Shown here: positions 1-64,000 of the stretch, in pieces | How positions within the stretch are numbered: the first letter of the stretch is position 1 | How the letters are laid out: each line of letters opens with the position of its first letter | Source of the DNA: Psilocybe cubensis | Lineage: Eukaryota | Direction: 5' to 3' | NCBI GenBank assembly: GCA_017499595.2 | Contig: CM039001.1 | Location: 372,001-436,000, forward strand | DNA: 64,000 bases | Translations under genes and position numbers: made by a program | The notes under the pieces: model-generated | What the model was told of the DNA's origin: nothing | The model's database searches: none | Seen by the model: the letters and a program-made list of their open reading frames with translations, nothing else

Positions 1-196
1 CCTGCTATCATACAGGGCACCAATCCACGAGGGTGGATTTTTCCCGATGGATGGACGGCATCTACCGAGGCGAGTTGGTCGCTCTTGACACGTTCCTCTG
101 GGCTTACTAGTATTGCAACAGAACTGTGCCCGAAGTGCACAGGCTGAACATATGATCCTTATTACTGAGACAGGCGCAGATGTTCTCACTCGGTAA
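1..196 (+). CDS. Methionine aminopeptidase type 1, C-terminal fragment (gene starts before the window)
   Basis: Exons 1-69 and 122-196 translate to PAIIQGTNPRGWIFPDGWTASTE/NCARSAQAEHMILITETGADVLTR*. This matches the MetAP1 C-terminal WT...RSAQxEH.ILIT..G..VLT motif. The intron at 70-121 is GC-AG. Confidence 0.9.
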
Positions 197-410
197 CATA
201 TCAAGCTGAGGAATGATCATACGATATTATACACATTCTAAAAATGAAACTACTTTTATATGAAAAGGCTACAAACTCCCGCAGGTAGTCAACAAAGCAC
301 AAAACAGCATGGAAAAATTTAGAAAAGAAGAAATGGAAGACGGAGAAAATGACGACATGAACAGAAAGAAAGGAGTGCGATAAATGCAGAAAATAACATG
401 AAAAAAAGTG

Positions 411-3400
411 TCATGAAGAACCACCTATCCGTTCATGGAGGAAGTTGAGTAGGACCTGTGTAAGGTCCGTCGAATTTTCACCAATAATGGTGTCACTAGC
501 TACTAGGATCGGTTTGGATTTTGTCAAGAGCGATTGAAGGTCGCCTGCCATCTCCCCTGTTATACCCCTCCGCAGTCGCTCGGCCATCGTCATAGACCTC
601 GGTCGTCGTTCCTTTCCACCGTCCGGTCGAGAAACGTCCATTCCTTGATTTTCATCCATATCAGAGTCAGCAGGTGCAGCGTCAAATCCTGGTTTGGAGA
701 GCCACATGGCAAGCTGAGTTACTGAATATAGCAAAATTTCTTCAAGATTTTGTCTGATGATAATGACTCCTTGCTTTACTTCAAGAGCAGTAGCATACGA
801 TCCTGGAAGAGCTGACGGGTCTGTGGCACCCTGTCCAGGAGGCCGCTGAACAAGGGTCCGTAAGAGATCCAGAGATCGATTGCCCAACTCAAGGAGTGTG
901 CCCAGTGACGCGGGTTCTCCTAGAACAACTTTTGAATGCTGAAGGAAGAGAGTTGGGTAAGTCATCGTCTTAAATGTGTGCTAGAAAAGATACGTACCGG
1001 AACGATCAAAGCTTCGCTGGTTGGCCAATCTTCTACTCCTCGAGAAAGAACAGAATCAGCCCGACTGATTGTGACCAGTGTTCCCACCAGATTTGTTGAT
1101 ATTTGGTACAAACGATGGATTAAGTTGGTCACGAAAGACCGTTTCGTTGGGTCTGGTTGAGATTGGGCCTTCTCGAATCGAATTCGTTCATCTTGGGTTA
1201 CTGGTTCGTACAATGTAGCAAGATGATTAGGGTGGGTGATGGCGTAATTGACTTGCTGGAGCAAATGCAAAGCTCGAGTAGTGAAAACTCGCAGAACCTT
1301 CTCTACCACAGGATCTGATTTAGCAGAGGCAGGTACACTCGTGGCGATAGCATAGAAAAGGTTGATGACTTGATCAATCTCTTCTAATAGTGGCAGGGTT
1401 ATAGGGTCCCCTATCGTCCACGAAAGTGTCCGCGAGATTTGGTCTCCATAGAGTTGAACGAATCCGCAGGCATCAGCGTCAAAGTAATGATTTGTCCTGC
1501 CAAGAGCCGATATGACAGTAGCCACAATTGAGATCATCGAGCAATAGGCAATATGCGCTGGACTCCGCTGGCCAGGCAATTCAGGCAGCACAACATCAAT
1601 CATACCGGAGCTGATGGCAGAACTAATGAAATTGTTGCTATATGCCGATAGGACACCCTCGCTGGCAAATCGCTCAGCGGCCACTCTATGCGACACCAGC
1701 GACATATGGAAGAGAAGTATATGAGGAGAGTAAAGGGGCTCTTTTCGAGATAGCAGCAGAGGAAGATCGGAAAGACCTACAAGGTCGATATGGACAAAAA
1801 GTTCCAAACTGGCCTTGATAACGTCGGTCTCCTGGCATTTTGAAAGCCAAAACACAGAAGGGGCGTCAATATCAGGGCGAGTGCACTGGTGGAATACAGC
1901 AACCAAAAGTTCCATGTCTCTATCCAAGTCAATGTCTGCCCTGCTCCGAGCAGCGATAAAGACAACGCGGAGAGATTCAATAACAAAGGACAAAATTGCT
2001 TCAACTATTTGCGAAATGGCAAGTCGTTGAGCGCTGTTCATTGTCTTGGGCCGCTTGAGCATGATTCTAGCTTGTTTGGAGCAGAAGTAGATGATCTGCA
2101 AAAGAGGTCGGTGGAATGGATTGGGCAGATTGGAGAGGAAAGATCGCGCTGGCGATTGATACTCGTTGAGGACAATTGCACGAAGATTTTCAAAAAGTTC
2201 CATGAAGGCTTTAATTTCCTCCGCCTTATCTGATGACGAGAACCAGGTGACCTCTAATAACGCCAGAATGAGGGAGAGCCTAGCACCATGGATGGATGCC
2301 ATCATATCACCACCTCTCTTCTCTCCAGCGACGTCGAAGGATATCGAAGCAGCGATAGCCAACATATGAGAGCGAACACCAGCGTCTCCTCTGAGGTAAG
2401 GAATGGTTTGTTTGAGCAACGTTACCCAAGATTCGATCAATGCAGACTCCGCATGAACGAGGGATAAATTCAGGTTGATCGATAGTAAAAGCATTTCTGC
2501 TTTATCTCCTGGTTCATCCATAGATACCTCTACAGGATAAGCTTGCAGCCGAGTCCTCAGAAGGTCCAACGAGAATGCAAAATTGTCTCCATAATCTCTC
2601 TCCGCCACGGGTTCCTGAACCTCCAATTGCTCCAGTGTCAATCCAACGAAGCGGTCTGTCAGTAGTTCAGTCAACTGGTCATGCAACTCCGGAGCATATG
2701 AGCTGGGGGCGGCCTCAGACAAAATATCTGTCAGACGGTCCTGATCCTTTAGGCAAGTCTCCAGTTGAATGTAACTTTCTGGTTTTTTGCGCGGAACATC
2801 AGACCCGTGCAACTGTAAGTGTAGGCCAATATCACGAGTGATGATGTTCGTCGCATGCGACTTGGCCAACGTTCGGTATGCGTGCATTTGTACAGCCTCG
2901 TGAAGACTTGACCGAGGAATACCTTCTAAAATCACCATTTCCGTTGTTTCGTAGGTCGGAACGGGCCCAACTTCCTCGCAAGCGATGGCGACAAGGAGCT
3001 CCCAGAACGATTTATCAGTTCGAAGTGGTTCGACAGCGGCTTTGTGCTCCAGGGCATGCTGCCATACCGTATCCAAAAACCGCAAGACGCATGAAAGAAG
3101 CATAGCATTTGTATCCCAAAGCTCTTTCCAGGTCACTAGAGTCTCTCGAGCAGAATCAAGAGCTGTGACAGCCCTCCAGATCGCATCCAACTTCTTCTCC
3201 TTCCCATTTTCTTTTGCTTCTTCACTTTCCTTCTCCTTTCCCTTTCCTTTGTCCCCTCCGTTTCCCAATGTCTCTTTCTCCTTACCCTCTTTAAACTCTC
3301 CAGGCGTCCGCGACTTCCCAGAAACAAAGAGAGTAGCTAAAGCTGGCTCCTTATCCACAGCCAATGTGATGAAATTCCAAACAGTCTTCCGAAGTGCCAA

Positions 3401-6400
3401 TTCATCATACGGGTGTTCTGTGATACGAACGAGTGTGGTGACGATGGCCTCGGGATTCGAAAGATGTCCAATGATAGTCGGTGGAGAGGTATACGAAAGC
3501 GAAAGCGATGTAATGAGTCCACAGAGAACCTTAGCCGACTCCAACGGCACCGTGCTACCCTCTTCCTTTTCTCTCAAATAGTTTGCTAGCACATCGATGG
3601 GGTCGTTTCGGTTGTTTGTCGCGTCGAACGACGGTGGACCGCCATTAACACGCGCGCATAGCGCCTGCTCCAGCAGGCACGGTCGAGATGCCATGCTCGA
3701 CCTGATTTTGTGAGTCAAAATCAATCTGCAAAGACGCAAGCTTTCCTGTAGTAGGAATAACAGCCTGCGGATGTCAGCATGCCGCCGTGAGCCGTACAGC
3801 ATCCGCAGAACCTGCGCACTAGACGAAATCGAAGAGATGATCGGGTTGATGGTTGACGTGGTTGCTTTGAACAAGAGAATGTCGCCAATTGACTGACTGA
3901 GGACAGAGAATGGGCGCTCGGCCAACGTCGGCGAGGAATGATCGAGCACGAGGTTGTACAACGCGACAACCTGGCTCCCAATCTCAAATCTATCACCAAG
4001 CTGGGCATATTTCCAACTCATGTGCTCCACCCAAATTTCAGTATGGACGAATCGAGCAGCACGTAGCAGCACCTCCTCTTTCAACTGCTGTAACTTTGCG
4101 TTCTCTGGCAATATTGAGATCACAGCCTCTCGGAACAGCTGTCCCACGAGGTTAAGTAGTGCCAGTGTCATTGTATATATGCCTGTGGCACGCTCGACAG
4201 ACAGCGCAACTGAGGCAAATCCAGGCGATCTGTCCGTCCCAAAGAGATTAGTGGTCGAACGAATATACAACCAGACACGATTTGAATAATTCGGGATGGC
4301 GAGGAGAGCTGACAGGACACTCAAAGCCGATGTGATGAGTTTGGCGGGGACTCCTGACCTAGTTCGAGAATTCGAGCGCGACAATGCCTCTTCTAGTATC
4401 ATGGTCGTCAATTGAACCATACCGGGAGGTTGTGCTTCCGTTGTAGTATGACTGACCACGGCCTCACCCTCTTCAAGTGCCTGCATGAGTGTTTCGGCCT
4501 GTGCAGGATTCCCCCTAATGAGACTGCGCACAAGATCAAGGATGTCCGTGATAGTGGAGTCGTCTCCCTCGGAGTCCATCTCCATCCCAATATCTTGCAT
4601 CTTCAGCGTCTTCGGTTGCGACGCCCCTCGACGAGCAAATGAGACATCCTGATAACCCCCTGCTGATCCGAAATCCATTCGCCTCCGATTGACATAGTCC
4701 GTCAGGATTTCCAGAATGACTTTCCAACCTGAGTGCTGGTGTTGCCACCGAATAACAACATGGTCGGCGCCATCTCCGTTGAGTACGAGGCCCGTTGACC
4801 TAGCGGGAAGAATAGATCCTCCAGGAAGTCGAATGGGGCGCAAGTTAGTGTAGTTGACACCTGGGTTTGCACTACTTTGACCATACCGCTCCGTTTGACG
4901 CTCGTACAGTGCATGTGCTCCTGTGCATTGACTTAATGGGACAACTTGCGAATACGAGGATAAGCTGCCTAGGTAGTAGTATACGAAGCGCGCACAGGTT
5001 GTACGTTCTTCTCCAATAACCTTATCGGGGTTGTAATCGGAAGTGTACAGGGGATCTGTGTCAAGGAAGCCTGATCCAGTCATTGCACGAAGTAGTCGTA
5101 TGAGGGGTTTGACTTGAATCGGGAAGCGTGATCTTGCTACATCGAAGATAGCTCGACGAGCTATGCCATGATTCCAGTCATTTCTCCAGAATTGTTGGCA
5201 AATTTCCGCCACAGATGCACTTTCACTCCGACCGTAGAGGGAAATCCAAACATCCACAAGGTCGTCAAAATTTGGAATATTTTCCACGGGTACGAGTTCG
5301 GCAAGAGCTGTAATTAAGCCTAAATGATATTTATCAGCAATGAAACTTGTAGAGTTATATGTGGACAACAAACCTTTCAAAACAGACCGGTATGCAATGG
5401 CGTTAGGATCTGTGACAGAGGAACCTGTCTTCCAAGCTACGGACGTGACGAATAGAGGGGATTTGGTGAGAAGACTTTTCAGAAGGCCAAGCAATCCAAC
5501 TTCTGGTTGTACACATGTTTTTGACATGGTGACCCATGTTCGTTCCCAGTCTTTGACATAAGTTCGACCGGTATGCATCGGGGGGTTAATTTCAGCCAGT
5601 AACGCTCGCCATGGTTCTGGGATGTTGATTATTCGAAAAGCCGCTTCTTCGATACGCGCAAGTGCATATGTCCAAGCTAGATATGTACATGAGTATCGAC
5701 TGTCGGTGTTGGATGAAACAATGTTATGGAGTCGCTTGACGCTATCGATAGACGTCCAATAGACATCTGTTCTGGTCGGTTTTTCTGAAAGCTCAATGAC
5801 TGGTTCGTCGCCACCTATCATTTCCAACTCCAGGATTTCGATGGTGATTAAAATCCACATGGCAGCACAATCGTCTTGAAGCTGTCGGCTTTCTTCATCG
5901 AGTAGAAGCGTGCTGTTTGATTGCTCCGATCCCAGTGTCGTACCGTATGCAGCTTCAAATATGGACACCACCAACGGACCACTACACGACACATACGCCC
6001 ACATCGTCCAGAAAAGAACCTCCAACAGCACAAGTTGCTCCCTCAGATTCTGCTTCGCCCATGCTGTTGCACTCCTTGGCTCCTGGTTAAACTGTTCTGG
6101 CAGCTCTGCTTTCGTCTTCTCCAGATATTGCGCGACGAGTGACAGGGCAAATTTAGGACCGTCTTGAACGACCTTTGGCAGAAAGTACACGGCCACTTCG
6201 TGCAATGCATCATTTTCATTTTCTTTCGCGCGGAACAAGGGAATGAGCGTCCGGAGAAGATGGATACGTTCTGCGTGGTAAAATGGACCGATGGCTTCGA
6301 CAAGTTGCTCGATCATTTGGTCTTCCGAGTCGTCATCGGAGGCAGGCATTCCCTCGTTATAGACGTACGACCGGAGCATTATGAGTGCTTGAATTTCGTC

Positions 6401-6746
6401 AATGTTGAATTTAGAACTGATTGCATACACAAATCTCTTGTCTGCATTTTCAACGCGTAGAACAACGCCATCCGGCAAAGTGACCGAGCCGCTGTCCACA
6501 GCCTTCTTGGATTCGGCAGAAGGTTTTCCGAATGGATCCTTAACATTAGAAAACTGCAGGTGACGAGGCTTCAGGTATTCTTTAAGTTTTGCAGGGCGAT
6601 GAGCATCCTGGTTGGTGGTAAGGTACTGATGAAGCTGTATGTAGGATCTGCAATGAAACAATGTCATTACCGAACGAGTAAAAAGATACTAAAAGGGAGA
6701 CATACACATCGATCAAGTCTGAGCGCGGGTAGTTGTCGCCAGACAT
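411..6746 (-). CDS. NUP188: Nucleoporin Nup188-like large alpha-solenoid protein (~2050 aa)
   Basis: ATG at 6746 (MSGDNYPRSDLIDV), then a GTATGT intron, then the 1901-aa ORF (with an in-frame intron near 5320-5375) spliced to the 411-940 exon (HSKVVLGEPASLGTLLELG...). Size, helical composition and N-terminal motifs resemble basidiomycete Nup188; recognised from memory, not searched. Confidence 0.75.
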
Positions 6747-7693
6747 GATACCAAAGGAGATACAGCAACGACGTAGGCGTTGTCGTGAACAACCTTGAGA
6801 CCTCTTACAAGCAGTCGAACGAACGCGACTACGACCTTGCCATGTACTCGCACGTGACTCGTTTTGATTATGAAATGTTTTTCCACGCACACAAAACTGC
6901 TTCCTCACAGCTTTTTGAAATGGAGGTTGAACGCTGACTACTAGGACTGCTTGAATCTTACATTCAACCATCTACCTCTCCTTCATATGCAATTCACTGT
7001 GTTTTCAACCCTTCATCAAAAACTTAAGTGAACAGGTTTATATTCGATCACGTCATTTTATTTCCACTCGAAATCAATGGAAATCAGTCTATGTCATGTG
7101 TACGCAAATACCAATTATCCCAGCTTGTTGATGTGGTATCTTAAGCCTTGCATTGTGACTTTCCTCTCTTAGTAACAAAAGTTTTGTCAACATACTAGGA
7201 TACTATGAGACATATCTGGCACAACGTGGGCAATTATTCTATTATGATTGACGTCCATGTCTGCAGAAAGGAGTTTGCTAAATCACATAGTGACGATGGT
7301 ACAACTCAGTCCTCAATATGAATCGCTGAAGGACCAATACCAGAGTACCCAGAATGTAGTTCGACTTCCTTATTAAATTCGAATCAAAGCACTGTGTAAG
7401 ATAGACGCCTCCTAGGTATATATCCTACGCATAGAACATTCCCCCATGCACCGGTCGTGAGTGCTGTGCTATTCAGGGGGCAGTGTCAAATGTCAAGCGC
7501 TGAATGAACGCTACATCTTCCAAATGAGATGGATCAACAACTTATGCCGAGTCCCCAACTCAACTAATATCCACATTTCAGAAGGCATTATAGTTGTCAG
7601 GCATCGCTTTTCTAAATTCCTTTAATTATCAAAGTCCACAGGCCCGTAATCATCTGTTGTTCGTCCCGTTGAGTATCTCGAAAGACTGGTAAA

Positions 7694-9223
7694 ATGCCAG
7701 TGACATTCGACGTCGCTCCTCACCACGCCAGACCAATTTTCGACCCTCACCGTCGCCTGAAATACCCTCAAGATCTCCTCATTGCCCATATATCCCGGAT
7801 CGGTAAATTGGCGCCTAGCTCCAGTTCCAATACCGAGCAACAACCCAAAGTGATATGCATGCAAAGTTCATTCAGTGACGGCTGTTTCACTCAAGACATT
7901 CGATGTGAAAGAAATGGCTTCGTGCAAGCGGTCACCCATGCCTACAACAGACATCATAATCTGGTCATAAGGTGCGTTCGACTCCTTAGTAAACACACAT
8001 AACTGCGTAATGACACACTGCCTTTTGACCAGACCTGACGACGTTTGGGTGGCCATCCTATCGCAATTTAGCCTGTAGTAAGTACGAATGCTCAACGTAC
8101 GCTTCATTGTCACACTAACAACGATAATTCATTGTTAGTGTGAACAAAAATAGTGAAAACCTCCGTTCCCAATTCGTGGACCGCAAAGGGAAAAAAAAGC
8201 TCATTGTCCAAATGCCTGGGACGCGACACACATCCGATTTCGGCAACTTAGCCACACAAATGACTGAGTTAATAAGCCAGAATGTTTGTCTACCGCCAGC
8301 GTTGCAACGATTGTTGATTGTTGATTCCATAACTAGATCGTCAACACCAAGTTAAAATCATGGATACTCCCTGGGTTTACTACAACAACACCGCATGACA
8401 TCGTGGTCTGTTCCGTGCTGATGATGGCTACCATGAAGAGGTACACAATAGCCTATATACTTAAAAAGTAACTCACCAAAACCATTTGCCAACTATCAGT
8501 TATTTTGACTATGAAATGTCGCTGTGTGGGCTTCCATCAGTCACCCTAGAAGGAGAAAAGTCGGATTGGGAAAAGCTATACGCCAAACTAGACTTATTGG
8601 AAACATTCGGCAAAGAACCCGAAAATTGGGTCAAGCTACTACGGCCTGTGTTCAAAAGGTTTGTACAAGCTTTTGACGGAAAACCCGATATCGACTTCTG
8701 GAATAAAGTCAGTCACCACTACTCCCTTGGATCCGGAACGCGGTGGTTATCAGGATGGATAACGGCGTTCTGCGTATGGGATAGCCAAGGGAACTGGCAG
8801 GCCAAGTCCGAACGAGTACCTGTTGACAATTTTGGCAAAAAAATGTATCATCCTTGCCTTGAGGTTGATGGCATCCGCTATCCGTCAATCGACAGTGTAG
8901 ATATCCCGATGGGATTTTGCCAGGTCGACATTCGGGTTATTGATGGTGAAGGCACAACAGATTGTGTGATGGTATCTGGACATATGGCCAACGTTGTTGA
9001 AGGCGATGACAAGGACACTTTGCGCCCTTTACCCTCTTGGTTCATGTACAAAAACCCTGAATCGAAAACAAGGAAGGTAGAGGAGATGTCAATAGCTGAA
9101 GAAGAAAAGATGGAAGATACTATACCTGACCCAAAGGTGCAGAAAACGTTATATACCACCATCTGTAAGCTTGCGGTCTTACTACGCAACCTATTCTGTT
9201 GTATATATACAGTGCGTAATTAA
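7694..9223 (+). CDS. DUF4419 domain-containing protein
   Basis: Spliced ORF fragments give MPVTF..., NGFVQAVTHAYNRHHNLVIR/PDDVWVAILSQFS, FTTTTPHD and CGLPSVTLEGEKSDWEKL...GSGTRWLSGWITAFCVW, which are characteristic DUF4419 motifs. Confidence 0.85.
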
Positions 9224-9536
9224 GAAACATATCGTTTTCTTAATCGCTTCTTTTACCTTAACGGTTTTGGTACCTGTTAACTCCTGTGCTTGGACTGACA
9301 GCAGGGGTATAACATCGCAATTATTGTGATTCAATATTCTAGATGTTTCGCTCGGCTGGTAGTACAGTGGGAATAGGATATCTTGTATTATTTCAATTTG
9401 ACGATTTGAAGGGGAAAGATAACAATTGAAGCAAAGCTTGACCAACGCACGAATGATTAAAAGAACCAGATACATCCCCCTGCCTGATATTCCGAGTCTT
9501 CGCGATAAAGCAAAACATCGCATTCTAGTGCTTGCT

Positions 9537-10028
9537 TCATCTCCCTCCACGAAGCGCAAGAACCAAGTGCAGAACAGAGCCAGCGGTGATGTTAAACTCT
9601 TTCGCTGTCTTGTCGTCGTTCCTGCGATGTGTGTGGCACAGCGTTCAGTAGGTACTATTGGATAGAAATACTCAAATTAAACGCACATCTGACGACCGCC
9701 GAAAATAAGGCGTTGCTGAGGCGGTGGAACGCCAGATTGTTCCTCAACTTTCTCCTTTATTCTGGTGATCTTCGAAAGGAAAGTTTTCGTTCAGTGAAAT
9801 GGTGTGAAATATGTTGAATGGGATGCTAACCTTATCATCAGGGTCGATGTCGAGTTCGATCTATATCGGAATCCAATGAATTCGGTCAGTATTTGCCTCT
9901 TATATGACGAGATCAAGCGCGATCTGAGGGAACAGAGTTACCTCTTTGCCTGTCAGGGTCTGACGAACGCGATTAGTCAACGAACAAGACTTGACTAGAT
10001 TGCGACACACCTTAACTTTGATCAACAT
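9537..10028 (-). CDS. NEDD8: Ubiquitin-like protein NEDD8/Rub1 (77 aa, 5 exons)
   Basis: Exons 10028-10011, 9959-9942, 9860-9831, 9769-9687 and 9621-9537, all with GT-AG introns, give [77 protein letters not shown]. The C-terminal LALRGG is the NEDD8 signature (ubiquitin has LRLRGG). Confidence 0.97.
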
Positions 10029-11303
10029 ATTGATATACCTCTATTGGCCTGATCAAGTCTTAATAGTTGTAATGAGGCGACAGAGCTATAAAGTATTAAG
10101 CAATGTGGCCCGATGAAAGAAAGATTGAAGAATGAAAGATCTCGGTTAAGACCTGTAGTGACTCCTGGCTAAATCTAATTAGAGTCACATGACCCTGATC
10201 TTTTCTCGCGACCGAGTTTGTTGACTCGTCACTTCTCAAAGTGTTATTTCAACCTGGCCATTTCCTCTTCTCGTGCGATCCGGTCTTGCGAATAGTCATG
10301 TACTAGTTCTTTTTTCAAGAAAATTTGAAAGTCATAGGATCCCGGAGCCATGAATGCCTTGGAGTCGATGTCACAACGGTTTCGATGGTGGAGCTTGCTG
10401 GAGTTAAATTTCGCAAGTTTGTTTACACTTCGATCAGTTCACACGAGTCTCATTGATACAGATTGCTTTGTACCTGCTCATTGTAGCCAAGGTTTTTCTT
10501 CGAATGTTGCTTGAAATAACGAGTCGGGACTGATCAGTCGTCCCTACATCCCCTCTGCAACAACACCAGGCTCCTGACAATTGAGCATGGCCATCGCCGA
10601 AGCACATTCATTCCAGAACCACTTTTCTGGCATATTGATTGGATGTTTCCTTCCAACAACAGTCGATATCCAAGTAATCTAGCCAACTGGCTGCACTGTA
10701 AATGTTACATTGTGCTGTCTATGATGAATCTGCAAATCAATATCATAGCAATTCGTCTATCTTCATCATTACGCGGATCATCATACCACCTCAAGGAAAA
10801 CTACATAACGGTTATCATCTTTTGGGTATTATGATGATTACTTTTTTGAATCTTGCAGGTTTTTTTCGCGTTAACAAATGCGGCAATCAACACACCCCGG
10901 CACAAAAGTGAATAAAAAATTCCCATAGGCGCGCTTCAGCATCCATTGCACATGGATGTTTGTACATTCTATTGTAAATACGACTTCTTTTCGACCGATG
11001 ATGTTCCGGATTCATGGCCGAGAGTATACTGACTCCACCAATTTGTATTCGTTGGATTCTCGAGAGAATCGCAGGTAAAACCCTTCGCTAATTCAAAACC
11101 AGGTAAGAAGACGACCTTTGGAAACTATTTTTGTAGATTATTGTTTGACGAGTATATTTATAGGGTGAAGACGATCAACAACGGATGTCAGTGAATCATT
11201 AAGTCTGGAGTCTAAAAAATCCCGTTGCAGACCAACGTCTCAGTGCGAAACGTAGAGTGTTCAGTGCGAATATATGTGCTGCTACCATGATACCACGGGA
11301 TCA

Positions 11304-11336
11304 ATTACCCCAGATTACCCCAGCAGACCTGCGGAG
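11304..11336. promoter_or_regulatory. Cluster of putative CreA/Cre1/Mig1 (SYGGRG) carbon-catabolite repression sites
   Basis: A perfect tandem duplication ATTACCCCAG ATTACCCCAG gives CTGGGG twice on the - strand, followed by GCGGAG. The cluster lies about 165-195 bp upstream of the sugar porter ATG. Confidence 0.45.
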
Positions 11337-11499
11337 AGAGAGCGCCGAGTCTACCTCCATCGAGCACATTCCTATCGGGATTTTGGTGGAAGATAATTCT
11401 TGACCTACGCTTGTATCGTTTAAAACCTAATGCTTTCGAAAGATGTCGACTGGGTGTCCCTCGACCATTCTATCCGCCCACTCCTAGGTCAAAGTCACG

Positions 11500-13719
11500 A
11501 TGGCTCAACCCGAATCCAATGAACGCACGAAGGAAAGGACTGTAGCTACGACGCCTGCGCAGCTGGTTTCCCAACTCGCCGCATTGGACGTTACGCCATG
11601 GTACAAGAAACCAAATCTCAGAATGTTGTACTTGATCATCTTCCCAACTTGTATTGGAGTGGAAATGACTAGCGGGTAAGAGACTTTCCTCTTGATACGT
11701 TTGACTGTTTGCCTGAAAGACTATGATTTGTAGTTTTGACTCATCTATGATGAACGGCTTACAAGCTGTCGACTCATGGGATAACTGTGAGTGGCTTGCT
11801 GAGTCTTTCGTATAACATCTTTTGATGGGTTGGTAGTCTACAACTCACCTAGGTCTACCCTTTTGGGTGTCATGTCAGCAATGTACTCCGCTGGAGCGAT
11901 TGTTGCGCTACCTCTTGTGCCTATAGTATCGGATGGATTCGGTCGCCGTTGGGCAATTACAGTTGGAAGTATTATCATGATTATCGGCGCCATTCTTCAG
12001 ACAGCCTCACAAAATTGTAATCCTGAATCAATCTCACTACCTCGTTATCGTGCCGCTGACTGTTTCTAACAGTCGCTATGTTCGTCATTTCACGGTTTAT
12101 TCTGGGGATTGGCATCCCTTTCGCTATTGTTGGGGCCTCTTCCTTGATTGGAGGTTTGTACCTCTTACATCAGGGTTTCGTAGCTGATGATTCTCGACTT
12201 AGAGCTCGGACATCCCAAGGAGCGTGCCGTTCTTGGGTCTCTTTTCAATGCCTTCTACTTTGTCGGCAAGTTCTTATCTCCACAGTTATTAGTTCGGAGG
12301 CTGATCTCTCTGAAGGCTCAATCACTGCTGCTGGTGTCACGCTCGGCACATTTCAGATGCCCAGTAACTGGGGATGGAGAATACCCTCCCTTCTGCAAGT
12401 TGTACCCAGCTGCTTGCAAATATTCTTCATGTTCTTCATGCCTGAATCCCCACGTTGGCTCGTCTCAAAGGGCCGCGGTGACGAGGCAATGGCAATCTTG
12501 GTGAAATATCATGCTGAAGGAGACGCCAACTCCGAGTTTGTGAAAGCCGAATATGTCCAGATCGAGACCACCTTGGAACTTGAGAGAGAAGAATCTCACG
12601 TTGGCTGGCTGGACATGTTAAAGACTGCAGGAATGAGACGCCGTGTACTTATTGGAGCGTTCCTTGGTCTCGCTACACAATGGAGCGGTAATGGTCTGAC
12701 ATCGTGAGTACTAATACTTCTACATGTCATTATACTCGACTTACAGTTAAAAAGGTATTTTCTTGCCCGAATTTTGGATACCGTCGGAATTCATGGAAAC
12801 GGCGCTAAAAACAAGGTTAACCTTGCTCTTTCCTGCTGGAGCTTTGTGAATGCCACAATCTTAGCTCTAACTATGTCTCGATTCAAAAGAAGAGTGGTAT
12901 ACCTGGTATGTTTAATCAGATGCTCCCTAACGCGCATGAATAACCAGATGTTGTTTGCAGACATGCACTATTTCTTTGCTGCTTTGCTTTACTGGGTGGA
13001 CAGTCGCAAGTGCACGATACGCTGCAGATGGAAGCCAGGGTGCTTCTCGGGCCGTTCTTGCGTACGCTCTCTCATGTTTGTGGAATTGGGTATCTACAAA
13101 TGCTAATTCATCTGGTCGCAGCTTTATATTTATTTATAGTCCATGCTATAATATCGCCTTCAATGCTATGACATATAGTAAGTTTTTTTACAATGTCAAC
13201 TTAAGCTACATCAGCATTGACGCCATACCCGTCCAGCCTTCCTTGTAGAGGTCTTTCCTTTCCATATCCGTTCCAAAGGTATATCCGTCTTCCAATGGTT
13301 CGGTCGCATGGCCGGGTTTTTCAATCAATTCGTCAATCCCATTGGAATACAACGAGCCGGTATGTTATATGTGAATAGCAGACGCTTGACATGTAAACTG
13401 ACCTCCTCTACAGGCTGGAAATACTACATCAGGTACATAAATACCATTACTTGACCACTCTGAACGTCGCTAAACAGGTTCTACGATAGTTATTGCATTT
13501 TCCTGGCTTTCGAAGTTCTTTTCGTGTTTTTCCTGTTTCCAGAGACCTCTGGTCGTAGCTTGGAAGAGCTCGCCTTCTGTAAGTACTGAAATTCCTTTGA
13601 ACCAAATATGTGCCTGACTATCAATTGAAGTGTACGAAGATGATGAGCTCCGCAAGCAAGAAGAACGAGTGGAAAAAGAGATTCGACAAGAAAATAAGGA
13701 TAACCTCTCCAAGGAGTAA
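11500..13719 (+). CDS. MFS sugar porter, lactose permease / cellodextrin transporter-like
   Basis: Multi-exon gene: PWYKKPNLRMLY...GFDSSMMNGLQ, SDGFGRR, ELGHPKERA, WGWRIPSLLQ, PESPRWL, TQWSGNGL, EVFPFHIRSKG, FPETSGRSLEEL. These are sugar-porter signatures of the Lac12/CDT-type clade. Confidence 0.92.
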
Positions 13720-13833
13720 ATGAGTATTATCACGAATGAACTACGACTACAATGACCTACTGTATCACTATCTTCCTTTCCCACGAACCTTTGTCACGCT
13801 TTCGGAATTTATTCAATTTATCCAACTTAACCC

Positions 13834-16800
13834 TTATGCTCCTATTCTGACTCGCAAATACATTTCAGAGACCCGCCTGGCATCCTCTGGACTTATGACA
13901 TCTGGCTCGCCTGAAAGTCCAAGCCACTTAGTGGGAGTGTATTCAAAAGGGGCCGGAGCATCAGGCAAGCAAGTGACATCCTGCTTTACCCCATAATCAT
14001 CGAAAGTGTAAGACCCCCCAGGCGCTTTGGGTGGATGCAGCAGGATTGCGTTCTTCATTTCCATTGATACATCGGCATCAAAGTAGTTCAAAGGTGTCAA
14101 CAAAAAGCTAATGAATAATTTATGCTTCAGAACGCGCGCTGCATTGTTGGGTTTAACCAAGAGGAACCATAACACACCTCGAAGTTGCCAGGTTGGTTTT
14201 CGTGTTCGGCGAATCTTCAGCTTGTGGCTATAATATTGAAGCAATATAAAAACGTTTTACGGCAAAGAAATGACATAACGACTCACGAGATGATGCATCC
14301 CCAGGTTAATCCAAGCCACCAGGTCCTGCTGTGTGATATTTTCCCCATTAAAGAATTTGTGGAAATCGACCATTGGAGCACCGGGAAGGTGAAGGTTCCA
14401 CATGCTGCTAGAGCTCGGCTCTGTCTCCTTCCGCAGCGACACTGCGAGGTTATACCGTGCCCAATTGGCATTGTTAAGAAGACGTTTGGAGCCGACGACA
14501 GTCTATAAGCCAAGATAATTAACATCTGTTAACGGGACAACTGCTCCATAAGAGCTGTAAAGCTACTGCGTACGTTGTGAATTGGCGAGTAGCCTGGGTG
14601 TATTGCATATCCTTTGGGAAGACCCCAGGTGTTTCGGACGTCCTGATTCACTATAGCGTACCCTCCCTGGAAGTTCGTTGGATATTTTAACAGTGCGTCG
14701 TCTTCATTTGCAATATATTCTTTGTTGATTCTTTGCTGTATCGCCTGTTTGCCCCAGTCATCGTCCAACCAGGGATGTGTAACTTCTTCTTGCTTCGTTG
14801 TAGTCTTGAGCAAAGAGTTCTCTGTCCCGGCGATGTCAAAATCGACTCTGGAGACATGCACAGCATAAGCCAAACGAAAAACACGGTTTGAAGAGATTAG
14901 CGAAACTTATAATTGATGACATGGTCGTGTAGGTTTCCCACTAAATTAACATTCATATCAACTATGTGAGATGGGTATAGTAGTATAGCACTTACTTGAT
15001 GTATGGCGGATTCTACCTCCATATCCTTCTTGGATTTTTGAAGTATAGTAACCCCCTTGCATATATCCTGATGCTGATAAGCGAACTTCAATGGTACCAT
15101 CAAGATAGAAGGAATAGTCAAACTGAAGGAAGTTGTGAACACACCATTACGAAACATTTTTACAATAGGATAACTTACCACTAGCAAGAGACAGACAGAA
15201 AAAAGATTGGTTAATGAAGGGTGAAACTCATTAAATAAGATAGCGTACGGTAATCGTAACTGGGAAAATAATTCAGAACAATAAAGCTTGTACAGAGGAT
15301 CGCACATACTTTCCAACAGTAGTAACTGTCCGGATGGTGAGAACATACGACTTGACGGCACCAAATTCTCCTTCCAAGAAACCGGTATGTCTAGACAGCG
15401 GTCTCCCAGTATCTTGTTCGAAAATGCAAATAGCTCGCTGGACTTGCACGTTCCCTTGTGGAGTGAATGTTATGGCTGGGAGGTATACCGATTCTTGTGG
15501 GCAGTCGTAATGCGGTATCATATCCCGTACCATGGTCCCCATGCCAAAGTGACGATCAAGCCAGGCAGTTGATGTTTGCAATGGATCATTTCCACCTATC
15601 CAAAATCCATAAGGTAATTGTACTGAGCATGGTATGTCAAGTATGTACCATATTGTGCAATTGCTTCTTGAGGTTGTAGCTAAACTCACGGATTAGCACT
15701 AAGCTTTAATTTCAAATCACACGAACCTGGTAGATGATTCTTTGACCGCGGAATCGAATGTCCCATAGATTTAACCCCATATCACGGTCGAATCCTAAGT
15801 ACATTCCCCATCCCAGCCAACTGACATATTGCTGTTCACGATCAATCCTGTAACGCAGTCCTGAAAATGATACCGAACGAGGTCCAGGAAGTTCGTCAAG
15901 ATCGCGGTCTTGTCCCACCCTCTTTCTCTGGGTCCAGGAAAAATCCAAGTCAGGCGCTTTCTGTTCCGGATGACGAACCAAAGTGCCGTTGTTATATGCT
16001 TCTAGGAAAGACTCAACAGTCGGAAATATTTGATCATGATACATAAGCTGTGTAAATGGGATCGTTGGTAACGAAATTGGGTTAGAAATAAATTAATAAC
16101 CTTGAGAATCTTCCACTGTGAGGGGTCTGTCCCTGATATGTCGATGTAATTGTAAAAATTGACGGGTAAAAGGTATGATCCTGCTGTATTTCTTCTCCAG
16201 GTTGTCCATAGACGCCTAAAGCTACCGTCGAAACTAAATGGGCCACTCATTCCAGCTATGAGGGTGTCATTGTCAAATCCCCTAATAGTCCCCCCAAACA
16301 AATCCTTTAGGTGGTATGACGAGTTAACGATTGCCATCATATGGATAAAAATTTACCTACTTCCATTGCGGGGATAAGAGGTTTCACTGCGCGTGCCATA
16401 AATGATGGAATGCTAGTCCAGTTAGTCAGTGCATAAGCATTAAACGGTATGTCTTCACGGTGGTATATTTCCGTAAGTCGACGAATTTTCGTGGCTGAGC
16501 CGATAGGAAGCGGACCGACCAGGTAGTCCTTGATTTCAGGTATTTTCAGTCCTCCGTGTTGTATTGTAACTCTTGCGTATCTGTCTGGCCGTGGAACCTG
16601 GTGAGGATCGTTAAGAAAAGCAAGCGCTTCTTTCTTTGGCGGATAGTAGGCTTCAATCAAATAAATGACATTATCAGAAAGGGCCGAATTCTTATTTTGC
16701 GTCAAGTTCAGGCGTCGCTCCGGGGCTCTAACCCATGCGTCGATTTCCGCGAGTTCTGGAATTGTCAACGATGCCCAGAGATTGACAGTGGCAGGTGGGG

Positions 16801-17074
16801 AGGCCTGTTGGTAAGTCGATGAAGGGCATCGTCCTGAACTTGCATTTTCGACCAAAGGCATATTGGGTCCGGTGCTACTGTGTCCACTATTTCCAAAGAA
16901 AGTATCCTGCTTAAGGATTCCATTGATATCGATGGCCGGTCGGATGATAGCCACTATGAGCAATACATTGAGTGTAAGAGAGATGATGAGGAGCAAGTAA
17001 CCCCTGGTCGCGTATCTTCCATGGCCAAAGCTAGTTGGAGAGGCTATATTGACTGGTTTAGATGAATGTGACAT
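13834..17074 (-). CDS. Copper-containing amine oxidase with N-terminal transmembrane anchor (AOC2/3-like)
   Basis: N-terminal hydrophobic helix (YLLLIISLTLNVLLIVAII). The TPQ motif TVGN-YDY-LFDY is rebuilt across microexons at 15249-15259 and 15179-15180. Copper ligand motifs LHDHVINYK and QDLVAWINLGMHHLPQAED are present. Confidence 0.93.
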
Positions 17075-17613
17075 GGTGGATATCGATAGAGGATTGGAGA
17101 GGACCTGAGATAGGCTTATCAGACATTCAATGTGTTTTGCATGAGTCCCCTTCGTAAGTCCGAGATCTTTTTAAAACCTTGAGAAAACTGACTCATAATT
17201 CAGCTAAATAAAATTCCTGAGAATTTATCACAGCCGAGGCAATCGTATCGAGCTTTGCATCATGAAAGCATAATCGGTCACTCCGGCGGCGCCCCTCCCA
17301 AGATTGCTTCAACTTGAAGTTGAAGGTTTTCGTTGGTAATTAACTTCGGTAAGGCGGCATCAGTGTTGCTACATGTATAACTAGTGACAAGCGAGACATA
17401 GAGTTCAAAGCCCTAGAGGTTCTGATGTTGTTTAAGAGGACCAGTAGGTCAAGATAAGACCAATGAATAGTTCGTGTACACGGTGAACAAGAAACAAGCC
17501 TTCCACTCGATGTTGATGGTGCCGCGCTTATGTAAACGGCATTAACCCACGCCCGTGCAATTCGTCTCGTCACAGTCTGAACACCACTGTCGACTTCCGT
17601 CTAACTTGAAAAT

Positions 17614-18625
17614 ATGGATGCAGAAGATACTCAAACGTCTGGACATCCATCTGTCTCTAGAGAAAAGGTATATGCTAATTGTGTGTGACCCAGAATAAAG
17701 CTGAACTTGGTATTTACAGACAGCGCCGTTTCTCATTCGAACATTCGTCAAGATCGGGAGCTTCCACCGCAATACGCTCTTCGAAGATGGAAGTCTACCA
17801 ACTACAGACGAACAGCAGATATTTACCTGGTGAGTTACTCGTCAATCCTCCAAGTTAAATCGATTAATTGCTTGCAGGAAAGACGCGACTTTGCGAGAAG
17901 TTTTGACTACGTTACGCAATACAGCACCTCATGTTGCAGAGTACAAGCACCCACTTGCCCGGTTCTCCTTCAGGACTGTTTTCCCTGACCCCAACAACAA
18001 AGGCAGGTTCACATCGAAAGATATCGGCATGGTTTACTCTCGTGATATCCTCGGAGAACCAGGCACCTTAACGAGCACTGCACCAAGGTTGCTGCAAGAC
18101 ACGGAGCCCCCAGCGCGTGGACACGGCGAACGCGAACGAGAGGAAAGAACTTTGGATGAACTGAGGTTCTATCCAGGCGACTATCTGCTCATAGCGGTGC
18201 TCCTTCCCAAAAATGTCAACCTACCCTCAGAAACTTCAATCAAGGGCTCTGGTGCCGGCGCGCCAGTGAGCCCGACAACAGGTTGGAGAGCAGGTGGTCC
18301 AGCGGCGAAGTCAGATGCAGGATGGGGAAGAGCTGTGGGGACTGGGCCTGGATTAGGACGAGGCGGTGGTCATTGGCGTGGAGACTCTAATGCTCCGGGC
18401 CCAGCTGTACGAGGGGGACGGGGCGGTGGCAGGGGTGGTGACTCAGGGCGAGATAGAGACCTTGACAGGTCAGATACACGCGTTCCTCCTCCTCGAAGGC
18501 ACGATTCGCCTCCTCGAGGCGGAGGTTGGGGTGACCGTGATAGAGGCGGTCGTGGGGGCCGCGGCGGAAACCGGCGCTCTCCATCTCGTTCAAGAAGCCC
18601 ACCCAGGAGAAGACGATATGATTGA
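17614..18625 (+). CDS. SAP18: Sin3-associated polypeptide SAP18 with RGG/RS-rich C-terminal tail
   Basis: Three exons: MDAEDTQ...SREK/TAPFLIRTFVKIGSFH...QIFTW/KDATLREV...ERTLDELRFYPGDYLLIAV. These match the SAP18 motifs (REKT.PFL, YTW.DATLREL, TL...RF..GDY). Confidence 0.9.
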
Positions 18626-18950
18626 TGTATTCCATCCTTCTATGCATTGCAATTCACTTATAATCATGTCTTCTGTACAGGCATATCGATTTACCATTTT
18701 TTGTTCCTTGCTTGGCTCTGTCACTTATGTCCGCTGCAATTGAATGCAATGACTAGATTCTACGACATTGAATTCTGTATGCCATTGGGATGCACTCCGT
18801 TCCGCCCCAATTCCGGAAATAGGCTGTGTAGTGTGCAATGATGGGAATGCCCGTACTTCACTAATTATATGACACATACTAGGACAGGGCCGGCGCCTCC
18901 AATTATCAGAGCACTCGCCGCAGCCATTCTTCTCTATCCATGTCCCCATC

Positions 18951-21900
18951 ATGGTGGAGATGCTTTCCAGGAATACGATGATTGAGGGCGATTCTCAAAG
19001 TTCTCAATACACGACTACGACCGACAGTACTATCCCTGGACCAGGTGCATTGGGAGGCAAAGCAATAAAGGCCCTGGGCAAGTTAACGATACGAGGTATC
19101 GATCGGGTGATTATCAATGCGCGCCTACGATCGATCACTTCGAAGTTCCCTCATAGCAATGAGCAAGCACTTGGAATCAAAGGTATTAGGGAGATGTACA
19201 ACGTTATTCTAGAGCTTTGCAGGTGAATATTATTTACATCTACATATTGATCTATACCTTACTGTACTCTTTTCTTAGGTCGGGCATGTATAACGACGAA
19301 TTAAGAGCGAAAGCACTTCAACTCCTCGTCGTTCAAATCAAACAAGGACAAGTACAACTCCTTGTAGAAGCTTTGGCAAGATGGCACCTTATTGAATTGG
19401 AACTTCTTCTGCCTGAAATTGTGGACATTATAATACCTTACCGGTACGCACATTCAATATCTTCACCCCTTGATAGAGAGAGACTCATACAAAGTGTACT
19501 AGGCGACAACCTTGGGGCCGAAACAGGCTCGCTCCAGAAATCCGCGATCATGTCCTCTGTGATCTTACGATCGTTAGACATCCTTCAAAAACTCAGCTAC
19601 GACTGCAAAAAGTTATCGACGAGGCCAAAGATCAAGACCAAGCACTTCGTACTGCTTACAGCCAATACTTCGACCCCGTGTTATCCTTTTTATCGCAAGT
19701 TGCAGCAATCAACACCAATACATGCAAAACGGTCCTTCAAGCTGGATTTTTGGATCTCCTGTTGTTGGTACAAAAAGGCAAGCTAGAGTATGAAAAGACT
19801 TCCGAAATATGCAAAGTTTTCCTGAGGCAAGTAGTCTGATTTGATTTTTTTTGTTTGAAGTTTTAAGAAAGTTAGAAAATTGACACCTTGTCAACAGTCA
19901 ACCCAAACTCGTTACACCTGCAGTAGAAGAAAAGATCTTAAATGTGGTCCTGAACGAGATACTCAATGGCCGAATTAATCACGTCATTGAAGCATTATCA
20001 AAGTGGAATATCGGTGACTTGAAGTCTTTGGTCATGCAACTGCAAGCAAATACTCCAATGTAAGGAAACGTTTATCAAACACAGTACAGCCACCGAGTTC
20101 CTGACACGTTTCTTTTAGAAGCCGTGTTCTGCTTCGACACATTGGACAACCTTCTCCACTCGAACAAAACATCACCTTTTTGTTCCGAATCGTTGAGTTG
20201 GGGAAACCTCACCTTCATATTGTTCTCGATGCCGGGTTTTTGGACATGATACCCACGGCACATGAAAACAAACTGAGAATCAATGATAACAGGTTAATCT
20301 CAATCATTTTCGAAGTACTGAAGTACGTGTATGCCTGTTTATGTTGTCGCCAAACTGATGTCGCCTTCTAGATCTAACTCTGGGTTGAAAGACCATCGAC
20401 CCAAAGCACTCGATATACTCATTCGCTACATAATCGAGCGTAAAACGACTCACATCCTTTCCATGCTATCCAGATGGGGCCACAAAGATCGCGAAGATGT
20501 GATCGTCGCCGTTTTTCAACGCGCCGGACCAGTGGGCTTTGGAACAGAAGGGCCATTTGGCCCAAGGAAACAGGTCTTTCACAGTCGAGATGGGTTGTAC
20601 CATTTTGACCAGGACAAAGTAATTTCTGTCATGATATTCGCTGGAGAAGTGGCTAGTCTGAGTGATGGCGCCTTTCATGCTGTCGTCAACGCAGGGATGC
20701 TTGACGCCCTTTTAGTCATACAATCGCACGACCTATCAGTTCATAGGCTTGATGAACCATACAATATCATTTTGGGAGTATTGAGGTACGCCATACGTTT
20801 CACAATGTTCATCATCGCCTACACGTTTGCTCAAGCCAACAGCAGATTAGGAGTCTTTGGAAATAAAATCCGCAAAAAAGCAATTGACCTGCTTGTTTTC
20901 CAAGTGTGTCGAGGCGAAGCTCGATACATGCTAAAGATCATGTCCAAGTGGAAACTCGACGAGCTAAACCGCTTGATTTGGGAGATTTCCGCGCAATTCC
21001 CCCCACTGAGGTATGGATGTTGTCCATGGAAATGTTTCGGTCAAGGCATTTTAACTGATATACATACAGCAATCGCCGTGCGCTGGAGGACCTTTTTTCC
21101 CGACCCCCTGAAACTCAATCACTTTCTACTCTGTATCTGCAGCGATTACTTTCCTTCTTGTCTGGGATTGCACAAATTAGCGAAGCCGCAAGTCAAGTCG
21201 TTTTCCAGACAGGGTTCATGGACCTGTTACTTGCCCTGCAAAAAGATAAAAGTGGCCAGAACGATTTTGAAGAGTTGGATGATCTGATTCTGAGCATTTT
21301 GCAGTACGTTTCGTAGCTTACGGCTTGTTACTTAGGTAAATTGACCTTTTCCTTTCAAAATCTTTCTAGGAAACCTCAATTATACGAAGATAAAACTAAG
21401 AAAAAAGCGATGGCCTATATATCTCTGCAGACTGAAAAAGAAGCAACGCATATGTATAAGGTTATTGGGAAGCGTAGCATATCAGAGCTGGAACTCATCA
21501 TAGCTGGGATGCTGGAACACTTCAATCTTGGAGGGTATGTTTTGTTTACAAAATCAGCAAAGCTCTGTTGTATTCTAATATGTATCTAGACGCCTTGCCT
21601 TGAACTCGTCTGCTCTTAGGGACCCTGCAATCGACCCAAAACATTTGGCGTCGCTCAACGCCTGCGTGATGATCTTTTCTAAAGTAATTCTAAAACATCG
21701 GTTTGCATTTCAGGCTCTCATCAACGCGGGCATCTTGGATCTCTTGCTTGCCATCCAATCTCGACAATGCAGCATAGATGGCATCAAACACATATATGAT
21801 ATCATACTCACCTCGGTGTATATGGAGAGCGTCAGCGACAAAGCTTTAAAAATTATCTCTTACCAGGTTATGAACCAGTCAACTTGTTTGCTGGAAACGC

Positions 21901-23056
21901 TGCAGCAATATGCGGACCAGGAGTTCCAAATCATAGCCCCTGTAGTGCTACAGGGCTTGAAGTACGTTTCTGACGATTTCTGAACACTGCTTACGTTTCT
22001 CATCGATATTTTGGCAGGAATGCACTTTCCGTGCATGAAGGACATATCACACCCTGTCCAGGACCGAACAAGAAATCGTTAACGAATTGCATCGTGTTCC
22101 TTCACAGACTTTCCACCATCAACACCGCCACATTTAACCATCTTCTGAACGCTGGGTTGGTCGATCTATTCCTCAAGATTGATCGGGTAGGAATACCTGT
22201 GGCCGCTCTCAATGACTTGTACTCCATGCTGCTTGAATATGCAAGGTACGAACCATTCTCTTTGGCAGTAGCTTGACCGGATACCAATTACTGTTTCACT
22301 AGGCCGAATGCATACGATCCTGATATCACCGCTCGTGTCCTCGATTATGTGAAGATCAGAGTAGAAACTGATAGATCGCACTTCTTCATGAGAGCGCTTG
22401 AAAGATTGGACCCCCCGATTCAGAACAACATCATAAAAGATCTAGTATATCGCTCTCGGGCGCTCTGGTGCGCCACCACAGGTTAAGATTAGTCTATAGA
22501 GTTTGCTAATTCATCTAACAGGTCGGGATGCCCTCCATCTTCACTCGGAAAAAAGAAATTAGGGGATATGTGGATCTCCTTTGTCCACTCAATTTCTGCG
22601 ATCTGTCGTCTAAGCTCATCAGCATGCCAAATCGTCCTTGAACAGGACATTCTCGATGCGCTCTACTTTATTTCCGAAAACGTAGAGCAGATGCCAGTAA
22701 CAAACCAGGTCGGTGTAGACAAAGTGGTCGTTCGTCGAGTCATCGATACTTTTCTTCTTGACGTCATCGCATATCCTGAGCACCGTGACACAGTTTTCCA
22801 CCATCCCGTTTATCCCCCATTACCAGAACCCAAGCGACCAGAAGCCAAAACGGTGTGCACAATACCCTCGGTCGAATGGGTGTCACAAATCGACATCGTC
22901 CTCATGTTTACAACCATCAAGACGAGTCAACAGTTCCAATACCTGTATTTCACATTACTGCCATGTGCGACAGTATGTTGGTCAATAATTTGGGTTTTTC
23001 TACTCGTAATGGAGCAAGGATCTTCCAGCAAAATAGTTGGCGTGGAATTAAATTGA
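18951..23056 (+). CDS. Uncharacterised alpha-helical tandem-repeat protein (13 exons, roughly 1100 aa, ~7 repeats)
   Basis: One continuous reading frame can be rebuilt through 12 introns. The N-terminus carries a TIPGPGALGGKAIKALG motif, followed by recurring KA(L/I)..L...I....(W) and AG(F/M/I/L)LD(L)LL blocks. The exact C-terminus is uncertain. Confidence 0.75.
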
Positions 23057-23189
23057 TCTTTTACAATATTTTGTATTCATCGTTCGTACGGCGTACAGGG
23101 ACAATGTTACATAATTTTTAGTCAGATGCGAGCACTGCAGAAGTTCGTCAGTAACAAGATCCAAGAGTCACTTAGAAAAAGTAAAAAGA

Positions 23190-23276
23190 AAGTTCAGACA
23201 AAAAATATAATGATTCCGGATAGACGTGATTCCTCATGAATATCAGTTGAGGGAGTCTGTATTGTCATCACAGATG
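23190..23276 (-). ncRNA. Intronic box C/D snoRNA, SNORD100 (HBII-429)/plant snoR30-like, predicted 18S rRNA 2'-O-methylation guide
   Basis: On the - strand: box C GTGATGA (23271-23265), guide CAGACTCCCTCAA, D' CTGA (23246-23243), C'-like ATGAGGA (23237-23231) and D CTGA (23197-23194). It lies inside the intron 23316-23135 (GTTAGT...TACTGAC...CTGCAG). The guide is complementary to the conserved 18S segment GAGGGAGCCTG with one mismatch. Confidence 0.8.
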
Positions 23277-23317
23277 GCGATGGTAGAAAGGGGATAAAGA
23301 GGACTATTACACTAACC

Positions 23318-23815
23318 TTAGCGGTTCTTGAAGTAGTCGAGGAGAACGTGGAGGCCCTCAGACTCAACACCGTACTCCTTAACGACAACACAGCTGCATC
23401 CGACGACCTTTCTTGGGTTGCCTTCACGGTCAATCTTGCAGAGACCAGCCCAGGTACCGAGGACTTTAGCATCTCCGACCTTGATGAGGTTGATCTTGTG
23501 CTCAGCGCAGAGAGCCTCAATGAGCTTGATGTACTCGGCTTCGGTGCAAGTCTCAACGAGCACGCAGAGATGGGCCTGGCGCTTGTCAAGAGCTTTAGCG
23601 CACTCGCGGAGGCCACGAGCGAGACCGTCGTGGACGAGAGCGTTCTTCAGAACTTGCTGCAGATGAAAGGCGTGAGACATCTCAAGACAGACGGTCTACA
23701 CAAGATAACCTACTTGAAGGGCATCCTCAACAGAAAGTTTGCCTTTGGGGGCCTCGGTGGAAACCTCGACCTCAGCGGCGACCTCGACAGGAATGTCATC
23801 TCCAGCGTCAGACAT
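23318..23815 (-). CDS. RPS12: 40S ribosomal protein S12 (eS12)
   Basis: [12 protein letters not shown]...[32 protein letters not shown]...[22 protein letters not shown]...FKNR*. There is one coding intron, a probable 5' UTR intron and a 3' UTR intron. Confidence 0.98.
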
Positions 23816-24086
23816 CCTATTAAAACCAGGTCAGATCCTAGTCATTCTGAATATTCCTGCGCACCAACTTTTGTTGTTATAAATGCTTTAAAGGTTTACA
23901 AGAAGTTGTGGATGTCTTCGTCCGCTTTCGTTGATGTGAGGAAAAAATAAGGTTTCTGTGGGCGGGTTATACTAAAAGGTTTCAATCTCAGTTCGGAATT
24001 TGCCGACGTTCCTCTCTCTTCTCTGCTCACCGTCTCAGACGACCCCGACGCGTATATCAACTTTGACGCGCCTTGTAAAATAAAAT

Positions 24087-25377
24087 ATGGTAAATAAGCT
24101 TGACTATAATTTCTACGAAGCTTATTCTATGTAGAGTTTAGCATTTCTCCACGCGCATGACTGCACAGAACGTATTATACCCCATATTGCTCGAATCATC
24201 AACGATCGATAGGCTTATACGCATCTCTAGCCCATTCTGACGCTGTTTGGGGGGTTGCATGGACTGCTAATGATACAGCTATCTCCGTCTCTGCCGATGG
24301 CTCCGTGAAGCAGTGGTCATCAGCTGTTGGACAACCCCATCCTCCCAATGCATCATTCCCTCCACCGCATACACTGGCTCAAGTTTCTTTATCGGTTTCC
24401 AGAGATGGAAGAAGGGCCCTCTATAACAGTATAGAGGGTTTGACTAGCCTGTGGAATCTAGAAAATGGGGAAGTAGTAGGGACATTTGAGAGTTTTACCA
24501 GAGTGAATGAGGATTCTGAACCATGTACGTCGCATGTATTCATCATACAGTCTAATTATTGTCTCACCAAGTCCTCAGCTTGGTCAGTTTCCCTTCATCC
24601 CAGCAGTGACACGTATGCTTCTACTGGAGGATCCGGCAATGTTCACATTCACTCAGCTAAACCCGAGAACTTTGGGCAACGCATCTCAACTCTATCGTCT
24701 GGAAGGAACAAATTTGGAATGTTCTGCGCTTATGTATATCTTTAATTCGGTTTTTATTGACTTTGTATTGACACATTTCAGAGTCCAGATGGTCAACGCG
24801 TTGCCATGTCCTCTGAATCAGGACAAATCTACATTTTCGACGTTGAATCTGGCAATTTATCGTTTACATTCACTTCTCATGCAATGTCCGTTCGCTCCTT
24901 AGCTTGGTCTCCCGACTCCAACGTGTGTTGTTATCTCTATGCTTCTCTTAAATTCTGACAACCGTGGCGATGTAGCTCCTCCTGAGTGCTTCTGAGGATA
25001 AGCGTCTCCTTTTGCACGATGTTCGCACTGCGCCTGGAGGAGCAGTGGCCTCCTTTTCGGGACATTCATCATGGGTTCTCAGCACTGATATTTCTCCTGA
25101 CGGCCGTCTAGGACTATCTGGGTAGCTAATAATCAATGCTATTGTTTCGATTGACTTCTAATTTCTATTCTTATTCTGTAGATCCGCAGATAAAACTATT
25201 AAGGTTTGGGATATTGGCGCACGGGCAGCGGTCTCAACAATCCAAGACACTGGGGAAGTTTGGTCTGTGTCATGGCGCCCAAAACCTGCAGCTGTTGGTA
25301 GCCCAGGAGCGTTCGTCAGTGGAGGGGAGGACGGCGTGGTGAGATGGTGGCGAGGAGCTGGATCTTCCACATCATGA
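24087..25377 (+). CDS. SKI8: WD40 repeat protein Ski8/Rec14 (WDR61-like)
   Basis: The first exon is ATG only. Then SLAFLHAH...PHSDAVWGVAW...SADGSVKQW, HAMSVRSLAWSPDS, GHSSWVLSTDISPDG, SADKTIKVWD, ending VVRWWRGAGSSTS*. The H.D.VW start, HAMxVRSL and GHSSWVL motifs fit the WDR61/Rec14 family. Confidence 0.8.
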
Positions 25378-26252
25378 ACACCACCCGTCCGCTAACATAC
25401 TATACCTCGTTTGACCTAATGCTCTTGAACTCGTTATTTCCGACGCTTCAAGCTGTGCTAGAACGATGCACGCAGAAACTGTTATCGTAATACAATGATT
25501 CGTGGATGCACACCCAATAGTAATGAATTGGTCCAGATTTCTGAAACCCTCTCCCAATTCAGAAAATCTCGCGCTATTTCGTATGAGGTTGGAGCTAGTG
25601 CACAACTCGAAGATCTGGGTTTTGTTTATCTTGACTACAGCATGAAGACTTCCACGAATCCAACACGGTAAAACATCTTGTGGCGTTGCATTTCTCTCGA
25701 TAACGTTCGCGGGTTGAGATTTCCGTGGTCATTTTTTCGAATGGGTGAAACAAGGCCACCAGTCAACGAGATGTAAAACATGTTGCTGAAAAGATGAAAA
25801 AACAATGATGTTTGTCGGTGTGTGTTGTAGAACTTGGGGGGCCCTATCTTGTACTGTTATCCAAGAGCTTCATTTGCTTCCGTCGCTACACGGGGACAAT
25901 GATTCCAAGGACACGATGCCTATTTAAGTAACTGAGCATGTCATACAGAATCTAACCCTGTCTATCAGCAACCAGTTACTCGACAAAGATATCGATGTGG
26001 CTAGAACGTACTGTTCACGGCATTATGGACAGCTATTTACGTAGTAAGCATTCAATTTCTCTTTGTATTGAAGAAAAGCAGTGTTTTCCCAAAAATAAAC
26101 TATTGACTTCCATTGTGCTTCAATTTGTGCTTTAAAATGGAAGTGTGGCGGAAGCATGGGATAGAAAGAAAAACTTCAATACAGCGGTCTTCTGATTATG
26201 TGGCGGGAGCTACAGGTAGTATGTCTCGGAATGTGATAGCTCTAGCCACAAA

Positions 26253-27259
26253 TTAAACACGGGTTGTGAGGTAGCCCAAATTCTGATTATTGACAACCCG
26301 TCCGACAGCGTCAAGGGGCATAACCGCTCCAATAAGCCAGGCAAGCGATGGCGATACGTTCCTTCCCCTGGATCGCAGGTCTAACTCATGTACATCATGA
26401 GCACGGCTAGTTCATTTAGAATAGGAACATACCGCACGGGATCATACTGACTTGTCAAATATTGATACCGATGGATCATTTGGTCAATTTGTCTTTCGGA
26501 AAAAGGAAATATGGCTCCATTGCCAATCGCAACCTTTGCTGTTAAAAAAAACTAGGTGTTAGCAGTCGTCGCTTGGTCGCCAGCAAGAGCGGGTTGAAGA
26601 ATATTACCATCTTGAAGCGCTTGTGCAAATTCATTTTCGGTGCCCGGGGGAAGGTTGTCGTGGTGTGATGGGAATTCAGCGACGTATGACCAAAAATTCT
26701 CTCGTGTCTTGACGATTAATCCTGTAGTAATCAGATAGATATCAGCCACGAGCCTTTGCTCACAGGCAAATAAATGTTACCTGCTTCCTCCGTCCAGATA
26801 TAAGCAGCACCGGCCGTCCTCGAGTACATTCGAATAACTGCAGCGCTTTCGTTCACTTCAGATATCACAAGTTCATAATCTCTCGGGAGTCGATGGACAT
26901 TGGGGTCCCCGGCCAGACATTGCAAATGGTCCTCTCGCGCATCCATGATATACCGTAGCATCTCTGGGTCCCTAACGTTGTCCGGTGTGATTAAACGAAG
27001 CTCGCGGTTGTAAAAGTATATGTCTCCGTTGGGGTGTCGGTATTCACGCCACGATCGCGGCAAAGGCGTTTGGCTATGTAAGTATACCAGAAAAAAATGA
27101 GATCAGGGCATCATTTTGCTATCCGGAAAGAGCATACTAGTTAGAACCGCGATTTGCTGAAGAGGAACTTGGTGTAGAGTTGTATTGTGTCGTTTCAAGG
27201 AAATCCATAGACTCTGGCCGATCACTGTCGTATGTGCGTCCACTTAAAGAGGGTGGCAT
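26253..27259 (-). CDS. Hypothetical protein with a WW-like domain (agaricomycete family)
   Basis: Spliced model MPPSLSG.../QTPLPRSWREYRHPNGDIYFYNRELRLITP.../FWSYVAEFPSHH.../AIFPFSERQIDQMI.../LAWLIGAVMPL...TTRV*. The LP..W....HP.G..YFY segment is WW-like. Confidence 0.65.
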
Positions 27260-28327
27260 ATCGAATATATCTAGAGGATTTCGAGTAGCCTAGTAGTGCT
27301 TTTAAGCTATAGAAGAGACGAGAAGAGTGGATGGAAAGAGCTTAAGCTCCGGATATGACGATGAAAAAATATACGATGCATCTAGGCATGAGAAGCAAAA
27401 CACAAAGATAGAACTTGAGAACACATTTACACCCTGCGCATGCAATCTGTTGAGGAGTAAGCTCGCATCATCAAGGAGGCACAGCACCGTCATTAAGCCC
27501 AACCGTCTCGCGATAGAAGAATTCCATCTGGCTCGTGGAGGACAAAACAAGGTTTAATTATGGTCAAAGGAAAAAAGAATCCATCATCATCAAGTCTCTC
27601 GCAAAGAAGGCGTAATAGAAAACCCAGCGCGATCTGGCGCAAAATACGGCACTGCCCGTGAACCATATCCAAGGGCAGAAAATACTAATTTTGCCCAAGG
27701 CACATTTCTTGTGCCAAGATTTGATAAGTTGTTCACAAGATTTTATCATTTACTTGATAACCAGATTTTCTCTTGAAGTCGAAATTGGAGCCCAAACTTG
27801 GAAAAACGAGTCCATGCTATCAAGAGTTAGTTCGTTTTCTCAAGTGCTTTCTAAAGCTTCTAGTCGTTCCACGCTGGATGGAACGGCTGTTGAATGGGCA
27901 ACGTGAAAGCTTATAAACATTGGTGGCAGCTACCGCCTTGGAATAATCCTGGACTACAAAAATGTTACAACCTATTTGGAATAAAGACAAAGAATCAGAT
28001 ATAATAAGATAAATATGAAGAAAGACGCGGTGTGTTAGATTAGGAAGATGGAGGGAGCGTCGACAAAGTGTTGCACCTGGATTTCATTTCCCGCCGGTCC
28101 GGCGACCGACCTGAGAAGATGATAGGGCACAAAAAATCAGTGGAACCAGTGGCCTAGATGTCGTCTTTGTGGAGAAAATTCACGAAACAACTTCGAGGGA
28201 AGGGATGATGACAGGAGGAGCACCGCACGATAGCCTGATGTTGATTGTAGGAGGTCTTTGTGTTACATGTCATCCTCGGAAATGAGCAGATGAAAATGGA
28301 AAGACCGACCTCAGAAGCGCGGCCGTG

Positions 28328-31300
28328 TTAGAGGAACTCGAATCGGAGAGAGATGGATTTGTCAAACGCGCATAATCGCCCGGAAAGCTGGTCTAAAACC
28401 TGTTCATCAGTACCTCGAACACGACACTTCCCCCTCGCAATCCACCGTTTGGAAAAAACTGAGGCACATACCTGCCCGAGTCGAGCACCATTGGAGTTTC
28501 TCCATTTGAACGAAATTTTGTTTGCTCTTTTGGCCGGAAACATGCGAAAGCGCGATTCGTGCGCGCGCCAGCCACGCTTTGGGTCAAGCTTGGCAGGTAT
28601 ATTAGTGAGTACCGAGATAATCAAGCCTAGAGCTGCGGTATTGAGGGTGTCCGATAAACCGGAAACAGTATGCTCTCTGGACGCAGTGCACGTGGATTTC
28701 GGGTTTACAGTGATGGAATAGGGGCTAGTCGGACGTTGGGTATGGTGTACGTTGCTCAAGGCATGCGTCGTCGCTCCTCGATGTGATGTCGAAAGCGCAT
28801 TATCAATACTACCAGAATGATCTTCGTTATCCTCGAATTCGACTTCTCCTTCGGCGTCAGCATCTGGGTCATGTTCATCATCCTGGCCAGGTCCAGGCGA
28901 CGATCCACCACTTGGACCAGGCGGTGGTGGATCTGGCGGTGGTGGAGACCTTGACCTGGAAGGTTTCGTTGAAACAACATCATCGTCATTTTCTTCATCA
29001 TCTTCCTGTTCGCCTTCCGCGTCTTGATCATCGTCTGCATCGATATCAGCCTCAGCGTCCGCGTCTTCGTCTATGGTAGGTTCAGGATCCTTCATATAAA
29101 CGTCATCCGTGTGTGAGTGAGCGGTAGGCTGAACGTCAACAGAAGATGATGATGACGGGAGAAGAGGAGACACGTATTGTATGTCGTTTATTACATGTCC
29201 ATTTGCTAATGTCGCAGGATCTGGTGGGGCATCATCAACTCCCATAGGTGTTTGGGGTTCTACCCAGGTGTTAGGTGTATCTCGGGACGAAGTCCCCCTT
29301 ATAGATGCATTTTCAACAGAAACTGACTCGACAATTGGTGCAGACTTGGTAGATGTCGGCTCGGGTGTGGATGTAGGCTCATCCGACGTAGATTCGGTCG
29401 TTGGTGCAGTTTCAACAGGCATAGATGTAGGTGTAGGTTCAACAAAAACAGGTTCGGGTGCAGGTGTAGATTCAGCAGGCATAAATGCGGCGGGAGTAGG
29501 TGTGGGGTTGGGCTCGACAGATATACGCTCTGATGCAGGTATAGGCGTACGCTCAGCAGATATTGGCACGGGTTCAGGTAAAGGTTCGTTCACAGGTTCT
29601 TCTACAGAAATAGCAGCAGCAGCAACAACAGACGCAGAGGGCTCCGACACCCTCCCAGCCTCCGTCGCACCTTCGCCGCCGTCGTCATTTTTATCGTCGT
29701 CAAGTTCATCAACATCGTCCTCGTCCTCGTCCTCGTCGTCGTTATCATGATCATTGCGGTCGTGGGTGTCTCGCGGCGGTGGCACAGGGGGCCGTCGGTC
29801 GCTCCCACGCACAGGCGAAGAACCAGAATGAAAAGAGCTTGGTCTGGCCCGCTGACCCCACGCGACAACGGGACGTAGACCCCCAATCTTTGGCTCATTC
29901 GGTTGGGTTTGGTGTTGTGGCTGGCGTTGAGACTGCGCGGGATGCCGCGGCGTATAGTCGCGCTCGTATTCATGTTCCTCACTCCGCCGTTCCCTTTCCC
30001 TTTCCCTCTCCGGCGCTTTGCCTGCCGCTCTCGAGGATGACAGCGCGATCGCCTCATCCAGTGGGGAGTATCCCGGACCTGGCGCAATCACTCGCGGGCC
30101 AGGAGGAGAGATGATACGGGACCCAGGAGGAGAAATGATCCGCATCGACCCCACCTCGCTGTCCACCCTCCCGCGCTGCGGCCTGCCGCTGGTGGGAGTT
30201 GTGGTGGTATTCGAAGTGGCCTTCGTGCGGCCTCGCGTCCTCGCCATGCCCCGCGCGGATGATGCCGAGCTAGACGACCCGGGCTGCTGAACAGGTGGCG
30301 ACACCGCGCGTCTCCGCGAAGCCTGGCGAACAGGTCGTGTTGATATGACAGACATCTGCGACGGCGGAATGATGCTCCTCGCAGATTCGCGCCGCGTCGC
30401 TCTGCCCCTGCCCAGCCCGGCCTCTACCTCGCCATTCCGCTCTTCCGCGCGTTCCTCTGTTGAATGCCGCTCCCGCGCCTTGCCCTTGCCCTTATTCCCT
30501 GCATTATTCGAATTAGCCAACGAGGACGCACCCCGCCTCTCAGATTGATCCGCGTCGATGAATGCAGCGGACGCCTGATCAGCTTGATCCGCCAGCACAT
30601 CAAGTGCGGTTCTCACACGTTCCAGTCCCTTGCCCTGCCCCACATTCCCCTTGCCATTACCCGCTCCCGCAGAAGCGGACACCCGTCGCCTTTTTTGTGG
30701 AGGCAAAGGACTCTCCGGCTCATCCATCGCACGCCCCTTTCCATTGGCCTTACTATTACCCCGTAGCTTGCTCGTGGTGCTCCCTTCGCCGTCGATCAAG
30801 AGTGCCGCATCCAGAAGCGATGCAAGAGGAGTAGGCGGGTTGCTCGCGGACGCCTTGTCGGTTGCCGGTGTGGCTGTCGCTGTTGTGGTTGTAGCACGCC
30901 CGTTCTGCCGCCCCATTGTCGCCTTGATCTGCCTCGGCGTGCCCATTACCCCGCTGCCGGCCCACGGTGACCGCGTCACCGGGTCCGCATTGACATACAC
31001 CAAAGGTGTCTCTGGAGGCGCAGCGAGATTGTTCTGAGCTGAAGCGAAGTTCGAAAAGTGGATACCGCCCCTCTTCGGCGTGCGCAACGGGGAGTTACCA
31101 ATTACTGGGATGATATGCGGCACGCGCAACGGGCTCGCCGCAGGCATCCCTCCCACTGTAGAAGCAGACGTCGACGCCTCAGCACCTGTGCGATAGTATG
31201 GAGCCATCGCACCGTTGGCCATACGTTCCTGCTCCGCCCTTTCCAGCTCCTGTTGGGCGCGCGCCTGCTCCTGCTCCTGTGCGAGTGCCTCCTTCTCAAC

Positions 31301-32487
31301 CTGCAGGTTGTAGCCTGTGATAAACGCGACACGTTTCCGACCAAGTCTTTTTGCGGCGAGGAGTAAGTGCTCGCTGTAGGCGTCGGACATTAATGGAGGC
31401 CCAGTTTTTTTGGGTTGCGATTTGGGGTCTCGGGGCCGCTGTTGATTGGAATCTGCATTTGCATTGGTTGCAGCGGCACCGGTGGGAGTCGTGGATGCAT
31501 CGGGGGCCTTTGAAGTTGACGCTGTAGCGTGAGCGCTAGCTGCTGCTTTAGCAGCTAATTGTTTTTTAAGGGCGTTGTGTTGTGTTTGATTTAGCCCCTG
31601 CTCGACAAATTCCACTTGGTATTTAGGTTGCGCCTCTTTAGCTTTGCCCTTGTCTAGTCGCGATATCGGAGACGGCTGCATGAGGAGCATCGGTTTAAGT
31701 TTCAAAAGCTCTGCTTCAAGCGCCGCTTGTCGGCGCTGCGTCTCATGCAACTAAAAATACAGTTTCATCAGTGGCTGCAACAATCCAATACTATACCATC
31801 ATCACCACATACTTTATCTCTCAGAGCTTTGTTTTCTGCTTCGTATGACATGCGCATGCGTTCTGCGTCCTGTGGGATGGAATCAAGACAGCTACTGGGA
31901 TGAGATGCAGGCTGATACACACTTCGGGTTTGCTCGGTCTATTCCTGACCAGCAATAAAGCCTCTGCAGAGCGCTCCCAGCTCTCCCGCTCAGACTGCCA
32001 TCTCTCGCGGTCCACTACAGCCTGCCGAACCAGAAAGTCACGCTGTGCAGTCAGCGACGAGATCGTCTCCGCCTGTCTCTCCAGCTGCGCAGGATCAACA
32101 GGTACAGATGTCATGAGAGATAACACCTAACAGACAACATAAAACCACTAGGTCAGAAAAAGGCCCCTGGTTTCACAACGCACATTAGCAATAGCATTTA
32201 AATCGTACCATATCTAACAATTCCTTCTCCCGAGAGCTCATTCCTGGAGGCAAAGCGGAGTCACTCTCCCCAGCATTCGACTGTCTGGCCACCGGATATC
32301 CCAAGTCATTTAATCTGCGCCGAAGGTTTGCGATATCAACCTGGCTATATCCTTCCATAGACGCACTTGTTGTGCTACCGTAGGCATTTTCTCCATCGTC
32401 GGACCCAGGCCCGGGCACAGGTGAGGGAGACATGGTGTGCAGGATGTCGGATAACGCCAGGGATGGCGGGTTGTCCGTAGCACTCAT
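28328..32487 (-). CDS. Large low-complexity protein with N-terminal coiled coil, function unknown
   Basis: Exons MSATDNPP...LLDM / VLSLMTSVPVDPAQLERQ... / DAERMRMSYEAENKALRDK / LHETQRRQAALEAELLKLKP... join the 1140-aa ORF, which has acidic and Pro/Thr-rich regions. The true 3' end is uncertain. Confidence 0.7.
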
Positions 32488-32699
32488 TGTATTCCTCCTT
32501 CTCCTTCTCTTTCGCTTTCTAGTTCTCTATCTCGTTCTAGTAACCCCTGTATTGGCTGGGCTAGTGTTTGCAGAAAGAAATAGCTGGCTTAGAGCCAGGG
32601 CATTGAGTGGGTATTTCGGTGAGAATCCGTAAGCCACAACATGACCACCTCCCTAAAATCGTGTCGCTAATCCAAACAATGACAAACATTCGCCGCGCG

Positions 32700-35600
32700 G
32701 GGTCACGTGCCACTAACCTTGTGGTCTGTGATCGGAAGCTTTAGTCGACGCAGGGTTGACTTCAAGCTTTTAGAGAGCATTTGGTTTGCAGGGACAAGTT
32801 CTTCGATTTTGTGAAGTCTTCTTTCTAAATACTACTTAGAACATCTAGAGATCTTCTTACCTGTTCTATCCGATGAAGTAGGTGTACCAAAAGCTGAACG
32901 AGTTGCACCTAAAGGCACTGACTCTCAATTAGTCTCGAGATCTCCACCCCCGCGTTCAGCCACTGAGACTCTAAGAATACAAGCTCGACATGACTGAGAA
33001 CTCTCACGTATGTTCCGGGTCCGAATTTTATAATGGAATCAGGAACTGTTTGAATTTGATTTTTTATTTACGCCCAAAGTCTGCAACATCAGGCGGGATG
33101 ATACTTCACGCATTTACCTTCTTTTCCAAGAGCCAAAAAGGGACGACGAACGCAAAACATGTCAAAGAGTAGCACTAAAAATGACAAATAGTCAGACTTT
33201 GACGCCGTCCTGCAACAACCACTGTTGATGGGAGATGGCCACGGATAGTGCATAACAGTTGTGAGAGGCATGTACCAATCCAAAATCTCCAGGTGAGAGA
33301 AAGCGGTAGGATAAACCCTTCTCCAAATAGCAAGGTCGACCGCGCATTAATTTATTCAAGTAATCCCAGAGCAAAATTTTAGGTCAATGAGATGAACCTG
33401 AGGATGAGGAATACCTGCACGTTCTATGTTCCAGTGTAGACCTTGTAAAAGAAATGTGGATTGGAGCAGAGACAATCTTTATCAGGTTCAAAATGGGATG
33501 GAAGAGAAAAATCATCAGAAAGCAATATTTAAGGACATGTCGATGGCAGGTACATACCGGTCGTCAATAACCAGACTTACTATCTCTCCCCGCGTACCCT
33601 ACCCAAATAGCCGTGTCGAAATAGATCAGAATGCCTCGCCTCTTGACTTCGTCATTCTTCCATATAAAATGTTTCCGATGATAATGTCACAATGCAGAAC
33701 ACCGTTATTCCATAACCTTTGGTGCCTTGTTTTAAACATTTGTATTTGAAAGTGGTGGAACAAAAGATTATGACTTGCCCGCGGTGGTAGCGTTGTGAAA
33801 AGCGCTCAATACTAATATCACATCTTTGCTAAAATGATAGAGAAATTCACCATAACATCTCAGGACGAATCTGGGTCAGAACATGTAGCTTCTGACCACA
33901 GTGGTGACAGTGGCAACATAACCTCGTTTGCCAACGATTGTGTCAGTTGAACTTACTACTGCTTTTGTATGCTCATGTTCGTCTTCCCTATTCCCAAAGT
34001 TCTATAATGAATCCTTGATTATCACGTTTTGAACGACGCCGAGGAGGGTCTGGTGTGATTGGTAGGCTGCCCAGCGGACTATTCTTCGGAAATCCGCGTG
34101 GTCGGTTTGCCGTGAGGATACCCACCGTTTGGTATTTGTAGAATATTCACAGCGCGTTGGCAGTTCGCTGGCGCTCAGATTTGAATGTGACTTCATGTGA
34201 GTTGGCAGTAATTAAATGACAACCTTTGCCATTAAACTTCTTACATTTGACTCTGGAATCAAATGAGAATACTTGATACCGTAGAAACTCCCAAGATGAT
34301 GCGGGAAATTGGTAATGAATTGGCGTGGTATTTCATCTTGAGGCCCAGAGCGGCCATACACGTATCGGTAGACTTGGTACTCCATGCGAATAACCGTTGC
34401 GACGTATCGACGATGGTATTGTTTAAGAATGCGCAGACTGGCATTAGAGCGAGGACCAGCGACTATGATGGGGGGGTCTGGAGAGTTTTTCAACTCTCTG
34501 TCATCCTCGTCGTCCTCAATGACATCAAAGCGATTGATACAAAATGAAATAGGAATGCCGTACTTGTTTGCTTTTGTCACCTTAGAACCTCAGGCCATTT
34601 ATTGGCTTGTGTACTGCACAGAGTACATTCATAGTGAGATACGGGCTGCGATCCATCGGCAATGCTCAGCAAGAGAGGCTTCCTTTCGCATTCCCTGCCA
34701 GTGATTTTCGTCCAAATGATTGGTCGGGATTCCCGTACGCCAAATTCAAGATTCAGAAAGTTGTTGAAGTCGCCAATGTAGATCAGGTAGAAAAGAGCAA
34801 TGCGATTGTCGCCAGTTGAATTTGCTGGGTGGTTCGCGTTCAGTTTACCAGGTAGCACTAAATGGTGGTGCCAGAGAAGACGTGTAAATTTGAGGGGAGA
34901 CAATTAGAGGCGTTAAGTGAGATGAGCTAGGGCATTTGTAGAAGAAGCTCTTAGAACGTGCCACAATCATTGAACCAAATAGTAAGGGAGTGAAGTGAGG
35001 CCTTGGCCAGTGAGGGACTTCGATGCGGCGGGGCTCGGGTAAAACTTGCCGACAATACAAAGCACGTGACCGCGTTTTGCTGAACGCGCCAGCCTCCTGA
35101 ATTTTATGCTTCAGTTCAGGGAAAGCCGATTGTATTGCATTACGACTCGTCTATAATACAAAATGCTCTTCCTAAGAGTTTTTCTGGCTCATTTTATAAA
35201 TTAATCAAGTTTTGGAACTAATCAGGCGGTCGGCGCTTATTTTCTTGCGAAACCGCGGCGGTTCAACTCTTAAGCTTCCAAGTTAACACATAAATCATGT
35301 TACTAGAAAAATGGAATAGCTTGTCAGTTGTGTTTAAAAATCATAGGAATAGACCAATTGACATTGATATTTTCTGTGCAGACTTGCTCACAAGTCGGGG
35401 ACATCGCCATGTTTTGGCAACGTCCCCGATGCCAGAACGATGTCAAAAGCTTCTGTTCTAGAAACTGGGGATCGATTTGAACACAGTTCCAATAGTTAGC
35501 ATATAATAACTATCAGAACAATTCTACTTATAGCTTGCTTCTTACAGTAATAAAAGTCAGATTGGCCATGTGGTTGTAAGTTCCTCAACTGGAGATGACA

Positions 35601-38600
35601 GATGTCAATGCCAATTGCCATAAGCACCATGACGGCAATCGGCAATTGGTAGATGAGAACTTGGTCGGTAAGATCCATGACAAGTTGCTGATCTTCTTTC
35701 ACGCTGGTCAATGACATGTGTCCAAAGACAAAGTTCGCACAAATAAATTGATACTAGGGAACGGTAGAATTGAAGGAGAATATTAAACTCATGAAGGGGC
35801 GAGAAGACGATTCTGAAACGGATTCTCAGGACCGTACTAGAAGTAACAAAAGAATGAGACGATCAACTGAATGACCGTGAACACTGTGGTGGACTAAATA
35901 CTTTTCCTCCAGAGAGCAATCACGGTATTCAAACAAAGTAAGAAACAGAAACGACTTGGAAGCAGGCGGCAATGCATTGAAGCAGTTATACAGTCTAAAA
36001 TGAAGCTCCAGGACCCCTTTCTAAACCCCTTCTACTTGGACGATGGCCCTTTAGACTCACATCGTCATTGAAGTAGTAATCTGTGTTTATGGCTGTGCCT
36101 GCAGGTTGATATAATTGAGATGCTTGCAGACGTGATCTGAATAAGAAAACGAAACACTATGTCTCATCATGATCATGTTTACCAAGCCGGAAAAAGTCAG
36201 GTGAATCCTAGAGATAATCAGATACTCAGGATAGAGATGGAATAAAATTTGAATTGAAACTGGTTTTCACAATGCTGGGAAAGATGTACGCCGAGGACCT
36301 GGCCTTACTTGAAGCACGAGCTTGATGATCAAGTGGTTGGTGCCTTGACAATATCATATAGATCTTGAATTTGCGGTGCGGGCGGGTGCTTCAAAAACAG
36401 TTATTCCCTTGCCAAAAGACCCAGCAGGCAGTCCCTGCAGGGATTTCAGCGGGGTCCTTACTGTCAAATCAAATAAAGCACCGCAGGGCTGTTGGTCTAA
36501 GAGGTCAGGCACCATGTCGTGTTGAATTTTTTATGAGAAGGCAGATAAACCGCTTACCGGGCGTGTCTCTCACATTTTAGTTCACAAACTTTAAAAGAGA
36601 GGGTTCCATTACACGTCAAAGAAGAACAGTTCCCAGAAAGCTTAAGGCTGCCGCACAGAATGTTAGTAAGCACATTCGCAAGTCAGGTCATCCAAGCCGT
36701 CACTTCCCTGTTAGCTCGGAAGCTGTCTAGAGAGCTTTTTAACAGTAAGAATGGTAAAACCAATTTAAACAGCACTTGTGGTGAGCGAACATGCGAATAA
36801 CAAGCGCGTGTATGTGCGGCGCGGCCCCGGGGACAGTGGACCGTGGAGTCGGGTGCGTAGCCCGAGCGTAATGAACGATGAGTATACAATTGCTGACTGA
36901 GATGTTGAGCGTGAATAAGTCAAGTAAAGAATGAAATGCCTTCGAGTTTGGAGTAGCTTCCGGCCTTGGGGGAAAGATTACGTGGACACAGCAGTGACAT
37001 TTCGCCAAAAATTTTGATAAAGAGGTGATCCTACCGAGGCTATTCTGAGAGGCCTTGAGAATTCCGAAAAAATGCATCCAATGAAGGCATTACAATGCAG
37101 TGCGCAGCATGAATATTAAATTACAACGGCGACCTTTGCGCAGCCAAGCGCTTCCCCTTGAATTCTCCGAACTTGAAGGTCGTTGTCCACGGGTGCTGAA
37201 GACGGCCACCAAGTATGCATTGAAATTGGAAACAGGAAAGTATCCTTGACGTTCATGATCAGATGGTGTATATGTGCTGATGGTGAATCGCAACTGAGTT
37301 CATCCTTGAACAGCTTTCCTAGCATAACTTCGCAGCTGAATTGAAAAGAGATCCCTGTAGGGCATCCACCTTAAGAAAGAAAAGCGCCATTCAAACAAAT
37401 GTGATGGCAACTTCAAGACGCTTGGCTCAAGCCGTAAAACCCTGTCCAGAAGGTAGATCTACAGGTCTGCTGGGGTGTAGGATACACAAGCAGCATGTTC
37501 TACAATCAGAGTGTAACCCCACAACCAGAACAAGTCGTTCAGATTTGAAAGCGGGCATACAGGATCTATACCCTATAAGCCAAGCTTCCGCGGTGAGCCA
37601 CAAAAGCAAGAATCCGCATAAAGAAAAGTTGAACCCAAGTCCAACAGTCGCAGATTCAAGATGGTGTGGAATAGTATGCACATCTACGGTTGCCCAAGAT
37701 GATAAGGGAGTTATTTAAAATGCCAGAGACATGAAATTGACTGATTTACATTCGGATCAAGACTTGATAAAAATGACAGCCACGATTGGTCAGGGAATGA
37801 AAAACGAAAGTAGATGTGGGTCTGGCCAATGATTTGTCAAGGCGTGAATGTCGAAAATTTCCGTCCGTTGTGTACCAGTGAGAGCGTCGCTCCCTCCGGG
37901 GAATATTAAGAAAGCCTTTTCCAGAGTGGATGAACGGAAATTTACCACGAACAGAGCGAGTTGATGGACCCTAGCGGCACGAGGATGAATACTAACAGAA
38001 AGAGCTCCTTAGAGCCGCGGAAAGCACAGCCAAAGACTGAAATACATGGGGCGTCTACGCCTGAGCCAAGGTGTGTGTGAGAATCCCAGAAAACGAATGG
38101 GCTTGTGGCTGAGCTCCAACGAAAAAATCGAAAACCGAATGTATGTGTACAGCGTAAATCTCTTGTCAAGGGATCCTTGAGGCTTTCATTACTGCATCCA
38201 CCTGCAAAAGCGAGAGAAAGACACCAAGTGTTTCAACCGTGTACAAGTTCGAGAAGATTGTGGCGCCTTTATGGCATGATATAGATCGAACAGCAGCAAA
38301 GCAAAAAGAATTTTGAGGGTTGTTTTTTTGAAGGGTGGGTGTTCCGAGAATACCAACCAATAACCTGAATCAAAGCAGGGTAAAGCCGCGACCGCGTGAA
38401 CTACCACACAGTGAGAGATCGAATACTTGATTCAGAAGTAAGTGAGAAAAGAGATAAGGAAGCTCAATGAGATTTTGCTGCTTGGATTGGGACTGGATAA
38501 CGTACGGAGGACATGTGGGCGTGCTATGAACCACTTATGATACCATTGTGATCAAAACCGAACCTGTGGGGAAGTGGTTACAGCATATGACTCACTGGTA

Positions 38601-38700
38601 ACAGGGTTCGACTTTCAGGTAGCTTTGGGGTGGTATTCTGGTAGATTTCGCCTGACAGAGAAGGAATATAGAATAAACAACACAGGTGCCATCACTCTCC
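32700..38700. other. Gene-poor tract with decayed, coding-like sequence (possible pseudogene or TE relics)
   Basis: No intact spliced gene could be built. Short - strand ORF fragments with splice-like signals are interrupted by stops in all frames. Confidence 0.3.
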
Positions 38701-38812
38701 TGTTTGGGGCACGAAACACGGCTTGTTTTGATTTTCGTGGGAAAGAAAGTTCGGCGCGAGCAGAAATCATTTGCGGTTGGGTTCTCGCCAACGTTCACGT
38801 CGTCCTCCAGCC

Positions 38813-39534
38813 ATGTCTCAAGCAGTTGGCAATGTAAGTTACATTTACCTTATGCCGAATGGTATCTCATAGTTTCTATTGTTTCTTTAGACCGCTCTTG
38901 CCTATGCCAGAGTATGGCACCATGTCGATGCAAGTGACCGTGTTTTGGGTAAACTCGCTGAAAGAATTGCGTTGGTACTAATGGGCAAGCACAAGCCCAT
39001 CTACGACCCTAGTGGTGCGTAAAACCAGGTTATAAACGACTGTGCACTACTAAATTACACCCAATTCCTGGAACTCAGTGGACTGCGGAGACTATGTGGT
39101 TGTTACAAACTCCAAAAAGGTTAAGGTTACAGGAAGGAAGTCAGAGCAGCTGCTCTTCCGAAAACATTCGATGTACCCCGGTGGATTGAAAGAGACGCCG
39201 TATAAGGACATGATGGAAATTCACCCCGATGAGGTGTGTGCTTTCTGTTCCCATTCTATGTTTTCTTCCATTCACTTGGCCCTCTGCACTCTGGCCTATA
39301 CAGATCATCCGCCAGGCCGTATCAGGCATGTTACCCAAGAACAAGCTACGTGAACGCCGCCTGGAGCGCCTCAAGATCTTCCCAGCGCATCGCATGGGAA
39401 TCATCGGCGGGAACATCATGCGTAGTTGGGATGACGGCACTCTACCTCCAGATTTCAACCCATCAACGCCTACCACTTCGGAGACACTCAAATTGCTCGG
39501 AAATCAATCTGAAAAGTTCAAATCGTCTCCATGA
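38813..39534 (+). CDS. MRPL23: Mitochondrial ribosomal protein uL13m (L13; yeast MrpL23 ortholog)
   Basis: [59 protein letters not shown]...[10 protein letters not shown]...[28 protein letters not shown]. Confidence 0.96.
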
Positions 39535-40160
39535 TTTGTTTCTTACTCTACTCTTTCTCTATCTTTCATACATTCTTAATTTTATGCAATGTCTTCAGCC
39601 ATCCAAGCCTGAAGCTTGAAATTTGCCACACGTAACGATACCTCCGCCTTTCCTATATGCACCTCACAAATCCCGAATGCTCTCAAATGCTATCCCGTAA
39701 TAACTACCTGGAAAACTCAGGACTTTACATCTCGGTTGGTCGCGACCATTGTCTGCGTGGAAAACAGTGCGAAGTAGCCGCGGATCGAGCGCCGAGCATC
39801 AGAAACGGAAAAAGAAAAATTTTCAGAAGTGGCAACATTGACAATTGAATACCGCATATCCTAAATGTGAAAATCAGAAAGGTACTGACTGCCAAAAATG
39901 GCGAGCACACGAATGAGAAACATACCTGTCTCGACAGAATGTCCTCGTAGAAAATTGAAAATAAACCAAGAAAACATGCTTGACGTCTCTTATGGCACTC
40001 ATTTTTTCCATACCGGAGATCGAAAGGACGCGCGATGACAAAATGTGAACGTATCGATGTTTGCGGTCTGGTCGTTATGTGTGTCTGACACCATGTTCAC
40101 AGCGTTCATTCGGCTGCGATGTTATGTGAATTTTCACTAACCAAATTCCCCGTTTCCTGT

Positions 40161-41747
40161 TTATTTCGCGTTGGCGTAATCGCTGCCGGTGGTGGCGGAG
40201 GGCAAGGCGGGGTCGTTTGACATTATGTGGCGACTATCATCAGAGTTAAGCGATGTATTCCTTGTTTTGCCTTCCATGGACATGTCGGATGTGGTCTGCG
40301 GTACCCTAGTAGTGCTGGAACTATTTTGAGCTTCAACCATATGTTCATCGGAGGCAGTCTCGTCGCCTTCTTCCTCTTCGCTCTCTTCTTCCTCGCTTTC
40401 GTCACCTTCACTCGCTTCTTCTTCGTCGTCATCATTTTGTTCCCTTTCCTCTTCCGTTCCGTCCCCATCCTCGTTATCAGCTTCTTGATCTCCACCAGCC
40501 AGACCTTCTGCGCCGTCTTGCAAATCCTCCATTGAAAGACTTCCATATGCTTTATGCATTTCTTCTTGCCAGCCCTTAGGAATGTCCGGATTGAGCATCT
40601 GAGCTATGTGTTCCTGCACCAGCATTCCTAGATCAAATATAAAGGGCATATGACATGATCAAGAAAGTGTTTATCACAGGTAAAGTGAAAGACTAACCTA
40701 GTGCCAGAATGGCGGTACCATCGAACATCTTGTACATGTCCGTGTATAACTTCTCGTCTTGTCTGTATTGTATGCCTTTTCTTGATTTATCTTTCTCCGT
40801 TCCCTTTCCTTTCCCTTTGCCCTTGTCACTATTGGTACTCGCTTGTAGGTCATTTTCTTCGTCTCCAAGATCTTCATTGTCCCCTACGTTTTCATCCGTT
40901 TGTTCACCTTCGTCCTCATCCGATTCGTCGTCCGACGAAGAATCAAAATCCTCTGAATCTAATTCCGAGTCACTCCATTCTGAGGAGGAACCATGGTTTA
41001 CGCGTGCCTTCTGGACTCGCACTCGTCTTTCTCGTAGTAGTCGATTCCGACGCGTATGTCTTCGGCGCTTCTTCCGATACTTGCGTGAGCTATTAAGTAG
41101 CTGCCCTCGTTCTGTATAGAACTCGGCGGCATATCTGTGAATGAATTTGAGAAGTTCCTGACACATTTGGAGTATAAGCTGAAATTTCATGGAGTTTTGA
41201 AGGCTGCTAAACGTACTGGAGATGGGTCCGGAAGCTCTAATTTCGTTAGCTTTTGGCTAGAACCGGAGGCTTCAAATTCGGCGTCTACCTCAGTCGATGG
41301 GCTAGCTCGAGAACTAGACGCGTCGTACGTGCTCTTGAGATAATCAAAATCTGCAGCAAACCTCTGGCGTTTTAGTACATATGGGTTTGGCCGTTTCGAC
41401 TTTCGCTTTTTGCCTAGTTTGGGCCTGTCTTCTCTGTCTTCGTCTTCCTGAGCGTTGGATGCTTGCTCGTCGATCTCCGAGAACTCTTCTTCGTCAGAAC
41501 CATCCTCTTCTTCTTCTGGTTGCTCTTCTCCTTCTTGATCCTCTCGGTCTTTGACCCGTTTCCTATTCGTCGGAATCTTTGCTGTTCCTCCAACATCTCG
41601 TGCTATCCAAGTCTGGCGTGGACCCTGTACGGTGATTTTGGCAAGGTCTGGCCTGCGATTCGTGTCCTTTTGGTAGACACGCAGTCCATTGGGATGTAGC
41701 CTGAGATTTGATAGATCGTAAACCGTGCTTAGCCGAGGCTGTGTCAT
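40161..41747 (-). CDS. Acidic nuclear protein, Rrn10-like (RNA polymerase I upstream activation factor subunit)
   Basis: Three exons from MTQPRLSTVYDL. Conserved-looking blocks LPDPSP/ELLKFIHRYAAEFY and MYKMFDGTAILALG/MLVQEHI resemble the UAF_Rrn10 family pattern (LLK.IH.YA..FY ... D..AL.ALG.L..E), separated by acidic and basic tracts. Confidence 0.55.
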
Positions 41748-44700
41748 ATGTCCAGTGTCTTTCTCCAAAGAGCTTGCAAAAAACGAAGTCTCGAGCTCAG
41801 CTTCGTCGACGTCGTTCAACGCCAAGAATGACCGATGCCCGGTTATTCAAAGTTGTTGCTATTTGAGGAAACTTCACGTGATCTATGTCCCGGTCTTTTA
41901 GATGATGGCCGCCTCGGCTTGCTTCGCTACCGCCTCGACTCTGGATTGACAGTGGAGGAACGGAAAAATTATATCGAGTCGCGTAGATGCATCCCCGAGA
42001 TATTGTCTGAGAGTGAGGTGGGGTGCTAATGTACCTCCGATGGGTAAGACGGCATATGTGTGCACTGATTTTCCCATGATTTCTTCTAAATTTACAAACT
42101 TGAAAGGGCTTCGTGAACCTGTGTGTGTTTGTGATTAATCATAACGCACACCTAAAATTATTGGGCAACGATGGGACGGATAGGACAGTTATCCCCGCCA
42201 GACAGCCAGCCGACCCACCTAATTATTGCAAATATCGTTACTTTTTCCGAGATGCTTCTATTCTCCAGATTTCGTTTAGCAGAACGCGTTGCAGAACTCG
42301 TAATTTTCAGAGTCAGCGAGCCCTTGTGACTCGCATATACAGGTTCCGGGGGTGAGAACATGTTGGAGATGTGCCATTGAGGGTCACTGGGTTACTGACC
42401 TTTGATGGTTGCTCATAGCCTCGCATCCCATTGGAACGCGAGTACTACGCCTCGTGTGAGATATTGTGTTCTAGATAAGCCAGCTTGGATAGCTTTGTGG
42501 GGCATAACTTTAACCGAGAAAATCGGGGTCCAATTTCCTGTTTTTCTGATCAGCTGTCAAATAAGCGCGTGTAGAGGTTGTGGTGCTTTGAAGTACAACA
42601 TCAAGAACAAGACCCGCTCCCGGAAGTGCGATACCGTCTCACATACCTTCCGGCCTTTTTTTATTAGATAGCATTACTAACAGACGAGAAATCTGCATGA
42701 TGGAGTTACCGTATCGTATAGAGCATTGTAAAAATTAGAAAAAGAGAAGGATTTGATACTGAACTTGATAAATTCTTGAATTTCTGCACAAATTTAAAGC
42801 ATTGCTTACAATCGTGCTACGTAAGCCACGACTACGGTTGCCGCCTCAAACATGGTCTAACTTTCTTGCAGATCGTGGAATCTGAGTCCGTTTTTGTTAA
42901 TCGGGGTCCCTTCCTCGTGGCATAACTCTCCGTTACCTCTGTGACACCTTTTGTAGCTTTACAATCTCCGACACTGTACATGTTCTGCCGACCGCCGAGG
43001 ATATGAACAATCTAGTGCCATTACCGAAGTGTTACTGGCTGCTGGCACATGAGCCTGAACAAAATTGAAGTTGAAGTTAGAGTACCAGAATTATTCTATC
43101 AGTTTAATATGTAGAGCTGAGTTTGTATTATATACATTATGGGAGGTCAGAGTAGACGATTCAGACGCAGAGGTGATTCTGCTCATCAGAAGCGTGGGAA
43201 GACGCAGAATCGCCTCTGAATCGTTGAAGCGCCTCCGGAGCCGCTTCAATGATTCTGCATCTATGAATACAACAAGTTACAATGTCCAATTGAAAGAAGC
43301 CACTGGGCTGTTAGTATGGCTGTGTTTCTGCCATATTGGATAACGAGTCTGCTTTTCAGTTGCAGAGGTTACAAGTGAATTGACAAAATTAGTAGTCCTG
43401 GCTCATGCTGCTAAGGCGTAATCAACACTCACCTCCGTTTGTCAAGACTCAAAATTAAATATTCCGTGTCCGAGTCAAAGGTTTCCTCTTTTCCATCGTT
43501 CAACAATATGTCAAGGTTTCAATGTTTTTTTTCTTTTTGTTTCGTTGCCTAAGGGACGAGAGCAGCAGCTTCTGAGTATTCCACTTCCGATTTTTCATCT
43601 TCACAATGGTCTATATCTTCCTCAACTTCTCATGAGATGGCCCAAATCAAGAGTGGTGAAAACACTGTTATACACGCATAGACTCTCGAGGTCCTTGATT
43701 GACATGTTGAATCACTAAAAAGTTGCTTTTTTCAATTCGCTATTCAATTCCTGTCGCTTCCATGTCAAAAGCTTGCAAACAAGAAATTTAATGGTTATGA
43801 AAGAACATATAGTTTGTTACTTATAACTGTCTGTCTACAGTGGTCAACATACGTGCGTTCTTGAGGGGAGAACATGCCACCATTATCGTTCGAACCTGAC
43901 AGATAGAAATGGAAACGAACCCCCGAGTTTATCAGAACACGAGGCAGAAACAAGCAAAAACTTAAATTGAAGGGTGATCGGATTTCCATGTTGCTTGTAT
44001 CCTATGTCCAATTTCTGAGTCACATTCACACTTTCTGGTAAAGCACCGTTATATAATGTGAAAAATTTCTCGTAGTCCAATTATGACCAGTATATAATAC
44101 AACCTAATTAACTTACTTGTAAGCTGTGTAGAATAAGGGCCAAATTTTACAGCATAGGAATACGCTGGAAGACGGCGTTGTACACCACCGACTTAAACAA
44201 ACACACAAAATGCTCCATCTAAACGGGGACATGGCGGCATGCCTGTCTCAAGGTTGGAGGGTAGCCGATGGCAAGGGAGGTGTAATACGTGGTGACTTGA
44301 GGGTGTTGTACAGCATGATGAAAAATTGTACTCACTTGCTTTGGCCTGTATGCCAACCTGTTAGTGAACGAGGAGGTGGGGTAAGGACATTTCGGAGAAG
44401 CACCTCGAGGCTCGCTCACAAGATAGAGGTTGAAATTTGAAACTCCGACTTCCCCCGAGCCGGCCAACCACAGTCACACACAAGAGGGTCTGAACAGCAG
44501 TTCTACCTGGCGTGACAAACAGGAAAGTAACGCAGTGCCGGGACCCCCATCCACCGCTTCTTGATAGCGGAACAGTTGCCTTATGTAGACCATGTTTGAG
44601 GCGGAAACCGTACACGACCCTCGGCCAACTTACCAATAAACTATACTGCTATCAAAACAGAACTGAAATCAAAATAGCTGAAGCAAAGTTCCTCAAAGTT

Positions 44701-47144
44701 TTGATCACATTTCTGTCACAACATCAATCTTATCTATACCACTTGTTCATAGACTCACATTTGAACGGCCTGAGAGTCTTACCCTACTTACCATATACGC
44801 ACATGGATAAAATCACACTAGTCGCCTGACCACAGCTGTCAGATATTAGGGTTCCTGCTAGCCAATTACAGTCGACGACATTACGTTGGAAGAAGATGTA
44901 CGATCGGGTAGGCAGGATCTGCCACTTCGAGGCCTGCTGATCAGGTGCAATTCACTAGTAGTACCAGATTCGAAACTGCGGGGAATATATACTACATATC
45001 GAGAAAATTAGAACAAAGTGCCTCCGCGACCGAAATCGCGACAGGGTCAACCTCAAAGAAGTAAGTTACAGAGGGGCCTGTTGTCGCTTGCAATTGCAAT
45101 AGCTTGGAGTAGATGCCTATCGGCGCGTGATAATTCAATGACGGATGTATATTTTCATGCTTCTCTATGTATGTACTGTTAGTGTTAGTGTTGCCTGAGG
45201 ATTGTTGCGTACCACAGTTGTGGTAGAGATTCACGACGATGGATTGATTGTTCAGCCCAAATCCAACCGCATAGTTTGTCTTCCTTAACCGATATTTTTC
45301 AGCGCCATTTTGAAACAGGTTCACGGAGTGTATATTTCTCAGTTTGAAACGAACCCTGCATTGGAAGCTGAATTTGGGTGCCTCAGACGAATTGCAGTGA
45401 TATGACTTTGCGTGTAAACGCAAAACACGAGTCTAGTTGAAATAAAATATTTCCTAGATCTAAACGTAGACCGGTAGTTTTACTCCATATCCTTTTGGTC
45501 TTCTCGACAGATACGTATTCACTCGAAAAAAAAGTGCTTTACACGTTATCAGGAGAGGGTACAACGCCTAGCTCTCGGTTGGAACTTGAGCGTTGGGCTA
45601 ATAGTTACTGTGGCGCATCTCATCAAAATTGATGCCATTGATGTGAAAGATTTGACTTAACGAGTCTAATGTCCGGTAAAGTAAATAAAAATGACGCAAG
45701 GCATCTGTGGCAACGCGTCAATTTTGTGGGTATTAATCGACGCTGTCTAAGAATTGCTTAGGAACGCGAGTGGGGTTGGACATGGGACTGTATGTAAGGT
45801 GTCTACAATGTCCAGTTCACCGGTCCGCCTATGAGCCGTGTAAGTAATGGTGTTATCTTTACTTTGAAAGAGCGGGGTCGTGGAAATGTTTCCTAAAGAC
45901 ATCGCTTGCATCGTGTTCTTTTGTTTCCACTGCATAATACTTCAATCTACACGGCGGGACCTAAGACTGCGTCAAATCGGAGTCAACCAGACTGCTGCCG
46001 GTCGGAGTCTACGTTTTGCGGTTGACCGGAGTTTGTCACCGATTATTCCATATTTCCAAACTTGGGTATTACAAGAGAATAATATATGAAATTTCTGAAG
46101 TCTGGCTGAAACCGCGTCAATTCAAAGTTCTTTCCTTCAGTCTGACTTGAGTAAAGTCTGACTCCGGTTTTCCACATGAGCACCATCAAAATTGACATAT
46201 GTTTGGCAACATAGTGCCAAAGTTCGGAATTTATCGTGTGTTAACGGTTGTCATCCGACATCCATGTCCCTGTTCTTTTCTTTCTTTTGTTTGCCTCTCC
46301 GTGGCACCATCTTCGCCTGTCATACAGGCATTTTATACACGCTTTGTGCTGCGTGAAACCCGTGCATGTCAGAAAGATCTGACCTCCTGATTTGTGGGAG
46401 TGCGCTGAGCAGTGCAGGGTTTTTTTTGAAAACACCGGCTGGTCTGTGGCCTGATCTGTATTGTTTTGTCTCGTTGTCTCTTCGTCAAAAATAGGCTGAA
46501 ATGGTGAGTAGCTATATATTACAAAGATTATGATTTATGCTTAGACTGACACCGAGGTATGCTTTACAGTAATAATATTTCTGAGGAATACGATGACAGC
46601 AATGGGCGGGGTACTATCTGTGCAGAGTTCTTAGTTGGTATGTGTTACCGGTTTCTTCAGATGGCATGTCTGACTTTTCGGTTAGGAACAGTTGTCGAAA
46701 GCTTGAAAGGGAGAGTGGGTGGGTGGAGTGGGTGGTTGTGGGCTGTCAAGTCATTGGGTAACGTATCTCTATTCTGTCCATCTTTCCCTTTAATGTACAA
46801 CGTATATTGTATTCTGGATTCTCTACTCTGTAAAGTTGCCATTGAATTATACTATTTTGTACACCCAACACCGTCCGCAATTCTCAAAAAAAAAAACCAA
46901 TGCTTGAAAAGGAAATACCTGACTGAAGAAATTCACGGGTCTGCAGAGACGCTGAATATCCCTGGTTTGAAAACCGAAGTCTGCCGCATAGGACATGCGG
47001 TAAACCCATGACCACATGGGTCAACACCAAGTCACCCAGACTTGGAATTTCCAATGGGTAGCATTCCTGGGTTTGTCCCTAGTTTGCCTCCGGTTTGACC
47101 GCAGTCCCCGTGACTTAGTTCAGACCTCGACAACCGGACGGCTG

Positions 47145-47409
47145 TGTAACAAATCGTGGTCTAGAGTACGTCTGCTCTAGGGTCTAGAATCATAAGTTTA
47201 TAATATAAAGCATAATTGGCAAACTTACCAGAAGAGGATCGGACCTCTCATGACGATCCTACAAAGCCAAGGAATCAAAGGGACCACGGGACGCCTAAGG
47301 AACCCGACCTCAAGCGTTTTAGTCTCTTACGGCTCCGGGATCCCGCGTCTAGGCTTCCCTAGCAATCCACATCTGTGGATAGGCTACCTGGAGTAACGTG
47401 GTCTTGACA
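47145..47409 (-). mobile_element. Probable solo LTR (~265 bp)
   Basis: Bounded by TGTAAC...TTGACA (TG..CA termini with an imperfect inverted repeat). It has an internal AT-rich TTTATAATATAAAG tract and CGTGGTCT repeated near both ends. No target-site duplication was seen. Confidence 0.45.
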
Positions 47410-47906
47410 TTGACTAGTTAATATGTGATGGGGGACCAACTCGTGTAAAACTCGTGGCTGGATTGACAATGACAATCATGACCCTGAACTTCAAAGGGCC
47501 CCTCCCTGAAAAATAGCCTGTAACTCTAGATCCTGAAAATTTCAGAAATTAAAATTAAAATTTCATTCATTGTCAAACACGATCATATCAGATTTTACAC
47601 GCCTCGTGTGGTGTGTGTAAAGTTGTACAGGGTCGCGCTTATTTGTAAGTCGCGTCGCGACTCGCGACAACGCGCGTGCAAAAACGAAACACGAAATTTG
47701 ATGCGTTTATAATAGGAATTTCTATATTCGGAAATGATTGATAAGATTCGTCTCAACACGTGTGCACGCTGACAAGAAACGCGAAAATCTTCCAATACAC
47801 TGATTACAAGATTTCGCAGTACTTGAATTTGTTTTACCATTGACAATTCTACTAACTTTTTCCTATTCCTATTCATATTATCTCCCAACCGTTTGGGTTT
47901 GGTATC

Positions 47907-50898
47907 ATGGAGCAGCACCTCGAATTGATCGAGAAAGCTCTTCTAAGGGGTCAATGGGACACACAAATTCCAGAATCAAGCCATTCGAGCAGCGGTGCTG
48001 CCGTCACTCTATCAAAAATGACCGTGGAAGGTCGATTTCGGGACGTGCTCGTATCAGACACGGTGCGCGGGGTGTTTCAGTTTCAGCCGTTATCGGACGA
48101 CTACCTAGATCGCCCTCTACAAGACTACATCGATCTCTCGGTTACCTCTTCCACTGCTGCTGCTGGCAAAGATCAAGTCGAAGAAGAGCTAGCGCGCTTA
48201 GCGATTGCCGTAACTTGTTTGCACGCGTTCGTACAAGCCAACTGGACAGGCCCTGAACTCGACATCCATCCCCTCGAAGTACTAACGGCGGGCAACCCCG
48301 ATGATGCCTCGCGGTCATCATCATCATCATCATCACCATCGGCATGGACAGAAGACATACTCAGCAGCAAAGCGATCTCCGAGCTAGCATACGGCGGCGA
48401 GCCCGCATACCACCTCGCAAAAGCCCCCGCCTTCCTCCGGCTCGCCCAGCTCCTCATGAACCTGCCATACCAGCACATCGCGTCAATACACTGGTGGCGC
48501 CTCCGCGTGGAGCTCGTGCGCCAGCAGATTCTCGACGAGGCGGTGTCCGTCCCCGAGGACTACCACGCGCTTTTGTCGCCTCTGACGGCGAGTGTGGCGC
48601 GCGAGCCGGATCTCGCGGGGCGGTTGTACCTTGAGTTGGGGTTGCTCGACCACCTCCTCGCGCGCGACAAGAGTGCTGCAGAGTACTTTGTCAAGGCGGC
48701 GAGATCCACGGGGTTGGAGTATGAATTAACCGGGGCGTTAGGGAAGAGAACAAAGTTCCAAGTGACCGAACTCAGCCAGCTGGTTTTACTTGCCGAAAGT
48801 CGTTTGGACGCTTCCTCGGGAGAGGGAGAGGGTGGCGAGGCGCTAGCCACATCACCCACACTGTCAAGCGAACGCGAACACGAAAACGAAAATGGCCAAT
48901 CCGAGCGTACGAAAAATACCACAAACGTGCCAGAGACAATGGCGCTTAACGACGACACCCTGCTCGAGCAAACCCAATTCACATCTTCTCACCCAGCAGG
49001 CCCAAACTCGCGCCTGAGCCACATCGACCCGTCCGCACAACCACCGCTGCACCCATTGGACCAATGCATCCTCCTCTCGCTCTGCCTCAACGTCCGGAAC
49101 ACGTCCCCGTCACACGGGCTCACCGCCGAGCAGATGTCGCCGTACGTCGCGCGCGTCATCGCCCACCCGCGGAATTGGTCCGTCCACACCATGGCCCTGC
49201 TCCTCCGCTCGCGCCTCGAATCCACGCGTACACGCACCGTCGAGCGCTCGGCGCTGCAGCTCCAAGCGCTTATAGACCAGATGCCCACATCCGACTCGGC
49301 CGCGCCCGAGCGGCTGCGGTACTTCCACGAGTTCCCTTTGCCCAGTCGATGGGAGATGGAGAAGGAGCTCGCGGGGCGGTATCTCAGCATCGGCGTCGTG
49401 AAATCCGCGCTGGAGATCTACGAGCGGCTGGAGATGTGGGAGGAGGTGGTGCGATGCTACGGCGCGCTGGAGAGGCCGGATAAAGGGATCGCGATCGTGC
49501 GCGATCTGCTGGAGGGCAGGAAGCACGAGGCGGACGCGGTCATTTCGCAGGGCAAAGCCAGTACATCGCTCTCTATCAGGAAGACGCGGGATACAGCGCG
49601 CGAAGCGAAGCTGTGGTGTCTGCTAGGCGACCTCGACGCGCCGAACGCGGTCGCGCACTACTCGCGTGCGTGGGCGGTGTCGGGCGGGACGTCCGGGCGC
49701 GCGATGCGCTCGTTGGGCGGGTACCACTTCGCCCGCGCGGATTTTCGCGCGGCGATTACGTCCCTTAGGCGTGCGGTGAGGATTAACCCCCTTTTGACGC
49801 GCTCGTGGTTTATACTGGGGTGTGCGTGTATGCGCGTGGAGGAGTGGGAGGAGGCGAAGGAGGCGTTTGCGCGCTGTGTGGCGATTGATGAGGAGGATGG
49901 GGAGAGCTGGAATAATCTTGCGAGTATGTATCTCCGGATAGGGTATGATCCGCGTAAGCAGCGGAAGCGCGAGGTAGATGAGGAGGAGGAAGAGGAGGCT
50001 ACGGCTTCGCCGTCGACGCAGGTACGCATATGTAATTCCACCTCTAATTCTCACAAACTCAATTACAGTTACATTTGTACCGGGCCTTATCTAGACCACT
50101 AACAACAACGATGAGGTCGAAGGATCACAACAACCCGCCGCCTCATCCCAAACGCCCGCAATCCCATTCGAAAACAAACTCCTCGCGTTCCGCGCGCTCA
50201 AGCAGGGGCTGCGGTGCAGCTACGAGAACTGGCGGATGTGGTACAACTATATGGTCGTGGCGATGGACGTGGGCGAGCTGCAGGAGGCGTGTCGCGCGCT
50301 TGGGCGCGTTGTAGAGCAGACCGGGGACAGGGACAGGGCGGGTGCGCAGGTTGTTGACGAAGACGTGCTGGATAGGCTTGTGGATGCTGTCACGCGCGCG
50401 CCGGCTAAAGCGGACGATACCTCTGCGGGGGTGGACGACGGCGCGGGCGCGGGCGCGGGAGTGGGAGTGGTGCAGAACCCGAATGAGGGCCATGGGCTGT
50501 ACAAAAATGTCCTCAACCTCTTCGAGCGCACCCTCCTCCCGCGCCTTTCCTCCCCGCGCATATTCCGCGCGTATGCGCGGCTGATGTCGTGGCAGAGCCG
50601 GTGGGAGGAGACGATTAAAGCGTATTTGGACGCGTACCGGTGCAGTGTAGCTGGGGCTGGGGGTGGGACAATGGGAAATGGAAGCGGGGGAATGGACGGG
50701 GACGCGGAGAAGTGGCGCGAGGCGGTGGTGGAGGTTGAAGAGGTTGTGGATGTGTTGCGGAACTTTGGGCCGCGGGTGGGGGGTGGATACAAGTGGAAAT
50801 TGCAAGCGCGCAGTATTGTGCGGACGTTTATGGGGCGGACGCGCGAGTTTGAGGATGAGCCCGAGTGGGAGAGGTTGAAGGAATTGTTGGATGATTAG
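47907..50898 (+). CDS. EMW1: TPR repeat protein Emw1/TTC27
   Basis: LHAFVQANWTGP, LTGALGKRTKFQ, LNDDTLLE, NWSVHTMALLLRSRLESTRTRTVERSALQLQAL, SALEIYERLEMWE and TPR motifs (ESWNNLAS; YENWRMWYNY). One intron at about 50022-50094. Confidence 0.9.
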
Positions 50899-51279
50899 AT
50901 TTTTGGGCGGCGTGAGCAATACAGTAGGTCCAAAACGGCGAACGGTGACGCCGGGTCAGAGAATCGAGACTCGAGTTGAGTTGACTCGTTTCAAAAACAT
51001 GTGTTGTAAACAACCCCATTTACAGGGCGTCAAAAGGTAAAACGGAAAACGGGTGGGCAGAGATGGGGAGTGGGAGAAATGAATCAATCAGCTTTGTGAT
51101 TATCGAGGCGTGGATGTGATATAATATTTGAATTGAATTGAAAAGAAAGATATGCACATAAAGCGAACACTAGTCAGCGCATCGCACTGGTGGGTATTGG
51201 ATATCTGTACTTTGGAATGGTATATATTCGGTACCGGAAAAAAAGCAGATGTAAGCATTGACATTGAATATTGACATTG

Positions 51280-51591
51280 TGTTTAAATTTGGTGTTTAAA
51301 TTTGGTGTTTGAATTTGGTGTTTGAATTTGACTAAGGGAATAGGTTATACGAACAGTAACAGGGAACAGGGAACAGGGAACAGGGAACAAGGTAGGGAAC
51401 AGGGACGGGGACGGGGACGGGGACGGGGAACAAACGAGAGTTGTAAATTGTATCATGTATGCGATTGCGGACAAGCGGACAAGCGGACAGGTGACGAGTG
51501 AGTCAGATAGATAGATAGAGATAGTAGAGATCATCGATTGGCGATTGGCGATTGGCGATTGGCGATTGGCGATTGGCGAGTGGTGCAAAAC

Positions 51592-51638
<47 letters not shown>

Positions 51639-51730
51639 AGAGAGAGAGAGAGAGAAGAGGGGAATGGGAATATATGGATACAAAGATTTTCATGACAAGG
51701 AGTTGTAGTAGTAGTAGTAGTAGGAAATGA
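51280..51730. repeat. Microsatellite cluster
   Basis: (TTTGGTGTTTRAA)n, (GGGAACA)n/(GGGGAC)n at 51360-51430, (GATTGGC)n at about 51536-51578, (AG)n at about 51592-51657, and (TAG)n. Confidence 0.95.
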
Positions 51731-51882
51731 AATGGGATGGGATATCGATATATATGATGAGAACGGACGTGAATCTGAATGTGGAATGTGAAAGCGAAGG
51801 ATGAGAGTACCGGGGTCGTAAAAAAATGCGTGTGCGTGTCATCGTCGTCGCGGTGTTGTGGAGTGGGGACGCAGTAGGACTC

Positions 51883-52632
51883 CTACCAGCCCAAAGCGAG
51901 CGCCACGCGATTGAGAACGAGGCTGGTTGCGATCTCGGTGATGAGCGCCATGGCGTTCGGCTTGATGGTGAGGATCGCGTGGTAGTCTTTGTCGGGCTGG
52001 CTTACTTCCCAGGTCGCGAGCACCGTGCGGCCGTCTACGCACTGAGGTGAGATGAGATGGGTGGTTATTATTGGTATGAGCAGACGAGATGAGATGAGAT
52101 GGGATGGGATGAGACGAACCTCCATCCTATGCGAGCCGATCTTCCATTTGTAGTCTTTGCCATTCTGACAGCGAAAATATCTAGATCTAATGGCGAGGTG
52201 GTCAGCGACGAGCTTTGTGTAGTCGGAGGAGGACTGACAAGCTGCCCTCTCGTTTTCCCGGGCGCAGGAAGTAGTTCATGGGTATATGTATCTGGCCGCC
52301 GCCATAGACGATGTACCCCGAGGAGCTCTCTGGGCCGAAATAGAAGAAGGAGTTGTCGGGGCCCATGATGCTGGGGTGTAGTTGGGACCATGTGGATTCG
52401 CGGGTGAGACGGATGACTGGGTTGGGATTCCGAGCGACCTGTGGAAAAGAGATATAGGTGTGAAGGGACGGAGGAAAGTGAGTGTACCTCTTGGCTAGAG
52501 AAAGAGTGAGCAGCGATAAGCAGGGATAATAAGAGAGACTGACATGGTAAACGCAAGACGGCTCTCAGTGTCGACAAAGCGGTGGCTGAGGGGATCGTCG
52601 CCGTACTGGTAAAGCACAAAAGAGCCAGGCAT
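51883..52632 (-). CDS. Small basidiomycete protein, DUF6593-like
   Basis: MPGSFVLYQYGDDPLSHRFVDTESRLAFT/IQE (7-nt exon 52494-52488)/VARNPNPVIRLTRE...FFYFGPE.../SRYFRCQNGKDYKWKIGSHRME/CVDGRTVLATWE...ITEIATSLVLNRVALALGW*. The SR.F...G..YKW and hydrophobic C-terminal helix pattern is DUF6593-like. Confidence 0.7.
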
Positions 52633-53939
52633 ATTTTAGAGAGCAAGTCGATGAGGGGAGTGGAATTAACTTTGGCCCTTTTTCTTTCAGTCGCTGGAAT
52701 GCCGGAACGGGTTCTGCCTCATCGCCACGTGTTCTTCTTTCCAACGTAACGAACCCGAGCTGACGGGTCCCTGTCGCGTGCTTGCCCTCTCATCCACGTG
52801 GGTATCTATCCACCTAATTATCCTCCTTAATCCCCGATCGGTCTTTTCTGAACCTTATCGAGATCCATGCCCACTGATCCGGACGACAATACCTTACCCA
52901 ACATCCTGGCACTCGATCCAGCACGTCCTCTTTCCACCATCATCATAGTGAGTGAGAGTGAGATCGCCGCGTTCACCGTTCCACTTGCTGACCGTTTACG
53001 ATTTAAATAGTAACTTTTCCTCATCATGAGAATCTGTTGCTTTAGCAGTTTATAGCACGCACAGACCTTGCAATCTTCATCATCATCATCGTAATTATAT
53101 GACGACACAACCCGTGCAGATTCCAACAAGCCTTCTTCTCTCTTCTCTTGATTCTTTCTCGAAAAACACAATCTAGGCACTAGGCACAAACAACGTTGTC
53201 TCCCTTAACCACTCCCCTCCCAGTCCCTTTCCCCTATCTTGGCGTGTTAAAAATCCACACAAGATCTTGCACGTTATTATCAATCGTCCATCGTCCATCG
53301 TCAATCGTCAATTGTTAATTGAACGCGACGGGATCATGAATGCCCAGGGCTATCCTGGGCTACTACTAGCATTTCTCGACATCATCACACGCAATATCTC
53401 CGCTCTTTTGGGTACACCTTTTATCTTATAACTTATCGCTCGCATGCGCAAGTGCATGCGCGAGACCTGTTGTTGTTGACGGTCGTGAGTGCTGCCTGGC
53501 TATGTCACGGTGTAGTAAAAATAATTGAATAGTGTGCTGTATGGAGTAAATAACGATACGATACGATACGAGCCTGAACTGAGCGCTCTCCTACTATACG
53601 GGTACCGTAAACCCATATTGCACACAACTGTGCATTTGGCATTTGCGAAAACCAAAAACGAAATTTCGCAGATGGTGGCTAAGGAATCAGGTTCAGGCTC
53701 ACATGGTATAATCCGTGAATCGTGATTCCGTGCTCAGCACTGCTCAACAGCGAAATAAAATAAAAGATAAGCAACGATGCATGGATATGGATACGGAGAC
53801 ATCTGAAATAAGTCAAATAACAGATAGATAGATAGCAGCAGATAGATAGCAAAGAACGGAGGGCGAGGTAGCCGGATGATATCATGGATGATAGGTGATT
53901 GGTATGATTCGGTGTCCAGTGTTTACTTGTCTTGTCCAC

Positions 53940-54330
53940 TTGTCTTGAAATTTTGTAATCTTGTAATCTTGTCTTGTAATCTTGTACACACCACACAACA
54001 CACACGCGCACGGCACTCTCCCAGCAAACCAGAAAACCAGAAACCAGCAAACCAGAAACCAGCAAACCAAAAAACCAGCAAACCAGCAAACCAGAAAACC
54101 AGAAAAACAAAAAAGATAATCATACAGATACAAATCGACAAAAACGTGAATTGGACAATGAATAAAATAAATAAAGTAATCATGCAGGAGCAACGTGCCC
54201 AGTACCGTGCCCAATGTCTACTGCCCGAGAGATTGTATAACCCGTCCGCATTGCAAAAGAAGAAGAATCTGATGGTCGAGACTCGAGATTCGGTAGTCGG
54301 TAGTTGGTAGTCGGTAGTCGGTAGTCGGTA
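53940..54330. repeat. Microsatellite cluster
   Basis: (CTTGTAAT)n at about 53950-53985, (AAACCAG[C/A])n at about 54022-54105 and (GGTAGTC)n at about 54291-54330. Confidence 0.9.
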
Positions 54331-54380
54331 CTGGCCTCTAGACCAGACGCACTGCGAAATCGAATGCAAACGTCGATATA

Positions 54381-55333
54381 TCAATCGTACACTGCAAAAA
54401 AAAATCATAATGTCAATTCAAGTTACTCTCGTTTTCGTTTATCAATAATAGATGATAGAGCGTAGAGCAGGCCACATCCACTGCGCGAAGATCGCAGGCC
54501 ACATCCACAGCCCAGAGACCGCAGCCTTCCCAATAGCCCACAGAGCATAGACCATAGATGAAGCCCGCTGAGCAACTCGAGGGCGTTTATATATGGGTGG
54601 GGTCTCGTAATTGAGTGGTAGGCAGCCAAAGCGTTGTAAAAGGTCGGTCGACGCGTCTTGGGTGGGGAACTTGGGTGGGGAAATGTGGAATTGTGGAAAT
54701 GGGGGGAAATATGGGGAAGAAGAAGGGAAGAGAAAGGGGAAGGAAGATGTAGCTTACCGTGTACGATACCTGTTAGAATTATGAAATTTAATGAGATGAG
54801 GTGTAATGAGATGGGATGGAATACGAATATGAATTTGAAAATTGAATGTTGAATGTTGATATTGAGCGTTTGTGTGGTGGAATTTGAGATGGAGGAAATA
54901 AAAGCGCGGAAACGCGAGAAATAAAGAGGAGGAGGAAGAGAATAGAAAAGTATAGAAACACGGTGTTGGGAGTACAGATGTGGAAGGAAACGGAAGAAAA
55001 AGCCAAAAAAAAACCATCCCACATACCATAAAACAAAGTCCACACAAGCACAAACGTGAACGCATTATCCTGTCCGGGACTCACAACCTCCCAAATGCCC
55101 CCCCGAAAATACCGCCCGGGTCTGCCTTTACACTTCACCGCGCCCACCGCGCCCGCCATACCCAGCATCGACGCCGCGAAGAGGAGGAAGCCGGAGAGGT
55201 TCTCGAGGCCCAGGATGCCGGCGCACGCGCCGGAGAAGCAGGCGGTGAGGAATTTGGTGCTGGTTAGGGAGGTGTTGGAGAGGATGTTGGGGGTGTAGAG
55301 GTGCTGGGTTGTGGGGTCGGGTTGGGTGGTCAT
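54381..55333 (-). CDS. EMC6: ER membrane protein complex subunit 6 (EMC6/TMEM93), 109 aa
   Basis: Exon 55333-55027 (...CFSGACAGILGLENLSGFLLF...FTFVLVWTLFY), a 12-nt exon at 54769-54758 (GIVH) and a last exon at 54391-54381 (VYD*) restore the conserved WT..YG.VHVY C-terminus. Confidence 0.93.
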
Positions 55334-56055
55334 TTTGTGGGGGTGGGGGTGGGTGGGGTTAGTTGGGGGTGACGGTGGGGTGGGTGTGAGTTGGGTGGTG
55401 GGTGGACGTCAATGGGTGTGACGATGAACACTCGAGCGCGACCAAGGCACCGACGACAGTGACGATTCACAAAGTGTCTCACGTGATATGCTACTTAGCT
55501 ATGCCCTAAAATGGATACAATTTAGAAATCTTTTGCTTTTATTTTTTTCTTTTACCGAGGAATTTCCGGTGGGGTCGTTCAACCTTCCGAGTCGATGAAT
55601 TTATGAAATGAAATGATGTTGACCGTGTTGTTCCCAAGTTGTCACTTCACCGACGCCGAAGTCGAACTGCTTTCCTCAGACCTGGGCCTCGTCTCTCGCT
55701 CTCGTTCTCGTTCTATGGGATCTACTCGACAACTGCAACATCCTCGTATTCTCGGATTCTCGTCATATTCAAGTTGCATGCACTCCACGCTAGGTCCAGG
55801 ACAATTTCACACACGATCAATTTTGTTGTACTTATACATACTAGCTGTAGCCGGTGTAGGTGCGGAACCGAATCCGAATCTGATTTCGAGTCGGCTGTGC
55901 ATTGGAGTCTGGACTCGACGCTAGCTACTAGGTACTAGCTACTAGCCAGCCCAGCCCTCATCCCAAGAACGATGGAAAATTCTCGTATTTTTATAGAGTC
56001 GCATCGCACGACGCAGCGCGCTACCTAGGAACATAGAGTGACGAGTCTCGGAAGG

Positions 56056-56120
56056 GCTTCTGGCTTCTGGCTTCTGGCTTCTGAGTTCTAACTTCTGAGT
56101 TCTAACTTCTGAGTTCTGAC
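56056..56120. repeat. Short tandem repeats
   Basis: (GGCTTCT)4 followed by about 3 copies of GAGTTCTAACTTCT. Further SSRs follow downstream, e.g. (AAATCG)n at about 56587-56610. Confidence 0.85.
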
Positions 56121-59100
56121 TGGCCATGTACTTACTCCCCTCGGACCTATCCAGTAAGTATTCATGTTCTTGTTCTGGATCTTCTTTCGAAGCGTGAGCA
56201 CGAGACGTGACATTGATATTGGCGCCCGCGAAGTCTTCGGCGCTGGTGTCTGGGGAAAATGACTGGATGTGTAATATGTATAGTTATACTCCATGAGTCG
56301 GTATCAGATGGTTGGGGTACTCAAGCTACAGTATTGGCTCGCTGTTTTGCTGCTCACACGACAACCACCGCGGACACGGACGCGAATAGGTATAGGCGAG
56401 TGCGGCTGGACCGTTGTTGATCAAAACACCCCAGCCACCCTTCCTTCCTTCATTCATTCCTTCATTTATTCATTGAAAGCACCCGATGGCAAAGTCTGCA
56501 AGTACAACAAATTACACGCAGTCATCCTACACAGTCTAGTACTGCGCTATCCCCGCTCCCCGCCCGAATCAAATCAAATCGAACAGAAATCGAAATCGAA
56601 ATCGAAATCAAACTCTATTATCAATATCATGAATGAAAAATATTCATTTGTGCGTCAGCCCTGGTGGAAACTGGAATGGCGGTTATAGGGTGCGGAAAAT
56701 GTGTGCGTGCGTGCTGTGCTGTGCTGTGTTGATATTCTGGAATCTGGATTGGGCTGTGGTCACTCAGGCTGGTGAGCGGTGAGCACCCATCAACGTCACT
56801 TTCTCATGGTTACTTTTGGACTTGGAGTGGTGTAACGTACGTCCGAGGCTTAACGTTTAACTCTCGAGCTCTTCACATAAACAATTGGACAATTGGGCTT
56901 CCAGTTCCGCTTTTACTTCTACTTCTGCTTCCATGCAGGCTCGTGAAAAACGAGGCGGATGCGATGATGACACCCAACGCCCCTTTTTTCTTTTCTTTCG
57001 CCTGCCCTGCCAGTGCTGAATTAAATGCGAACGGTAAATGAAACTTTGACTGATCACCTCTGCTGAAAAAACAAGAACAAAAACAAGACCAATAACGCAA
57101 AACAAAAACAAAAAAACATGGCTGTAACTCCATGCCATCCATCCCGATATTCGATGCGCAGTGCGCTATTTCGTTTGATCCCTTCATTGTCGGAGCATTG
57201 CAAATTTCGGCGGTTAATCTCTCTTATCGCCATGCCAATGCCCCTCGCGCCTCCCACAGAGTTTGATCATCCAAAGAAAAGGAACCAGAAAAAGAAACGA
57301 GACGGAAATATTCCCTCGAGCTCCAGGATGCCTTTCACGTTTCGCTCTTGCTCATCTCAGTTAACTGCCATCTTTTGATCTTTTGATTTTTTTGATTTTT
57401 GATGGGGATACGGGATACAGGATACTTGCCACAAAAATAGCCAGTGTAACGGTAAGTGGAATGGGTATTTTTATTTTTATTGTTTATATTCTGATTCTGC
57501 GTTCTAAGTAAGTAGCGGCTGTCGTCTGCCAATTGTAATTGTTCTTTTCTCTCGCTCGTGGCTTTGGCTCGTGGCTCGTGGCGTTTTCTGCTTGAAATAG
57601 ACAGGAACGAGCTGCCAGTGGAAGATGGACGTGGTATCGGTGTCCCTGTTCATCTCATGATAATGATATTGTTAATGTAATGATGATGATGGAAAGCACA
57701 GGTTAATCCACCGACTGGATTCAGAAGCCATGCATTCGCCACGCGGTCAAGTTGTTATAAGCTAACGTGGTTTTATTTATTTATATTTCTGACGTATTGC
57801 GTTTTGAGATCCTTGGAAGTTGGAACAAGCGCTCCTCTGCCCGGATATTCCGTTTGTAAGTGAGTAGCTTGGTCAGTGGTGGTCATCGGACCCTTACCCG
57901 CTACGCCGCCATCAAATCGGAGCACCCCCCCTCCCTCCTCCCCTCCGTACGTACGTACGTGTACGTGCTTTTGCTCAGATCTACACCTCCGTACGTAAGT
58001 ACTTGCTTTTTGCTCAGATCTGCAGAAGAAGAACCGACGGTATGTTGGCTTTGCACGGATCTTTGTTATCTTGACATTTCCCATTCGTTGAATTGGCGGC
58101 GCTTGTGCTTTATTTTTAGAGGGACGACTGGCGTGGTTGGCTTCCGCCGCCCCCATGTATGTCTGTCGCTAAGCCAGAGAGCCAGATGACTTTCGGGGCT
58201 AGGAGGAAATATATCGTCTCAGGATGTGGATGTGATGTGATGTGATGAGGTACGGCATTTCAATCGTGGACTTGATTTAATTTTATGTTTTGTGGAGAGA
58301 AAGAGAGCATATTAGGGAAGAAATGTTCATCCTACTTTAAGCTCAGGTGGGGTGGGGTTTCTTTCGTTGGGCTCAGCCTCAACGGTGTCATGTGGATGGT
58401 CTATAATCACTTTCTGGGATATGAGATTGGAGGGAGGCTTTTTTGGTTGTTTTTTTTTCTTTTTTGTCGGTGATTAGGTTTAACAATGTAGGCCCGAGTC
58501 TTCCGAATGCTTGTTCATCTTCTAAAATATTACGGGATGTGTGGATCGTATCGTATCGTATCGTATAGGCTGCGTGTTCCAGCCGGTCGTTGCTCATGTT
58601 ATCCGGACTCTTTCATGGATTATTTCAACGGACCTCCATGTCCATGTCTCCGCCTTTGCAGCAAGCGATACCTTCGCAGTGGCTATCTTCCTCCGTGAAA
58701 CACTTCACCCCAGATTGGGCGTTATCGTCACCGATGGTGTATGGATATTTCACATCCGGAGGCTTGGTACGGATTACTCGATTCATTCTCCGTATCGTTC
58801 ACTGGTTTCTTTTATTTCTCCTTAACGACGCCCGGAGCTCGTCAAGGAAAAATGTCTGTTAATAACTGCTGTCGCCATTTGCGCTCATGGTCTGTATAGT
58901 ACGTATCCGGCAATTCCTACTGGAGGATTTGAAATTACCATGGGGTCTAGATGGATTGAGTGAAACTTCTTATCAGCTTGCTATATAGTATATTGTGCGT
59001 TTACTTTGCCCGTGGGTTTTTGGTCCGGTCCTTCTGGACGGTATAATTTCTCCGGACTTTGTATGAGATGTAAGTCTAAAGAAAGGAGTATATATGAGTC

Positions 59101-59964
59101 AAATGTCGCGCTCCCCGCTCTATCGTTTATTGCCTCCTTCTTTTTTCGTACTTCTTCATTGGATTTTTCCCCGCATTGTTACTACGCTTCCTCGTGTCCT
59201 TTTCATTTGCAATAACCGAAAGTTTGTGAAATAGGCCAGTAATAGGCCCCATGGTGTTATCTATTGCGTGCGTGAGGTTCAGAACAAGGTTTATTTTGTG
59301 TTCATGTGTGAAGAGCAAATTTATCGGAAATGGGAATTGCTGGATGGTTCTCAAAAGAGTCGCTATCAAAACCGACGCCGTAGGCGTTCAATGCGTGCAC
59401 GACATGACCCAAATTGAGTAAACCCGAGCACGTGCCTCGTTGTGTGGTTTCGATCGGAGTTTGTAGTATTTGTATCGGCTCTTCGGCTTCTGATTCAGGG
59501 GTGGCCCACAATTACTCAATTGCCTCAGGGTTTGTTTGGATTTTTTACGTCTGTTCCACAACATTCACAATGTACTGCCCGGAAACCGTGAACTTGTATG
59601 TTGGACGCTCTGAAATCCTTGTTTTTATTCACAAATGTTTGGGATGCTGTGATTGTGACCGAATGCGTCGTGAAGCCTTCACATTTTAACTCAAAGTTGG
59701 CTTCCTTACTCCAACACGTTCGCCCATGCATGTCAACCTGCATTAACCATGGGACTGTATCAGGATGTTGGCTAATGCAGTGACGGGACACGTCGGTGGG
59801 TTGATTCCTGATGGGATGGGACAAACCTAGTGAGTACCTTCGGCCCTGTTTGTCCAAACATACCACCTGACCTTGACTGCGTACATCAGCGATAAGCGCC
59901 CATTGTTAAGGCGAGGATTCTAAGCCAAGAGCCTTTTCATCCTGACCATACCACTGCAACCGTC

Positions 59965-62900
59965 ATGAAGCACAAGAAGACATCTGCAAATGCATCTGCT
60001 ATTCCGGAGATGCGAGAAATGCCGGCTACGCGAGGGTACCAGCAGGAGATGCTTGAGGAGAGTATGAGGAAGAATATCATCATTGCTCTGGATACAGGCT
60101 CAGGAAAGACGCTGATCGCTGTTCTGAGATTGAAGTATGAGATAGAGAGGGAACCTGTGAAGGTATGTTGTTGTTCAAATTTGAGTGGTTTCTTTGTTTG
60201 AACGGTGATTGTTGTGAAGATCTCTTGGTTCATTGCCCCGACGGTGGCACTCTGTGAGCAGCAGAAATCGGTTATCCAAACATACCTTCCAGTTTCGGTT
60301 GGGCTCGTCTCAGGCGCAAATGAACCTGATCAATGGAAGGATGCCACACTCTGGGAGAGAGTGCTTAGCACTCATCGAATCATGGTCTCGACTCCTCAGG
60401 TTTTTCTCGACGCCCTCCGGCATGGATATATATCGTTAGGGAAGGATATCAGTCTAATGGTTTTTGACGAAGCGCATCATGCGGTAGATAATCATCCGTA
60501 TAATCGGATTATGCTGGAATTTTATTTCGACTTGCCACCACGGAATCCAGATCATCCGTCAACTATAGAACGGCCCGCCATTTTGGGCCTCACTGCCAGT
60601 CCCATCTATGGAGGGAATGTCATTAAAGCCTTTGAGTAAGTGTTATCGATAATATGTATTGCTGGACACATATGTATTGATCATTGAAAGAAAAATCGAA
60701 GGAAACCTGGACAGCACGATTCGAGCACCGCGTAAGAATCGAACGGAACTAGCACAATATGTGCATAGGCCAATATTCAAGCATGTCATGTATTATCCTC
60801 CCGCTGAAAGCAACCCCTTCTTTTCAACCAACCTGGCTTCTTTATCTGACATCATCCAAACATTAGACATTGAGAAAGACCCCTATGTTATTTCTCTCCG
60901 CGCACAGCTTGCAAGAATCTCCAAAGGATCAGCAGAATATCGCCGATTAGACCAAAAACTCTCCAAGGTGATCGAAAAGGAAAACTCGTTCACCCACAAG
61001 GGTCTGCGAGATATGGAACGCGCCGCGCAAGATATCTGCAATGACATCGGGCCTTGGGCAGCGGATTGGTTCGTCTGGAAGGTCCTCCAGCGCGCAAAAC
61101 AGGCTTCCAATCCGTACGACACCATGATGGTCACCTGGAGACGCACAGAAAAGGCGTACCTTCTCGGCATCCTTGAAAAAGTTGTTGCATTGCCTGTGTC
61201 GTACTACGCTGAAGATATCGAAGACGACTGTTCCGACAAGGTCCGCGCCCTCATCGAGTGCTTGTTGTTGGAGAAAGCATCTGTCGAGTCAGAAGATGAA
61301 CAGTACAGTGGAATCATATTCGTGCAGCGGCGAGATGCTGTTTTGGCACTGGCGGAGGTACTGAAGCATCATCCAGCCACAAAAGACGTGTTCACAATCG
61401 GGACGTTGCTCGGAACGTCGGAGAGCTCTCATCGACATTCGTTGATGGACGTTACAAGAAATCTTGTCAAGGAATCACAGGACGAAATTATTTCGGAATT
61501 CAAGGCTGGAGAGAAAAATTTGATCGTATCAACAGCTGTTGCAGAAGAAGGTATAGATATCCAGGCATGTTGTAGTGTCATTCGATGGGACCCACCCCCG
61601 AACATGGCGAGCTGGGCACAGAGTCGAGGACGAGCGCGTAAGCGTAAAAGTACTTTCACGCTCATGTTTGAGGAGGGCAGTAAGCAACAAGGAGATGTTG
61701 CGAAATGGGAGGATCTAGAACGACAAATGGTCGCGCTATACAACGACCCTTCACGAGATTCTTCGTCGCCCATGGAGGAAGATGTCGAAGAAGAAGAAGA
61801 AGAAGACGATGATATGGTTCTTCAAGTTGCATCCACTGGGTAAGTAAAGGTTCCATTTGTATACCATGATACTTACTGCCCCATCTTGTAGTGCACTTCT
61901 GACTCTGCATTCTGCCATCGCTCATTTAGCTCACTTTTGTGCTGTCATCCCAAACACCACACACACAGATAACCGTCCACTATATGAAATCGATCCGCCA
62001 GAATTTGTGGAAGGCTGGCATGCACTGCCGACTCATTCTCGGACCAAGGAGGTATACACTGGCCCATATGGGTCGAAAGTTACCCTACCTCGAACATTGC
62101 CACTTCCTGAACGCGAATTTAGCGTTCCACGCATATACAAGACCATCATATCTGCACATCGCCACGCAGCTTTCAAAGCCTACTCATGCCTGTACGAGGC
62201 TGGATTACTCAATGATAGCCTGTTGCCAATTACAAGCGTAGTCGAGCCAGAGTTAGAGGAGGAGGTAAAGGCTATGTTAGCAGATGTGGAGAGGAGAGAT
62301 GGGTTTGCGAAAGTGTCGATGAGTATTGACCCATGGTCTGGTCAAAATAACACCGATGATCTCTGGCATTCGTCGCAATTGGAACTCGAAGGCCTGCCGC
62401 CCTTACTGTTGTATACGCGTGCTGAGGTGGTTTCTTCTGCTATTTACGGCGGCCCAACTCTCTATCGTTCTGGACAGCCTCCCATAAGAACAACAATTCA
62501 ATATTTAGGACACATTCAAGTGAAAAAAGAAACGATTTCTAAAGCCAGGAATTTCACTCGGAGGGTTTTCTGGGGTCTGAATAATTCTCGCATGGATTGG
62601 GACGATCTTGACTTTTCGTATCTCTTTTTGCCAATGGACGACGTTGACACGGAATGGGATGTTCGCCGGTCCTGGCTTTCCAGTCTTGCGAACGAGAACC
62701 CCACGAGGCACCCATATCGTCTCATGGTCCACGCGGATGATTTTGGGGAGAAGTTTGGCTACCCTTCGGATTTGACGTTGGTTCATCGGCATATGGGTAT
62801 GGGGAGGCCTTTCAAATTTATTAGATGGCAATACGAACGAGTGTCAGAAGAGGAAGAAGAAGCAATCATCGAGCGGTACAGTAAGGTCCAGGATGTGGTG

Positions 62901-64000
62901 CAGGTCACATACCCCTTACTCGTCGTGCAGCAATACCCGGCGAGAACCAACTTTTTGATACCCATAGTTCCTAAACCAGCATCAGGGGAGCCAGCTTCGG
63001 ATCCACCACCGTTGATCTTCCTCCTTCCGAGATTTTCAGGAGTGGTTTTGCTGTCATCAGAGGAGACCGAGTATTCGTTCCTTTTGCCTTCTGTTCTTCG
63101 TTCCCTGTCAATGACGATGACTGCGAACTCCATGTGCAAGACGTTGTTCCGGGAGACGCCACTGTCATCTATCTCTCTTTCCTTGCTTACTACTGCTATC
63201 ACCGCACCTTCTTCTGGTGAAAAGTTCAATTATCAACGTATGGAAACATTAGGGGATACAGTGGTCAAGTTTATGGTTGGGGTGCAACTCATGGCTGAAT
63301 ATCCACTGTGGCATGAAGGATACCTGACGAGAAAGAAGGACCACTCCGTGTCCAACGTACGTCTCGCAAAAGAGGACATTGCGAGAGGTGTTTTTAGGTG
63401 GATCATTCGAGGTAAGGTGTTTCCATATGATGTACGGAATGGTCGTTCTGATTGGTCGCAATTCGTTGAAAGACATTATGCTTGGCAAGAAGTGGAAACC
63501 GAAGTATTTCACCACTATCAAAGGAGCTATCGCCGATGCTACCTCGCCCCTTACGGAAAATGCCAGTGAGACAGGGACACCAGCACCAGAAGGAAAGAAA
63601 CCAGACAATGACAAGTCAAAGAAGAAGAAGTCGAAAAAGCCACAGCAGCTATCGACTAAAGGTATGTACTTTGCTTCTCTATAGGAAGTATGCCCGTTGT
63701 ACGCCGTAGTCTAATTTGTCTTTCAGTGCTAGCCGATGTTGTTGAGTCTGTCATAGGAGCGGCTTACCTTCATGGAGGATTTGAATTAGGCTACGAATGC
63801 GTCAAGTTCTTCAATTTGGGGTTAAAATGGGAACCCGTCTCGACCCGCATCGCGCAGATCCTATCACGAGTCCAATCACTGACGCCTGAAGAAACGGAAA
63901 ATCTCCCACCCCAATTGGCAGACGTCGAAACCATGCTCGGATACACGTTCCAGCGCAAGCTCCTTTTGATCGAAGCCCTGACTCACGCAAGCTACCAGCA
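59965..64000 (+). CDS. Dicer-like protein (fungal DCL2-type), truncated by the window end
   Basis: Helicase motifs TRGYQQEM...[34 protein letters not shown] and QSRGRAR. A Dicer dsRNA-binding fold region ([14 protein letters not shown]...[18 protein letters not shown]) follows. RNase IIIa shows [13 protein letters not shown] and [12 protein letters not shown], and RNase IIIb begins with LGYTF...[10 protein letters not shown]. Confidence 0.95.

What the first reader, a model, noticed from the sequence alone, without database searches (positions are those of the whole stretch)
18951..23056. 13-exon tandem-repeat protein gene in which all 12 introns are phase 2
In the manual reconstruction every intron interrupts a codon after its second base (e.g. 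19223-19278, 19444-19502, 19827-19897 and all later ones). All internal exons are therefore symmetric and can be skipped, duplicated or swapped in frame. The protein has about 7 degenerate units of roughly 110-150 aa, each made of two half-modules. A halves: KALQLLVVQIKQGQVQLLVEALARW / EKILNVVLNEILNGRINHVIEALSKW / KALDILIRYIIERKTTHILSMLSRW / KAIDLLVFQVCRGEARYMLKIMSKW / KAMAYISLQTEKE / KALKIISYQVMNQ / RVLDYVKIRVETD. B halves: LQAGFLDLLL / LDAGFLDMIP / VNAGMLDALL / FQTGFMDLLL / INAGILDLLL / LNAGLVDLFL / LEQDILDALY. Introns fall at the A/B boundaries, with two apparently lost. I recognise no named domain; it is ARM/HEAT-like only by composition. Inference: an alpha-solenoid expanded by exon-pair duplication, able to diversify by shuffling or alternative splicing, as expected of a variable sensor or non-self-recognition scaffold.
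Basis: partly seen in the sequence, partly recalled or inferred. Interest (0 to 1): 0.7.

Follow-up and report, generated by a model that had tools for sequence, protein, structure and literature searches.

The report
Old, fixed fungal armadillo-repeat gene
A mushroom gene grew into a long helical-repeat protein by copying one segment that held two introns, which explains its uniform introns; the array is now fixed, but it belongs to an unnamed, changeable protein family of mushroom-forming fungi.

Summary
The gene (Psilocybe cubensis JR316_0004236) has 13 exons, all 12 introns are phase 2, and spliced contigs confirm 10 of 12 junctions. It encodes a conserved N-terminal cap, seven A+B units (about 14 armadillo-like repeats by profile and predicted fold) and a hydrophobic tail.

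The phase bias is not twelve independent events. Introns 1 and 2 lie at the same sites, in phase 2, in distant short relatives, and the other ten occupy homologous positions. The duplicated segment probably began inside exon 1, so symmetric exons were not needed.

This gene is not a variable sensor on present evidence: it is single-copy, its units are only 18-19% alike and group by position across three genera, and no skipped exon or length variant was seen (shallow data).

The family is the more interesting result: 376 clusters with no Pfam model, Agaricomycetes wherever named, several paralogues per genome in some species, independent duplications of the same module, and one branch fused to a catalytically degenerate G-alpha. 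Function is inferred only: most likely a regulated binding scaffold.

The parts
18951..19222 (+). Exon 1: Ser/Thr-rich low-confidence tail, Gly-rich basic N helix (about 19038-19145) and the short 'x' helix (about 19194-19222) at which the duplicated segment starts
   Evidence: junction
19223..19278 (+). Intron 1, phase 2; ancestral in the family; inferred source of the B-to-A introns 3, 5, 6, 8, 11
19279..19443 (+). Exon 2: A1 (165 nt)
19444..19502 (+). Intron 2, phase 2; ancestral; inferred source of the A-to-B introns 4, 7, 9, 10, 12
19503..19826 (+). Exon 3: insert + B1 + x helix
19827..19897 (+). Intron 3, GC-AG, phase 2; not covered by spliced contigs; public model uses a donor at 19788 (also phase 2)
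19898..20059 (+). Exon 4: A2 (162 nt); followed by intron 4 (20060-20118, not covered by spliced contigs)
20119..20322 (+). Exon 5: B2 + x helix; followed by intron 5 (20323-20371)
20372..20785 (+). Exon 6: A3 + B3 + x helix (A/B intron absent); followed by intron 6 (20786-20845)
20846..21010 (+). Exon 7: A4 (165 nt); followed by intron 7 (21011-21069)
21070..21303 (+). Exon 8: B4 + x helix; followed by intron 8 (21304-21369)
21370..21534 (+). Exon 9: A5 (165 nt); followed by intron 9 (21535-21589)
21590..21961 (+). Exon 10: B5 + x helix + A6 (B/A intron absent); followed by intron 10 (21962-22017)
22018..22245 (+). Exon 11: B6 + x helix (best match to the end of exon 1); followed by intron 11 (22246-22302)
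22303..22467 (+). Exon 12: A7 (165 nt); followed by intron 12 (22468-22521)
22522..23056 (+). Exon 13: B7, the family's C cap motif, Pro-rich linker, hydrophobic tail, stop
22955..23011 (+). 19-residue hydrophobic stretch near the C-terminus (mean hydropathy 2.28); possible tail anchor, shared with Galerina, not seen in the Agrocybe and Panaeolus models

Best explanation
A single-copy gene for a non-enzymatic armadillo-like binding scaffold, the seven-unit form of an undescribed Agaricomycete family. Origin (largely shown): the ancestor had an N cap, one A+B pair of armadillo-like repeats and two phase-2 introns. A segment running from the x helix at the end of exon 1 to beyond the B repeat was duplicated in tandem, most likely by unequal crossing-over, carrying both introns each time. 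Two of the 14 intron copies expected were lost, and the array froze before Psilocybe, Agrocybe and Panaeolus separated. Function (inferred): the family-conserved N cap and first repeat dock on a conserved partner, with the Ser/Thr-rich tail as a likely phospho-regulated element; the added units have specialised by position and give a long fixed surface for a large partner or complex, possibly held at a membrane by the hydrophobic tail. A G-alpha-type GTPase is the only candidate partner class that the data name.
For: Splicing: 10 of 12 joints. Ancestral intron 1: of 101 relatives with the site, 41 leave homology there and 34 of these stop or continue with a residue that a phase-2 G|GT donor allows, against 9 of 60 that run on. 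Ancestral intron 2: 11 of 18 short fragments that leave after A do so at the same residue with the same signature (read by eye). Mid-exon start: ends of B6 and B3 rank 1 and 2 among 856 and 1,030 windows (5 and 2 of 982 in Panaeolus) against family exon-1 ends; independent duplications in P0145 and P0073 begin at the same helix (z 45 and 38). Fixed array: units group by position; same-position identity 51-52% against 18-19% within a protein. Single locus in four searches. Armadillo-like: family profile hits designed armadillo proteins at E 3.6e-9 and PF16 at 4.9e-5; confident all-helical models (mean pLDDT 84.0 and 83.6). Conservation peaks in the N helix (14 of 41 positions at 70% or more, against 4 of 162 in the C-terminal part). 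Housekeeping neighbours SAP18, a ribosomal L7Ae/S12e-family gene and a WD40 gene.
Against: No partner or activity is shown. B1 and B5 ends rank poorly against exon-1 ends (52-333 and 100-245 in the register used), and all armadillo helices are distantly alike, so the mid-exon breakpoint is likely, not proven. Intron ancestry is read from protein fragments, not from relatives' DNA. Only five full or near-full seven-unit proteins were found plus Galerina pieces, few for a conserved scaffold. The long model has pTM 0.57 and was made for the Panaeolus orthologue (43% identical). The hydrophobic tail is missing from three of five orthologue records examined. RNA depth was about 4-11, too low to exclude minor skipped forms.
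Confidence: 0.6

Rival explanations
1. The family is an NTPase-free surveillance (guard or decoy) system: a conserved N cap is the output, the armadillo units and fused degenerate domains are the sensing part, and this gene is a long, conserved helper-type member.
For: 376 clusters at 50% identity; two or three paralogues each in Collybiopsis, Hohenbuehelia, Mycena, Collybia and Arthromyces, some with neighbouring locus tags; 14 of 60 long members with internal duplications, in several branches; a G-alpha fusion in two genera forming one branch (100/98) whose G-alpha lacks the catalytic Arg and Gln (P0145) or the P-loop too (P0159); conserved amphipathic, basic, Gly-rich N helix.
Against: No NACHT, NB-ARC or named cell-death domain in 149 relatives plus the six first hits. 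This gene is single-copy among housekeeping genes. Cluster numbers also reflect many genomes and gene fragments. The fusion is one event, 2 of about 160 proteins seen.
Confidence: 0.2
2. One reading: this gene itself diversifies by exon skipping, shuffling or repeat-number change and acts as a variable non-self sensor.
For: All internal exons are symmetric and most encode one armadillo-like repeat; four of five free A exons are exactly 165 nt, so skips would be in frame. Unit number differs between lineages (3-4 in Hypsizygus, Tephrocybe, Collybia; 7 here).
Against: No skip joint among the 15 joints listed. Same number and order of units in three genera. Internal identity 18-19%, at most 41%, against 80-100% for HNWD repeats (PMC13449251, passages). 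Only short DNA repeats of 16-25 nt. Seven coding differences in exons 1-12 among four runs, three non-synonymous; no coding length variant.
Confidence: 0.07
3. The family is a dedicated G-alpha chaperone, exchange factor or scaffold that works like Ric-8, serving the expanded G-alpha repertoire of these fungi.
For: G-alpha fusion; 65 G-alpha family matches at many loci of this genome; Ric-8A at Foldseek rank 13 for the Mycena model (E 0.026).
Against: The Ric-8A match is weak (TM 0.23) and lies among generic armadillo hits; no Ric8 Pfam hit; no G-alpha match on this gene's contig; the fused G-alpha is degenerate.
Confidence: 0.13

Closest known systems
Armadillo-repeat superfamily (designed armadillo proteins, SPAG6/PF16, APC, beta-catenin, ZYG11B, SARM1 ARM domain)
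   Same: Three-helix repeats with the LL.AG.L..L-type motif in the B half; profile E 3.6e-9; best structural Z 9.8 (rmsd 11.4, 256 aligned) and 10.9 (rmsd 20.0, 276 aligned); APC Z 10.7, rmsd 4.8, 271 aligned.
   Different: No Pfam Arm hit at cut-off; an alternating A/B two-repeat unit with an extra short helix and variable insert; a family-specific N cap; no single structure stands above the rest, so no orthology.
Tetrahymena 90-bp-exon LRR genes (PMC6564038, passages read)
   Same: Repeat-coding exons of near-constant length separated by phase-2 introns, which that paper explains by clonal expansion from one or a few exons.
   Different: There thousands of young, species-specific genes; here one old gene with two alternating exon classes and fixed order.
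Ectocarpus ROCO-LRR and NB-ARC-TPR exon-shuffling receptors (PMC3341825, passages read)
   Same: About one repeat per symmetric exon.
   Different: Those have GTPase or NB-ARC domains, high gene turnover, shuffled exons and diversifying selection; none was found for this gene.
Fungal NLRs with high internal conservation (HNWD; PMC13449251, passages read)
   Same: Superstructure-forming repeat array in a fungus.
   Different: No ATPase domain; repeats 18-19% alike, not 80-100%; no length polymorphism seen.
Ric-8 (armadillo/HEAT G-alpha chaperone and exchange factor; function recalled)
   Same: Armadillo-type solenoid with a link to G-alpha; weak Foldseek row.
   Different: No Ric8 Pfam hit; the link here is a gene fusion in another branch of the family.

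Membership tests
Armadillo-repeat superfamily | Tandem three-helix repeats forming a solenoid | tested here: met
   Predicted only: all-helical models, long-short-medium helix pattern twice per unit
Armadillo-repeat superfamily | Sequence-profile similarity to armadillo repeats | tested here: met
   Family profile A5: 31 of 54 listed sequences at E below 0.001, all armadillo-type; the five-sequence profile A2 gave only E 4.7-6.4
Armadillo-repeat superfamily | Pfam Arm (PF00514) score over cut-off | tested here: not met
   No hit; best E 0.25 in P0160
Armadillo-repeat superfamily | Canonical superhelix and peptide-binding groove residues | tested here: inconclusive
   Z at most 10.9 with high rmsd; groove residues not examined
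HEAT-repeat proteins | Two-helix repeats superimposable on a HEAT solenoid | tested here: inconclusive
   Foldseek top rows are CAND1 and importins (E 4e-7) but TM at most 0.23 and rmsd over 19
Fungal NLR / HNWD receptors | NACHT or NB-ARC domain | tested here: not met
Fungal NLR / HNWD receptors | High internal conservation of repeats | tested here: not met
   mean 18-19%, maximum 41%
Fungal NLR / HNWD receptors | Repeat-number polymorphism among strains | tested here: inconclusive
   None in the two DNA-like runs laid; too few, and they may not be independent of the assembly
Exon-shuffled repeat receptors (Tetrahymena, Ectocarpus type) | Uniform intron phase, about one repeat per exon | tested here: met
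Exon-shuffled repeat receptors (Tetrahymena, Ectocarpus type) | Multigene family in the genome with reshuffled exons | tested here: not met
   One locus; units group by position
Exon-shuffled repeat receptors (Tetrahymena, Ectocarpus type) | Alternative splicing of repeat exons | tested here: inconclusive
   No skip joint, but shallow contigs drop rare forms
Exon-shuffled repeat receptors (Tetrahymena, Ectocarpus type) | Diversifying selection on repeat surfaces | not testable with these tools
   No orthologous coding DNA available; within-species differences were 8 non-synonymous and 12 silent
Ric-8 | Ric8 family sequence match | tested here: not met
   No such Pfam hit
Ric-8 | Binds G-alpha | not testable with these tools

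The most novel reading that the evidence does not exclude
An unrecognised, NTPase-free surveillance family of mushroom-forming fungi: a conserved Gly-rich amphipathic N cap as output, an armadillo sensor whose two-repeat module has been re-duplicated independently in several lineages, and integrated dead domains (a GTPase-deficient G-alpha) as decoys, with this seven-unit, possibly tail-anchored protein as its conserved long form.
Probability: 0.2. Interest if true: 0.75.

Novelty: new variant of a known kind. Interest (0 to 1): 0.42.

Why it matters
For gene evolution it is a clean case showing that a perfect intron-phase bias in a repeat gene can be a founder effect of two introns copied by a mid-exon duplication, and need not mean shuffling or splicing diversity. 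For fungal biology it exposes a large armadillo-like family with no Pfam model that is named only from Agaricomycetes here, varies in repeat number between lineages and has captured a degenerate G-alpha. The single, expressed copy in P. cubensis makes a knock-out and pull-down easy to interpret, and would test whether mushrooms have a defence or G-protein scaffold outside the NLRs.

Tried and rejected
Self-BLAST of the spliced model gave no off-diagonal hit; shuffled pairwise scores and HMMs were needed. Pfam: no relevant family for the exons, the orthologues or 149 relatives. ESM Atlas: only leads at 0.85 or lower (Arm, RICTOR, KAP) and no usable feature hit for P0159. Two metagenome scans for relatives' DNA found none (118 and 156 pattern matches, none confirmed), so intron ancestry rests on protein fragments. 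No run was on record as RNA; X1 and X2 are treated as RNA because they are spliced. Searches used a faulty pattern and are discarded; one search replaces them. A PX-like tail in P0078, P0085 and P0124, seen by eye from a recalled motif, was not supported by Pfam or a PDB profile search. Structure searches picked no specific relative. Complex prediction of the armadillo part with G-alpha was not available: no verdict. No Rfam match in 17000-25000. The public model's 13th intron and retained intron 6 were rejected. Literature: searches for armadillo + Agaricales + gene family expansion (0 papers), the locus tag (0), and (listings and abstract starts only) showed no description of this family; a term search in 10.1101/2021.12.09.471732 (first 300,000 of 469,902 characters) found no armadillo or G-alpha passage. 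Subscription journals and supplements were not searched and could hold family lists that include it.
Full report
Identity and gene model. Exon 1 is 100% identical to hypothetical protein JR316_0004236 of Psilocybe cubensis (P0001). Twelve introns of 49-71 nt join 13 exons between 18951 and 23056 into one open frame, with phase 2 after every intron. Contigs of two spliced runs show 10 of the 12 junctions and move the acceptor of intron 6 to 20845, which keeps phase 2 and makes exon 7 165 nt; four of the five free A exons are then exactly 165 nt. Introns 3 (GC-AG) and 4 were not covered. The public model's extra phase-0 intron in the last exon is unlikely, because a Galerina protein matches straight through it.

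The repeats. Exons fall into two classes with z up to 19 against shuffles. Profiles give N-(AB)7-C for four proteins (P. cubensis, Agrocybe chaxingu, two Panaeolus) and seven A with six B for a truncated P. cyanescens model, with no hit in 83 reversed proteins. No Pfam family fits. A 97-sequence family profile matches designed armadillo proteins at E 3.6e-9, PF16 at 4.9e-5 and SPAG6 at 5.6e-4. AlphaFold2 models of the Panaeolus orthologue (pLDDT 83.6, pTM 0.57) and a Mycena relative (84.0, 0.83) are all-helical; each half shows a long, a short and a medium helix, and a short extra 'x' helix precedes each A. I read a unit as two armadillo-like repeats plus that helix. Structure searches return generic armadillo and HEAT proteins with no outstanding match. 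The P. cubensis protein itself was not folded.

Why all introns are phase 2. Taken as independent, 12 of 12 would have a chance of 4e-9 to 2e-6; two founders give 0.04-0.11 (assumed rates). The introns sit at two homologous positions, 11-12 residues before the start motif of A and 17-20 residues after its conserved Trp position (read). Both sites are old. Of 149 relatives examined, 48 lacked the pattern used and 101 had the intron-1 site. Sixty ran on into A; 41 did not, and 34 of those stop at once or continue with a residue from a T-initial codon, as reading into a phase-2 G|GT donor forces, against 9 of the 60 (Leu and Ser have other codons, so this is approximate). Of the seven others, five look spliced and two fit GC donors (by eye). 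For intron 2, 21 short proteins were printed; three run on into B, and 11 of the other 18 leave at the same residue with the same signature, one more fits a GC donor, and six do not fit or leave elsewhere (by eye). This is indirect: two scans for relatives' DNA found nothing.

Where the duplicated segment starts. The 3' ends of the B exons resemble the 3' end of exon 1. Scored against 101 family exon-1 ends, the ends of B6 and B3 rank 1 and 2 of 856 windows in P0002 and of 1,030 in P0003, and 5 and 2 of 982 in P0004; B4 ranks 13-36, B2 9-177, and B1 and B5 rank poorly. Independent duplications in Collybiopsis P0145 and Plicaturopsis P0073 begin at the same helix (z 45 and 38) and lie outside the multi-unit branch. 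The simplest model is tandem duplication with breakpoints inside exons, carrying both introns. Such an event needs only a length divisible by three, so exon symmetry is a by-product. The mechanism, unequal crossing-over, is inferred.

Is this gene variable? Four searches of the genome found one locus, between SAP18 and a ribosomal L7Ae/S12e-family gene. Halves within a protein are 18-19% identical (maximum 41%), the same position in other species 51-52%. Six of seven positions form groups with bootstrap 96-100, and unit 1 has 86/87, where Galerina units 2 and 3 join their positions. So there has been no homogenisation or reordering since these genera split. DNA repeats are only 16-25 nt. Four runs give 20 coding differences, 8 non-synonymous and 12 silent, 13 of them in the last exon, where density stays high into the next gene. 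No skip joint was listed, but depth was about 4-11 and contigs drop rare forms. Unit number does differ over deep time: Hypsizygus, Tephrocybe and Collybia proteins have three to four units by eye (HMMs detect only part) and group with the seven-unit proteins at 92/97, with one long-branch row inside.

The family. A search of 1.84 billion representatives gave 376 proteins at E up to 0.001, of which 150 were listed. Thirty were looked up: 26 carry names, all Agaricomycetes (mostly Agaricales; Plicaturopsis, Somion and Hermanssonia lie outside that order by my recollection), and four are unnamed. Of 83 proteins of 330 aa or more, 50 show one A and one B; many have a divergent second armadillo-like region. 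Several species have two or three paralogues, some with nearby locus tags. Fourteen of 60 long members have internal duplications at z of 5 or more. Conservation is concentrated in the Gly-rich N helix, the x helix and A, behind a tail that is 50% Ser/Thr; the first 18 residues of the helix are amphipathic and basic. Two members from different genera, P0145 and P0159, end in a G-alpha domain (E 1.9e-53 and 3e-16) and form one branch (100/98), so the fusion is probably real but a single event. P0145 keeps the P-loop and NKxD but has other residues at the catalytic Arg and Gln positions seen in a canonical G-alpha of this genome; P0159 lacks the P-loop. No G-alpha match lies on this gene's contig. 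Binding could not be modelled.

How it most likely works. Shown: a spliced, single-copy gene for a helical repeat protein with no enzyme or NTPase domain and position-specific conservation. Inferred: it binds partners, as armadillo proteins generally do (established knowledge); the conserved N cap carries the family-wide function and may be controlled through the Ser/Thr tail; the added units give a long fixed surface. A 19-residue hydrophobic stretch near the C-terminus (hydropathy 2.28), shared with Galerina but absent from the Agrocybe and two Panaeolus records, could anchor it to a membrane. I give this 0.6, a family-level surveillance role 0.2, a Ric-8-like role 0.13 and the variable-sensor reading of this gene 0.07.

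Comparison and novelty. Phase-2 arrays of repeat exons are known in Tetrahymena LRR genes, explained there by clonal expansion (PMC6564038, passages). Exon-per-repeat receptors are known in Ectocarpus (PMC3341825, passages), and polymorphic near-identical repeats in fungal NLRs (PMC13449251, passages). This gene shares the architecture but fails the tests that define those systems: NTPase domain, paralogue array, high internal identity, reshuffling. It is armadillo-like by profile and predicted fold, though below the Pfam cut-off. Nine literature searches showed no description of the family; closed journals and supplements were not seen. Novelty: new variant of a known kind; interest 0.42.

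Noticed in passing
G000 C1:37665-39130, C19:12174-13639, C2:68213-69679, C7:46536-48129, C9:97985-99427, C10:3017178-3018644 and 3044999-3046457: At least seven loci with the same G-alpha-like exon pattern, all within about 100 kb of a contig start or, on C10, its end, among 65 G-alpha family matches; the three aligned are near-identical. Looks like a recent subtelomeric expansion.
   Followed up: partly
P0145 (Collybiopsis confluens), P0159 (Paramarasmius palmivorus): Family N cap and armadillo unit fused to a degenerate G-alpha; one branch of the tree.
   Followed up: partly
P0078, P0085, P0124, C-terminal 150 aa: Three related members share a different C-terminal domain that resembles a PX domain by a recalled motif; Pfam and PDB profile searches did not support it.
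   Followed up: partly
window 22588-23907: Differences between runs and the window jump about tenfold from exon 13 onward into the ribosomal protein gene, like the edge of a divergent haplotype block.
   Followed up: no
window 23135-23316, minus strand: A 182-nt intron downstream of the coding region of the convergent ribosomal protein gene; its spliced transcript reaches the 3' end of the repeat gene, and one contig merges both.
   Followed up: no
P0001 public model versus window 19788, 20786-20845, 22973-23121: The deposited annotation has an alternative donor, a retained intron and an extra last intron that removes the hydrophobic tail; the Galerina orthologue is split into at least two models (P0007, P0080).
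   Followed up: yes
window 28328-31750, minus strand: Stop-free frame of 1,140 codons with no Pfam match.
   Followed up: no
window 47856-50102, plus strand: 748-codon frame in a GC-rich stretch with TPR matches near its end.
   Followed up: no
window 962-6688, 8465-17170, 54788-55408, 60202-63569: Other genes by Pfam: NUP188, DUF4419, sugar transporter, copper amine oxidase, EMC6 and a Dicer-like gene.
   Followed up: no
P0054 (Collybiopsis confluens, 1,433 aa): A family member joined to about 900 unrelated residues without a Pfam match, seen once; probably two genes merged in annotation.
   Followed up: no

What the first reader, a model, noticed from the sequence alone, without database searches (positions are those of the whole stretch)
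23135..23317. SNORD100-like box C/D snoRNA in a 3' UTR intron of RPS12, the same host gene as in vertebrates
Seen in sequence: an intron begins 1 nt after the RPS12 stop (TAA G|GTTAGT). It is 182 nt, about three times the local norm, has a good branch point (TACTGAC) and CTGCAG acceptor, and contains GTGATGA-CAATACAGACTCCCTCAA-CTGA-TATTC-ATGAGGAA...CTGA. Established knowledge, recalled rather than searched: human RPS12 hosts SNORD100, which guides 18S Gm436 and has the layout UGAUGA-CAA...CUCCCUC..-CUGA...AUGAGGAA. The fungal guide puts a C five nucleotides before D', opposite the same G in GAGGGAGCC. To my knowledge S. cerevisiae does not methylate this site. Inference: either the snoRNA-host pairing is ancient in opisthokonts or it arose twice. 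An intron this close to the stop codon should also avoid triggering NMD.
Basis: partly seen in the sequence, partly recalled or inferred. Interest (0 to 1): 0.8.

Follow-up and report, generated by a model that had tools for sequence, protein, structure and literature searches.

The report
Conserved snoRNA in mushroom RPS12 intron
The intron just after the stop codon of a mushroom-forming fungus's ribosomal protein S12 gene carries a small guide RNA aimed at the same 18S rRNA nucleotide as animal SNORD100, which sits in the same gene from sponges to humans.

Summary
The eS12/RPS12 gene (minus strand) ends with TAA at 23320-23318. A 182-nt GT..AG intron (23316-23135) starts 1 nt later and is removed in spliced contigs of two runs from one study.

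The intron holds a box C/D snoRNA (about 23275-23190). It has box C, a D' guide GACUCCCUC, D', C' UGAGGA and box D.

In 80 related eS12 loci from metagenomes, 71 of 74 informative genomic loci carry the same RNA just after the stop codon. One locus is nearest a Ustilaginomycotina protein. Guide, boxes and a second block (UCCGGAAUCA) are invariant or nearly so. Intron flanks and fourfold-degenerate sites have diverged.

On 18S sequences from other eukaryotes, the guide places the first G of GGG in GAGGGAGCC at the methylation position. The second block pairs with the adjacent GAUUCCGGA, as "extra base-pairing".

Rfam SNORD100 is the best of 4227 families but scores 24 bits against a threshold of 58.

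Verdict: a real fungal functional equivalent, and probable orthologue, of SNORD100/snoR30. Whether the shared RPS12 host is ancestral or convergent stays open. Neither the mature RNA nor the methylation was shown.

The parts
23869..23921 (-). eS12/RPS12 exon 1 (5' UTR; the upper end is only where the RNA contigs stop, not a mapped start)
   Evidence: Spliced contigs of X2 and X3 cover 23868-23921 and join to 23815/23816. The stretch holds no ATG.
23817..23868 (-). 5' UTR intron, 52 nt, GT..AG, ending 1 nt before the ATG
   Evidence: Joint 23815->23868 (cut +1) in X2 and X3; sequence.
23714..23816 (-). Exon 2 with start codon ATG 23815-23813 (MSDAGDD...EDALQ)
   Evidence: Translation; joints.
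23657..23713 (-). Coding-region intron, 57 nt
   Evidence: Joint 23656->23714 in X1, X2 and X3.
23317..23656 (-). Exon 3: 112 codons of eS12, stop TAA 23320-23318, plus one 3' UTR base (23317)
   Evidence: Pfam PF01248 at E 7.6e-26; 99% identity to named agaricomycete 40S S12 proteins.
23135..23316 (-). 3' UTR intron, 182 nt, GTTAGT...TACTGAC...CTGCAG; host of the snoRNA
   Evidence: Joint 23134->23317, skipping 182 nt with CT..AC on the + strand, in one contig each of X2 and X3. X22 is collinear with the window.
23190..23275 (-). Predicted mature box C/D snoRNA, about 85 nt (ends inferred, not mapped)
   Evidence: Covariance model R1 match 23188-23276 (88 bits; the window is part of the model). 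Rfam SNORD100 hit 23278-23223.
23265..23270 (-). Box C, UGAUGA
   Evidence: The GAUGA columns are at least 90% conserved in 56 distinct sequences.
23249..23257 (-). D' guide core GACUCCCUC; C at 23251 is the fifth nucleotide upstream of D'
   Evidence: Invariant in 56 of 56 distinct sequences with constant spacing to D'. Its best 18S duplex is AGAGGGAGCCUGA at -17.8 kcal/mol.
23243..23246 (-). Box D', CUGA (CGGA or CCGA in some relatives)
23231..23236 (-). Box C', UGAGGA, the same non-canonical G as in the Rfam SNORD100 consensus
23222..23225 (-). GUCU, nearly invariant; it may pair with AGAC (23258-23255) inside the RNA. Role unresolved.
   Evidence: RNAalifold pairs columns 19-22 with 74-77. 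One sequence (L080) shows a change on both sides, and two sequences (L069, L080) each break one pair.
23211..23220 (-). Accessory ('extra base-pairing') element UCCGGAAUCA, complementary to 18S GAUUCCGGA directly 5' of the guide's target
   Evidence: CCGGAAUCA is invariant in 56 of 56. 18S context. RNAduplex picks CGAUUCCGGAGAGGG on L103.
23194..23197 (-). Box D, CUGA; the 13-15 nt before it vary between relatives, so there is no D guide
   Evidence: Invariant in 56 of 56. The pre-D columns have mean pairwise identity 0.47. The D-guide duplex is no better than shuffles.
23147..23153 (-). Branch-point-like TACTGAC (A at 23148), 46 nt after box D; the 3' splice site is 59 nt after box D
   Evidence: Sequence; geometry; the acceptor is confirmed by the joint.
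22950..23134 (-). Exon 4 (3' UTR; it continues beyond the stretch that was laid)
   Evidence: X2 contig piece 22950-23134 joined to 23317.

Best explanation
This is an intron-encoded box C/D small nucleolar RNA of about 85 nt. It is released from the spliced 182-nt 3' UTR intron of the ribosomal protein eS12 (RPS12) gene of an agaricomycete fungus.

Predicted function: its D' guide (GACUCCCUC, then two nucleotides, then CUGA) pairs with 18S rRNA GAGGGAG(C)CUG. The first G of GGG then lies opposite the fifth nucleotide upstream of box D'. Fibrillarin would 2'-O-methylate that G. This is the position of human 18S Gm436, guided by SNORD100/HBII-429, and of Arabidopsis Gm390/391, guided by snoR30/snoR58.

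Accessory pairing: the guide duplex is short (7 bp, one A.C mismatch, 3 bp). A second invariant block, UCCGGAAUCA, lies too far from box D to act as a guide. It pairs with the 18S nucleotides immediately 5' of the target (GAUUCCGGA), so about 19 of 20 consecutive 18S nucleotides would be bound ('extra base-pairing').

Host gene: sitting in a ribosomal protein gene couples production of the RNA to ribosome synthesis. The intron starts 0-1 nt after the stop codon in most relatives, which should keep the exon-junction complex within reach of the terminating ribosome, so splicing would not trigger NMD.

Shown here: the gene, the splicing, the motifs, their conservation and the complementarity.
Inferred: release of a stable RNA, the methylation itself, the role of the accessory block, NMD avoidance, and common descent with SNORD100.
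For: Splicing:
- One contig each of X2 and X3 joins 23134 to 23317 and also lacks the gene's two other introns. X22 keeps the intron.
- The cDNA-like contig L022 aligns to genomic L012 and L007 with an offset of 222-225 nt. Their predicted introns are 222 and 219 nt.

Conservation:
- Of 80 related eS12 loci, 70 carry both conserved blocks within 450 nt after the stop.
- Model R1 adds L035, which was not in the model (40.1 bits, E 3e-7).
- Of the 9 loci without an intact copy, 4 (L013, L022, L029, L047) are spliced cDNA-like contigs and 2 (L025, L038) are cut 46 and 2 nt after the stop, L038 being cDNA-like as well. That gives 71 of 74 informative genomic loci.
- Carrier loci have exon-3 peptides 100% identical to named Tephrocybe, Hebeloma, Suillus and Leucoagaricus proteins. 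L080 is 99.1% identical to Ceraceosorus (Ustilaginomycotina).
- In 56 distinct sequences, the guide, CCGGAAUCA and box D are invariant.
- Mean pairwise identity is 1.00 for the guide, 0.96 for box C, 0.96 for the accessory block and 1.00 for box D. It is 0.32-0.42 for the flanks and 0.465 for fourfold-degenerate sites of the adjacent exon.

Target:
- 5 of 5 tested contigs holding the 18S motif are SSU_rRNA_eukarya.
- All 45 contexts read ...GAUUCCGGAGAGGGAGCCUGAGA... by construction of the scan.
- The guide's best duplex on two 18S sequences is at this site, and nucleotide 5 faces the first G of GGG.

Similarity to SNORD100:
- It is the best of 4227 families (24.4 bits; E 0.0034 for the intron alone; the next family has E 1.7).
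- It is also the match in 11 of 20 carrier loci.

Literature:
- SNORD100 lies in RPS12 from sponges to vertebrates (PMC3412847).
- HBII-429 is listed among human snoRNAs with conserved extra base-pairing, and such pairing raised methylation up to five-fold in yeast (PMC3116282).
- AtsnoR30 and HBII-429 share clan CL00073 and equivalent sites, with no yeast entry (PMC3511168).

Geometry:
- The donor lies a median of 1 nt after the stop (range 0-42; n = 60 distinct).
- Box D lies a median of 57 nt before the predicted 3' splice site, and 59 nt in the window, where the acceptor is verified.
Against: - No read-level evidence for a stable ~85-nt RNA or for the methylation. Only assembled contigs were available.
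- X2 and X3 come from one study, and their library type is only guessed to be RNA.
- Rfam scores (21-27 bits) are far below SNORD100's gathering score of 58. The match covers only box C, guide, D' and C'.
- The 3' half is unlike the Rfam consensus.
- The contiguous guide duplex is only 7 bp. Six of 200 shuffled guides bind some 18S site as well. On L124 an 8-bp alternative exists, and the accessory block's best duplex lies elsewhere.
- The 18S sequences are contaminant contigs of unknown eukaryotes, selected because they hold the motif. They are not this fungus's own rRNA.
- No terminal stem was seen, and the intron folds no better than shuffles (z -0.76).
- D' is CGGA or CCGA in some relatives, and the first U of box C is not conserved.
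- Three genomic loci (L044, L054, L071) lack the RNA.
Confidence: 0.8

Rival explanations
1. It is a working box C/D guide for this 18S site, but it is not related by descent to animal SNORD100. On this view the guide arose or was retargeted independently in Basidiomycota, and its location in RPS12 is a coincidence, helped by the general preference of snoRNAs for highly expressed ribosomal protein genes.
For: - The similarity to SNORD100 is confined to parts constrained by function (boxes and guide) and stays below the Rfam threshold.
- The accessory element and the rest of the 3' half differ from the Rfam consensus.
- The host intron is a 3' UTR intron here. In the animals' figure legend (PMC3412847) introns carry phases, so they are coding-region introns.
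- The rice snoR30 is listed in a different host gene group (PMC3511168 Table 2).
- That paper found no intronic snoRNA position conserved across supergroups and stresses mobility.
- The N. crassa catalogue shows no guide for this site (PMC2780460). Vertical descent would therefore require losses in Ascomycota.
Against: - The same target nucleotide, the same use of D' rather than D, the same non-canonical C' (UGAGGA) and the same host gene, all together.
- The clan already unites plant and human guides for this site, so a fungal member is expected under vertical descent.
- With roughly 80 ribosomal protein genes plus other hosts, landing in the same host by chance is unlikely for any one family (inference).
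Confidence: 0.27
2. The conserved blocks are mainly a cis-regulatory element of the RPS12 pre-mRNA. For example, they could be a kink-turn or rRNA mimic used for autoregulation of splicing or stability by eS12, a protein with the L7Ae/L30e fold. On this view they are not a trans-acting snoRNA.
For: - eS12 belongs to the L7Ae/L30e/S12e family. Some members of that family bind kink-turns, and L30 autoregulates its own pre-mRNA (recalled knowledge).
- The element always sits in eS12's own transcript.
- A cDNA-like contig (L029) starts its 3' UTR in the middle of the guide after ...CAG, so the element can influence splice-site choice.
Against: - The invariant blocks are exactly those a methylation guide needs: boxes C and D, a guide at fixed spacing from D', and complementarity to two adjacent 18S segments.
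- Animal SNORD100 in the same gene is an expressed snoRNA (PMC3412847).
- No conserved secondary structure was found beyond a 4-bp candidate helix.
Confidence: 0.04
3. It is a chance assembly of short box-like motifs in an unusually long intron, with no function.
For: C/D boxes are short. The Rfam score is sub-threshold, and the intron has no significant fold.
Against: Invariant guide, accessory block and box D in 56 distinct sequences, while neighbouring intron sequence and fourfold sites have diverged. The element is present in 71 of 74 informative genomic loci.
Confidence: 0.01

Closest known systems
SNORD100 / HBII-429 (Rfam RF00609, clan CL00073), animals
   Same: - A box C/D snoRNA that uses the D' guide with the core CUCCCUC.
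- The same predicted target nucleotide, human 18S Gm436.
- The C' box is UGAGGA in both.
- In this window the D'-C' spacer is short.
- It is encoded in an intron of RPS12, as from sponges to vertebrates (PMC3412847).
- HBII-429 is listed among human snoRNAs with conserved extra base-pairing (PMC3116282).
   Different: - It scores 24 bits against a gathering score of 58.
- The guide is flanked by AGA instead of GG. This gives an A.C mismatch and only 7 contiguous pairs, against 10 for the Rfam consensus GGCUCCCUCU.
- The 3' half is GUCUAUCCGGAAUCAUUAUA here, against cuGCCaUGUuACCCAAuuUa in the consensus. Any accessory pairing therefore uses a different 18S segment.
- The host intron lies in the 3' UTR, 1 nt after the stop, not in the coding region.
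Plant snoR30 (RF00046, same clan) and AtsnoR58
   Same: Listed as guiding Arabidopsis 18S Gm390/391, equated with human Gm436 (PMC3511168). This is the same predicted site as here.
   Different: No plant sequence was compared here, because Rfam's clan competition hides the weaker clan member in the tool output. The rice snoR30 is listed in another host gene group (ENSG00000142541, which I recall to be RPL13A), not in RPS12.
[quoted passage not shown]
   Same: A conserved element that is not adjacent to D or D' and is complementary to rRNA next to the methylation site. It is found especially in snoRNAs with short guides. Here, a 9-nt block abuts a 7+3-bp guide duplex.
   Different: No experiment was done here. 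Here the two 18S segments are exactly contiguous and together span about 20 nt.
Catalogued fungal snoRNAs (N. crassa set PMC2780460; 'The fungal snoRNAome' PMC5824354)
   Same: Short intron-encoded C/D snoRNAs are the rule in filamentous fungi. Most N. crassa C/D genes are intronic.
   Different: No guide for this 18S G appears in the N. crassa table: the four 18S-Gm entries are 1122, 1423 (twice) and 559. The snoRNAome main text does not mention SNORD100, RPS12 or snoR30. Its supplement could not be seen.

Membership tests
Box C/D snoRNA (class) | Box C (RUGAUGA) near the 5' end and box D (CUGA) near the 3' end | tested here: met
   UGAUGA at 23270-23265 and CUGA at 23197-23194. CUGA is invariant and GAUGA at least 90% conserved in 56 distinct sequences. 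The first U of box C varies.
Box C/D snoRNA (class) | Internal D' and C' boxes | tested here: met
   CUGA at 23246-23243 and UGAGGA at 23236-23231. Both are degenerate in relatives (CGGA/CCGA; UGAAGA/UGGGGA), as is usual for these boxes.
Box C/D snoRNA (class) | Guide of about 10 or more nt complementary to rRNA, ending next to D or D', with the target opposite the fifth nucleotide | tested here: inconclusive
   Seven contiguous pairs, an A.C mismatch, then 3 pairs, with nucleotide 5 opposite a G, on 18S sequences from other eukaryotes. This is shorter than usual, but a 9-nt accessory pairing lies adjacent. The fungus's own rRNA was not available.
Box C/D snoRNA (class) | Terminal stem bringing boxes C and D together | tested here: not met
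   No complementarity between the nucleotides flanking boxes C and D in the window or in alignment A1. The intron fold has z -0.76. Many intronic snoRNAs lack such a stem (recalled), so this does not exclude the class.
Box C/D snoRNA (class) | Stable processed RNA bound by Snu13, Nop56, Nop58 and fibrillarin | not testable with these tools
   Only assembled contigs could be laid.
SNORD100 (Rfam RF00609) | Score at or above the curated gathering threshold (58 bits) | tested here: not met
   24.4 bits in the window. 21.1-26.7 bits in 11 of 20 carrier loci, and nothing at E<=10 in the other 9. No gathering-level hit anywhere in the window.
SNORD100 (Rfam RF00609) | Best-matching family; guide to the 18S G equivalent to human Gm436 | tested here: met
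   Top of 4227 families at E 0.0034 on the intron alone, with the next family at E 1.7. Guide register. Site equivalence from PMC3511168 and PMC3412847.
SNORD100 (Rfam RF00609) | Host gene RPS12 (animals) | tested here: met
   The host is eS12. The intron is in the 3' UTR, not a coding-region intron.
SNORD100 (Rfam RF00609) | Similarity outside boxes and guide (3' half) | tested here: not met
   The full-length alignment of L051 to the consensus shows no shared sequence between C' and box D beyond U-rich positions.
snoRNAs with extra base-pairing (PMC3116282) | Conserved non-guide element complementary to rRNA adjacent to the methylation site | tested here: met
   CCGGAAUCA is invariant in 56 of 56. 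Its complement GAUUCCGG(A) directly precedes GAGGGAG in all 45 18S contexts read, which were selected for the motif. A stimulating effect was not tested.

The most novel reading that the evidence does not exclude
The pairing of this guide RNA with the RPS12 gene may date back to the common ancestor of fungi and animals, more than a billion years ago. It would have been kept in Basidiomycota and Metazoa and lost in the ascomycete model fungi, with the RNA moving between introns of the same gene, or the intron sliding to just past the stop codon. To my knowledge, that would make it the first snoRNA-host gene association shown to be conserved between fungi and animals. It would be a counter-example to the view that intronic snoRNA locations are evolutionarily short-lived.
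Probability: 0.35. Interest if true: 0.75.

Novelty: new member of a known kind. Interest (0 to 1): 0.55.

Why it matters
- It predicts a ribose methylation of 18S rRNA in basidiomycete fungi that the ascomycete models lack: S. cerevisiae has none, and no guide is listed for N. crassa. It also names the guide responsible. This fills the fungal gap in a snoRNA clan known from plants and animals.
- It gives a concrete, easily surveyed case for asking whether a snoRNA can stay tied to one host gene across kingdoms. PMC3511168 found no intronic snoRNA position conserved across supergroups.
- It offers a natural example of a very short guide backed by a contiguous accessory pairing.
- It shows a 3' UTR intron held within a nucleotide or two of the stop codon in most relatives. 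That makes it a good system for testing exon-junction-dependent NMD rules in fungi.

Tried and rejected
- Own genome: none is held for this window, so the fungus's own rRNA, and any further copies of the snoRNA elsewhere in its genome, could not be examined.
- Strict pattern: TGATGA..CTCCCTC..CTGA found only 8 of 80 loci. This undercounts, because the first U of box C and the second base of D' vary. I replaced it with two-block motifs and a covariance model.
- Viral contig scan for the 18S motif: 0 hits.
- Earlier findings of this scan: nothing by sequence, place or words.
- D guide: the 15 nt before box D bind 18S no better than shuffles (157 and 183 of 200 shuffles were as good), and these bases vary between relatives. 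I rejected it as a guide.
- Fold of the whole intron: not better than shuffles (z -0.76).
- Internal AGAC/GUCU helix: there is only one compensatory change, in L080, so I left it unresolved.
- Weak Rfam hits sn2991 (21235-21305, +) and Afu_191 (25515-25620, +) have E 3-9. The first lies in a long open frame. I treated both as chance.
- Run X1 (metatranscriptome): it shows the 57-nt joint only. One of its contigs ends its match exactly at 23317 with 15 further letters that were not placed. I do not count this as evidence.
- Lack of RNA-contig cover inside the intron is not used as evidence on its own.
- The last two literature searches returned nothing relevant. One search was badly framed: asking for 2 of 6 terms returned basidiomycete papers without RiboMeth-seq.
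- L044 has a guide-like CGCUCCCUCGAACUGA about 115 nt after its stop, but R1 gives no hit. It may be a remnant; not resolved.
Full report
**1. What is there**

On the minus strand the window holds a four-exon gene for ribosomal protein eS12 (RPS12). Exon 3 (23656-23317) translates to 112 residues and matches Pfam Ribosomal_L7Ae/L30e/S12e at E 7.6e-26. A search of the large protein collection gave 2136 relatives at E<=1e-20. The nearest named ones are 40S S12 proteins of Agaricomycetes (Tephrocybe and Meripilus 99%, Hebeloma 98%). Other long frames in the window encode Nup188, a Dicer-like protein and SAP18. The window is therefore nuclear DNA of an agaricomycete fungus.

The stop codon TAA is at 23320-23318. 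One base later comes GTTAGT, and 182 nt further on TACTGAC...CTGCAG.

**2. Splicing**

I laid four public runs on 22950-23950.
- One contig each of X2 and X3 (same organism code, same study, library type only guessed) joins 23134 to 23317, skipping 182 nt with GT..AG ends on the gene's strand.
- The same contigs also skip 23657-23713 (57 nt) and 23817-23868 (52 nt). A contig lacking three GT..AG introns can only come from cDNA.
- X1, a metatranscriptome of another study, shows the 57-nt joint only.
- X22 is collinear with the window through the intron.

The 3' UTR intron is therefore real and about 3.3 times as long as the gene's other two introns. Contigs cannot show a small RNA, so the mature snoRNA itself is not demonstrated.

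**3. The RNA in the intron**

Read 5' to 3', the element is: box C UGAUGA (23270-23265), CAAUACA, GACUCCCUC (23257-23249), AA, D' CUGA (23246-23243), UAUUCA, C' UGAGGA (23236-23231), AUCAC, GUCUA, UCCGGAAUCA (23220-23211), a U-rich stretch, box D CUGA (23197-23194). Box D lies 46 nt before the branch-point A and 59 nt before the 3' splice site.

Rfam results:
- At curated thresholds, nothing in the whole window.
- In E-value mode on 7 kb, SNORD100 (RF00609) is the top match at 24.4 bits, against a gathering score of 58, with E 0.13.
- With the intron alone as search space, E is 0.0034 and the next family has 17.7 bits, E 1.7.
- The match covers box C, guide, D' and C'. The model's 3' half is skipped.

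**4. Conservation**

A scan of metagenome contigs with the exon-3 protein found 201 relatives, and the best 80 were kept (86-100% identity).
- A strict motif found only 8 of 80, because box C's first U and D' vary.
- Two conserved blocks (GAYTCCCTC and CCGGAATC) lie within 450 nt after the stop in 70 of 80.
- Of the other ten, L025 and L038 end 46 and 2 nt after the stop.
- L013, L022, L029, L047 (and L038) are cDNA-like, with exon 2 fused in frame to exon 3 (which examined these ten plus three controls).
- L035 does carry the RNA, behind an extra coding intron. Model R1, which did not include it, scores it 40.1 bits, E 3e-7.
- L044, L054 and L071 are genomic and lack the RNA.

That gives 71 of 74 informative genomic loci. 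Many are near-duplicates: there are 56 distinct sequences including the window. R1 found no second copy in the window or in any locus.

Carrier loci have exon-3 peptides 100% identical to named Tephrocybe, Hebeloma, Suillus and Leucoagaricus proteins. L080 is 99.1% identical to Ceraceosorus and 94.5% to Pseudozyma, both Ustilaginomycotina. The arrangement therefore appears to span two subphyla of Basidiomycota. This assignment rests on nearest named protein only, and L080's contig ends before any acceptor.

In alignment A1 the guide GACUCCCUC, CCGGAAUCA, box D, and the C, G and A of D' are invariant in 56 of 56, with no gaps between guide and D'. Mean pairwise identity by region:

| Region | Mean pairwise identity |
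|---|---|
| Guide | 1.00 |
| Box D | 1.00 |
| Box C | 0.96 |
| Accessory block | 0.96 |
| GUCUA | 0.96 |
| 5' flank | 0.32 |
| 3' flank | 0.42 |
| Bases before box D | 0.47 |
| D'-C' spacer | 0.14 |
| Fourfold-degenerate sites of the adjacent exon | 0.465 |

This is selection on exactly the parts a methylation guide needs.

The cDNA-like L022 aligns to genomic L012 and L007 with an offset of 222-225 nt. Their predicted introns are 222 and 219 nt. This suggests the intron is spliced in that lineage too.

**5. Target**

No genome is held for the window. Five of five tested are eukaryotic SSU rRNA. The 45 contigs with enough flank give 24 distinct contexts, all reading ...(GGGUUC)GAUUCCGGAGAGGGAGCCUGAGAAA.... 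The motif itself was the selection criterion.

On two of these 18S sequences:
- The D' guide's best duplex is AGAGGGAGCCUGA (-17.8 kcal/mol): 7 pairs, an A.C mismatch, then 3 pairs. The fifth nucleotide upstream of D' faces the first G of GGG.
- Six of 200 shuffled guides bind some site as well, so the guide alone is weakly specific.
- The 15 nt before box D bind nothing special.
- The second invariant block is complementary to GAUUCCGGA, the nine 18S nucleotides immediately 5' of the guide's target. RNAduplex finds this site on L103 (-17.6) but prefers another site on L124.

The chance that the complement of an invariant 8-mer falls directly beside the target is of the order of 1e-4 (my estimate). 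Guide and accessory block together would cover about 19 of 20 consecutive 18S nucleotides.

This matches the 'extra base-pairing' of PMC3116282 (passages read). That paper describes conserved non-guide elements complementary to rRNA next to the methylation site. They were most striking in snoRNAs with short guides, stimulated methylation up to five-fold in yeast, and were listed for human HBII-429 among others. The supplementary figure with its pairing was not seen.

**6. Comparison with the known**

- PMC3511168 (passages and section 8 read) equates Arabidopsis Gm390 (AtsnoR30, RF00046) and Gm391 (AtsnoR58) with human Gm436 (HBII-429/SNORD100). It puts RF00046 and RF00609 in clan CL00073 and lists no yeast counterpart.
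- PMC3412847 (section 7 read, figures not held) reports SNORD100 in RPS12 from sponges to vertebrates, except in animals with heavy intron loss.
- The N. crassa catalogue (PMC2780460) has four 18S-Gm entries, none near this site.
- The main text of 'The fungal snoRNAome' (PMC5824354) does not mention SNORD100, RPS12 or snoR30. Its supplement was not seen.
- Searches for SNORD100 with fungi; HBII-429; SNORD100 with RPS12, SNORD101 and intron; snoRNA with RPS12 and Basidiomycota; snoRNAs with Agaricomycetes; snoRNA with 'UTR intron' and Cryptococcus; and RPS12 with snoRNA, fungal and intron all found no description of this fungal RNA in the held library.

Against the Rfam consensus, the fungal RNA shares box C plus the following A-rich bases, the CUCCCUC core, the D' register, the non-canonical C' UGAGGA and the overall size. 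It differs in the guide's 5' flank and in the whole 3' half. SNORD100 was the match in 11 of 20 carrier loci, at 21-27 bits.

It therefore works like SNORD100 and is probably a divergent member of its clan. By Rfam's own criterion it is not a member of RF00609.

**7. Host gene and intron position**

- In 60 distinct relatives with a recognisable donor, the donor lies a median of 1 nt after the stop (range 0-42). Some donors are GC (GCAAGT, GCGAGT).
- Box C to box D spans 69-90 nt.
- The heuristic distance from box D to the 3' splice site has a median of 57 nt. Only the window's acceptor is verified.

A junction this close to the stop should leave no exon-junction complex far enough downstream to trigger NMD. 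The 50-55-nt rule is recalled. A fungal study of 3' UTR introns and NMD was seen only as a reference title. The conserved position fits that reading but does not test it.

The host gene matches animals, but the intron does not: in the animal figure legend the introns carry phases, so they are coding. The rice clan member sits in another host gene group. The RPS12 link is therefore at most opisthokont-wide, and independent capture cannot be excluded.

**8. Verdict**

| Reading | Probability |
|---|---|
| Genuine, conserved intron-encoded box C/D snoRNA | about 0.95 |
| Guides methylation of the SNORD100 site | about 0.8 |
| Shares ancestry with SNORD100/snoR30 | about 0.65-0.7 |
| RPS12 host association ancestral to fungi and animals | about 0.35 |

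It is a new (fungal) member of a known kind. It carries a noteworthy host-gene coincidence and a clear bipartite pairing to 18S.

Noticed in passing
window 23817-23868 (-): The same gene has a 52-nt 5' UTR intron that ends 1 nt before the ATG. The coding region is therefore bracketed by UTR introns one base from the start codon and one base from the stop codon.
   Followed up: partly
L029:492-577: In this cDNA-like eS12 contig the 3' UTR, right after TAAAG, begins in the middle of the guide (ACCCCCUCGACUGA...). The copy also carries changes in the guide, the accessory block and box D. Either a cryptic ...CAG acceptor inside the snoRNA is used, or the copy is decaying.
   Followed up: partly
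L049-L069 and L030/L031 (first bases after the stop codon): The predicted donors of the snoRNA intron are GC rather than GT in the Leucoagaricus-like and one Suillus-like group (TAAG|GCAAGT, TGAG|GCGAGT). This suggests GC-AG introns. No RNA evidence was available.
   Followed up: no
L044 (about 115 nt after its stop), L054, L071: Three genomic eS12 loci lack the snoRNA. L044 holds a guide-like CGCUCCCUCGAACUGA without recognisable boxes, perhaps a remnant. L071 has donor-like GTGAGG/GTAAAT right after its stop but no snoRNA.
   Followed up: partly
L035:2830-3025: This locus has an additional coding intron two codons before the stop. Its snoRNA intron starts 14 nt after the stop, and its snoRNA is the most divergent full copy (40 bits with R1).
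   Followed up: yes
P0001-P0031 and others: Many database eS12 protein models of agaricomycetes and metagenomes are 160-177 residues long, instead of about 146-148. UTR introns that abut the start and stop codons may mislead gene callers.
   Followed up: no
L081-L133: At least 53 contigs filed under bacterial or archaeal genome assemblies hold a eukaryotic 18S motif. Five of five tested are eukaryotic SSU rRNA, so they are contaminant contigs in prokaryote genome records.
   Followed up: partly
A1 columns 35-61 (between D' and C'): Most relatives have a short hairpin between D' and C' whose stem changes by paired substitutions (for example GGAUUCGUCC versus GAAUCCGUUC). The window's copy has only UAUUCA there, like the 6-nt spacer of the Rfam SNORD100 consensus. 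Seen by eye; no formal count was made.
   Followed up: no
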